This document shows positions 1-64,000 of a stretch of 64,000 bases of DNA, in pieces. Every line of letters starts with the position of its first letter. The first letter of the stretch is position 1. Where the stretch lies: assembly GCF_000143415.4 (NCBI RefSeq), contig NW_003314408.1:1-64000 (forward strand), given 5' to 3'. Position numbers and translations under genes: made by a program. Below the pieces are notes generated by a model, which was given only the letters and a program-made list of their open reading frames with translations, was not told the DNA's origin and did not search any database. The DNA comes from Selaginella moellendorffii. Taxonomy: Eukaryota > Plantae > Lycopodiophyta.

Positions 1-3000
1 ACATCCGCAAAATGCAAAATGAACATCTGAAATCCTGGACAAAGGTAGCAACCACAATTTACTTAGTGATGTTTAGGATTTGGGTGAGGCATAGCTTCTA
101 GTGCAAATTTGATCACGAAGACCACATCTTTGGATATTCACATTGCACTAACACTCTTCTTCAACCATCTTCAAGATCCAATGTGAAGCCAAGACTTTAA
201 CAAGAAAAATGACATGAAAAATCAAGCTCTAAGGAGAATTTCTCATCACTTAATATAACAATATCATCTCCACTAACACAAGTGTTAGTGATGTTAATGC
301 CTCAACTACACACTTTTTCCATCCAATAACTTACTCCAAGTGTAAACGAATCAACCAACAAGCCATAGCAAGTGAATGCTATAACCCTTTCCAACACCAT
401 ATGGGCAAACCTGTAAAGAAATAAAGAACTAACTTAAGCTTAGCATAATGGGCCACCATTGAAAATCCAGTCAAAGCTACTATAATGCTATTATGTGCAA
501 GTAGACTAGCTTCACCATCAACCACTTTCAGGTTGATCATCGTTTAACCAAGCAACTTCATAAACACATTGCTCATTATTATATGGATATGATATAAGTA
601 TCACAATGACTTGATCATCAATCAAGCAACATTATGAGCAATGTCTATGTCACTACTATAAAGGTTTATGTGAGTATCAAGTGTCAACTCGATTTGATAA
701 AATGCAACATAAATGCCACACCCCATCGATAGAGATTTACAACACCTAACACCACTAACTTTTATTCACAACATGGACAAACTCATGCTACTCTTTTTCT
801 GACCAAATTCAAAACTAATCTAACATTAAGCTATTTAAAGAGCAATAACAAGGTTCTTCGGAAAAGAATTGAGCATTGCAACCCAAGTCTTTCAATAGCA
901 AGCCTAGACAAAATGGTTTAGTGCTTCACTGCTATCCATCCCATAACTCACCATTTGTAAGACCATCATTTTCAACATGCATCAAAGTAGGAACTCTTGA
1001 TTGCATGATGTAAACACAAGCAATGAGTTAACACTTCGTTGCAGATCATCTCTCCAAGAAGGGAAGATGATTTACATGTTTAATCCTTCGTACAAGAGGG
1101 AGTATTACGAGTTTGGCACCAAACATAATTATGCACATACTGGATAATATCATATTGCATCTTCAACTAATAGAAAGACCTATGCAACTTCTTGGTCACA
1201 CGACAATGTCTCATATGCTCATCTAGAACAGGAGAATCATGGTAAGCATAGAGAAACCATGAAATAAATATTGAAGGCACCACCAGCCATAAATAATCAT
1301 TAGGATCCATCCCCTCAAAATAAAAAAGGCCGTTTCAAGGCAATATTGAGAATATAAATGTCGGAATGGCAAGTCATCAACAAGTGATGCAGAATTTTCA
1401 AACCCATATCGAAGCTTTCGAATCTATAGCTCAATCTTTTGAGCCTCACGAACCTCATCGAGAGAAGGTAAATCTTGTCTATACCTTGTGGACATTGAAT
1501 GTCAAGTAAAATAACCACCGACGGCACATAATCCTCGTCTAGAAATCCATAAATGTTGGAATAACAAGCTTATCAAAAATATTATAAGAGAGCGAAGAAG
1601 GAAGAGGAGCTCAAGAAAGGGCATTAACATCATGTATAAAATTCCCCAAGTGATGAACAATATCAGAATTATATATATGAAGCTTCAAAGCCCACCGAAC
1701 AGTACAATCAACCAAGTTCTTCCACCTCAATAATGAAGTAATAGCAATATGATCACCTTCCAGTAATATCCAAGAACCATATAAATATGCATGAAGTTTC
1801 TCAAAACCCCAAACTATTACTAAACACTCCTTCTTTATCGTGGAATAATTTGTCTTTGCTAATTGTAATATATGGTTTATATATGCAATAGGATGGCACT
1901 AACCAAACACACTCATGCTCTTTTGCATCAATACACCTCCAAAACCAATATCAGAAGTATCCACGCACAAAATGAAAGGTCAAGTGTAGTTAGGATACAC
2001 CAAAATCGAAAGAGTCGTCAATAACTCTTTGAGATCCATGAATGCTCGCTTGCAGTTTGCAGACTAGATAAAAAATGATGTTGATGACTTCAACAACGCT
2101 CGTAACGATGCAGTGCAATCAGAAAGATGATCCACAAAATGACCAAAATACTACACTTTGGCTATGAAGCACTGCAAATTATTCACATACTTCGGAGTAG
2201 GGAACTTCAGAACAACCACATGGACCAAAACACACATTTCAACCGCTTCAGCTTTAAATTAACTTCCCGTAACCAATCCAACACTTTATGAACATTAGGG
2301 ATGTATTCCTCCTACATCCCCTTCGAGTAAATCAAAATATCATCAATAAAGTCAGAAGTCACCTATGGCATATTGCAAAGAACTTTGTCTATCATCAGCT
2401 GAAAAGTCGCTAGAGTATTGTTCAAACTAAACAGCATCACCAAGAACTTATACAAACCAAACAGTGTACAAAAAGCAATCATAGGAATATCTTCTTCGGC
2501 CATCGGTATTTACTAGTATCTAAAGCAAGATTTAGCTTGGTGAACTAATGACTTCTCCCAGACGATCCAAAAGATCAGCAACGTGAGGAAGAAGGTACAC
2601 ATCTGGGATCATCACTTCATTTAATGGATGATAGTCGATGTAGAAATGAATACATCTATTAGGCTTCATCATAAGATGAAGTTCATATGGCCAAGGACTC
2701 CATGACTTTCGAATAACAGCCTTTTCCAACATCTCTTTGACATTTGCATGTAAAATCTTAATATCTTTGGGTGACTAACGACGAACAGGAACCTTGATTG
2801 GACAAGCATCCCTGGTTGGAATTGAATGACATATAGCAATCTTGGCTCCAGATGATAGGTCAAATTCAAAGAGATTGGCATACTCCTGTATAAGCTGGTC
2901 ACAATACAAATGCTGTCAGAGGGATCGGAAAAGGGAAAAGTGGAACAATATGGAAACATAAAAAGAAGTAATGAGGAGATAAAAGTAATGGAAGTAGATT

Positions 3001-4760
3001 ATACCGCCATCACTTAACAATTTGCGAGCAACTGCACAAGAGAACAAAAGGAATCAAAAGCTAAGAATAGTCGATCATATAATATTTTCAAACAGTTTCT
3101 CGCAGAAATCTACCTGTAGGCTTCTTCAAGACTGGTGTTGCAATGTCTGCGAGCAAGACCATAAAAGAGTTATTACAACATCATATATCGATCGAAAGAG
3201 GGACAAAGAAGTACGGAAGTGAGAGGAATGGATAAAATATAAGAAAGTATGAAACAAAGGGGAAAAACCTCAAAATCCACTTGGCATGATTATGCTACAA
3301 CCAATCTATACCAAGGATAAAATCAAAAACTTAACTCAATACCACTTGCAATGACTGCAACCCAAGCATAAGATTGCCCACACACACAACTAGGTTTGCC
3401 TCATCTCGTACATATGCATGTGTATGGCTGTTGTCATAAAAAATAAAAACTAGCTTCGCCGCACAACGCAAATGTAGATGGCAATATGTGGCAATAGGTT
3501 GAGCAATAGAAGATAAATTTAAACTTGTATCAACCAACACAGAGAGAATAATAGGAGACCACTTTTTATAAAAACAAACTTGGAAAGTAAACACTGAATG
3601 AACTAGTGCTGAGTGAAACCCTTAATAATACTCTCGAAAGAAAGATGAAGGGGTCATTAACTTATATGCACAAGGTCCTTCTGTTACTCATGTGATTCCT
3701 TGTTTCTCAAATGCATCTTGGTGTCCAAACCTTCCACTGCATCAGCACCAACAGGATGTTGTTGACACCAAGGTATCCACCCAGGAAAAGGAGGTTGCCA
3801 ATCTGGAAAACATCAACAATACCAATAAATGTGACAAACTTCATCACACACCTAGCAGCAAACATTATAATCATGACCATGTCCTTGCTCTTGTCCTTGA
3901 ATTCGAGTAGTAGTAGCATCAACCTCCATTGGAACAAGACCATCTCACACAGAAAGTAGAGTTGAAGGACGTGTAATAAAAAATGGAAGAGACAATATTT
4001 CATAACGTTATACCAAGTGAAGGGCATTGTCAAATGTGGCTGGAGCAAGTGTTTATACAAGTCTTATAAGATCTTGACAAAGTGCTAGCTACAACATTCC
4101 CAATTTGATCTACTCTGACATATATGGCTTTGCATAAAACAAGAGGCTTTGGAAACAAATGCCAAATTGCATCACCAACTCAGATGGCCCTTGATGAAAA
4201 CAATATAATTGTTAAAAGGTATCATCACAATTGTCAACATGTTCGAATATGCATTTGAAGACATCCAAGAGAATACTTCAATCCCCATAAATGGCTACGC
4301 TCAAACCATTGTACCATTGCAACACCGTCCCTTGAAGACACATGGGAAATTCACGTAAACGTTGGATATCATCCCAAGAATGATATGTGACAATCACTGT
4401 AAAGTGATCAAACCAATAATACACATCATCCCCAGGATTCCCATGAAAGACTCCAGCCAAATGCGAGGATTGGCACCAATAGCAAGAGGAGTTGTACCAC
4501 ATGCCGTTAATGCTGCCATCAATTAAGTTTGGTTATTCAATTGCAATCATATAGTATCGAGCAACTGCACCAACTGCTACTTCAAAGTCAAAAGAGGAGG
4601 AGACTACTGCTCTGCCATAAAAATGAATGAGAAGGAAAGAGCAAAAGAAAAGAAATGAAAAAACAAAATGAACATGTTCATTGAACATAAATAAGGTGTG
4701 ACAAGGCAAAATACAATAGAACATTACAATATCTAAAACAGTACAGACAAATCTCACTGT
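1..4760 (-). mobile_element. Degenerate Ty3/gypsy LTR retrotransposon internal region (gag-PR-RT-RH-INT), same family as the element at 45266-48841
   Basis: Gag remnant FHGNPGDDVYYWFDHF..LQGTVLQWY (4278-4502); protease-like LVDTS (3331-3594); RT remnant IDYHPLNEVMIPDVYLLPHVADLLDRLG (2532-2732); 1085-1180 matches integrase sequence at 46455-46545. Many stops and frameshifts; LTRs not located. Confidence 0.8.
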
Positions 4761-5169
4761 GCTAAAAAAATAGATAGATAGACATTTTTATAGTCATCAT
4801 AGTGTCCTTTTGTGTATGGGACTCACATTCTGCAGTGGTGTCTAGATCCACACTTGAATTAAATTGGTTCTAACCAGGACACACAAAGAAGTGCCTCAAA
4901 AAATATATATTACATAAAGTTTGTGCCAAATTTCATATTTGAATATGGATGTGTCAGTGTCTAAAATAATATATATACATACAAATTGTACATAAAGTTT
5001 ATGCTGCCAACTCAATCTTTAGGGTATCCACATTGGGATGTGACGGTGCCTTGTGAACAAAGACGGAGCCTACAATTCCAATCTTCCGCCAGAGTCCTAT
5101 GAGAACATCAGAGGCTGCTGCCTGCATCCCCATCTCCTCTCTCCCATTCACCGAGATTCTACGATGTCA

Positions 5170-5360
5170 CACAACAAAGCCATCGAGATGCCACTCGAGC
5201 CTGTGGAACGGGGGAGACTGGGCTACTCACGGTGGGCTGGAGAAGATCACGCTCCATTCGTGTCAGCTTGGATGCTGATGGCCATCCAGAGGACTGACTA
5301 GGAGAAGAGGAAGCTCACATGTTCTACGACCACTGAAGGGATTTCCCACCACAAACAGCC
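5170..5360 (+). pseudogene. Xyloglucan endotransglucosylase/hydrolase (XTH, GH16) 3' remnant
   Basis: Manual translation TKPSRCHSSLWNGGDWATHGGLEKI..APFVSA resembles the XTH motif SLWNADDWATRGGLEKTDW..APF; followed by MFYD and FP remnants of the XET C-terminus; deleted and frameshifted. Confidence 0.6.
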
Positions 5361-6879
5361 AAGTGGTTTAAGTCTCCTGTACAAACACACATTACTTTTA
5401 CCAGACTTTACATGTTGCCATGGTTGTCTCAAAAGTCAGTCCCTTCTTGCTTGCGCTTTTACCTTCTAAAGTATTCTATTATCCCCATGCATACTGAACC
5501 TGCGAGAAAGAGTGTGTTTATGAAAAAGCACAAGCTTGAATGAGAAAAGGCTTTTGCATAGCATAAGACGATGGCAATCGCACAGAGGGAGATGAATGGC
5601 ATCCCGGGGATTGATCCATCCGATCGCAATCATGCTCAGAAGGATGCAACGACGGATTTGGCAAGTGTTTGAACGGCTTTCCAAAGGGTTGATGATTATG
5701 TCAATGGTAAGCTGAGGAGGAATTCATTTTAACTGCCTAGACTTCTGTTGAAACTACAAATCCTCCGGCACCCAAAAAGCCAGTAATTAGAGGCTCAAGT
5801 GCAAATGCGAGACTACTTGGCAGAAAGCTTTCCAAAAACAAGTCTAGCTGTTTAGAAAATCTCACCACAACACATGAGCACTCCAAACAAGGCCTACTGC
5901 AAAAGAACGTTAGAAATCACGATAAATTTCGGATGAAAACTTACTCCGATTTTATCGTATTGCTTAAAGGTTAGAAATTAGAATTGTGATAGTGAAGCTC
6001 TGTTTGTGCTGACAGGGCATAACCCTAAAGGCATCTAAGCTCTTTCGGACTGCAACGAAACGAAACGGGCCCGAGATCCAACCAAGATAAATGAGGGAAG
6101 GCTCTGACGTGGCTGCTGACGCCTATGACTAGGACATTGACGTGTACAACACGGCCAATCAGAAACGATGAGATTGAGCATGTGATCGACAAGGACCTTT
6201 CTCGGGTATACCCGGAGAATGGTAGTTTAAGGGTCTCGATATCGATCTTAGTTTTGGACCCAATCTCGGATTTCGGACTTGGCCTCAAATTTGGTCTTGA
6301 ACTCGGTCTTGAACTCAATCTCAGACTCAATCTTGAACTTGGTCTCGGAGTTAGTCTCAGACTTGATATTGGACTCAGTTTCATTCGATGAACTCTTTAT
6401 CATTTCAGTTATGCTTTCGGGGATCCTTTAATTTACAACATCTCATGGAATTGGTTCCTTACATCTAGATTTGCTAATTTTGTATATCTATGGAATGTAA
6501 ATATTATTCTAAACACAATAATGTTGTTCTCGCATCCAAATTTGCAAACTAGTGTCATTCAATATTTAGTAAGTTGATATAAATCGCCGCAAGGGCAGCT
6601 TGCGGGGATTGCTGCTTGGATTAGATGCTTCCCAGGTGACACAAAATTTAGGGCTTCTGTCTTCTTGTGTGACACTTTAGCAGCTTGACGCTGATTTTCA
6701 TCCAATTTCTGTGGTAAGCAAGCATTAGCTCTTTTTCTTTTTGTCTTTGCTGGTACTGGAATGAAATGCATGATCTATTCGAGAAAGAGAGAAAAATGGC
6801 AAAAAGGATGAAATACAATGCACGAGAGAATGAAAAAAGAGAGAAAAAATGGTGAATGCTGTGGGTGCAATGTAGAGCT

Positions 6880-7654
6880 GCCGGTGCCAATGCAAGAAAA
6901 CTTTCTGCTATCCAGGCCATCATGCCAGGCATATTCTAGAGGAATCTGCTTGCAAGTCCATGGACCTCCTCAAAGACCAGGGAGCCCCAACGCAAAGCTT
7001 GGGATTGCCTATGAAACTTGAGTTGAACATGGGGACGTCCAGTGCTTGTGGAAGCACTCAAGAAAAGTTGTTATATGAGACGTTGAAGAGCAGGAAATCT
7101 TTGAGCCTCATTCTGGTCAGCACTGGAGGAATGTCGTTGCTGAGCTTGTTCCTGGATGAGTTGAGTGACACCATCTTTACAATAGAAGGTGGTATGGAAC
7201 CGGACAGGTGATGGACCCGTCAAGGATGGCAAGGCTGCTCAAGTTGCTCCGAATTCCACCTTCCAGATAGTTTGATCCCAACAGCAACTTTGAGCACAGA
7301 CTGTAGTATGGTACCTGAGAGCTTATTTCCGTACGCCGTGAACTCATTCAGTACTTGCAGCTTGTCAATCTCCGTGGGGATCGTTCCAGTCAACTTCTTG
7401 TTGTGGATTCTCAACGTCTGGAGATTAGTGAGCTGCGATGGCACCAAGCCTTTGAAATAGTTGTTGTAAATCTCCAAGATGGTCATACGAGGCAATCCCA
7501 AAGACAGCTTGTTGTGGTCGAACGGACTTGCAGTCCTAGTAGACCAGGATTCCTCCAGAGAGGCTGTTGTTGAAGAGATGAGCTTCTGGAGTCGGCCCCC
7601 AGTGCACGAGCCGCTTGGAACCGCTTCAGTGAGAAGATTTGTGGAGATGTCCAA
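6880..7654 (-). pseudogene. LRR receptor-like kinase ectodomain/TM remnant (LRR-XI-like), copy 1
   Basis: Plant LRRs (LQTLRIHNKKLTGTIPTEIDKLQVLNEF..GNKLSGTI), C-cap NVSYNNFS*..SFIGNPKLC and hydrophobic MMAWIAESFLALAPAA; stops, frameshifts, no kinase domain. Confidence 0.75.
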
Positions 7655-7745
7655 TATCTCACTTCAATTAAGCCACCATTTTGTTTTTTTATCTATAAAA
7701 AAGAAAAATGTACATTCATGAAGAGGGTTAGGGTTTCCACAACAG

Positions 7746-8282
7746 ATGAGGATCTGTTTGTTCGAGTATTACCTGCTTGCACAACAGTGCTCCCCTATGA
7801 TCGAGGAGGCCTTTGATTATCTGGAGCACGACGAGCCTCTGCCAATGGACGACGAGCTTCCTCCAAACCCATCATCACCTCCAAAGAGGCAACGCAAGGA
7901 ACAAGAGCCCCGGGCCGCCAAGGCACGAGAGGAGCCTTGGGTTGTGGCGCCTCCAGTGGCCACACAGGATGATCCGGATGAAGATCGGGAGGCGATCGCT
8001 CCGGCTGTGAGGAAGAAGAGGGGGCGGCCCCCTGGGAAAGATAACCATGCAGTGTTCCAGCCCGCCCACGAAGGCCTTCCCACCAGCGATGATCTTGAGC
8101 TAGCAAAATCGATCAAACCGCCCTGCAAGACTTGTGGCGAGCCCTCCAGTTTCAACGACTTTAACAACAAGAAGATCACGCAGCCGCGATACAAGTGTAA
8201 GAACAAGGTCTGCTGTAAGCGTGATTCCAAGTTCCTGTTAAAGGACGAGAAGATCTTGAGGGAGCTTGGTTTGATCATCTAG
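7746..8282 (+). CDS. 178-aa putative nuclear protein with AT-hook-like KKRGRPP and a divergent Dof-like C2C2 zinc finger
   Basis: Intact ORF with PPKRQRK (NLS-like), KKRGRPP and CKTC-x8-FNN-x4-QPRYKCKNKVC resembling Dof CPRC..YNNY..QPRYFCKxC. Confidence 0.55.
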   Translation: MRICLFEYYLLAQQCSPMIEEAFDYLEHDEPLPMDDELPPNPSSPPKRQRKEQEPRAAKAREEPWVVAPPVATQDDPDEDREAIAPAVRKKRGRPPGKDNHAVFQPAHEGLPTSDDLELAKSIKPPCKTCGEPSSFNDFNNKKITQPRYKCKNKVCCKRDSKFLLKDEKILRELGLII

Positions 8283-9179
8283 AGTAATTATTAAATATGA
8301 TAGTTTTCATTACTAGTGAGCACATGGACCTTTATTTTCCATCTGGTAAACTTCAACCTTTAAAAAATGAATAGATGATTTTTATGGTATGGATGTATGA
8401 TGAGGGAAAAAAACATAGGTGTGACTTTATGTTTGCAGGAGAGTTCAACTGAAGTGAATATAAAATAGTTTTAAGAGTGAATGTTCATTTGAGGTACAAA
8501 TAACCAAGTTAAGATAGTTATTTAATAAAATAAAAGTTACAGACTAAATGTGCAGTAGAGATCTAGTCAAAACCACATGAAATTTCCTCCATTATTTTGT
8601 ACCTCAAAAGCGTTGAATTGGCATAATTAAACAATTTTTTATTCCCAAACTGTTTTCATCTTTTATAATGTGGAGGGAGGATATTAGGGACGAGATAGTC
8701 TCTTACCTCATGTTCAACACTCATACCAGAACTTCAAACAATTGTGTTGCCATTGATGACAAACAATTGTCAATTCTGAAATTTCATATATCTTACATTT
8801 TGAGGTCATAAGAAACACTATTAACAATAACAACTCTAAGTTACAACTTCTTACTGTCTAAATGCCACACTTGAATTGTACATATTATTTGTCCACTACA
8901 AAATACCAATATAATTTCTACTTTCCATCATCTTTAGATTGAGGAAATACAATATTTAACTTGTTTTGCATTGTAATAGCCACTCATTCTATCACAAGAG
9001 CATAAGATATGTCTTATCCAAACCTAGTGTTGATGAAATCCATAAGTTTCTGATAAATTTACTTTAACTTATGAACACCAGACCATTTTTGTTTCTGCAT
9101 TTAAACATGAAACATTTTAAAATTTGCCAATAGTAACTTTTTTTTATTGAAATAATAAACTTGAAATATTAATAATGTT

Positions 9180-10225
9180 CTGTGCATTGTCTAATAGTAG
9201 TATTATTCCTATTTATTAATCTAATTGATCAAATAGAGGTTTATAATTATAAAAATTAACCATTAGATGAGAATAAAATAGGTAGTGTTTAGGAAAATTT
9301 AAAATTATAAACATGTTTAAATAATAAATACAAGATTAATATAAATGAATAACAACCATTAGATGGAAGAATATCCAAGAATATTTTAGGTTTATTCACT
9401 ACCCCATTCCCCTTATTGATTAAGCAAACAAAAAATTATTTATAATATAAAAATTATGAATGATTACAGACTACTTTATATATTGCCAATAGTAACTTTT
9501 CTTTAAGTTACTCTTAAAGAAGAAATAAAATATAACATATTTTAATTCATGGTTGTGCTTATTCTAAAAAATGGACTATATTTAATAATTAAACCAATGT
9601 AGATCATTTAACGAAAATGCCTTGAAAGAAGTTAAAACTTTTAATGAAAAAACAGAAAATTTTGGAAGGTAAGGAAAATTATCTATTATAATCTAAAATT
9701 TATATTAGGTATTTGTAACAAGAATATTATTATTTACCAAATGCATATATGATACATAGTTTTAATTATTTTATAGTAAATATTAATATTATCATTTTCT
9801 TTTGTTTCAGTGTTAAATTATAGTCACCATTGAGCTAATGATATTGAAGTATGTTCTTTTAGTGTAATAAATATTTCTAGAATATCTAAATATATTCTAG
9901 GATAGTTTTCAATCAAATGGTTATGATTTTCTCATATTAATTTTTGGTTTGCCTGGTGGTAGTGGATATACCTAGAATATTCTAGAATATTTTAGGATAT
10001 TCTACCATTTAATGGTTGTTATGTATTTAGATTAATCTTGTACTTATAATTTATAAATTTTCCTAAACGCTTCCTAGTATATTCTAGTTTACTCTACCAT
10101 CTAATGGTTGATATTCAATAAGATTAATCTTGTGTTTATAAATTATAAACATGTTTATAATTATAAATTCAATAAATAGGAATAACACTACTATTAAGCA
10201 AACCAAGCGTTGAATGTGCAGAAAA
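9180..10225. mobile_element. AT-rich foldback/MITE-like element with ~250-bp imperfect terminal inverted repeats, copy 1
   Basis: 9190-9430 is an imperfect reverse complement of 9940-10200 (tagtagtattattcctatttatt / aataaataggaataacactacta; aaccattagatgg / ccatctaatggtt); no ORF. Confidence 0.55.
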
Positions 10226-10987
10226 TTATTTTTACAATTTCTAATAAGAGTTAATTAGAACTAATATAAAAAAATTTACATTTATTTTTTAAAGAGAAAA
10301 AAAATCCATTATTTACTTGCAGAACTTCATCATTTTCATCAAACATCTATGCTCATTGTACAAATAATAAGAAAATTTATCCCAAAAGGATCATTTCTAT
10401 AGAAGAGAAGCTTTGGGAATAATAACACACTGTTTCCCAAAGAGCTTGCTTAAAGTTTGAAGAGCACAATAAGCACTTCTTTTTTATTCTCTTACATGAC
10501 ATAATAAAATAACGCAATTTTTTCGGGGTTCGATCCTCTTCAAAAATCACTCTCTAGAGCGTGGTCTGGCCACTGCTGTAAGTTCTCCCAAACTGCCTGT
10601 GCAACCTGTTGTTTAGTATTTTTCTTTGCAACTCATTTTAATCATTATTCACATGTCATGGCCAATGCTATTCCCTTCTGTCACAAGGTACGTTGGTGTC
10701 ATGGAGACTCTCTTTATCTTGGAGGAGAGGGATAAACTTTTATCAATTAGCACAAATTTTATATTGGATTGAGTTTCTCCTACACAGCTAGATTTAAGCT
10801 GCAAAGGTCCAATTTCAATTTAGTTTTAACAGTCAACTTATATCCAAGCAAAAAACGCTTAATGCAGCAGAATATATGATATCCCGTTTCTAATTTTGCG
10901 ATTACGAGGAAAGTCAACCAATCAGAAAGTTGACCAGGCTGTGCTTGAAAACATTGAACTTGTCAGTCAGGATCGTGGGTACACACA

Positions 10988-13377
10988 ATGAATCCTCCCT
11001 TTCCAGACGCCCAGCTCGGGTCACCCGAATTGTGATCCTCTTCATCCTGATCCAGGCTTTCCTAGCCGCTGGGAAGCTCCTCATGCACGCACAGGACGAC
11101 GATTTTCCTCTCACCGTTGCCGCCAGCAACAAGCTCCACGCCAGGTTCTTATCTCTCATTGCTGCCATCTCTCCCAAGCTCACTTATGATGGAGCCACGG
11201 ATCCATACTTCCGGGGCCAGGCCATTGTTGACACCTTGTTCCTCCTGGAATCCAATTTCTCGCTGGTTCTCAACCTCTACTTTTACAACGTCGAGTACTG
11301 CGGCCCAAACTTTAGCCCCGACTTTGGTGGCACTGGCAGCAAGCTTCGTGCTGGATTCACGGCTCTCTTACCGGATCTCCGAGGTCTCATGAACTTGAGC
11401 TATGGAGCGGCCTATGTCGCCCAAGGACAGTTCCAAGCCGGATACTACATCAAGGGCATGAACTTGAGAGGATCTAATGGATCGTGTTCGACTCTCCGGC
11501 TGGAAAATTCCACGGATCATATTGGCTACTGCTACGACTACGAAGACACACGACTGAGTTACAGTGTTTTCGACAGGCTCTACCCGGGTTGCCAGATTCA
11601 ATCTGCTAAAAAGCCCGAGTACGTGCTGGAGATGCGAGAGGACTGCAACGCTGTGTTTAGCGACACCACTACCAAAGAGGTTTTGTGGCAGTCGAAAACG
11701 AAGGGAAGCGGAAGGGACTGCGAGCTTGTTCTTGAAAAGACGGCGACGCTAGCTGTGTATGATCGAAACGGGACTGTCTTGGCGAGGTTTGGGACGAACA
11801 ACTCCACGAATGCGTCCTTGTTTGCGGTCCAGGGAGATAGAAACATGGTGATCTATGCCATCAGCAACATGAAGACTCCAATGGCGGTGTGGAGCTCACA
11901 CACTTTCAAAGGCGAGCTTTTGCAAGTTATGATGTGAATCTCTTACATGCTTCTTCTTTCTCACTAGATCCATCTTCTCCGAATGGATCGACGCCGCAGC
12001 CAAATGGTACCAGCTCTGTTTGGCAGCCTTCGTTGAGCTCCAAGTCGAGGCGACGGATTCGAACGATTGCAGTCTCCGTAGGAGCGTCTCTCGTTGGAGT
12101 GGCACTGGTGATTTTGTGTGTTGTGCTGATTTTGCGAAAGAAAAGAAATCGTAAAGCTAGCCGGGAAGCGTTGAGCTGGCTACCACCCGATTGCAAGGCC
12201 AGGAAATACTCGTACGAACAGCTCCAAGAGGCTACCAAAGGATTTCACAAGGACAACTTAGTAGGCAGAGGCGGATTTGCGAGTGTGTACAAGGTAAGTC
12301 TTTGTTTCTTTCTTTCGAGAAGTTCCTCGACTTTTGATCACACACAGGGAGTTATAGACAATCACTTTGTTGCCGTCAAATACTTGACTAGCTCCGACTT
12401 ATCAGACAAGGCAAGGCGGGATTTCGAAAACGAGGTGTCTGCGATTTGCCTCCTCCAGCACAAGAATGTTGTCAAGCTTTTTGGTTTCTGCTCTGAGAAA
12501 GAGCACAAGCTCATTGTCTGCGAGTTCATCGAGAATGGAAACCTATCGGACGCTTTGTTTAGTAAGTTTCGCTAGATCCATGAAAGAGTTATCATGCTTT
12601 CTCTCTCGGCAGGGTCTCCAGACAAAGGTTTGGAGCTAAATTGGACAGCCAGATACAACATCTGTGTGGGAGTTGCGCAAGGTCTGGCATACTTGCACGG
12701 AGAAACATCACAGGCAACCATCGTGCACAGAGACATCAAGGCCCTCAACATCCTTCTAGCAAGCAATCTCGAGGCAAAGATCTCGGACTTCGGCCTGGCA
12801 AGACTGATCCAGGAAGATCGGAGCTATATCAGCACACGAGCCGCAGGAACAGTGTAAGTTTTTTTATGTCCAAAAACTTCAACTTCCATGGAGATCGTTT
12901 CCAGTGGCTATCTAGCTCCAGAGTACGCTCTCTCCGGCCAGCTCACCGAGAAGGCCGATGTCTACTCGTTTGGGATCCTTGTCCTGGAGATCTTGAGTGG
13001 AAGGATAAGCATGGATTTCACACTCTCGGATGGCGATTCCTTCCTTCTCGAACGGGTGAGTGGTTTTGATCTCTATTTCTTCGTCTAAGATCCTTCTTCC
13101 GAACCAGGCATGGAATGTCTTCCAGAGCGGCCACCTCCTGGAGATGATTGACAAGCGACTGGATGTGGGCGACGAGCGAGATATTCACGAGATGGAGCGC
13201 GTGTTCTTGGTGGCTCTCCACTGCACGCAAGCCAGCGGCAGCAAGCGCCCGTCGATGTTTAGAGTGGTGGGAATGCTCATGGGAGACATGGAAATCGGTG
13301 GCACCATCTCCAGGCCTGGCTTCCTCTTTGATCTGAGGCAAAACCTCGAGGAGTCCAAATCTTTTACCGAAACTTGA
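10988..13377 (+). pseudogene. B-lectin (GNA-type) receptor-like Ser/Thr kinase, copy 1, with a 1-bp deletion just after the start codon
   Basis: Exons 10988-11911, 11968-12293, 12348-12561, 12613-12853, 12905-13055, 13108-13377. QGDRNMVIY lectin motif, TM helix, [25 protein letters not shown]. The ATG at 10988 reaches TGA at 11033 because gggatc (copy 2) is gggtc here; this could be a sequencing error. Confidence 0.75.
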
Positions 13378-13701
13378 CCACGTTTTGCGTTATTTAACTG
13401 AAGTGGTACTTTTGACTGTGTCCAAATGCTCAAAGAAGTCTACTGTGGCAGTGTTGCATGATCGCTAGGAATCAAAGCAAAGCCAGGATTTCTATTCGAT
13501 TGGGAAGAAAATGAGCACGAGAAGAGAAAGAGTCCATATACAAATGTTCATCCTATATGCCAATTGCCTCTTGCGCTTGATTTCTGGCAGGATTTCTGGC
13601 AGGATTTCTATGCGTGAGGGTATTCCCTTCAGGTCTGTGTAAGACCATGCCTCTTGCAAGTGGGATTCATCTACCCAAAATGGCTTTCACCACTTGATTG
13701 G

Positions 13702-14920
13702 TCATGCAACGCAGTTGGAATCGCTAGATCCATCGAGAATCGTGGGACTCAGGCTTTTCACCAGTGGTTGTACTACTTGCACCTCCTGTTTTACTTCCAC
13801 GGAAGAAGGTGATGAAGCTTCCACCTGCAAAAACAGTGTTCTTAGATTCCAAAACGAGAAGAAACAAGAGGATGCTTTGTTCTCGATTGATACGTACTTG
13901 GGGTGGTGGACTTGACCCAGAAGATTGCTGCTGGGATTCTGGCCCGTTGTCCTCCCTGGTTGCTTTCGGAGCTACTTGGAGTGGCTTGTAAGGAGCTTCG
14001 GCTGCTAGAGACGGTGGGAAGAACGCAGGGGTTCCATCCTGACTAGTGTAACCTCGGAAGGGATGCATTCCTGGAGTTGCGTACTGAGCAAACGGCCTAT
14101 CCACGGTGGAGCTAGGAGGAGAAAAGTATGGGAAGTAACCAGCAGCTGGCGGCCTGTTTGCAAACATTGCGTAAGGATGAATGCCGTAAGGCGGCGGAAG
14201 AGGCAAACCGGGAGGAAGGAAAGGAATTGGCGGTGGTGGAATTTGCGAGCCTTGCGTTGGTGGTGCTTGGGGCTGCTGCTGCTGCTGCTGTTGTGGCTGA
14301 GAGAATGGAGGAGCTGCTGGTGATGGAGACGAAGGGACGAGAGGAGGAGGACCAGCAGCAGCGGCTGCTGCTGGGACTGGGAGAGGATATGGAAATGCGG
14401 ACGCACCGAGCATGAGAGAGGGATCCACCGGCCATGACAGCGCGAGCCGGAGTCTCTGTTGGAGTTGCGAGTTGAGTTGGTCCGTCTCGGACTTGAGAAA
14501 AGCTTTCTCTTCTCTTAGCTCGCTCTTCTCCTGTGACAGCTGAAATAGAAACAAGCCGGTCCGTCAACAACTTGAACCAGGAAAAGAGAAAAACTTACGT
14601 TGCGGGATTCATCCAAAAGTGCTGCATGCTCTTTCTTTAGCCGCTTCACCACGGCTCGTGCTCGTTTAGTTCCTGAACACTATCGCTCAAAATTGTTGCT
14701 TTGTCATTTTTAGGCCTGTCTGGATCTGGAGCAACCAAGAAAGAGACGAAATAAGATGGTGAAAGACGAGAGTCGAGATACGGCACCTAATGCACTAGCG
14801 AGCTCGGTAATTGCTCGTTGAACTTGTCCCTTCGCAACTTCTCCCTGTCCGCCTTGTGGACTCTCCTCACGGATGCAAGGTCACTCGCATCGTTTGCAGC
14901 GGATCCACGCCTTAGCCTGG
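13702..14920 (-). pseudogene. bHLH transcription factor, subgroup IVb (bHLH121/URI/bHLH11-like), with two 1-bp deletions
   Basis: HKADREKLRRDKFNEQ, DPDRPKNDKATILSDSVQ, ESRN|LSQEKSELREEKAFLKSE..QQRLR..W match IVb. Frameshifts near 14810 and 14660. Short GT-AG introns at 14726-14786, 14540-14598, 13825-13897. 5' exon not found. Confidence 0.8.
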
Positions 14921-14979
14921 AAAGATTGAAAACTAGTATCAGATGCGAGAAGAGGACGAGGAAGAACAAAAAACTACAG

Positions 14980-15155
14980 CCACAAAGAAAGGAAAACGTT
15001 TGCAAGAATTTAGCGTGGATCAATCAAACGAAGGCATGGTGCACGGAAGAGAACCACAAACAAAAGGAAAACGTTTGCAAGAATTCAGCGTGGATCAATG
15101 AATCGAAGGCATGGTGAATGGAAGAAAACCACAAAAACAAAAGAAAACGTTCGCG
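14980..15155. repeat. ~75-bp tandem repeat, ~2.3 copies
   Basis: ccacaaa..aaggaaaacgtttgcaagaatt(t/c)agcgtggatcaat..cgaaggcatggtg repeated. Confidence 0.85.
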
Positions 15156-15699
15156 CATTCGTCAAGAAAAAAAAAAGGGAACGATAAAAGCGGTTTAAGA
15201 AAAATGAATAAATTTTCTGTCTTTATCAAATTAATAAATACAAAAGCTGAAAAATATCTTAATATTACTATATCAAACCAAACAACTTGTTAATCGCTCC
15301 TGCTGGGATTTCTTGACACCGTTGGGAGCCTCCTAAATAGATCATACTTTGGTCTTGAGGGCCATGCCAAAATGTTGTCATACTTTCCATTCCCAAGTTC
15401 GTCTTCTTTTGGTTGGAGCCTGGTAACCTCTCCCTCCCGGATCCGCTCACCACAACATCTACCAGAATATTTGAAAGCTGAATAAAGATGATTCCCATTG
15501 TATTGTGCATCTTCTCTATGATAAAAGATTCTTTTGGGATAAAGTATACTGGAGATTACAACATTTTAACAGAAAGGACTAAACTAAGTGGTATAAACCA
15601 ACTGTTATAATGAATACTGATAATAAGATAGAGAACGTAGATACCTGTAATTATAATTAAACAGATGGCATTGGTTATGATGAGAAACACTAATGCAAT

Positions 15700-16800
15700 T
15701 AGAAAGGTTACAAGGTCGTGACTTTAAATGCAAATCTTACTGAGAATATAGAATTGATAATGATAAGGTTCTTACCTTTGGAAATAACACCACATACCTA
15801 CTATACATGATGGCCACATACAAAGCACATAAACGTACATTCATATGCTACTAAATGTGTAAATACAAGACTTACAAACCTTATATTCTACTATTTTAAA
15901 TCTGCTAGAGTCAGTCACTGAATATTAAATTTGTAGTAAATATTCATTCAGATCTGTAAATGCATCAGTGGTGAAATAGATCAATATAGTCTTATGGTTT
16001 CATATTCTTCCTTTTTGAGACTCATCATCAAAACATGAAGTTCCAAAAGTTTAAATGTCTTTATCTTTTTTCCCAAATCTTCTTATATGCTTGCTTTGTA
16101 ATCCAAGAAATGGCATTTCAAAATCCTCTGCCCCTTTGAGTCAAATGCTCTCATAACATTTAATAATAAGAGTTTTGGTACACCCATTTTGTTGCCCAAA
16201 ACAATTTAGCAGTATTAAATCTTTGTATATTTATGATAGTATACGGAGAAAAAGAATGGGAATACCCATGGGGTTTTCTTGTTCACTAGCATGGCACTAT
16301 ATATATAATGAGTATCAGATTTTTTATATAAAAGTAATTTTAATACACCAGATATAAAGAGTTTATTAACTAATTAGAATAGAAAATCAATAAATATACT
16401 ACACCAATTTATTTATATACCTTACAATAAATAATTTCTAGAAATTATTATATGAGTCACCCTTACTAGGTATAATAAATGGGGAATTTTTATACAAGCC
16501 TTCAATAGTGGATCAAATAGTCCTATATTATATATAAAGTTAATCTAACATAATTATTAATATTCCAATTATATAATTACAATTTAAAAATTAATGAAGG
16601 AAAATATAAATTTTTAATTTCAATAACATTTATATAGATCAATTTAAATATTAATTTTATATTTTGCAATATGTTTTTCCACTAGCACAAGCTACATTAA
16701 AAATTATAGACATTAGTATTTTTTAAGCAAAAAAAAGACAATAGTTTAAAAGACAGTCAATAAAAGCTAAAATGTAAAATAAAAAGGCTTATGAAGACAT
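15700..16800 (+). mobile_element. Degenerate Penelope-like retroelement RT remnant
   Basis: MATYKAHK (~15811-15834, PLE KxHK-type motif) and RRKRMGIPMGFSCS (16244-16290, PLE GIPMG motif). The YxDD motif was not recognisable. Confidence 0.5.
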
Positions 16801-16874
16801 TCAATCCGGGATGCCGGCGACACTATAGACGATCCAGACTGACGAGTGATCGTGAGGAAGAATGTGCGCACCCC

Positions 16875-17649
16875 NNNNNNNNNNNNNNNNNNNNNNNNNN
16901 NNNNNNNNNNNNNNNNNNNNNNNNNNNNNNNNNNNNNNNNNNNNNNNNNNNNNNNNNNNNNNNNNNNNNNNNNNNNNNNNNNNNNNNNNNNNNNNNNNNN
17001 NNNNNNNNNNNNNNNNNNNNNNNNNNNNNNNNNNNNNNNNNNNNNNNNNNNNNNNNNNNNNNNNNNNNNNNNNNNNNNNNNNNNNNNNNNNNNNNNNNNN
17101 NNNNNNNNNNNNNNNNNNNNNNNNNNNNNNNNNNNNNNNNNNNNNNNNNNNNNNNNNNNNNNNNNNNNNNNNNNNNNNNNNNNNNNNNNNNNNNNNNNNN
17201 NNNNNNNNNNNNNNNNNNNNNNNNNNNNNNNNNNNNNNNNNNNNNNNNNNNNNNNNNNNNNNNNNNNNNNNNNNNNNNNNNNNNNNNNNNNNNNNNNNNN
17301 NNNNNNNNNNNNNNNNNNNNNNNNNNNNNNNNNNNNNNNNNNNNNNNNNNNNNNNNNNNNNNNNNNNNNNNNNNNNNNNNNNNNNNNNNNNNNNNNNNNN
17401 NNNNNNNNNNNNNNNNNNNNNNNNNNNNNNNNNNNNNNNNNNNNNNNNNNNNNNNNNNNNNNNNNNNNNNNNNNNNNNNNNNNNNNNNNNNNNNNNNNNN
17501 NNNNNNNNNNNNNNNNNNNNNNNNNNNNNNNNNNNNNNNNNNNNNNNNNNNNNNNNNNNNNNNNNNNNNNNNNNNNNNNNNNNNNNNNNNNNNNNNNNNN
17601 NNNNNNNNNNNNNNNNNNNNNNNNNNNNNNNNNNNNNNNNNNNNNNNNN
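16875..17649. other. Assembly gap
   Basis: Run of N. Confidence 1.
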
Positions 17650-17666
17650 TATTATCAAATTGTTTA

Positions 17667-17671
<5 letters not shown>

Positions 17672-17732
<61 letters not shown>

Positions 17733-17805
17733 TTGTATATATATGTATATATATGTATATGTATATATATATATGTGTATCTGTATATATATGTATATAT
17801 ATGTA
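17672..17805. repeat. (TA)n/(TATG)n microsatellite
   Basis: Direct inspection. Confidence 0.95.
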
Positions 17806-19020
17806 TTTACAAACCTTACATCATAGAATATAAAGAATATAAAACTCCCATAAAGCCACTAATATAGTTGTTCACAATTATAATTGAAATAAAATCCAAA
17901 GCCATAACACAAATATCACAACTATGGAATCATGATGCACTAGTTGTAATTCTATATGCAATTGCCAAATATTTGAATTAACCTTGAAGGTATAAGTTTA
18001 TACCAAAGCAAGAAATTTTAAGAGCCATTGGAGTTTATAAAGCACCATTACAGCAAATAATACATCCCATATTTAAGCCTGTCTATTGATAATCCTCTGA
18101 GGCTACTATTAACTTGGACTCATGACCATAAATAAAATCTACTTATGTATCTTCCCATCAACCAAAATTTGATACTTACATTAATGTAGACTCATAATTT
18201 TCATCTTTGTTTAGCATCATATATAGGAAGTCAAACTCACTCTATTCATCTTTTATATCCTTTTTATCCCCTCTTTGAAAGAAAAAAAGTTTTAAAGCAC
18301 CAGCTCTATTTGGATTTGTTGTATTTATTCTCACTTTACAATCTATGTTTAGCCTCACTCTACTATTATATTTATTCAGCTTTACTATACTATCACATTT
18401 GTTTGGCCTTATTATATATATATATTTAATTTGATATTTAATATTCTATTCTAGAATTTTCTAGAATAGTCTAGAATATTCTATTTAGATTTGCTATGCT
18501 TGTTTTCACTTTACAATTCATGTTATTCATCTTTGTTCCATTACTATATCCATTCATCCTCACTCTATTGTTGGGGTTGGACTTTTGTTCATCCCCTCTA
18601 CCCCCTCTTTCAAAGAAAAAGAAATTTAAAATATCATGGTAAAAAAGAGAAACTGAGGAAAATTGAAGAAATATTATTGAAGAAGAAAAAATGAATAAAG
18701 AAGCATTAGAAGAGGAATTTTTAATAATTGTCAAATGTTGCAAATTTGATTACAGGTATTGAAAGTTACCTATTGGCAAATTCTTTCAAATATTTTTTCC
18801 TTACTACCACAACAGTAAGAGGTTGGTATTGTTGGACCCTTTTCAATTTCCACATAAATTAGTTGAGAAACTGATTATCATATATGTAATTAGATTAAAA
18901 GGGCACTAAGGAAGGAAATCTTAAGTTGTTATTGAGTTATACATATATGACACGGTGATGAGAAATTTATGTTATTGGCTTACAAATGTTAATATTGGGA
19001 ACTCTTGTGATATTAAGTTT
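17806..19020 (+). repeat. AT-rich dispersed repeat, inverted copy of ~42560-43760
   Basis: Paired spurious ORFs 18491-18694(+) / 42863-43204(-) and 18471-18743(-) / 42994-43254(+); collinear reverse-complement sequence. Confidence 0.85.
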
Positions 19021-19021
19021 G

Positions 19022-22000
19022 TGTCAGGAATCCCCCAATTCGTGCCACATTCCTAACTCTTGCCGAATTCTTGACCCGCAGACCACATTCCTGACTCTCG
19101 AGACACTTCCCTATCATTGACTTTTTGATTTCCCATACGATTCCTGATTCTCGAACCACATTCTTGATGATGACGTGGCACCTCCTCAACCTTAGCTATA
19201 TTTAGGCCATCCTCGATCTAAGAGTGGTGGAGCTTCATTAACCTATAGTATATATAGGTTAGCCTTGTTGCATTTCTCCACAATCTGAATCAACGCTAGT
19301 TTAAGGTTTCTTCTTCGTTTTCCATTAGCTTTTCTCTTTGCAATTTGATTCAGATTGTGCTTTTTGCTTTTGCTTTAGCTCGTTTCGATTGTTTGATTGC
19401 TTTTGTCATTTTCCATTCTTTCTTCTTGCCGATGGAGTCTCCAAGCCATCCTAATTTCTTTGCCGAAGTCCTTGCAAAATCCAGTTTGAGAATACCAAGT
19501 TGAAGGTGGCCCTTCTTCACATGCAACAGGAGCTTGCTTCACTTTCGGCTCAAAGATCAAGTAGAGTTCCTGAACTGAAGGTGAGTTTCCTGGCAAAGTT
19601 CTCAGACAAGCGTTCGGAGCTTCGTGGATTTCTGAACTAGATGGAGTTGATCATCGCACTTCAACCCCACTCCTGAGTTTCAAATCGGCACGATCGGGAC
19701 GTTGCTTGAAGGTGCAGCTTTGTCATGGTTTTCTTCTCTCCTGGAGAAGAGCATGAAAGGGGTCGTGGTTCCGGAGTTGATGGATCTTCAGTTGTTCAAA
19801 GAGACGTGCGAAGCATGTTTTGGCGAGAGGGATTAGGTTCGGACTGCCACCATAAAGATGAGACGTCTCTCTCAGGAGTCTTGTCCTGCCTCGATCTATG
19901 CTGCGGAGTTCCAACTCCTTGCCTTGAACACTCACTGGGATGAGTGGGCCCTGATTGATCAATTTCGTTTCGGCCTCAACAACAGTGTTAAGGATTTGTT
20001 GCTCACCATGGAGGATCCCATGGACCTATCAGACGCCATCAACAAAGCTACTCGATGTGACAATCGTCTCTTTGACTGTCATTAAGAAAGTCGCCGTGCT
20101 GCCGTTTTCTCGTCCTAGACTCAAGAATCCCAACTTGAGTCTTCGAGGCATACTCCTGAATCTACTACTCTGGTCCTAATGGATATTTCTGGTACTCCCC
20201 GACTCATCAGAGGGAAGCTGAGTCCTGTTGAGAAGCAACGTCGAGTATCTCAGAATCTTTACCTCTACTATGCTAATCCTAATCACAAAGCAGCTATGTG
20301 TCCCAAGAAGCCTCCTCAACTGCTCGAGTTCACTCTGCCTCAAGGTCCACCTCTGTTGCAATCGGGAAACGACCTTGTCCAAACAGAGTAGGAGTTGTCT
20401 GTTTGGACTCCCTAAATAAAAATCATTTTTCTTCTTTATCAAGCTCCTCACCACCTTTCATCAAAGCCACCACCAATTCCCACAACTTCCACATCCCATG
20501 TCTCCTTTCTTTCACCGGACAATCAGGACTCAAGGCTCTAGCACTACTAGACTCGGGTGCAACTTCCTGTTTCATGGACACGGATTTTGCTGCCCGACAT
20601 CATGTTCCTCTTTCTCCTACCATACGGGATCTGAGGGTTGAAGGCATTGGTAGGCATTTTGTGACTCCATCTTTTGGACTTAGGAAAATGTTGCCCGTTT
20701 GAGTACACATCAGGTCCACCGTCACCAATATCGCCTTCAACATCATCAACAACAAGTCCTCCTCTGTGGTGCTTGGCCTTCCTTGGTTCCAACTGCACCA
20801 GCCTCAAATCTGTTGGAAGGAATTACAGCTCGTCTCTCCCACATCACCATCTCCCATGTCTTCCCCTACTGTTCATTGAGTCCGAATCAGGAAAAGTTCC
20901 CTAAACTCAAATTGGGGTTCTATTCCTGACTCTACGAAGTTTTCACCCCTTTTGCTCCCTATCCCTCAATCTTCTTTTCCCTTTCTTCAATCTTACACTG
21001 GACAGTATCCTCATCCCATCATTCCATTTAGTCGTACACCTCCTCCTATCTCCACAATCACTATGAGAAAACTCCTTCACGAAGAACTGTTTTCCTTTTT
21101 GCTTTGCATGTTTCTCCTGTCAGTCTTCCTGAGAAATATCATGTTTTTGGGGATGTGTTTGACAAGAAAAAAGCTAGTGTATTGCCTATTCATCAGCCTT
21201 ATAACTGTCCCATTGATTTACAGGAAAAAGCATCACCTCCGTGGGGGCCTATCTACAGGTTATCCCCGTCTAAGCTTAAGGACCTCAAAGAATACATGGA
21301 CAAGAATCTTGCATCAGGGTACATTCAGCATTCACAGTCCCCGGCTGGAGCACTTGTTTTCTTTGTCAAGAGGAAGGATGGGAGTTTGCGGCTAGTCATC
21401 GACTACTGAGGTTTGAACAAGGTAACTATTTAGAACTGTTATCTGCTGTCCCTGATCTCAGACCTATTGGAACGCCTCGGCGGTGCCCACTTCTTCACCA
21501 AGATTGACCTCCATGGAGCATACAACCTGATCCGGATCCGGCCTAGCAACGAATGGAAGATTGCGTTTCGAACTCACTATGGCCACTTTGAGTACACTGT
21601 CATGCCGTTTGGCTTGAGAAATGCTTCAATAGTTTTCTAACACATGGCGAACAATGTCTTTTAGGAGTTTCTTGATCAGATGGTGATCATCTACCTCGAC
21701 AATATCCTTATCTACTCAAAAACTTAGAAGGAGCATGACGAGCATGTGCGCAAGGTGTTAGCGAAGTTGCGGAAACACAGCCTATACGTGAAACTTGAGA
21801 AATGTTCCTTCAATCAGGAGTTCTGTAGAGTTCCTTAGGTATATTGTCACTCCTAAGGGTATCACGATAGATCCTGCCAAAGTCAAAACTATTCTCGAAT
21901 AAGAGCCTCCACAATCAATGTCAGATGTTCAAGTTTTCCTTGGCTTCGTCAACTTCTACTGCAAATTCATTGATCACTACTCCGACATTGTCCTTCCTCT

Positions 22001-23848
22001 CACGCATCTCACTCACAAGGATGTTCCCTTCTCTTGGTCTACTGCTACCCAACAGGCCCTTGACACACTCAAGGTGGCTTTCAGTTTTGTTCCTGTCTTG
22101 ATCCATACTGATCCCTCATAACCTTTCTTCATTGAAGTGAACACCTCCAACTTTGCCATTGGTGCTGTGTTGTCTCAACTTGGAGCGAATCAAGAATTTC
22201 ATCTAGTCACTTTCCATTCTCAGAAATTCCAGCCTGTGGAGATCAATTACGAAATCCACAACAAGGAGCTCCTTGCCATTGTGGATTCCTTTGGAGAGTG
22301 GCATCGTTCCTTTAGGGGGCAAGCCATCAAACAACAGTTTGGATGGATCACAAAAATCTCAAGTACTTTGCCACTTCCCAAGTTTTGAGCCGTCGTCAAG
22401 CAAGGTGGGCACAATTCCTGAGTTGGTTTGACTTTGTTATCAAGTACAAACCTGATGCTCTTTCAAGGCGCTCCTATATCAGTCTAAAGCTTGGTAATCC
22501 TACCTTTGATCAATAGGATCAGGTTATCCTCGGTCTTGATCAGCTTCAAGTTATGGCAATTTTTCTGGCCCCTCAAGACTCCTCCTTGATGGATGCGATC
22601 AGAAACAATCTTCAATCCGACAACCTCGCCAGCGACATTTTCCCCCATCTTCAGACTGGACACCCATTGACTCCCGACTGCCGGCAATTTGATGAGTTCA
22701 AGTTCTTAGATGGCTTGTTATACCGTGGGGAGCAACTTTACGTTCCTGAAGGTGATGCTCAAAGGTTGGTCCTGATGGCATGCCACGATAACCTAACTGC
22801 TAGTCACTTTGGCATTGCAAAAACCTATGAGCTGATTGCATAGGACTTTTGGTGGCCTCACATGGACAACTACATCAAAGCTTTTGTTACCTCCTATGAC
22901 ACTTGCACCCGAAATAAAGTATCTCGCCACCTTCCTTCAAGTTTGCTTTGTTCCCTCTTGGTCCCTTCAAGTCCTTGGGAATCCATCTCCATGGATTTCT
23001 TGAGTGATCTTCCAAGTTCTGGAGGTTTCAACAGCATTTTAGTCGTGGTGGATCACTTCACAAATATAGCACACTTCCTGCCGTGTACCAAGGAGTTTTC
23101 GGGCAAGGACATGGCAACACTGGTATTTAGGGAAATTTTCCGACTTCATGGGATTCCTGCAGATGTGGTTTTGGATTGGGGACCTCAGTTCATCTCTCAT
23201 TTCTGGCAATGGTTCTTGCAGCTGCTTGGAGTGAAGGGCAGCCTCTCTTCGGCGTATCATCCTCAAACTGATGAACAGTCCAAGCGAATGATTCAGATGT
23301 TGGAACAATTCTTGAGGTGCTTCATCAACTATCATCAGGATGACTGGTTTGATATCCTTCCCCTTGCTAAGTTCTCCTATAACAACTCTGTTCACTCCTC
23401 CCTTTGAGTTTGCCCCTTCTTTGCAAACTCTAGCCGAAATTCCTGATTCAATCTCTCACTTTCTTCTCCATCCGAATCCTCATTCAAATCCCTGCTCTGA
23501 GGCATTTGTCTCCAACCTCCACAAAATCCACAACTCCATCTCCTTCCACCTCCATCGTGCTCAAGAATCTCACAAAATATTCGCTAATGTCCATCATCAG
23601 GATTATCCCCCTTACAATATCAGGGATAAAGTCTAGCTCCTCAGGCGAAATATCTCCATCATCAGGCCATGTCCCAAACTTGATTTCAAATGTCTCGATC
23701 CTTTCCCTATCATTGCCATCATTAATCCTGTCACTTATTGCCTTGCACTTCCCTCCTCATATAAAATTCACCCCATTTTTCACTCCTCTCTCCTTGAGCC
23801 TTATATTCCTAGTCCTATTCTAAATTGGGTCATTCTTTCGCCTCCACC
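19022..23848 (+). mobile_element. Ty3/gypsy chromovirus-type (Tcn1/Tf1-sushi-like) retrotransposon, 3'-truncated and degenerate; 5' LTR 19022-19342
   Basis: TG..CA LTR with TATA box; gag (LRQ..FRFGL, CCHC remnant); PR ALLDSGAT; RT FVKRKDGSLRLVIDY..YLDN; RH EINYEIHNKELLAI; INT H..H, PWESISMDF, SSAYHPQTD, GPF-like module. Cut at 23848 by the duplicated block. Confidence 0.92.
20364..20412 (+). promoter_or_regulatory. -1 programmed ribosomal frameshift signal at the gag-pol junction
   Basis: Slippery G GGA AAC (20364-20370), 6-nt spacer, 11-bp stem gtccaaacaga/tctgtttggac; the -1 frame contains protease ALLDSGAT. Confidence 0.8.
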
Positions 23849-23929
23849 AATGGCAAAAAGGATGAAATACAATGCACGAGAGAATGAAAAAAGAGAGAAA
23901 AAATGGTGAATGCTGTGGGTGCAATGTAG

Positions 23930-24710
23930 AGCTGCCGGTGCCAATGCAAGAACACTTTCTGCTATCCAGGCCATCATGCCAGGCATAGTCTAGAGGAATC
24001 TGCTTGCAAGTCCATGGACCTCCTCAAAGACCAGGGAGCCCCGACGCAAAGCTTGGGATTCCCTATGAAACTCGAGTTGAACATGGGGACGTCCAGTGCT
24101 TGTGGAAGCACTCAAGAAAAGTTGTTATATGAGACGTTGAAGAGCAGGAAATCTTTGAGCCTCATTCTGGTCAGCACCGGAGGAATGTCGTCGCTGAGCT
24201 TGTTCCTGGATGAGTTGAGTGACACCATCTTTACAATAGAAGGTGGTATGGAACCGGACAGGTGATGGACCCGTCAAGGATGGCAAGGCTGCTCAAGTTG
24301 CTCCGAATTCCACCTTCCAGATAGTTTGATCCCAACAGCAACTTTGAGCACAGACTGTCCAGTATGGTACCTGAGAGCTTATCTGTGAACTCATTCAGTA
24401 CTTGCAGCTTGTCAATGTCCGTGGGGATTGTTCCAGTCAACTTGTTGTGGATTCTCAACGTCTGGAGATTAGTGAGCTGCAGCGGCACCAAGCCTTTGAA
24501 ATAGTTTCGTAAATCTCCAAGATGGTCATACGAGGCAATCCCAAAGACAGCTTGTTGTAGTCGAACGGACTTGCAGTCCTAGTAGACCAGGATTCCTCCA
24601 GAGAGGCTGTTGTTGAAGAGATGAGCTTTCTGGAGTCGGTCCCCAGTGCACGAGCCGCTTGGAACCGCTTCGGTGAGGAGATTTGTGGAGACGTCGAATA
24701 TCTCAGTTCA
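23930..24710 (-). pseudogene. LRR-RLK remnant, copy 2
   Basis: Same sequence as 6880-7654 with further small indels. Confidence 0.72.
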
Positions 24711-24807
24711 ATTAAGCCACCCTTTTGTGCCTGCCAACCCTTAAATTTTCTTATCTATATAATAGAAAAATGTAAATTCATGAAGAGGGTTAGGGTTTCT
24801 ACAACAG

Positions 24808-25251
24808 ATGAGGATCTGTTTGTTCGAGTATTACCTGCTTGCGCAACAGTGCTCCCCTATGATCGAGGAGGCCTTTGATTATCTTGAGCACGACGAGCCT
24901 CCACCAATGGACGACGAGCTTCCTCCGCAGGATGATCCGAATGAAGATCGGGAGCTCCAAGCAGCGATCGCTCCGGCTGTGAGGAAGAAGAGGGCGGCCC
25001 CCTGGGAAAGATAACCATGCAGTGTTCCAGCCCGCCCACGAAGGCCTTCCCACCAGCGATGATCTTGAGCTAGCAAAATCGATCAAACCACCCTGCAAGA
25101 CTTGTGGCGAGCCCTCCAGTTTCAACGACTTTAACAACAAGAAGATCACGCAGCCGCGATACAAGTGTAAGAACAAGGTCTGCTGAAGCGTGATTCCAAG
25201 TTCCTGTTAAAGGACGAGAAGATCTTGAGGGAGCTTGGTTTGATCATCTAG
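24808..25251 (+). pseudogene. Disrupted copy of the AT-hook/Dof-like ORF
   Basis: ~100-bp internal deletion, frameshift inside the KKRGRPP codons (aagaagagggcggcc) and TGT>TGA near 25184. Confidence 0.75.
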
Positions 25252-26499
25252 AGTAATTATTAAATATGATGGTTTTCATTACTAGCTTTAGTAAGTACAT
25301 GGACCTTTATTTTCCATCTGGTAAACTTCAATGAATAGATGAATTATTAGGGTATGGAAACGCACATGAAAATACCCAGATCCGGACTGGGCATACACTG
25401 TAAATAGCGAAGTGACCACGTCAATGACAGGAGAGGAACAAAAGTCTGTTACCTCCTCCCCAAAGTCATTGGTGTCATGTAAACCCTAAACCCTAAGGTA
25501 AATTAACTAAGAAAGTTTATGCATGAATGTATGATAAAACCACATGCATTGTTTTGTTCCTCAAAAGCTCTGAATTGGCATAATTAAACAATTTTTCATT
25601 CCCAAACTGTTTTCATCTTTCTATAATGTGGAGGGAGGAAGAACTTCAAATAATAGTACTTGATATTTAATCCCAACAAGGGAAATTCTTGTTTTTGTTG
25701 TGAAGAATTTAGGTCATTGTTCTAATCCAATAGAAAGTTGTTATTGTGTTTTTGAAAGTTTTTTCCAATTATCAGTGTTCCCCTTTTGAGCAGACTCATT
25801 CCCAATAGTGTTTACATCAGACAACCTTCTATTAGACTCAAGCACCACATGTGATCCTTCACTACACCCATTTCTTCATGCACCTTCTCTTCCTTGACCT
25901 CCGATCAACTATGACTATAACACCAATATTTATGTTGAGGCACTGAATCTGCTATAAAAGTCTATTGCACAATTTCAGCAAGCTCATTCACCATGAGTGT
26001 GATGGAAATGTTAGGTCCAATTCAGCTCTGCTATGTGCCTTTGTTGTTGTAATCCATAAACACATCTTGTTCTGATTAGCAAAGAAACGGTGGTGTGTGC
26101 CTTTTAAATGACTAGAGAAATTTTGAGGTTGAAAGGTAGTGGCTAGTTTTAAATCTTGTGTTGCCGTTGATGACAAACAATCCTCAATTCTGAAATTTCA
26201 TATATCTTGCATTTTGAGGTAGTAAGAAACACTATTAACAATAACAACTCTAAGTTACAACTTCTTACTGTCTAAATGCCACACTTGAATTGTACATATT
26301 ATTTGTCCACTACAAAATACCAACATAATTTCTACTTTCCATCATCTTTAGATTAGTATTGATGAAATCCATAAATTTCTGACAAATTTATTTTAACTTA
26401 TGAACACAAAGACAATTTGTGTTTCTGCATTTAAACATGAAACATTTTATAATTTACCAATAGTTACTTTCTTAATGAAATAATAAACTTGAAATATTA

Positions 26500-27612
26500 A
26501 TAATTTGTTGTGCATTGTATGTAGCAACACTTGGTTTACTAATAGTAGCGTTATTTTTAATTATTAATCCAATTGATCAAATGGAAGTTTATAATTATAA
26601 ATATTAACTAATAGATGAGAATATACTAGGTAGTGTTTAGAAAATTTTATAAATTATAAACATGTTTATAAATCATAAATAAAAGATTAATCTAAATAAA
26701 TAACAACCATTAGATGGAAGAATATCCTAAAATATCCAAAAATATTTTAAGTATATTCACTACCATCCTATTCCCCTCAGGTTTGATTAAGCAAACCAAA
26801 AACTTATTTATAATATAAAAGTTATGAATGATTACAGACTACTTTATATATTGCCAATAGTAACTTTTCTTTAAGTTACTCTTCAAGAAGCAATAAAATA
26901 TGACATATTTTAATTCATGGTTGTGATTATTCTAAAAAATGGACTAGATTTAATAATTAAATCTACAATGCCTTGAAAGAACTTAAACTTTTTAATGAAA
27001 TGACAGAAAATTTTGGAAGGTAAAGAAAATTATATATTATAAACTAAAATTTATATTATTTATTTGGAACAAGAATATTACTATTTACCAAATGCATATA
27101 TGATACATAGATTTAATTATTTTATAGTAAATATTAATATTAGTATTTTATTTTGTTTCAGTGTTAAATTATAGTCACCATTGAGCTAATGATATTAAAG
27201 TATATTCTTTTAGAGTAATGAATATTTCTAGAATATCCAAGTATATTCTAGGATAGTTTTCAATCAAATGGTTGTGCTTTCTCATATTAATTTTTGATTT
27301 GCTTAAGCCAATCTGTAGGGGGGTGGGGTGGTAGTGGATATACCTAGAATATGTTTGAATATTCTAGGATATTTTACCATCTAACGGTTGTTATTCATTT
27401 AGATTAATCTTGTATTTATAATTTATAAACTTTCCTAAACACTTCTTAGTATATTCTAGTTTATTCTAAAATCTAATAGTAAGATTAATCTTGTGTTTAT
27501 AAATTATAAACAATTTTAAAATTTCATTTGATCAATGAGATTAATAAATAGGAATAACACTACTATTAAGCAAACTAAACGTTGGTGCATGGAATGCATA
27601 GCAAATTATTTT
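26500..27612. mobile_element. Foldback/MITE-like element, copy 2
   Basis: Ends aataatttgttgtgcattgtatg / catggaatgcatagcaaattatt with long imperfect inverted arms; a related fragment lies at ~31340-31470. Confidence 0.55.
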
Positions 27613-28352
27613 TATAAGTTTTATAATTATTTTGTAATAAGAGTTAACTAGAACTAATATAAACCCTTTTTTACAGTTATTGTTTAAAGAGAAAAAAAAA
27701 ACTCCATTATTTTACTTGCAGAACTTCATCATTTTCATCAAACATCTATGCTTATTATACCAATAATAAGCAAATTTATCCCAAAAGGATCATTTCTATA
27801 GCACCACTTACTCAAAATATCTCTGACTTGATATTTTCATACTTAGAGAAGCTTTGGGAATAATAATACACTGTCTCCCAAAGAGCTTACTTAAAGTCTG
27901 AAGAGCACAATAAGTACTTCCTTTTCATTCTCTTACATGACATGATAAAATAACACAATCTACACATAGAAACACTTTTTTTTGCAACCTGTTGTTTAAT
28001 ATTTTTCTTTGCAACTAATTTTAATCATTATTCACATATCGCTATTCCCTTCTGTTGGTGTCATGGTATCTTGGAGAGGGATAAACTTTTATCAATTAGT
28101 ACGAATTCTATATTGGATTGAGTTTCTCCTACACAGTGAGATTTAAGCTGAAAAAGTCCAATGTCAACTTAGTTTTAAAAGTCAACTTATATCCAAGCAA
28201 AAAACACGAAGCTGCTTAATGCTGCAACTTATTATTATCAATAGTTTATGATATCCCGTTTCTAATTTTGCGATTATGAGGAAAGTCAACCAAGCTCTAT
28301 GTAATGTGCTTGAAAAGATTGAACTTGTCAGTCAGGATCGTGGGTACACACA

Positions 28353-30743
28353 ATGAATCCCCCCTTTCCAGACGCCCAGCTCGGGATCACCCGAATTGTG
28401 ATCCTCTTAATCCTGATCCAGGCTTTCCTAGCCGGTGGGAAGCTCCTCATGCACGCACAGGACGACGATTTTCCTCTCACCGATGCCGCCAGCAACAAGC
28501 TCCACGCCAGGTTCTTATCTCTCATTACTGCCATCCCTCCCAAGCTCACTTACGATGGAGCCACGGATCCATACTTCCGGGGCCAGGCCATTGTTGACAC
28601 CTTGTTCCTCCTGGAATCCAATTTCTCGCTGGTTCTCAACCTCTACTTTTATAACGTCGAGTACTGCGGCCCAAACTTTAGCCCCGACTTTGGTGGCACT
28701 GGCAGCAAGCTTCGTGCTGGATTCACGGCTCTCCTGCCGGATCTCCGAGGTCTCATGAACTTGAGCTATGGAGCGGCCTATGTCGCCCAAGGACAGTTCC
28801 AAGCCGGATACTACATCAAGGGCATGAACTTGAGAGGATCTAATGGATCGTGCTCGTCTCTCCGGGTGGAAAATTCCACGGATCATATTGGCTACTGCTA
28901 CGACTACGAAGACACGCGACTGAGTTACAGTGTTTTCGACAGGCTCTACCCGGGTTGCCGGATTCAATCTGCTACAAAGGCCGAGTACGTGCTGGAGATG
29001 CGAGAGGACTGCAACGCTGTGTTTAGCGACACCACTACCAACGAGGTTTTGTGGCAGTCGAAAACGAAGGGAAGCGGAAGGGACTGCGAGCTTGTTCTTG
29101 AAAAGACGGCGACGCTAGCTGTGTATGATCGAAACGGAACTGTCTTGGCGAGGTTTGGGACGAACAACTCCACGAATGCGTCCTTGTTTGCGGTCCAGGG
29201 AGATAGAAACATGGTGATCTATGCCATCAGCAACATGAAGACTCCAAAGGCGGTGTGGAGCTCACACACTTTCAAAGGCGAGCTTTTGGAAGTTACGATG
29301 TGAATCTCTTACATGCTTCTTCTTTCTCACTAGATCCATCTTCTCCGAATGGATCGACGCCGCAGCCAAATGGTACCAGCTCTGTTTCGCAGCCTTCGTT
29401 TAGCTCCAAGTCGAGGCGAGGGATTCGAACGATTGCAGTCTCCGTAGGAGCATCTCTCGTTGGAGTGGCACTGGTGATTTTGTGTGTTGTGCTGATTTTG
29501 CGAAAGAAAAGAAATCGTAAAGCTAGCCGGGAAGCGTTGAGCTGGCTACCACCCGGTTCCAAGGCCAGGAAATACTCGTACGAAGAGCTCCAAGAGGCTA
29601 CCAAAGGATTTCACAAGGACAACATGGTAGGCAGAGGCGGATTTGCGAGTGTGTACAAGGTAAGTCTCTGTTTCTTTCTTTCGAGAAGTTCCTCGACTTT
29701 TGATCACACACAGGGAGTTATAGACAATCACTTTGTTGCTGTCAAATACTTGACTAGCTCCGACTTGTCAGACAAGGCAAGGCGGGATTTCGAGAACGAG
29801 GTGTCTACGATTTGCCTCCTCCAGCACAAGAATGTTGTCAAGCTTTTTGGTTTCTGCTCTGAGAAAGAGCACAAGCTCATCGTCTGCGAGTTCATCGAGA
29901 ATGGAAACCTATCGGACGCTTTGTTTAGTAAGTTTCGCTAGATCCATGAAAGAGTTATCATGCTTTCTGTCTCGGCAGGGTCTCCAGACAAAGGTTTGGA
30001 GCTAAATTGGACAGCCAGATACAACATCTGTGTGGGAGTTGCGCAAGGTCTGGCATACTTGCACGGAGAAACATCACAGGCAACCATCGTGCACAGAGAC
30101 ATCAAGGCCCTCAACATCCTTCTAGCAAGCAATCTCGAGGCAAAGATCTCGGACTTCGGCCTGGCAAGACTGATCCAGGAAGATCGGAGCTATATCAGCA
30201 CACGAGCCGCAGGAACAGTGTAAGTTTTTTTATGTCCAAAAACTTCAACTTCCATGGAGATCGTTTCCAGTGGCTATCTAGCTCCAGAGTACGCTCTCTC
30301 CGGCCAGCTCACCGAGAAGGCCGATGTCTACTCGTTTGGGATCCTTGTCCTGGAGATCTTGAGTGGAAGGATAAACATGGATTTCACACTCTTGGATGGC
30401 GATTACTTCCTTCTCGAACGGGTGAGTGGTTTTAAACTCTATATCTTCGTCTAAGATCCTTCTTCCAAACCAGGCGTGGAATGTCTTTCAGAGCGGCCAC
30501 CTCCGGGAGATGATTGACAAGCGACTGGATGTGGGCGAAGAGCGAGATATTCATGAGATGGAGCGCGTGTTCTTGGTGGCTCTCCACTGCACGCAAGCCG
30601 GCGGCAGCAAGCGCCCGTCGATGTTTAGAGTGGTGGGAATGCTCATGGGAGACATGGAAATCGGTGGCACCATCTGCAGGCCTGGCTTCCTCGTTGATCT
30701 GAGGCAAAACCTCGAGCAGTCCAAATCTTTGACCAAAACTTGA
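28353..30743 (+). CDS. B-lectin receptor-like Ser/Thr kinase with an unrecognised N-terminal domain, copy 2, apparently intact
   Basis: Signal peptide [28 protein letters not shown]; lectin repeats ([17 protein letters not shown]); TM; full RD kinase. Introns 29278-29333 (GC-AG), 29660-29713, 29928-29978, 30220-30270, 30422-30473. Confidence 0.88.
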
Positions 30744-32319
30744 CACGTTTGCGTTATTTAACTGAAGTGGTACTTTTGACTGTGTCCAAATGCTCAAAGA
30801 AGTCTACTGTGAGAGTGTCGCATGATCGCTGGGAAATCAATGCAGTGTCATTGATGGTAATCACATGCTAAGAAGGCCTAACAGACATTTGGCTCCATAG
30901 AAACAACACTAATTCAGACTCAAAGGAGATAAAATATTTAAAAGTAAATAGGACTATTCTACCTCTTTTTTACATTAAGTTTTATGTGAGTATGATATGG
31001 GTTGCCTTTATTGAATGAGAACATCAAGCCTATTTCATTTGTGGGCTAGTGACATGTAAAACATTTGATTTCATTGCCTACTCAAAAACCATAAAAATCA
31101 ACTAACCAAACCTAAAGTTTGTATTTTGGTTTTCTACATATGATACCCAGCATTTCTAATGCAAAATCCTTGCAAGCCAGATTTCACCATTTGTTTAGAT
31201 AAATATTTACCGTGGTATAAACAGACTATTGAACACATAAATAGCAAAATTAAATGTTTAAGAACTTCGAATTATCATTTTTTACTTGTACCAACACTAC
31301 TTATAGAGAGAATAGTTAGTTTTTTTAGTAAGTTTTTTTAGCAAGTTGTTATTCATTTAGATTAATCTTGTTTATAATTATTGATCAATTGGCTTATTCA
31401 AAAATACTAAATAAAAACAACACTACTATTAAACAAATCAAGTATTGTTACATGCAACACACAGCAAATTATTATCTAAGCACATTTTATTTTGAATGTG
31501 GTTTTTGACATTAGTTACCATATTTACAAATTGGTTCAAAGTTCCATTGTAGCAAGGGTGGGCGTGGCAACAAGGAAAAGATCTCCATCCCTAAGCAACC
31601 AAGAGATGGGGTGTGCTTAAGCTGGTAGCAAGGCTAAAGCAGATGGAGTGTTATTTCGTCAGCACTAGCAACCTCTACCAGGAGCTGGAGATCCTTGTGG
31701 ACCTGGAGCAGGCAGAGGATGAAAAAGTGCCAGGGATCATCAAGCAATCTCACGAAGACTTAGATTTTTTTTTTGTTCACATCACCAATTCCTTTTTGCC
31801 ATGTGGGCCTCCATGCTGTAAATCAGAACAAGTTTTAACAGGAGGTGCACAGCAATGGTGTCTCAGTCCCCAAGAAAAGAAAGCCACATCTTACCTGCAG
31901 CCGAATATATGTAGAGAATTATATTGGGATTTAACCAACACACAAATATACATGCAATAAAATTTTGTGTCAGTGTCTACAACAGTAATATACATACAAA
32001 TTTGTACATAAAGTTTTGTCATATTTAAAGTATGTGAATTTTGTCTGCATATGGACACCGGCATAAAACTTTATTCCACATGACATTTTGATTTGAATCC
32101 ACCTTCTTGATCTTGCTTGTCTTGTTTCTTTTGTCTAGAAATTTTTTTCATGATAACTCTTATCTTAACAGGTTTTACAGAAGTTTCTATCTACGCTCAA
32201 TTCCACATGAGCTATGACCATCCCGTTAGAGATCCTGAACAGGGAAAACCACTAGTGAGATTTTCATAAAATCCCACTTATAATCATGATCAAGGAAGCC
32301 GACAGAAAGCGCCAGTGAA

Positions 32320-32735
32320 ATATCTATCGTCCTGGAATGAGATGATCGCAGCATATGCTCAAAGTCTTTCCTCTCAGCGGATGCCAAAACCATCAACAGA
32401 GATGGCCAAGAGCATCACGAAACTGTAAGAGCTTGTTTGATTCGATGAGTGAAGATGCCACAGCACAGAATCGGGACTTGGAACGCGCTTTTCAACGAGA
32501 TCCGACACAGCCAGAGCCCGGCAAGTGTTTGCTTCCATGCCCGACTGGGAGAGGAGCCTCTGGACGTGGCTCCTCCGACAGCTCGCCAAGAGGAAGCCAG
32601 TGCTTGATCGGGGCGTGGAACACAATTACCTCCCCGTACGAATACCCCAGCAAGCCAAGGAGCTCTTTGATGCCGCTGATGAGCGAGATGGCGTCTCCTG
32701 GACTGCCGTAATCGCAGCGCTCTCGCCTCCAGGAG
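32320..32735 (+). pseudogene. PLS-class pentatricopeptide repeat (PPR) gene remnant
   Basis: Fragments SSWNEMIAAYAQ, CKSLFDSM, GAWNTI and QAKELFDAADERDGVSWTAVIAA in different frames. Confidence 0.7.
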
Positions 32736-33074
32736 GTGATGGTACGAATTCAAGATGAAAGTACAAAAAAACCCAGCTTCTCCGTTGTCCACCTTCCTAG
32801 TCCTCGCAGTGCTGGCGGGGTTGGGCTTCGAGCGGAGCAACGTCCGTCAGACTCTGCTTCGTGGCATCAGAGAGCTCTTTCTGCAAGAAGACATTGTACA
32901 TATGGTATTAATCGGTAGCCACGAACTTCTGTGGAACTTCAACCTTCCCTCGGTCATGGGAGCTACATTCTGGGAAGGAGGAAATAGAAACTATTATAAG
33001 TTCATATGGGATACACCATCATCAAACAACCTATATGTTGTTTGGAAGTCACACACCGAGATACACAGACTCAG

Positions 33075-33526
33075 TCACGCACACCATCCACCAACTCCGA
33101 AGATGACTGCCACGCACGTTAGCCCCTCACAGCACTGTGTTCCCTTTGGAAGATAGTCCGGTGCACAACTCTTGCCTTTGCCGGCACATGAGTTCCCATT
33201 GGCATTCGAGAGGAGAGCTAGATCATTAAAGATGCGAACCACGTCTTGGTAAAGCTCATGATCTTCATCTGCAAAATCTTATAATGAGCAAAAGAGCCAA
33301 TAAAATCTCACACTCACCAATGTTACTGTCTTTAGCAAGATCAACTACCTCTTTGTTTTCCAGGGTGATGTCGTAAACCTCAGGACTTTCTCCTGCATCA
33401 TTTGGAATATAAATGACCAAGAAACTTGAGCCACATCTCACACTCACCGATATTAACAGGACGAGCAGATGCTATAAACATTATCATAGTGAAGATAGTA
33501 AAGACGAGAGGCATTGCCATTGACAT
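33075..33526 (-). CDS. Secreted cystine-knot (knottin/ICK) peptide precursor, 115 aa, 3 exons
   Basis: Exons 33526-33448, 33392-33318, 33268-33075 with phase-1 GT-AG introns of 55 and 49 nt splice into one open frame: signal peptide, acidic propeptide, then SCAGKGKSCAPDYLPKGTQCCEGLTCVAVIFGVGGWCA*. Confidence 0.85.
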
Positions 33527-33863
33527 GATACTAACTGATTGAATGAGCTCTAGGAACCTCAGTTTATCGAGTCGATATCGAGTCTGAGACAAAGTTTAAG
33601 GTCGGGTTTGAGATTGAGTCCAAGACCAAGTTGTGAGACACAAAATCCCTAGGCCCCAAAGTGGAGCCGGAGGGGCGCCACGTGGTAGTGGCCGAAGTGA
33701 AAGCCAAACGAGCGTAACACGTTTGGACTAAAAGCTCCGCCTTGAAAGGTCAAGAGCGGGAGTGGAACCCCTAACGAAGTGCTCGAGGAATGAGCACGAA
33801 ACGAGCAATAAGCGAGGCTCCAAAAACGGACCCGAAAGGACCAACACATGACACGTGGAAGTG

Positions 33864-34370
33864 TCCGAGATGGAGTCCAAGGCGGACCCGAGATGGAGTC
33901 CGAGATGGACCCGAAATGGAGTCTGATATGGAGTCCGATATGGAGTCCGAAGTGGAGTCCGAGATGGAGTCCGAGATGGACCCGAGATGGACCCGAGATG
34001 GAGTCCGAGATGGAGTCCGAGAAGGACCCGAGATGGAGTCTGAGGTGGAGTCCGAGATGGACCCGAGATGGAGTCCGAGATGGAGTCCGAGAAGGACCCG
34101 AGATGGAGTCCGAGGTGGAGTCCGAGATGGACCCGAGATGGAGTCCGAGATGGAGTCCGAGAAGGACCCGAGATGGAGTCCGAGGTGGAGTCCGAGATGG
34201 AGTCCGAGATGGACCCGAGATGGAGTCCGAAGTCGAGACTGGGACCAAGACCGAGACCGGGACCGAGACCGAGATCGGAACCAAGACCGAGACCGAGGCC
34301 GAGGCCGAGTCCGAGTCCAAGTCCGAATCCGAGTCCGAGTCCGAGTCCGAGTCCGAGTCCGAGTCCGGAG
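33864..34370. repeat. 12-bp (GAGATGGAGTCC/GAGATGGACCC) and 6-bp (GAGTCC/GAGACC) tandem arrays inside the LTR; also at 39755-40325 and 51495-51895
   Basis: Direct inspection; copy number differs between LTRs. Confidence 0.95.
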
Positions 34371-37300
34371 CCTGAGAGGGTGAAAGCCCAAAGCGTTCGT
34401 CTCCCAGACCCTGGGGGGTTTGGTGAGCTCCAAAAGTATAGTAGGGGGAGGACTGCAGTGGAGCCAGTTTGGCTAGGAAAGGCCAGTTTGGCCCAGGAAG
34501 GCTGGACCCAGTGTTGGGTGATGAGCTGCCCACTGGGAAGTCCAAAACTAGAGTGAACACGGACCGACAAGCGGGGTAGCTTGGTGAAGTGTTCAAGAGC
34601 CGGCTCTAGTTCCCCCGGGAGATCGACTGGCCGATGCTCCCAGTCCAAGTGTGGGTGGCACTACCTACTTGGATACCAGGCGTGGCTCAACGGAACCTCG
34701 CTCTAAGCCCATGGCTAGAGCACCTAAAGGCGAAAGGTGGGGAGAGTACCCAGGTGGCTCGCGTAAGGCCACGGTGTTCCGAAATGGTGTCCCAAAGTCC
34801 CAGACTGTGGAAAGGAAGAGGGGTAGCCCTCTGGTGGGGTGACCAAGGATACAGTCACACAGTGAGGAAGTCCTCGAGGATAGTGGGACTTAGTGGTCAG
34901 GCCGGTGGGCCTTGATCCAGTGGCAGTGTTGGCGAACACAGCCAAGGACAGAAAAGGGACTTGGTGGGGACCGGAACAGAGATATTGGGGAAGGCTATTC
35001 CCCATGTCTGTAGGCATCCTAAGGATGTTAAGGAGTGGATCTGGGATGATCCCTCATGGACGGATGACCCAATCTTTGAGAGACGGGATTGGAATGCAGA
35101 TGGTGTTGGACCACCAGTGTGACCAAGGTAATTGGGCATGGCCTTAGCGTAACGGGCCGATACGTTGGTGGTATCTTGGGGTGTCGATCATGGGATCGGA
35201 CACATGGAGCACTTGGACCAAGTGCTAAGGTTGAGTGGCATGGATGCCATTCTTGGGGCTAGCAAGTCCCAAGTCCTGAGTTGGACTTATGGAGGTTGTG
35301 AATGAGACTCCTCCAAGTGGTCGGAGGTGTGGTTAAGTGACTAAAGTAGAATGGAAAAATTAGTCGCTTACAACTTGGTATCGGAGTTGTTCCTTAGTCC
35401 GACTTTTATTGGTGCTCAAGTATATCACCACTAGTGTTGGCATCGAAAGGTCCGAGGAGGGGGCCTATCCTTGAGGAGTAGCAAGTCGGGAAGGCATGGC
35501 TCTCCATTACAGTTCACGTGTGAACTTGTAGGCGAGGTGGTGGATAGAAAAGGGCCAATAATGGAACGACTTTGGGATCTTGGGAACAGTGCAAGGTTTT
35601 CCTCATTGAGTTGAGGATGTGATCCGGATGAGCATTTGTCTCAGCAAATTGGCTAAGGTAGTTGTGGTAGACAACTATAGTTGGGATCACGGGAAAGATA
35701 AAGACTCCAAAACAATAAAGGAGTCACAAGATTATCCTCACATAGTTGAGGCTGGTGCTCATGAAGGTGAGACCGGAATGGATGACCATGAGAGGTCAAG
35801 CAGGGGTGAAGACATGAGTCCTTGAAGTGGTAGCCAGGGCTACCTCTAATAAATGCTAGAACAACCCAAGGAGTTGGGGGTGTACTTAGAGGATGAGTTG
35901 GTATTCTCATCACATGGACAAGTGGTCCTAAGGGGCAAAAGGTTGCCCCAAGAGAACAAATCAAGTGGCAGAGTAACACTTGCAAAGATGGTCCTTGTGA
36001 GTAGGACCTGAATACAAGAAGTTGTATTCCAGCGAGTTGACACCTCGAAAACTAAGACCTCGCAGGTCATTGGATTAGTAAAGTCTAAAATGCTGGATGA
36101 CTCAAGTGGAGTCAGGGAATGGTCCTAAGGGATTGGTTGAAGCATTTGGACGGAGGTGTATGGTGCCCCATGAGGTATGGGGAGGATCATAAGATCCAAG
36201 TATGAGAACAGTGAGTATCTCATTGATGGCAGAATGTGCCATATTAAAGTCATGGGAAAGATGTTCCCAGAAGAAAGCAACTTTGGCCTAGAGTTGGGTG
36301 CAAACACTATGGTGCGGTGCTAACGGATAGTTAGCATGAGGAACAATTATATTGGTTTTGGCAAAGACCTAAACACTAATAAGTAGTGTTATAAGGATAG
36401 GCTCGTGGAGCCGATGGTGTGGAGACACCGAAGGTGCCAAGGCGTGCTGCCTTGAGGTCAAGTTGGCGGGTTCATGAGAACCCCGTCCAAAGGAATCCCA
36501 ATGGAAATGGGAATGGCATAGCCTAAGCTGGAAGGCATGCGGTTAGAGTGTGGTGACCCGGATAATGATGGAGGTGTGGAAGCACCAAGCAATGAGTTGT
36601 AGGACTTGACAATTATGGAGCAACTAAGCAAGAGGTGCAAGATAATTGGTTAAATGGGTAGAAGGTAACTACCCAAGACTTCTTAATGGCATAAGGAAGT
36701 TAGATATACCCTTACGGGGGATAAATTGCTTATGTTGCAATATAGTAAGTCAATGTCGTTAACGGGAATGCTCATTGTCAGGAGGCCATCATTGGGACAC
36801 CTAAACACTCTAGAACACCAGGAGGTGGTGTTTCATGTCACAAGGGCAATAGATAAGGCCCAAGGGACTAAGTCCCTAGCGAATGATGGATAGTAGGTGC
36901 TATCCAAATATCCAAGGTTGTGGAGATAGGAGAAGACTGTCTACCCGAATTGGACAAAGCCAAAAATGGAATGTTGGCAAGGCTAGTGATGGGCATGTAA
37001 AGGCCCATAAGCAGCAACGTTAATCCCGATATGTGGGATTATAAGGTGAGTATGCCCAAGATTGAAGAACCACTTCCTATGCTATCGGGTAGGTTCATCC
37101 CTAAGAATACTTGCTAAGGCATAGTAAAATGTGCAAAGCTATCCTCCTAGTCTGGAGGAGAATAACCAAAGGAAACATATAGGGCCAAAGGCAAGTAGTA
37201 TTGGGATGGAACCGAACCATAGGAATCGAAGGGCAAAACCAAGGTTGGTTATGCCAGCTGAGAGTGGAGAATCAAGTGGGGGCTCGAGGGTGTTGCCGTT

Positions 37301-37852
37301 AGCAACCGTGATGCCATGGAGAGTCTAAAATATGGAATTGTCCATGTTAGACTATATGGTAATTGGAAAGCTTGCAAAAAGGGAGGCCTTAGCAAGCTAA
37401 GGGACAGAGTTCCTTCAAGGTTCCCAAAGAGGATTCTAGGTAGCTTAGTACCTAGAAAGGCCAAGCGTAAATGGTTCAAGGAACGCGTGAAATCAGAGTG
37501 GCGCAGTAGAAGCGTGGTCTTGAAGCTTGCCATGAGGCAAGGCTATCAAGGTTAGGGAAGTAGTTCCCGAGTGTTCAAAGAGAGGGCTTTGAACGAAAGT
37601 CGATGATCAAGGACTTTCACGCTTATGCAGGAACCATGTTACAGTGGTCGGAGGACTTGCCAAGTGAGGTTGGCAAGTCGGGGGAACAAATACCCTAGTT
37701 GAAGGTGATAACTTCAAAAAGGGTGGGCCGTAGGGCCAAGTATGGAGGAGTCCATGCATGATCACAGACTTGTAAAGTGAGAGGACTTGGCAGTGTGGAG
37801 GAACTAGGTTCCTAAGCTGTGATCTATAGCGCGCTTTAAATATAAGTTGGTG

Positions 37853-38045
37853 CACCGGCGTGGGGAGTCACGCCAGGCATCCGGTGTGATGCCATCCGTA
37901 GATGCATATACGGAGGTTGGGTTCGAGTCCCGACCCTCTAGTGCTTGGGTTCGAGTCCCAAATCACTAGGGCGTGGTGATGGTTTGGAATATGAGGACAC
38001 TCATATTTCAGTGGTCATGGACTCTCAGTGGGGAGACTGGTTTGG
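37853..38045 (+). ncRNA. Putative structured RNA element: consecutive hairpins, two with GTTCGAGT T-loop-like loops; second copy at ~49683-49870
   Basis: Stems ggcgtg/cacgcc, ggcatc/gatgcc, tccgta/tacgga, ggttggg/cccgacc, ctagtg.ttggg/cccaa.cactag, aatatgag/ctcatatt. Confidence 0.45.
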
Positions 38046-39289
38046 GCACACCGCCAAGCGAAGGATGCCTCGGAGTCGTGATGCACGGTTAGATTGCTTA
38101 GTGTGAAAGCTCGGCATATCTAACTTGAACACTTTGGTGCAAGTGGCACCAAGGTCGTGGTGAGTGAGATGGGGACACCTAATCTCAGTTGCTATGAACC
38201 CTTGGCCGTAAGGGCTAGCTTGGGTGCACTGCCAAGTGTGGGGGATGCCCCCGGGGTTATAGTCAACAACTTGGAGTTCTAGAAGACCAAGTACCTCTTG
38301 GCAACTCTGTTAAGGTGCCAAGGTGAGATCACTAGGTGATCTTATAGCCAGATAAGGACAAGGTCCTTGGTTGGCTAAGGAATGAAGTTCCTGGTTCAAA
38401 ATGTTGAAATTGAACTATTTAAGGTGGTGTGGCTTGGTCATGATGACCAAGTGGGAAAAGCACCTTAGGGAAATGAGCTATGTCATTGCGATGGCATAGT
38501 GTGTCCAAGGAAAGTAGTCTCTAAAGAGACCTATGGGAGGGTCACAAAGTTGGGCCGTGGATAGAGCCCACAGCAGAAGATGCTAAAGAGACTTACTAGG
38601 GGTGAACACCCTAGTTTTGGCAAAGCAGAGCCTTTGCTATGGAATCAAAAGAATACCTCAAAGAGGGAGGTAGAGATTCGGTGTTGCTTGGTGCAACAAT
38701 CAACGGATAAGAGCAAAAGATGAGTGGCCAAAATAGGGCCGTGGAATCCCTTGGAAGGAATCCAAGTGGCAAAGTTAGGCGAGGAACACTAAGGTGTTGG
38801 ACGCTAACAAATTGCGGGAAAGGAAGTGTGTTTCCAAGGTTGGATTCCGAATTGCTTCGATTTGGCAAAAGGGGAAGCTCCAAGAGAGGGAGCGGTAAGA
38901 TAGCCAAATGATAGGGCCAGGAACAGCCCTAGCACAAAGTATGATAATTGGAACTTAGTGCCCCAGGGTGGCACGAAATAGAAGAGAGGATGATGGCGCC
39001 CTCGAGTAGAGAACTTCCTAGGAGGGGAAGTGGAGTTGCACAAAAGGTGCAAGGCAAGGTGTCGAAGACACCTAGGAAATTGACTCCAAGAAGTCAAAAT
39101 TCAAAGTTCCAAAGTGCAAAGGTTATATCGATGGAAATTGAGACTACTCGAGAAGGAGTAGTGGGATTGACTTAGAGAAGGGTCTTTAAGAGGTTTAGCG
39201 AGAACTAAACCAAGGAAAGGAGAGAACCATTACATGTGGTCCAATCAGTCTCTAAGTTGGAGAGACTACCCTCCTTAGAGGATGGGCAA

Positions 39290-39420
39290 GGCATGGTGAG
39301 CCTTTGGTGTCAAACCATTGAGGAATATGCAAAAGGCATGGTGAGCCTTCAATGTCAAACCATTGACGAATATGGAGGAGGCATGGTGAGCCTTCAATGC
39401 CAACCATTGACAAATATTGG
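39290..39420. repeat. ~45-bp tandem repeat x3
   Basis: ggcatggtgagcctt..tgtcaaaccattga.gaatatg three times; a single copy in the paralogous element at ~51122. Confidence 0.85.
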
Positions 39421-42400
39421 CTAGGTGCCAAGGATGGAAATGGTAACACGTGTGGGTGTTACTTTATAAAATGGTTTACCGTTCGATGAGGACATCGAAC
39501 TTCGTCTATGGGTGGTGGAGTTGTGAGACACAAAATCCCTAGGCCCCAAAGTGGAGCCGGAGGGGCGCCATGTGGTAGTGGCCGAAGCGAAAGCCAAACG
39601 AGCGTAACACGTTTGGACTAAAAGCTCCGCCTTGAAAGGTCGAGAGCGGGAGTGGAACCCCTAACGAAGTGCTCGAGGAATGAGCACGAAGCGAGCAATA
39701 AGCGAGGCTCCAAAAACGGACCCGAAAGGACCAACACATGACACGTGGAAGTGTCCGAGATGGAGTCCAAGGCGGACCCGAGATGGAGTCCGAGATGGAC
39801 CCGAAATGGAGTCTGATATGGAGTCCGATATGGAGTCCGAAGTGGAGTCCGAGATGGACCCGAGATGGACCCGAGATGGAGTCCGAGATGGAGTCCGAGA
39901 TGGAGTCTGAGATGGAGTCCGAGAAGGACCCGAGATGGAGTCCGAGGTGGAGTCCGAGATGGACCCGAGATGGAGTCCGAGATGGAGTCCGAGATGGAGT
40001 CCGAGAAGGACCCGAGATGGAGTCCGAGGTGGAGTCCGAGATGGACCCGAGATGGAGTCCGAGATGGACCCGAGATGGACCCGAGATGGAGTCCGAGATG
40101 GAGTCCGAGATGGAGTCCGAGAAGGACCCGAGATGGAGTCCGAGGTGGAGTCCGAGATGGAGTCCGAGATGGACCCGAGATGGAGTCCGAAGTCGAGACT
40201 GGGACCAAGACCGAGACCGGGACCGAGACCGAGATCGGAACCAAGACCGAGACCGAGGCCGAGGCCGAGTCCGAGTCCGAGTCCGAATCCGAGTCCGAGT
40301 CCGAGTCCGAGTCCGAGTCCGGAGCTTGAGAGGGTGAAAGCCCAAAGCGTTCGTCTCCCAGACACTGGGGGGTTTGGTGAGCTCCAAAAGTATAGTAGGG
40401 GGAGGACTGCAGTGGAGCCAGTTTGGCCAGGAAAGGCCAGTTTGGCCCAGGAAGGCTGGACCCAGTGTTGGGTGATGAGCTGCCCACTGGGAAGTCCAAA
40501 ACTAGAGTGAACACGGACCGACAAGCGGGGTAGCTTGGTGAAGTGTTCAAGAGCCGGCTCTAGTTCCCCCGGGAGATCGACTGGCCGATGCTCCCAGTCC
40601 AAGTGTGGGTGGCACTACCTACTTGGATACCAGGCGTGGCTCAACGGAACCTCGCTCTAAGCCCATGGCTAGAGCACCTAAAGGCGAAAGGTGGGGAGAG
40701 TACCTAGGTGGCTCGCGTAAGGCCACGGTGTTCCGAAATGGTGTCCCAAAGTCCCAGACTGTGGAAAGGAAGAGGGGTAGCCCTCTGGTGGGGTGACCAA
40801 GGATACAGTCACACAGTGACGAAGTCCTCGAGGATAGTGGGACTTAGTGGTCAGGCTGGTGGGCCTTGATCCAGTGGCAGTGTTGGCGAACACAGCCAAG
40901 GACAGAAAAGGGACTTGGTGGGGACCGGAACAGAGATATTGGGGAAGGCTATTCCCCATGTCTATAGGCATCCTAAGGATGTTAAGGAGTGGATCTGGGA
41001 TGATCCCTCATGGACGGATGACCCAATCTTTGAGAGACGGGATTGGAATGCAGGTGGTGTTGGACCACCAGTGTGACCAAGGTAATTGGGCATGGCCTTA
41101 GCGTAACGGGCCGATACGTTGGTGGTACCTTGGGGTGTCGATCATGGGATCGGACACGTGGAGCACTTGGACCAAGTGCTAAGGTTGAGTGGCATGGATG
41201 CCATTCTCGGGGCTAGCAAGTCCCAAGTCCTGAGTTGGACTTATGGAGGTTGTGAATGAGACTCCTCCAAGTGGTCGGAGGTGTGGTTAAGTGACTAAAG
41301 TAGAATGGAAAAATTAGTCGCTTACACAAGTCTGAATACTAATACAGGTTGTGGGGTGAAAGCCCAAAGCGTGTGTCTTTGTAAGCTCCTGAGTTTGGAC
41401 TTCTCAAGAGGTCACTCAATCCAGTACTATTCAAACCTAAGGAAACTTAACCCCAAATATCCCAAGACCCTTAATCGGTTGGAAAAGGGGGTGCACTTTT
41501 GTTCATGGGCCCTTTTCCTTCTATATTTGAACCTTATGGATTATACAGTCTCCCCGGGGGGGGGGGGGAGGGGGCAAACTAATCTTGAAGGAACTCTTTA
41601 GTGGTGCTTCTAAATTGACTTGAGGTTGAGATTGGGGCTTAAGGGCCTTGAATGGGAGTGAGTATGGACTCAAGTGGTGTCGAAAGGGCCACCTAAAGAA
41701 GTGCTCAAAAGCAACTCCCACTCCTGGAAGGGAAATTGACTACGGTGCTCCCAACTCATGTAGAGTGGTGCCCCACTTGAATACCTTACGGCTCATTGGT
41801 CTTTGCCGTTCCTAGAAGTTTGGGCCTGTAACATTATCATAGGATGAGATTTGGATATACTGTCACCATAGATCCTTAGAACCTTGGGGGATAAATGGGG
41901 ATAAAATAGCCATTAAGGGCTCTCTCATCAAGCAATTGCCCCTTTTCCAATTGGTTTAAGGGGAAAGAGATAAAGTGCATTACAAAGCCTTTCCTTCGGG
42001 ATGGAAGTGGGGGAGTAAAGTACCCATACTGGGCTGTTAGGCCACGGTATTTTCCCCCGGTGTCCTGAAGCAAATGTTACACCCAAGGCTTGGGATTTAA
42101 AGGTCCTATGATTAAGTCTTGTTGTACCAAAGGATGTTAGGAATTTGGAGGCTTAGTGTGCTTAATTGCTTGTGTTTGCTAGGAGTGTAACCAAATCTTA
42201 AGTTTAATCTAACTTGGGGAGGGGGATTGGGAGAGAATTTGGGAATCTATGGATAGATGGATAGCACTCTATTGCTTATGTAGTGAGTTGTTGAAATCAA
42301 GTAAGACCAAGTAAGAACTAGTACAATAGGTGGAAACTTTGGCGAGGAAACTTAACTAAGGCTAAGACCATGGTGATCAGATAGACAAAGTAAGCTAGCA

Positions 42401-43756
42401 AATTAGAAAGAAAAAATTTGTGGCTTACACTAAACACTTTCTATAAATAACTAATGGGACCGAACATAAGGGGCATGAGAGCAAAAGTGTCTTGGCAAAT
42501 ACAATATGTTATCATCTAATGAATATTAAGGGACCAAACTTAGTATTATAAGGGTTCCCAACACTAACATGTGCAAGCCAATAATATAAGTTTTTCATCA
42601 CCGTGTTAAATATGTTTGACTGAATAACAACTTAGGATTTCCTTCCTTAGTGCCCTTTTACTCTAATTGCACATATGATAATCAATTTTTTAACTAGTTT
42701 AGGTGGAAATTGAAAAAGGGTCCAACAATACCAACCTCCTATTATCGTGATAGTAAGGAAAAAATATTTGAAAAAATTTGCTAATATGTAATTTTTGATA
42801 CCCATAGTCAAATTTGCAACATTTAAAAATTATTAAAAATTCCTCTTCTAATACTTCTTTATTCATTTTTTCTTCTTCAACAATATTTCTTCAATTTTAC
42901 TCATTTTCTCTTTTTTACCATAATACTTTAAATTTCTTTTTCTTTGAAAAAGGGGGTAGAGGGGATGAATAGGAGTCCAACCCCAATAATAGAGTGAGGA
43001 TGAATGGATATAGTAGTGGAACAAAGATGAATAATATGAATTGTAAAGTGAAGACAAGCATAGCAAATTTAAATAGAATATTTGGCCATAATATAATAAG
43101 GTCAAACAAATGTGATAGTGCAGTGAGGCCAAATAGATATGATAGTAACATAGATTGTAAAGTGAAAATAAGCACAACAAATCCAAATAAAGCTGATGCT
43201 TCAAAACTTTTTTTCTTTCAAAGAGGGGATAAAAAGGATATAAAGGATAAATAGAGTGAGTTTAACTTTCTATATGTGATGCTAAACAAGGATGAAGGTT
43301 GTGAGTCTACATTAATATAAATATTAAATTTTGGTTGATAGGAAGATGCATAGGTAGATTTTATTTATGGTCATGAGTCCAAATTAATAGTAGCCTGAGA
43401 AAATCATCAATAGATAGAGTTAGACATAGGATGTATTATTTTCTGTAATGGTGTTTTATGGATTGCAATGGCTCTTAAAGTCTCTTGCTTTGGTATAAAT
43501 TTATACCTTCGAGGTTGGTTCAAGTATTTGGCAGTTACACACAGAATTACAACTAATGCATCATAATTCCATAGTTGTGATATTTGTGTTATGGCTTTGG
43601 ATTTTATTTCAATCATGGTTATTAATAACTACATTAGTGGTTTTATGGGAGTTTTATATTCTTATGGTAATTTATAATCACTTAGCAAAAGCTCGAAATG
43701 TTCCATTTAATATATTGTCATCATCTTTGAAACAGAGGATGGTGTAAGGTTTGTAA

Positions 43757-44793
<1,037 letters not shown>

Positions 44794-45265
44794 AATTAAA
44801 AATAAACTATTTTATAATATTTCTTATGTGTAGCTCTATGTCACATTTGCATTAATAAAATAATTAATAAAATTTTGAAACAATATTTAAAAATTTACTC
44901 TTATAATATAAGTTTATGAAATGTTATTCATCCCAGTATTACTCAAACCCAAAGCAAAGATGCATAATTTTAAGTATCTTAAAACCTTTAATTGATTAGA
45001 AAAAAGAGTATATTTTTCTTCATAAGCCTTTTTATTTTACATTTTAACTTTTATTGATTATCTTTCAAACTATTGTTTTTGTTTTCTTAAACAATACTAA
45101 TGTTTATAATTTTTAATGTAGTTTGTGCTAGTGTAAAAACATATTTCAAAGTATAAAATTAATATTTAAATTAATCTATGTAAATGTTATAGCAATTAAA
45201 TTTTTATATTATCTTCATTTATTATTTAATTGTAATTATATAATTGGAATATTAATAATTGTGAT

Positions 45266-48200
45266 TATGAGTGCTTGGAATATAGAAAGGGAATACAGAA
45301 AATATGCATATCAATTAGCCCAGAAACCTAGCTTATATACAAGAGCGAATAGTTCAAATTGAAACCAATCTGACAACTACCAAAATTTCACTACGCTATT
45401 ATTAATATACGGCATTGTACCCGTACACTTGGCCCTCACATCATCCCCTCCTCTTGGAATAATGGAAGACCATCAGGGTTCTCTTGTAGATGGGCTGGGA
45501 TCTGGAGGAACATCAGGAAGAGGCATCAACGGATCTATAGGTGGTATTAACTACTCCTGATCCCTTTGTATTAAGCATTTCAACCATTGCATATGCACAA
45601 TCTCTAGAGGATTGGCTTACTGGACGTCATGCTGAACCTTATAAACTTGTGGTCTAACTTGCCACAACACCTGATATAGTTCTCTCCACTGCGCAAGGAG
45701 CCCCTTAGATAAACCACGTACTGTAAGATAAGGAAAACGGATTAACACAAAATCATCCACTTTGTACTCCGCAAGTGGATGATGATGGGAGTTGTAGTGC
45801 CGTTGTTGTCCCACTTGTATGTGGCCTAACTGTTCGGTAGACTTTGCTTGGACAAGTGGAAAAATGCTCGTCAAATACTGATCCCACAACCTAGCATCGA
45901 CAGCTCGTAGCAATCGCGAAGGTAAACCCAGCTTTGTTGGTAATATTGGATCATGACCATATAGGAGTTTATATGGTGAAGCACCAATAGAACTCTGCAC
46001 CCCTATGACATATGCATAATGAAGAGACGGCAAATAACCATCTTAATCTGAATGCTAAAAGTTCACATACTTCACAATCATCCCTTTGAATGTCCGAATG
46101 AGCCGTTCTACCAGACCCTCTGATTTGGATGATAAGCACTCGTGAAAGTGTGGCATATCCCCAACTGAGACGTCAAAACATGAAATGCCTCAGCCATAAA
46201 TGCGGGACTATTATTCGAAAGAATCAATTCTAGACAAGAATGCTGGAACACCACTCGATTAAGGAAGAAATATCCAACAACAGTTGCAGAGGCGCTAGCA
46301 AGAGCACCAACTTCCACCCAATGAGTCATGTAGTCAGAAGCAATAATAACATACTCATTGCTAACAGTTGACTGTGGAAAACGTCCCATAAGATCAAATG
46401 CCACCAACTCAAATAAATGGGAAATTGCAATTGACTCTAACCGTCCTTCTGCGGCACGAGGGGGAGTATTACGAGCTTGGCACCAAACACAGCTATACAC
46501 ATACCGGATAATATCACGTCACATCTCCAGCCAATAGAAAGACTTGTGTAGCTTCTCGATTACACGATAGTGTCCTATATGCCCACCTAAGAGCATTCAT
46601 AACCCGGGTTCAAGGTGAGATTCATTAATATTCCTTTACTAAGTTTCTAATGTATTTTATTTCAAGGTGAACAATCCGAATCTGAATCAGAGGAGGCGTG
46701 ATGGCATGTGGCCTGAGATGATGTGACATATGTATTTACCAATCACACGTGCATAAATCTAATAATATGGCGTGTGGCCCATATTAATGGCACATAAACC
46801 CATATTGTGGGCTTACGTGCTTTATGTACCATCATTCCCTTGCAGCGTGTGTGTTGGTTTCCTTTTATAACACAACGAACTCCATATTTTGGGGTGAAGA
46901 GCGTTCTCATGGCAAGCACAAAATCTGTAAGTGAGGCAGAAAAGGAGACGGAGAAGGAGATAGGTGAAGATGTAGAATATATAAGTCTTCCAAACTCCCC
47001 GTACTATACTCTAGGTGATCATTTTTCTGAACAAACGGCAACATTAACAACTATCGAGAACGCCCCAGTAACGTCAGAGACAACAATCCAAAGCAAAACA
47101 ACTGACCTGGAAAAGGATGATAGTACCGCTGAGAGTACCAAAAAGGAGGTGTCCACTAGCGCTTAGGCTTATAATGGCGTGTGCCCTCATGCCATTTACT
47201 TGATCACCAAATACCTTTTTCCCTTTGCACTAGTATATCTTAATACCGGTCTGAGAAATAGAATGGCATGTGCCCTCAGGCCTTTTACTAAATCACCTTT
47301 GAAAGAAATGCAAGCCTCTATGTCGTAAAAAAAAGGTACTAGAGAAATTCCTTAATAATATGAATGTTATTTAGTTTCATGAAAATACACTAAGGGTCAA
47401 ATGAGTTAAATGACTTCTCCAGACTAGCAATGCCTCTTGCTACACCTTCACAATTAGATTCGTTAGAAAAAGATAACATTGAATAATATCTAAATGTTCT
47501 CACCATTAAGTTATATGTCTGGCTAATAGGAATGACGTTCATCTTGGAAAGCTCACCACACGCTCAATGAACAAACAAATAGTGTGTGCGCGCATGCCAT
47601 CGCTCTTTTTTAGCTTCAGATTCAGCTTGTTCACCTTGACAATGAGATTTATTATACAACCAGATGGACTCAGTCTGGACACAAAGTCACCGCGCTAGTC
47701 ACCATGCCCCAGATATGTCTAGCCCCTGGACAAAAACCATATAATTTTACGTCATTTTCAAATACTTGAAAATTTGTACCTAGTCCCATTTTACTGAATA
47801 AATCCCACTTTAACGAAATAAAGCTTAAGAGGTGACATCTCATAATGTTGTGCCAAGCGAAGAGCATTGTCAAAGGTGGCTGGAGCAAGTGCATGGACAA
47901 GTCCAACAAGATCTTGACAAAGTGTTCGCCACAACATTCTAAGCTTGATCCGCTCCGACATATTCGGCTCCGCACGAAGCAAAAGGCTTCGGAAACAAAT
48001 ACCAAATTGCATCACCGACCCAAATGGCCCTTGATGAAGACGATACAATTGTTGGAGGGCATTATCACAATCGTCAGCATGTCCGAATGCACGTTTGAAG
48101 ACGTCTGAAAGAACACTCCAATCCCTATGAGTGGCTACGCTTAAACCATTGTATCACTATAGCACTGTCCCTTGGAGACATGTGGGAAACTCACGCAAAC

Positions 48201-48841
48201 GTTGAGCATCATCCCAAGAATGATATGTGGCAATCACCGTGAAGTGATCAAATCAATGATACATATCATCCCTAGGATTCCCATAAAAGAACTCTGGCCG
48301 AACGCGAGGATTGGCACCAAGAGCAAGAGGAGTTGTACCATGTGCTGTGAATACCATCATCAATTGAGTTTGGTTGTTCAATTGCAAGTGCATGGCATCA
48401 AGCAATTGCACCAACTGCTGCTCTAGAGTCAGAGGAGGAGATTATTGTTTTGCCATGAAGATGAATGAAAAGAAAAGAGCAAAAGAAGGGAAATGAGAAA
48501 AAAGCTAGAAAGAAAGGGAGATCGAGACAATGGAAAAGCTAGATCAAAACCAAAATCCTGACAGGAAAGAGCAAAAGAAAGGGAATGAAAAAAACTAGAT
48601 CTAGACAATGCAAAAAGTTATATCTAAACCAAAATATAAGGAAAGGTGCCCCTCACCTCCACCAATGTGAGTGCTTGGAATATGGAAAGGGAATACAAAA
48701 AATGTGCATATCAATTAACCCAAAAACCTTAACTTATATATAGGAACGAGTGGTCCAGATTGAAACCAATCCAACAGCTACCAAAATCCCATTACACTAA
48801 TATTAGTATACGGCATCGTAGCCGTACACTTAGCCCTCACA
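45266..48841 (-). mobile_element. Old Ty3/gypsy element with short LTRs (5' 48666-48841, 3' 45266-45440), internal deletion of PR-RT-RH, 4-bp TSD TGAT
   Basis: ~175-bp diverged LTRs; PBS tggtggaggtgagggg (tRNA-Ala-like); PPT aagaggaggggatga; gag at 47825-48460; integrase (GGHIGH..FYW, CxxCQ, FTSAYHP) at 45600-46588; empty site visible at ~16535-16565. Confidence 0.85.
46589..48478. repeat. ~1.9-kb near-identical inverted duplicate of 54086-55970 (gag + DNA-transposon end)
   Basis: Near-identical ORF pairs 46807-47166(+) / 55393-55752(-) and 47845-48108(+) / 54451-54714(-). Confidence 0.95.
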
Positions 48842-49129
48842 TGATAGATTAACTTTATATATAATATAAGACAATTTGATCCACTATTGAAGGCTTGAAT
48901 AAAAATTCCCCATTTATTACACCTAGTAAGGGTGACTCATAATAATTTCTAGAAATTATATATTGTAAGGTATATAAATAAAGTTTTGTATATATATAAT
49001 ACTATAAAGTGAAGACTGTGAAAAATTAATCTATCCACTTTTGTATAACATTGGTGGGTGCATGATTGAAAAATGAGGTTTTTTGGCAATGCTTTTCTCT
49101 AGTGTTTACTTTTCTCCTTCATTCTTCTA

Positions 49130-52100
49130 ACAACCGGGATGCCATGGAGAGTCAAAAACATAGGATTGTCCATGTTAGACTATATGGCAATTGGAAAGCT
49201 TGCGAAAGGAGAGGCCTTAACAAGCTAAAGGGATAGAGTTCCGTCGAAAGGTTCCCAAAGACAATTCTAGGTAGTTGGATACCTAGAAAGCCAAGTGTAA
49301 ATGGTTTATAGAATGCACGAAATCAGAGGGGCGCAGTAGAAGCGTGGTCTTGAAGTTTGCCATGAAGCGAGGCTATCAAGATTGGGGAAGTAGTTCCCGA
49401 GTGTTCAAAGAGAGGGCTTTGAACGAAAGTCGATGGTTAAGGACTTTCACGCTTATGCATGAACCATGTTACGGTGGCCAGATGACTTGCTAAGTGAGAT
49501 TAGCAAGTCGGGGGGAACAAATACCCTAGTTGAAGGTGCTAACTTCAAAAGGGTGGCCCATAGGGCCAAGCATGGAGGAGTCCATGCATGATCACAGACT
49601 TGTCAAGTGAAAAGACTTGGCAGTGTGGAGGAACTAGGTTTTTAAGCTGTGATCTGTAGCGCGCTTTAAATATAAGTTGGTGCACTGACGTGGGGAGTCA
49701 CGCCAGGCATCTTGTGTGATGCCGTCCGTAGATGCATATACGAAGGTTGGGTTCGAGTCCCGATCCTTTAGTGTTTGGATTCGAGTCCCAAATCACTAGA
49801 GCGTGGTGATGGTTTGGAATATGAGGACACTCATATTTCAATGGTCATGGACTTTCAGTGGGGAGACTGGTTTGGGCACACCGCCAAGCCAGGGATGCCT
49901 CGGAGTCGTGATGCACGGTTAGATTGCTTAGTGTGAAAGCTCGGCATATCTAACTTGAACGCTTTGGTGCAAGTGGCACCAAGGACATGGTGAGTGAGAT
50001 GGGGACACCTAATCTCAGTTGCTATGGACCCTTGGCCGTAAGGGCTGGCTTGGGTGCACCGTCAAGTGTGGGGGATGCCCCCGAAGTTATGGTCAACAAC
50101 TTGAAGGTTTAAAAGACCAAGTACCTCTTGGCAACTCTGTTAAGGTGCCAAGGTGAGATCCCTAGGTGATCTTATGGCCAAATAAGGATAAGGTCCTTGG
50201 TTGGCTAAGGAATGAAGTTCCTGGTTCAAAATGTTGATTTGAACTATTTAAGATGGTGTGGCTTAGTCAAGATGACCAAGTGGGAAGAGCACCTAAGGGA
50301 AATAAGCTGTGTCCGTGCGATGGCATAGTGAGTCTGAGGAAAGTAGTTTCTATAAGAGACCCATGGGAAAGTCACGAAGTTGGGCCGTGGATAGAGCCCA
50401 CAGCAGAAGATGCTAAAGAGACGTACTAGGGGTGAACATCCTCCGGACTTGGCAAAGAAAAGTCTTTGCTATGGAACCGAAGGGATACCTCGAAAATGGA
50501 GGTAGCGATCCTATGTTGTTGGGTGCAACAATCAAGGATAAGAGCAAACGACTGTGGCTAAGTAAAGAGCCATGGGATTCATGAGAAAGAATCCAAATGG
50601 CAAAGTTAGGCCAAGAACATTAAGGTGTTGGGTGCTAACGGATTGTCGAAAAGGCAATGTGTTCCCAAGGATGGATTCCCAATTGCTCCGATTTAGCGAA
50701 AGTGGAAGCTCCAAGGGTGGGAGTAGTAAGGTAGCCAAATGATAGGGCCGTGGACAGCCCTAGCACAAAATATGATAACTGGAATTTAGTGCCAAAGGTG
50801 GCATGAAATCAAACACAGGATGATGGTGCCCTCAAGTAGAGAACTTCCTGGGATGAGGAAGTGGAGTTGCACAAAATGTGCAATGCAAGGTGTCAGAGAC
50901 ACCCAGGAAATTGACTTCAAGAAGTCAAAATTAAAAGTTCCAAAGTGCAAGGGTTATATCGATGGAAAGTGAGACCACTCGAGAATGAGTAGTGGGATCG
51001 AGTTAGAGAAGGTGTCTCTAACAGATTTAGTGAGAACTAAACCAATAAAAGGAGAGAACCACCACAAGTGGTCAAATGAGCCTCTAAGTTGGAGAGGCTA
51101 TGCTCCTTAGAGGATGGACAAGGCATGGTGAGCCTTTGGTGTCAAACCATAGACAAATATTGGCTGGGTGCCAAGGATGGAAATAGTAACACGTGCGGGT
51201 GTTACTTTCTGAAAGGGTTTACCGTTCGATGAGGACATCAAACTTCGTGTATGGGTGGTGGAGTTGTGAGACACAAAATCCCTAGGCCCCAAAGTGGAGC
51301 TGAAAGGGTGCCATGTGGTGGTGGCTGAAGCGAAAACCAAACGAGCGTAACACATTTGGACTAAAAGCTCTGACTTGAAAGGTTGAGAGCGGGAGTGGAA
51401 CTCCCAACAAAGTGCTCGAGGAATGAGCACGAAGCGAGCAATAAGCGAGGCTCCAAAAAGGGACCTAAAAGGACCAACACATGACACGTGGAAGAGTCCG
51501 AGATGGAGCCCGAGATGGAGTCCGAGATGGACCCGAGATGGAGTTCGAGATGGACTCGAGTTGGAGTCCGAAGTGGAGTCCGAGGTGGAGTCCGAGGTGG
51601 ACCCGAGATAGACCCGAGATGGAGTCTGAGATGGAGTCCGAGATGGAGTTCAAGATAGACCCGAGGTGGACACGAGATGGAGTCCGAGATGGAGTCCGAG
51701 ATGGAGTCCGAAATGGACCCAAGATGGAGTCCGAAGTCGAGACCGAGACCGAGACCGGGACCGGGACCGAGACCGAGACCGGGACCAGGACCGAGACCGA
51801 GACTGAGACGGGGACCGAGACCGAGACCAAGGCCGAGGCCGAAACCGAGCCCAAGTCCGAGTCCGAGTCCGAGTCCGAGTCCGAGTTCGAGTTTGAGAGG
51901 GTGAAAGCCCAAAGCGTTCGTCTCCTATACCCTGGGGGGTTTGGTGAGCTCCAAAAGTATAGTGAGGGGGACGACTGCAGTGGAGCCAGTTTGGCAAGGA
52001 AAGGCTAGTTTGGCCCAGGAAGGCCGGACTCAGTGTTGGGTGATGAGCTGCCCACTGGGAAGTCCAAGACTAGAGTGAACATGGACCGACAAGCGGGGTA

Positions 52101-53432
52101 GCTGGGTGAAGTGTTCAAGAGCCGACTCTAGTTCCCCTGGGAGATCGACTGGCCGATGCTCCCAATCCAAGTGTGGGTGGCACTACTTACTTTGATACCT
52201 GGTGTGGCTTAACGGAACCTCGCTCTAAGCCCATGGCTAGAGCACCTAAAGGTGGAAGGCGGGGAGAGTACCCATGAGGCCCGCGTAGGGCCACGGTGTT
52301 TCGAAATGTTGTCCCAAAGTCCTAGACTGTGGAAAGGAAGAGGAGTAGCCCTCTAGTGTGGTGACCAAGGACACAATCCCATGGTGAGGCAGTCCCAGAG
52401 GCCAGTGGACTTAGAGGTCGGGCCTGCAGACCTTGATCTGTGTTGGTGAATACGGCCATGGACGAAAAGGGACTTGGTGGGGACTGGAAAAGAGATATCA
52501 GGGAAGGCTATTCCCCATGTTTGTGAGCATCCTAAGGATGCTAAGGAGTGGATCTAGAATGATCACTCATGGACGGAGGGCCTAGTCTTTGAGAGATGGG
52601 ACTGTGATACAGGTGGCGTTAGACCACCGGTGTGACCAAGGTGAATGGGCATGGCCTTAGCGTAACGGGCTGATATGTTGGTGGTACCTTGGGGTGCCAG
52701 TCATGGGATCAGACACGTGGAGCACTTGGACCAAGTGCAAAGGTGGAGTGGCATGGATGCCATTCTCGGGGCTAGGAAGCCCCAAGTCCTAACTAGGACT
52801 TATGGAGGTTGTGAATGAGACTCCTCCAAGTGGTCGGAAGTGCAGTTAAGTGACTAAAGTAAAATGGAAAAATTAGTTTCTTACAACTTGGTATCGGAGC
52901 TGTTCCTTAGTCCGACTCTTATTGGTGCTCAAGTATATCACCACTTGTATTGGAATTGGAAGGTCCTAGGTATGGATCTAGTGGCAGTGTTGGTGAATAC
53001 GGCCATGGACGAAAAGGGACTTGGTGGGGACTGGAAAAGAGATATCAGGGAAGGCTATTCCCCATGGTTGTGAGCATCCTAAGGATGCTAAGGAGTGGAT
53101 CTAGAATGATCACTCATGGACGGAGGGCCTAGTCTTTAAGAGACGGGACTGTGATGCAGGTGGCGTTAGACCACCGATGTGACTAAGGTGAATGGGCATG
53201 GCCTTAGCGTAACGGGCCGATATGTTGGTGGTACCTTGGGGTGCCGGTCATGGGATCAAACACATGGAGCACTTGGACCAAGTGCAAAGGTGGAGTGGCA
53301 TGGATGCCATTCTCGGGGCTAACAAGCCCCAAGTCCTAACTAGGACTTATGGAGGTTGTGAATGAGACTCCTCCAAGTGGTCGGAGGTGCAGTTAAATGA
53401 CTAAAGTAAAATGGAAAAATTAGTCTCTTACA
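49130..53432 (+). mobile_element. Truncated, rearranged second copy of the non-autonomous LTR element (LTR 51265-52885 plus partial LTR repeat ~52975-53432)
   Basis: 49130-51264 matches 37300-39521; the LTR is preceded by a PPT and followed by a PBS; the LTR 3' part is repeated. Confidence 0.88.
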
Positions 53433-54085
53433 AGAGCATTAGGAAGGCCTTGAAGCTTTCCAGGTTTGTACTTGATAACAAAGTCAAACCAACTCAGAAA
53501 TTGTGCCCACCTTGCTTGACAACGGCTCAAAACTCGGGAAGTGGCAAAGTACTCAAGATTTTTGTGATCCGTCTAGACTGTTGTTTGATGGCCCGCCCCC
53601 TCCAAGAAATGGCACCACTCTCCAAAGGAATCCACGATGGCAAGGAGATCCTTGTCGTGGATTTCGTAATTGATCTCCGCAGGCTGGATTTTCCGAGAAT
53701 GGAAAGCAACCGGATGAAGTTCTTGATCCGCTCTGAGTTGAGACAGCACAGCACCGATGGCAAAGTCAGAGGTGTCAGCCTCAATGAAGAAAGGTTGTGA
53801 GGAATCAGCATGGATCAAGACGGGAGCAGAACTGAAGGCCGCCTTGAGTGTGTCGAAGGCCTGCTGGGTAGCAGTAGACCAAGAGAAGGAAACATCCTTG
53901 CGAGTGAGATGCGTGAGAGGAAGGACAATGTTAGAGTAGTGATCAATGAATTTGCAGTTGAAGTTGGCGAAGCCAAGGAAAACCTGAACGTCCGACATTG
54001 ATTGTGGAGGCTCCCATTCGAGAATAGTCTTGACTTTGGCAGGATCCATCGTGATACCCTCAGGAGTGACAATCAGGAGTGACAA
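53433..54085 (-). mobile_element. RT/RNase H fragment of the Tcn1-like gypsy family
   Basis: GITMDPAKVKTILEWEPP..VFLGFANF..EADTSDFAIGAVLSQ..EINYEIHDKDLLAI; homologous to 21845-22460. Confidence 0.9.
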
Positions 54086-55857
54086 TCTTTTCTTTTCATT
54101 CATCTTCATGGCAAAGCAACAATCTCCTCCTTTGACTCTGGAGCAGCAGTTGATGCAATTGCTTGATGCCATGCACTTGCAATTGAACAACCAAACTCAA
54201 TTGATGACGGTATTCACAGCACATGGTACAACTCCTCTTGCTCTTGGTGCCAATCCTCGCGTTCGGCCAGAGTTCTTTTGTGGGAATCCTAGGGATGATG
54301 TGTATCATTAATTTGATCACTTCACGGTGATTGCCACATATCATTCTTGGGATGATGCTCAACGTTGAGTTTCCCACATGTCTCCAAGGGACAGTGTTAT
54401 AGTGATACAATGGTTTAAGCGTAGCCACTCATAGGGATTGGAGTGTTCTTTCAGACGTCTTCAAACGTGCATTCGGACATGCTGACGATTGTGATAATGC
54501 CCTCCAACAATTGTATCGTCTTCATCAAGGGCCATTTGGGTCGGTGATGCAATTTGGTATTTGTTTCCGAAGCCTTTTGCTTCGTGCGGAGCCGAATATG
54601 TCGGAGCGGATCAAGCTTAGAATGTTGTGGCGAACACTTTGTCAAGATCTTGTTGGACTTGTCCATGCACTTGCTCCAGCCACCTTTGACAATGCTCTTC
54701 GCTTGGCACAACATTATGAGATGTCACCTCTTAAGCTTTATTTCGTTAAAGTGGGATTTATTCAGTAAAATGGGACTAGGTACAAATTTTCAAGTATTTG
54801 AAAATGACGTGAAATTATATGGTTTTTGTCCAGGGGTTAGACATATCTGGGGCATGGTGACTAGCGCGGTGACTTTGTGTCCAGACTGAGTCCATCTGGT
54901 TGTATAATAAATCTCATTGTCAAGGTGAACAAGCTGAATCTGAAGCTAAAAAAGAGCGATGGCATGCGCGCACACACTATTTGTTTGTTCATTGAGCGTG
55001 TGGTGAGCTTTCCAAGATGAACGTCATTCCTATTAGCCAGACATATAACTTAATGGTGAGAACATTTAGATATTATTCAATGTTATCTTTTTCTAACGAA
55101 TCTAATTGTGAAGGTGTAGCAAGAGGCATTGCTAGTCTGGAGAAGTCATTTAACTCATTTGACCCTTAGTGTATTTTCATGAAACTAAATAACATTTATA
55201 TTATTAAGGAATTTCTCTAGTACCTTTTTTTTACGACATAGAGGCTTGCATTTCTTTCAAAGGTGATTTAGTAAAAGGCCTGAGGGCACATGCCATTCTA
55301 TTTCTCAGACCGGTATTAAGATATACTAGTGCAAAGGGAAAAAGGTATTTGGTGATCAAGTAAATGGCATGAGGGCACACGCCATTATAAGCCTAAGCGC
55401 TAGTGGACACCTCCTTTTTGGTACTCTCAGCGGTACTATCATCCTTCTCCAGGTCAGTTGTTTTGCTTTGGATTGTTGTCTCTGACGTTACTGGGGCGTT
55501 TTCGATAGTTGTTAATGTTGCCGTTTGTTCAGAAAAATGATCACCTAGAGTATAGTACGGGGAGTTTGGAAGACTTATATATTCTACATCTTCACCTATC
55601 TCCTTCTCCGTCTCCTTTTCTGCCTCACTTACAGATTTTGTGCTTGCCATGAGAACGCTCTTCACCCTAAAATATGGAGTTCGTTGTGTTATAAAAGGAA
55701 ACCAACACACACGCTGCAAGGGAATGATGGTACATAAAGCACGTAAGCCCACAATATGGGTTTATGTGCCATTAATATGGGCCACACGCCATATTATTAG
55801 ATTTATGCACGTGTGATTGGTAAATGCATATGTCACATCATCTCAGGCCACATGCCA

Positions 55858-58047
55858 TCACGCCTCCTCTGATTCAGATTCGGATTGTTCACCTTGAAAT
55901 AAAATACATTAGAAACTTAGTAAAGGAATATTAATGAATCTCACCTTGAACCTGGGTTATGAATGCTCTTGCTGCATCTCTTGCATGGTCTGGCAAGGTG
56001 ATGGTGGCACTCTGCTTCCGCATCCAACCATGCACAACATTATCCACCGATATGCTCATGCTGGGATCCCTTGGATTCAGCACCCATCTCTTTTCTAGGC
56101 AATCCTTCGTATATCTGGAACTTGGCTTGAAGCACTCCACAGTTACATTGAAGGAGTTAGTTTTCGCGTCCTCCTCTGCATCAGTGACGCAGCGCCCCAC
56201 CCATATCATTTGTTTTTTATTACTGGGTCTAACAAGCATGACCATTCCTTTGCAGACCTATACTGGATTGAATGCTGAATCCGGCTTCTTGTTCCTCGGC
56301 CCACAATAGTGATCCTCAACATCGTTATCTGTCACTGCATTTCCAGAGGACATTGTTCCGCTACTATCTGGTGCTCTGGGTTCTGGCCAAAAGGACTCTT
56401 CCAATTCTTCATATACAACCGGCCCATTTTGGATAGCAGATATAATCTTCTCCCAGTATTCGATCAAAGGCTTGCACCTCTGAAAATAGGATTCTCCACC
56501 AAACACCAACCCCCTCTTCCAGAAGGCAATATGCTGTCTAATCCCGGCCACTATACTTTCCTGGTCTTTGAGTCCATCCGGGTGCATCGGCCGTGGGGAA
56601 CCCTGAGGAATCATAGGTTCCCCAGTTATGGGATCTCTCTTGAAGAGTTCAATGCCATCCACTAGCAGCCACACTGTGTCCCATTCTCTCATCTTGTACC
56701 TCATCACTGGAGCACCGTCACGCATGCTGAAATGAAACTGAAGAGGCTTGGAGTGGCCAATCAGCGTTTCGGATCCGTCCCTGATGTAGCCTCTTACAAA
56801 CCCCTTAAAGTCTGGAACCTTTGTCACAAGTGCAGCTTCAACAGTGCCTTTGATGCAATTTTGGAATTCATCGTAGAGTTGTGGGAGGGTGAGGACATTG
56901 GATCGCCGGAGGGACTCTGCCAGGTGACTGAACATGGCATCGACGTCTTCATGAGTGTGCCCAACCATGAGAAAGCCAAGTGTAACTGTTTCAAATATGC
57001 CTTTGGCAACAAGCATCGCCAAGTACGCGAAGACGTACATGTTTTTGTTCTCACTGCCAGCATTGTCTGTTTGGAGCAGAAGATGGGGTGGAAGGCCACA
57101 TCGGCCGCAAGAACTTCCTTGAGATTCTGCTTCGTTTGGATGAGGCTGTGCATTCACCGGGCAACCAACCTCGTCGGAATGGCATGAGGCCTCACGTGAT
57201 AACCCTACAATCTGACGGCCAACATATTCACTGGGATGGCATGGGGCCCCACGCGATACTGCAAGCCTTTGCTCCTCCTCCACTGAACCCTGTATGGGGT
57301 TCGATCGACAAGGGCCTTATGCAAGGGTTGGCCATTCAACTCAGTCTGCGCACTTTGCAGAGACCTTAAGTGTTTTGCTAGGGACGCAATCATCATGTTT
57401 GCACCCCCGCCACCCCATAGAGGTACAAAGAAGTTCCCATAGTTCTGGGCACCATGCCCATGAGCAATTATGCCAAACAGAGACACAGGCAGCTGCATGG
57501 ATGAAGAGATTGCCTTGGGGGCAGGATTGAGTCGAGGTAAGCACGTCTTTTTCTGGTCCATTTTGTCGTGGATGATGCAGAGGTAAGAGTCAGGTCTCTC
57601 CATGGAGAGAATCCTGTTATGATAATATGCAGTCCTGCAGCTTCTCTGCTCGATGTTGTGGTCGAGCCGCCTTCTAACCAACGTCTCTCGCTCTTGAGCG
57701 ATGCAAGAATTCTTTGACAAAGCCATTTTGATAGCAGTGCACTCGTCACACTTTGAAAAGCTGGAGTACTTTCCTATACTCACATCCCTGAACCTATTGC
57801 TCCACAATCTACTAAATCTAGATTGGCTCAGCTTCCTGTAGCCATTACTCTGGAGTTCCCGATTCACATCTTCCAATATGGCCCCCTTGGTATACATGGA
57901 AGGGAGAACTCATTGGGTGTCTCGAGTTCCATCTTCCAAGAGGCGGGTTTTATGTGGTTGCTGCTCTCTACATGTCTCGACAAACCTCTTGAAGATAGCC
58001 TCTCCATATACAGAGTCCTATGAGGAAGGCTTTTTCATCGTGATGAT
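55858..58047 (-). pseudogene. DDE transposase, Sola-like (GHTHED type), disrupted
   Basis: FSKCDEC, IIHDKMDQKK, LQTDNAGSENKN, FLMVGHTHEDVDAMFS; frame break near 57285; in-frame TAG at 56258-56260; terminal intron and short last exon GEQSESESEEA*; 5' end lost in the gap. Confidence 0.75.
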
Positions 58048-58147
58048 NNNNNNNNNNNNNNNNNNNNNNNNNNNNNNNNNNNNNNNNNNNNNNNNNNNNN
58101 NNNNNNNNNNNNNNNNNNNNNNNNNNNNNNNNNNNNNNNNNNNNNNN
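58048..58147. other. Assembly gap (100 N)
   Basis: Run of N. Confidence 1.
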
Positions 58148-58439
58148 GCGTGACTAGTCACCCATACAAAAATATATACAGTTGCAGCAAGGCAAAAGGA
58201 ATATGGCAATAGGCTAGCAGGGGCCAAAGATGGCATGAGGCCTCATGCCATCTTGATATACACACAGCTGCAGGCAAGTAAAAACATACATGACAATACG
58301 CTAGCCATGAAATTGCAAGGGCCCAAGATGGCATGTGGCCTCATGCCATTTCTAAATGTGGTCCTAAGCCATTCCATGGTGAACATACCAGGAAGCACAA
58401 GTGGCGAATATCAAGAGGAAGCGGTAGCCACACCAAAGA

Positions 58440-58575
58440 CAGTGCCGCTCGCAACACTGCAACTACTCATAGCGCCGCTCGCAACACCGCAACTGCTCGT
58501 AGCGCCGCTCGCACAAACTGCCACTCGCATAAACTGCCGCTCGCAATGGCGCTCGCAATGCCGCAACCGCTCGTA
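58440..58575. repeat. GC-rich ~30-bp tandem repeat (gcgccgctcgcaacac.gcaact.ctc.ta)
   Basis: Direct inspection. Confidence 0.75.
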
Positions 58576-58697
58576 GACGCATAAACCACAGCTCACAACG
58601 CCGCTTACACAAGCAGTGCTCACTGCGCTCAGCGGAACCAAGAACACGGCGCACAAAAATGATAGACCTAGGAATGAGTTCGAGAATTCAAAAATAA

Positions 58698-61116
58698 CAC
58701 ACGCTTGAACGTCACATCAAATCCTCTGACAAACCAGATCTTATGATTCCTCTGACAAATTTCAAACTGAGTAGCTTCTAGACTTTGCTGTCAAAGGTTG
58801 AACTTTGTCACATCATGTCCTTGCCTCGATCCAGCTGTGCCATGTCAGTGATTCGAGCTTTGCCATGCCATATCAGCGATCCGCGCCAAGATTATTCGCC
58901 GTGTAAAGGAATAATTATGCTGTGTGTGTACGTCCATTTATGGCAATATAAGGCCACACGCCATTCAAAGAATAATGCTAGTCGAGCATTTTTTGGTGCA
59001 TTTTTGGGTTCAAAATTGCATGAGCCCACACGCTATAAAGTTTACCTGTACCAAAAATATAAACAGCTTTATTTACTTGGGAATTTAAGTGGTTGAGGCA
59101 TTTTTAAACTTACAAACACATGCCCTACTTACATTCTTTTGGTTGCTTAAATGTCAAAAATATTATAAACCTTTCTTTTTGCATTTTCAATGTTTTCAAT
59201 TATGGTTTTTGATTTTCGCAGGACCAGCCTAGTAATTTATTTGCATCCCGTCATGTTTATAGCTAGCTTTCGTTTGTCCCCTTCGCTAGCCTGAGATACA
59301 TCTGCTCGGCATCTGCCTCTTACAGCATTTGCCCAGAAAGGGCATCTTTCTTCATGCAGCATTTGCCACATGTTTAGGGTTTAGGGTTTAGCAATTCAGT
59401 AGCTTGATAAACATGCAAATACAGAACTTGATGCAAAATCCTTTGATATGTCACAATGCCCCTAGGACCATAAACACATTTCAATAGAGAGGGTCCTTTC
59501 ATTTTATAACTCCTTACGTAGATCTTGGTGAAACCAGAGTTAGTGAAGTTAGTTTCTTGTGATCCCGCATCTGATTGTGATGTCCCTTTGCAGTGTCGAT
59601 GGAAAGGTCAATGCACACCAAATTGTAGAATCTTAGAGCAAAATAACGGTCGGATCTATGGCAAATGCCCCTGAAACATTGTAAGGCTCGTGTGGTTTTA
59701 TGTGGTGTCCGATCGATATGCTTCTTTGTAGGGTCATCAAGAAAGACATTGTATACCATTCTATAAAATCTAGTTGTGATCTAACGGTTGGATCTCCAGA
59801 AAACTCAAAAAAATCTCACGCGTGTCAGAATATTCTAGGAATATACTCCTATGTGCCCCTGAAAATGGCATGCGGCCCCACGCCATTCAAGAGATAACGC
59901 CAGATGACGCCGAGCATTTTTTGGTGCATTTTTTGGGATCAAAATTGCATGAGCCCACACGCTTGAACGTCACATCAAATCCTCTGACAAACTAGATCTT
60001 ATAATTCCTCTGACAAATTTCAAACTGAGTAGCTTCTAGACTTTGCTGTCGGAGGTTGAACTTTGTCACATCATGTCCTTGCCTCGATCCAGCTGTGCCA
60101 TGTCAGTGATTCGAACTTTGCCATGCCATGTCAGCGATCCGTGCCAAGATTATTCGCCATGTAACTGCTCAGCATCTGCCTCTTACAGCATTTGCCCAGA
60201 AAGGGCATCTTTCTTCACGTAGCATTTGCCACATGTTTAGGGTTTAGGGTTTAGCAATTCAATAGCTTGATAAACATGCAAATACAGAATTTGATGCAAA
60301 ATCCTTTGATATGTCAGGACCATAAACACATTTCAAGAAAGACATTGTATACCATTCTGTAAAATCTAGTTGCGATCTAACAGTTGGATCTCCAGAAAAC
60401 TCAAAAAAATCTCGCGCGTGTCAGAATATTCTAGGAATATACTCCTATGTGCCCCTGAAAATGGCATGTGGCCCCACGCCATTCAAGAGATAACGCCCGA
60501 TGACGCCGAGCATTTTTTGGTGCATTTTTTGGGATCAAAATTGCATGAGCCCACACGCTTGAACATCACATCAAATCCTCTGACAAACCAGATCTTATAA
60601 TTCCTCTGACAAATTTCAAACTGAGTAGCTTCTAGACTTTGCTGTCGGAGGTTGAACTTTGTCACATCATGTCCTTGCCTCGATCCAGCTGTGCCATGTC
60701 AGTGATTTGAACTTTGCCATGCCATGTCAGCGATCTGCGCCAAGATTATTCGCCGTGTAACTGCTCGGCATCTGCCTCTTACAGCATTTGCCCAGAAAGG
60801 GCATCTTTCTTCACGCAGCATTTGCCACATGTTTAGGGTTTAGGGTTTAGCAATTCAGTAGCTTGATAAACATGCAAATACAGAACTTGATGCAAAATCC
60901 TTTGATATGTCACAATGCCCCTAGGACCATAAACACATTTCAATAGAGAGGGTCCTTTCATTTCATAACTCCTTACGTAGATCTTGGTGAAACCAGAGTT
61001 AGTGAAGTTAGTTTCTTGTGATCCCGCATCTGATTGTGATATCCCTTTGTAGTGTCGATGGAAAGGTCAATGCACACCAAACTGTAAAATCTTGGAGCAA
61101 AATAACGGTCGGATCT
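58698..61116. repeat. Modular internal tandem repeats (150-220-bp blocks), with (TTTAGGG)2 in one block
   Basis: Block A at ~58698, 59955, 60551; B at ~59302, 60164, 60761; C at ~59453, 60912; D at ~59739, 60335. Confidence 0.9.
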
Positions 61117-61191
61117 TGGCGTCCCGGGAGATTTCAGCGCCACTCTCCAACTGTAAGTGGCAGAGTAGCGTTGCTGCTACGATCCGCTGCA

Positions 61192-61350
61192 CACACAGTG
61201 CACATTCGCCAGCAAGTCCGGCCTCGATTGTCACGCCTCCATTCGGCTTCAAATGGTAAGTCTTTTAGGCCACACAGTGGACATTCGCCAGCAAGTCCGG
61301 CCTCGATTGTCACGCCTCCATTCGGCTTCAAATGGTAAGTCTTTTAGGCC
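61192..61350. repeat. ~80-bp tandem duplication
   Basis: cacacagtg.acattcgccagcaagtccgg..ggtaagtcttttaggc occurs twice. Confidence 0.9.
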
Positions 61351-61552
61351 AAGTAGTAAATGGCATGAGGCCACATGCCATTCAATAGCAACATTGGCAT
61401 GCACCGATTGGGCTCTTGAGTGCAGTCCAGTTACAGATGGCGTGTAGCCTCACGCCATCTTAGGATGCAGCCTCAAGACATCTGATGCAGTGGTGAATGG
61501 CGTGTGGCCTCACGTTATTTCCAGCTGCTAGCTTTTCATCTGTCAGCTCTAA

Positions 61553-64000
61553 TTGTTGTGCATTTCTGAACAAGCGAGGAATTGCGTTCTTCTTCCAGCC
61601 ACTGTCAATGTGGATGCAGAGAAGGGGGAGGAGCTCACCAGTTGGACTTTCGGGATGGAAGGCGAGGATCTGAGGCTGTACAACACAGATGGTGGGAGAA
61701 AAGAATGCATGGGGATCCTCATCCAAGTGACAGACACTCCATGCAGTTCCATGCAAGAATATGGACTGGCACTTGTGGTAGAGACAGCGTCCGCCTTCAA
61801 GATCCACCTTGCACATCCTAGCGGCTTCCCGGAGGGGGGCAGCGGCTATGAGGAATTCCTAGAGGGAGCTAGGGAGAGGTTGTTTAGGAGGCCCAAAATT
61901 TCAAAGACGCTGTGGGTCTATGAAGATCACATGGAATCCACGGACCTCACCTACGGCGATGTTCAAAAACTATATTCCAACATTGAGCCGTTGAGAGTGC
62001 CTCCAGTTCGCGAAGCAAAGGGGAAGGGGGTCGATCTGGAAACTACCCCGAAGCAGAAAAGGGTGGTCAAGCTCAAGCCGACGTCTGACTCTCCTGCTCC
62101 AAAAAAGAAGCTACTCGGTGATGCCATTGCCTCAGGTTCGAACACTACACCCACCAAAAAGAAGAGCCGCAAAGAGCAGAAAGAGCAAGAAGAGGCAGCA
62201 AAAATCATCGCAGATAATAGTACTTGTTACTATTCTAACAAAGTATATACAATCGACGTGAGCCGTATCGACATCCAAAGCAAATACAACCACAGGCTAG
62301 TATCTGATGAGTGGGTGAAGAAACTGAAGCAGAAGATGCTGGCAAGTCCAGTAACACCCGACATCGCAGACGTGATCCCCTACTACCGAACAATGAAGGG
62401 CGAGACGAGGTTTCTAGACTTGATCAATAGGAAGGTGTTGGACGATCAAAACATCTGGTTCTATGCCGTCTCCGGGCAGCATTCTAGCTTGGCGATGCAA
62501 GAGATAGTTGTGGATATTATGGTGGGCGAGGAGGTGAAGAAAGTCTTCAAGACAAGAGTTGTCCGCCTGATAAAAGGCAACTCGCCCCTCCGATCTATCA
62601 TATACATCTCCCACGCGCAGAATGTCAAGCAAGAAACGTGCTACAAATCGGGTCTGCACGAGACATTGGCACGAACACGGAAGCTCTGGGTTCAGCTGAA
62701 GAAGCCACAAAAATCAGGACAAGGACGTGCACTAGCAACTAGCGTCTGGCAGGTAAGCCTCGTTGCATGTGGCATAGCATGTGGCCTCACGCCATTTCCA
62801 TTGCAGGAATTCTCGAGTCTTCTCTCGAAAACACTGGGGGTCAATGACACACTCAGCATCCATAACATTCTACTCGCGACAAAAGTTGTTTTTGACAAAT
62901 GGGTAGATGTGCTGAGGAGGTACCATGACGGGGAGTTGCTAAACTCAATGGGTGTGGAGGACGGCCGGAAGCCCAATGATTTGAAGCTCAACGCCTTGCG
63001 TTTCTTGCGGTCTCTAGACGACGATGACCTTCTCACAGTGGCTAATGCTCTTCTACGTGGTGAGGTAGTCTTCAACAAGACCAAAATGACTCCTGGCCAT
63101 ATTGTGACATACGAGGACTTGTGCACGACTCTGAGAGCTTGTGCGCTATTGAAGGATTGGATCTTCGAGCAAGTGGCCGTGGAGAGGGTGAGCATCGACA
63201 CCACACAAGAGATGATGGAAGAGCTGGAGTTGTCAAATGAAGACATCGACGAGTACGTGAAGGGGGCCCCCAAGTTCATCGATCTGCTGCGGGATGCCAC
63301 GAAAAGTAAAGCTGAGAAGTTGGATCAGTATCCAAATTTCATTAGGAGGGATGTCGACCGCCGGCTTCAGAAACAGCTCGACCCCGCAGCAGAGGCCTAT
63401 CGAGAACCTTACCGGGTATACGTGAATTCGGATGAGGATCAAAGGTGGAGGAGCATCGTTTCCCGCGGAGATGAGTAGGTCAAGAACATCTTTTGTGTGA
63501 TGGACTTCACAAACGAGGAGATCACTCATGCAGACAAAGTCAGCTCCATCATTGACTTAATGGTGGGACTTGCGGAGGTGGAATCTTCAGTCCACTATAT
63601 GATCTACGACTCCGAATCCTATCACAAGTTTTGGAAGGCCTTGAACGAGGTGAAGGCTCGGTTGAAAGGCAAGGAGATGCAGGAGATCCATGGGATAATG
63701 GCTAAGAAGAAGATACCGATGAATGTCCGCATCTTCACACTCGCCTTTGTTATTGGTCCTGCAGCAGAGTGGGACTGGAGTGACTTCCCAGCTTCGTTCG
63801 ACAAGGCCGATCGAATTGATCTGAGGGAGGTCAATTTACCCGTGCCTGAGGAACTGAAGATGGCTATGGAGCTTTCGAATCTAGAGAAAGCTCCAGGTGC
63901 AGCATGGGAAATGCTCAGCTGGGTCTTCAACGCAATAGCAGGTGGGTCACCTGTTTCCGACTCTAAGGGCAAATGCATTGTCGAGTACAACTGCGGCGGA
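61553..64000 (+). CDS. Transposon-associated large protein: basic NLS region, ParB/Srx-like domain, C-terminal degenerate amino-methyltransferase-like domain; one in-frame TAG; 3'-incomplete
   Basis: 641-aa ORF with 54-nt in-frame intron 62753-62806; after TAG 63476-63478 the same frame stays open to 64000; motifs NHRLVSDEWVKKL..FYAVSGQHSSLA and LEKAP..CIVEYNCGG. True start uncertain. Confidence 0.65.

Follow-up and report, generated by a model that had tools for sequence, protein, structure and literature searches.

Introduction

Does a short gene of the spikemoss Selaginella moellendorffii encode a secreted knottin, and which peptides are its nearest relatives? A 2024 review traces all plant knottins characterised so far to a few families of angiosperms (PMC11253845). 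The gene considered here lies on the minus strand of contig NW_003314408.1, in a window of 64,000 nucleotides (the whole stretch of DNA that was analysed), among protein-kinase fragments and retroelements; the organism was named by NCBI. A reading made from the sequence alone had proposed that a three-exon knottin precursor gene was hidden at this place and that an asparaginyl endopeptidase would release a peptide of 38 residues from its product. In the literature searched, no paper was found on this gene, on any lycophyte knottin, or on the related fungal family that is described below. The explanation favoured here, with a probability of about 70%, is that the locus holds an intact and expressed gene for a knottin-type secreted precursor, which belongs to a Selaginella family, has fungal kin through gene transfer, and plays a role in defence. 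The parts of this explanation differ in strength and are considered one after another.

Gene Structure and Transcription

The gene is modelled as three exons between positions 33526 and 33075 (Table 1). Its product has 115 amino acids without internal stops, and when each exon is translated, the result is exactly the three pieces that had been given by the sequence-only reading. The three-exon gene with two short canonical introns is thus borne out by the translation, by splice joints in RNA contigs, and by an identical protein in the databases.

One search of sequencing runs found 20 runs that contain part of the stretch. Several of them are small, transcriptome-sized runs with approximately half of the words of the stretch, as is expected of a spliced message. 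Four runs (X1, X2, X3, and X16) were aligned to positions 32600–34000. The contigs of X1, X2, and X3, which come from three studies, each bear both joints, with skips of 49 nt (33269–33317) and 55 nt (33392–33446). Both joints have CT..AC ends in plus-strand orientation, equivalent to GT..AG for a minus-strand gene, and they match the two introns whose junctions had been predicted at 33447/33393 and 33317/33269. RNA contigs span 33318–33391 of exon 2 with zero mismatches. In the large, DNA-like run X16, there are no joints, and one contig is unspliced across 33159–33567. The label "RNA" of a run is a guess made by the tool; the evidence is the splice joints themselves. The gene is transcribed and correctly spliced.

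The contigs cannot fix the true start of the transcript, nor the levels of expression. The TATA-like element is located approximately 25 nt upstream of the first base in the X1 contig. It aligns with TATATAAA of a paralogue in one pairwise alignment, and an alignment of five sequences placed it differently. As the X1 and X2 contigs continue past position 32600, the transcript may reach further downstream than the minimum given in Table 1, and a contig that covers two genes would not prove that there is a single transcript. Downstream of the stop and under the same two contigs, a segment of 79 nt (32648–32726) recurs with 4–7 mismatches in longer transcript contigs that diverge on both sides, and it resembles an exon fragment captured from another gene. 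The candidate reading of 32525–32758 as a PPR fragment found no support in Pfam. Upstream, a high-copy, low-complexity repeat starts at 33629, approximately 100 bp from the ATG, and the gene is still expressed.

Both introns open with the same 13 nt, GTGAGTGTGAGAT (33447–33435 and 33317–33305), and in both cases these follow an Asn-Ile codon pair and a G. Such a repeated arrangement suggests that exon 2 originated from a duplication of the boundary between exon 1 and intron 1.

Table 1. Features of the knottin-like gene on contig NW_003314408.1, listed in the order of transcription.
Feature	Position	Strand	Basis or remark
TATA-like element GATAAA, putative core promoter	33563..33568	-	sequence only
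5′ untranslated region, minimum extent	33527..33544	-	X1 contig to 33540 and 4 more letters
Start codon ATG	33526-33524	-	sequence
Exon 1	33526-33448	-	ends in a phase-1 split codon
Exon 1, signal-peptide codons 1-21, with hydrophobic core and A-S-A before the predicted cut	33464..33526	-	translation
Exon 1, first codons of the pro-region	33448..33463	-	sequence, translation, RNA contigs
Intron 1, 55 nt, GT..AG	33393..33447	-	joints in X1, X2, X3
Exon 2, acidic pro-region	33318..33392	-	translation; RNA contigs
Intron 2, 49 nt, GT..AG, phase 1	33269..33317	-	joints in X1, X2, X3
Exon 3, whole	33268-33075	-	sequence, translation
Exon 3, remaining acidic pro-region, ending ..NANGN	33192..33268	-	translation, paralogue alignment
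Exon 3, knottin-like domain of 38 codons with six Cys (Ser-Cys ... Cys-Ala) and an invariant hydrophobic Cys V-Cys VI hairpin	33078..33191	-	spacing, AF2, ICK matches, fungal homology
Stop codon TGA, immediately 3′ of Cys VI-Ala	33075..33077	-	sequence
3′ untranslated region, minimum extent	32921..33074	-	X3 contig ends at 32921

Annotation Status and Surroundings of the Gene

A protein search with the reading frame of exon 3 showed that the product is identical over all 115 residues to XP_024522483.1 (P0001), the "uncharacterized protein LOC112343373" of Selaginella moellendorffii. RefSeq therefore already holds the exact product, and the paralogues are present in GenBank as SELMODRAFT hypothetical proteins. 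The gene can no longer be regarded as hidden or easily missed by annotation, as had been assumed. A paralogue family, for which a search had been proposed, does exist, and LOC112343373 is one of at least seven annotated paralogous loci in Selaginella. Cluster look-ups gave the other loci (LOC9629796, LOC9629800, LOC112341459, LOC9654912, LOC9654360, and SELMODRAFT_445429), all of which are named "uncharacterized" or "hypothetical". They are spread over three other large scaffolds, and the same three-exon layout recurs in paralogue loci. A search of the 64-kb window found no second copy of the gene, and there is no flanking inverted repeat around the window copy. Nothing relevant came from Rfam, tRNA, and NCBIfam scans, and no Pfam or NCBIfam family covers the protein. 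Within this small Selaginella family, LOC112343373 stands apart as the divergent and solitary member.

The remainder of the window contains several features of its own. Low-complexity tandem repeats occupy 33629–34650 and 39539–40602; they are SDS/ISGPSRTP-like in several frames, and their word depth reaches thousands in the DNA-like run. Two protein-kinase segments, at 10930–12575 and 28353–30743, comprise ORF pairs of 335 + 228 aa and 316 + 228 aa (Pkinase/PK_Tyr_Ser-Thr). They represent a local duplication with copies approximately 17 kb apart, each beside an AT-rich island. The AT-rich islands have a GC content of 15–30% and are found at 16001–18000, 26001–28000, and 42001–46000 in a window that otherwise has 41–54% GC. 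Short repeats at 9295–10234 and 26522–27629 are also present around the paralogue loci. Remnants of retroelements or transposons, with RT_RNaseH, an integrase core domain, and DUF7869, lie at 53573–54190, 22862–23407, and 56258–57283.

Precursor Layout and Processing

The product is predicted to be a secreted precursor that consists of a signal peptide of approximately 21 aa, an acidic pro-region of approximately 55 aa, and a C-terminal six-Cys domain of 37–38 aa, which supports the layout that had been read from the sequence. The putative signal cleavage site was placed by the −3/−1 rule, and the motif ..ASA/RP.NIG (the slash marks a cut here and below) is invariant in an alignment of 10 paralogue products. 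The pro-region has a net charge of approximately −9, and its part in exon 3 carries an insertion of 10 residues that the paralogues lack. With a GRAVY of +0.46 and a charge of +0.7, the mature domain is hydrophobic and almost neutral, and in its charge it is unlike the classical cationic plant antimicrobial peptides. All six Cys are within the last 37 residues. The proposed spacing C-x6-C-x10-CC-x4-C-x10-C was confirmed, with loops of 6/10/0/4/10.

The pro-region would be removed in the secretory pathway. In the window copy, the cut may occur after Asn, and most paralogues would need another protease. The sequence-only reading had proposed that an asparaginyl endopeptidase cuts at GN/S and releases a 38-mer. 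The Asn is present in this copy, at −2 from Cys I (..NANGN/SC), and one paralogue product reads ..NEN/C. The proposed site itself exists only in the window copy. However, 7 of the 10 aligned paralogue products read ..TLK/SC and have no Asn, and in the fungal relatives Cys I is preceded by T, Q, R, or S, never by Asn. With Asn absent from most paralogues and from the fungal relatives, a family-wide mechanism is unlikely to depend on it, and cleavage exactly as proposed is doubtful. No basic processing motif is seen before Cys I of the window protein. The cleavage site and the boundary of the 38-mer are weakened by these comparisons and should be treated as putative.

Predicted Fold of the Six-Cysteine Domain

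In an alignment of eight plant and fungal domain sequences, the six Cys are invariant, and they form a C-C-CC-C-C framework in a span of 37 aa. An AF2 model of the 39-aa domain, built with these eight sequences, has a pLDDT of 80 and strands at 27–29 and 36–38, with a C-terminal β-hairpin. The full-length model, built from three sequences, was too poor (pLDDT 46), and only the domain model was used in structural searches. With VIA-align, the best superpositions were on inhibitor-cystine-knot (ICK) peptides from animals: agelenin (Z 4.5, 1.9 Å, 35/35), purotoxin-1 (Z 4.3), and mu-agatoxin (Z 4.1, 1.6 Å). The plant knottins bidentatide and MCh-1 gave Z values of 3.2 and 3.1. In total, 65 of the 76 compared chains had Z ≥ 2, and the listed matches were mostly ICK peptides. 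Foldseek gave no match for the domain model at E ≤ 0.001, as is normal for a domain of only 39 residues, and its best 50 matches were nearly all ICK peptides.

Sequence profiles and protein-language-model features point in the same direction. Of the 15 matches that the domain profile found among PDB sequences, 12 were knottins, and the best was bidentatide, which aligned end to end (E 0.0087). When a plant-only profile was used, the best match was wrightide R1 (E 0.11). By features, the nearest ESM-Atlas clusters were all knottin precursors, namely, theraphotoxins, agatoxin-like proteins, huwentoxin, conotoxins, and kalata B1, with a top score of 0.89 and 176 shared features. By structure, the atlas gave agouti-related protein at a TM of 0.54. 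The tool rates these atlas results as leads only. An ESM Atlas query with the Grifola protein described below returned nothing useful.

These results give computational support to the prediction that the domain folds as an ICK (knottin) peptide, as had been proposed: the AF2 confidence, the structural and profile matches, and the ESM-Atlas clusters agree with a knottin-type fold. The knot itself is a separate matter. Disulfide-rich modules of other kinds gave VIA-align scores close to those of the ICK toxins, with CBM1 at Z 4.1, 3.6, and 3.5, colipase at Z 4.0, and the IGFBP N-domain at Z 3.6. Since these modules score nearly as high, the assignment to a small disulfide-rich, knottin-like class is well supported, and the knot itself is a prediction. 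A CBM1-like binder or a colipase/IGFBP-like fold with no true knot might also seem to fit a domain whose relatives are found in wood-decay fungi. Against this, a Pfam search at E ≤ 10 found only knottin-type toxin and tachystatin families and no CBM1, colipase, or IGFBP. The C-C-CC-C-C pattern and the full-length superpositions at 1.6–1.9 Å also favour an ICK peptide, as do the knottins found by the profile among PDB sequences. A module of another kind is thus very improbable.

Comparison with Known Knottin Families

The domain, a predicted member of the knottins, can be compared with several known types of these peptides. The classical plant knottins, represented by the potato carboxypeptidase and squash trypsin inhibitors, follow the pattern C-X3-6-C-X5-C-X3-5-C-X1-2-C-X5-6-C (PMC11253845). 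The loops of the window domain depart from this pattern, in that Cys IV directly follows Cys III and the final loop is long. Cyclotides need a C-terminal Asn or Asp followed by a tail for the cyclisation of the backbone (PMC11253845). In the window protein, the stop follows one residue after Cys VI (Cys-Ala-stop), and there is no tail.

Bidentatide, which presumably belongs with Mj-AMP1/2 and PAFP-S, has a pattern similar to that of the window domain, C.E.G.SC.P..CC.G..CVPI....G.C, as well as low polarity and a hydrophobic last loop. It differs in its angiosperm source and in its loops, which are 6/7/0/3/10, within the 6/7-8/0/3/10 of the Caryophyllales knottin type. Its similarity was found in a PDB-sized search and is insignificant at database scale. 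The I-IV, II-V, III-VI knot of bidentatide has been mapped experimentally, and alkylation of its six Cys with iodoacetamide raised the mass by approximately 348 Da (PMC8348887). In wrightide R1, an α-amylase inhibitor, the alignment extends from Cys I to the Cys-Ala at the end, and the 6-residue first loop, the adjacent Cys III and Cys IV, and the 4-residue loop are the same. The wrightide R1/amaranth AAI type nevertheless differs from the window domain: proline-rich and far shorter second and last loops are found in it, it has no hydrophobic GVGGW hairpin, and the match is insignificant.

The ICK toxins of spiders, cone snails, and other animals (agelenin, purotoxin-1, mu-agatoxin, and cyriotoxin-1a) superpose best, over the whole peptide (Z 4.1–4.5, 1.6–1.9 Å), and they resemble the window protein in further respects. 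Their precursors also consist of a signal, an acidic propeptide, and a C-terminal knottin, they are the nearest clusters in the protein language model, and their paralogues likewise combine a conserved pre-pro part with a variable mature peptide. However, there is no significant sequence relationship, and the window gene is a plant gene. Of the spider-toxin families considered in Pfam (Toxin_7, Toxin_12, and Toxin_35), Toxin_7 scored 14.8–15.8 bits and Toxin_12 scored 12.4 bits, approximately half of their gathering cut-offs of 27 and 21. Pea albumin 1b (PA1b)/leginsulin is a plant knottin whose insecticidal effect, exerted on a membrane protein, depends on the hydrophobic last loop. Its cysteine spacing and its precursor differ from those of the window protein, for which Pfam gave no Albumin_I match at E ≤ 10.

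Divergence within Selaginella

The window copy shares only approximately 500 bp (33559–33059) with the paralogue loci, and its divergence from them is uniform, at 18–24% over flanks, introns, and exons, with a dN/dS of approximately 0.65 in the mature domain. Its intron 1 is 84% identical to the intron of a paralogue. The other copies are found in repeated cassettes beside bHLH-MYC_N and kinase genes (L001, L005, L006, and L007), and two cassettes are approximately 10 kb apart on one scaffold. Two of the copies (L006 and L007) show differences in the 3′ flank alone; their aligned upstream regions, introns, and coding sequences are identical. One paralogue gene (7668–8088) lies in the loop, approximately 1.6 kb long, of an inverted repeat whose arms are approximately 1.2 kb long and 79–93% complementary (L001:6187–10459, GL377647.1).

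Among the near-identical cassette paralogues, the mature domain diverges 4–6 times faster than the flanks, the pre-pro part, and the introns. These parts differ by 0.8–2.7%, and the mature domain differs by 3.6–13% (Fisher p = 3e-5 and 3e-4). The changes in the mature domain are mostly nonsynonymous (11.5 vs 2.5 and 4 vs 0). Divergence that is focused on the mature domain is the pattern seen in families of toxin and defence peptides. Gene conversion of the 5′ part could contribute to it, because synonymous change is also raised in the mature domain.

Fungal Relatives

Two word-index protein searches found Selaginella proteins only. An exhaustive HMMER search of 1.84 billion representative proteins was used because the claim of a family rests on the absence of relatives. 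Beyond Selaginella, the domain matched two neighbouring proteins of Grifola frondosa, A0H81_12613 (80 aa, E 8e-8) and A0H81_12612, which has two domains. It also matched Sparassis crispa SCP_0309540 and two unnamed clusters of ENA and Logan contigs, which are fungus-like metagenome scaffolds. These relatives span E values of 8e-8 to 3e-4 and 37–49 bits. No other plant protein reached E 0.001 in this search, where approximately 37 bits or more are needed for detection and weaker plant relatives of so short a domain would drop below the limit. The sequence-only reading had missed that the only relatives detectable among these proteins outside Selaginella are fungal and do not include other plant knottins. 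An alignment-based scan of JGI metagenomes matched 112 patterns and gave no confirmed relative. One protein of 1032 aa (P0005), which matched the pro-region at E 8e-7, was rejected as a bacterial protein built of tandem Hcp repeats (type VI secretion); the match is spurious, as its score sums five weak repeats.

The fungal genes are native to their genomes. In Grifola, at least four copies of the domain lie within 12 kb, adjoining genes for DUF7918, Duc1, and a short-chain dehydrogenase. In Sparassis, two copies are located among fungal-type kinase genes. The Polyporales proteins share with the window protein the 6/10/0/4/10 spacing, the invariant G, S, P, G, and GG, and a hydrophobic ..GVGGWC.. 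hairpin at the C-terminal end. They also consist of a signal peptide, a spacer, and then the domain, and there is a phase-1 intron upstream of the domain. The differences are in the spacers, which are Ala/Ser/Thr-rich in Polyporales and acidic in Selaginella, and in the last residue, which is Trp in most fungal domains, Gly in Sparassis, and Ala in Selaginella. In addition, Grifola and one metagenome scaffold have a further intron that separates the final sense codon from the stop codon and is missing in Selaginella. This stop-adjacent intron follows ..WCW at 6299–6358 of the Grifola locus (L002) and at 676–~764 of the metagenome scaffold (L003). Because of its position, ORF callers continue across it, and the predicted proteins gain a spurious C-terminal tail (P0007, P0009 fusion).

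The unnamed Selaginella-Polyporales "GVGGWC" family can be defined here by a signal peptide, a spacer, and a C-terminal domain of the pattern C-x4-G-x-S-C-x-P-x(7-10)-CC-x-G-x2-C-x7-GG-x-C-x-stop, which the window protein fits. The invariant columns of the plant and fungal alignment are C3, G7, S9, C10, P12, C21, C22, G24, C27, G35, G36, and C38. The domains of the window protein and of Grifola share 65% identity; their cysteine spacing is the same, and their hairpins between Cys V and Cys VI are nearly alike. This value is inside the range of 46–70% that is found between fungal domains. The distribution of the family over a plant and fungi appears to be unreported in the literature searched.

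Transfer or Common Descent

How can a plant and a few fungi share such a peptide? It has to be considered whether the gene is an artefact, either fungal DNA that contaminates the plant assembly or an ORF that arose by chance among repeats. The window is indeed repeat-rich, with a high-copy repeat close upstream of the gene, and short introns are typical of fungi too. Nevertheless, the spliced transcripts from three studies and the paralogue loci, which lie on large plant scaffolds and adjoin bHLH-MYC_N and kinase genes, have already refuted this explanation, and the plant genes are unlike the fungal ones in GC content and in the arrangement of their introns.

Relatives that are found only in Polyporales fungi and fungus-like scaffolds, with identities of up to 65% and the same spacing, suggest a gene transfer between plant and fungus. 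A knottin gene may have moved horizontally between Polyporales-like basidiomycetes and the Selaginella lineage, with later amplification partly in long-inverted-repeat cassettes and diversification of the mature peptide under positive selection. This scenario is tentative and is given slightly less than an even chance. A maximum-likelihood tree of 37 columns placed the Selaginella sequences in one clade (86/71), and as the fungal part of the tree and the attachment point of the plant clade are not resolved, it gives no direction of transfer.

The absence of a direction is also compatible with descent without any transfer, in a family that is old and vertically inherited or wider in plants than is visible, as peptides of 37 aa are poorly annotated and hard to detect. 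The fungal matches have just 37–49 bits where approximately 37 are needed against 1.84 billion proteins, and the Caryophyllales knottin bidentatide, with its end-to-end alignment, could be a distant relative. However, the mature domain evolves fast in Selaginella, with 12–13% nucleotide divergence where introns differ by 2–3%. An identity of 65% to the Grifola protein, within the fungal-fungal range, is hard to square with such fast change and with divergence since the split of plants and fungi. The lack of any other plant protein at E 0.001 among the 1.84 billion also counts against common descent, which is considered rather unlikely. A horizontal transfer in either direction is the preferred reading of this distribution.

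Function and Significance

The hydrophobic, glycine-rich hairpin between Cys V and Cys VI is the most conserved part of the molecule in both kingdoms. Together with the hydrophobic, near-neutral character of the domain, it favours a defence peptide that engages a membrane or a membrane protein. Membrane-partitioning spider toxins and PA1b offer an analogy. A compact, near-neutral, hydrophobic knottin would bind the membrane of an attacker, or a protein in it, through the hydrophobic hairpin. Such a role may be correct with a chance that is close to even or somewhat lower.

An endogenous signalling ligand would be another function for a peptide of this kind, as many cysteine-rich secreted peptides of plants are signals (established; PMC11253845), and the near-neutral charge agrees with it. 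On the other hand, the amplification in repeat cassettes and the mostly nonsynonymous divergence that recent paralogues concentrate in the mature domain fit genes of an arms race better, and homologues in saprotrophic fungi argue against a ligand of a plant-specific receptor. A signalling function is accordingly quite improbable, and defence is the preferred reading.

As the gene is already in RefSeq, the gain lies in its interpretation and not in the discovery of a gene. The range of these very stable peptides is widened by a spikemoss family that is expressed, present in several copies, and diversifying fast, and its conserved hydrophobic hairpin makes it a new scaffold with an unusual feature. 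Its fungal-only relatives provide a concrete and testable case of a possible transfer of a defence-type peptide between plants and fungi. If the proposed origin is correct, it would extend knottins beyond the angiosperm families in which they have been characterised so far and could count as an early case on record in which an inhibitor-cystine-knot peptide passed between kingdoms.
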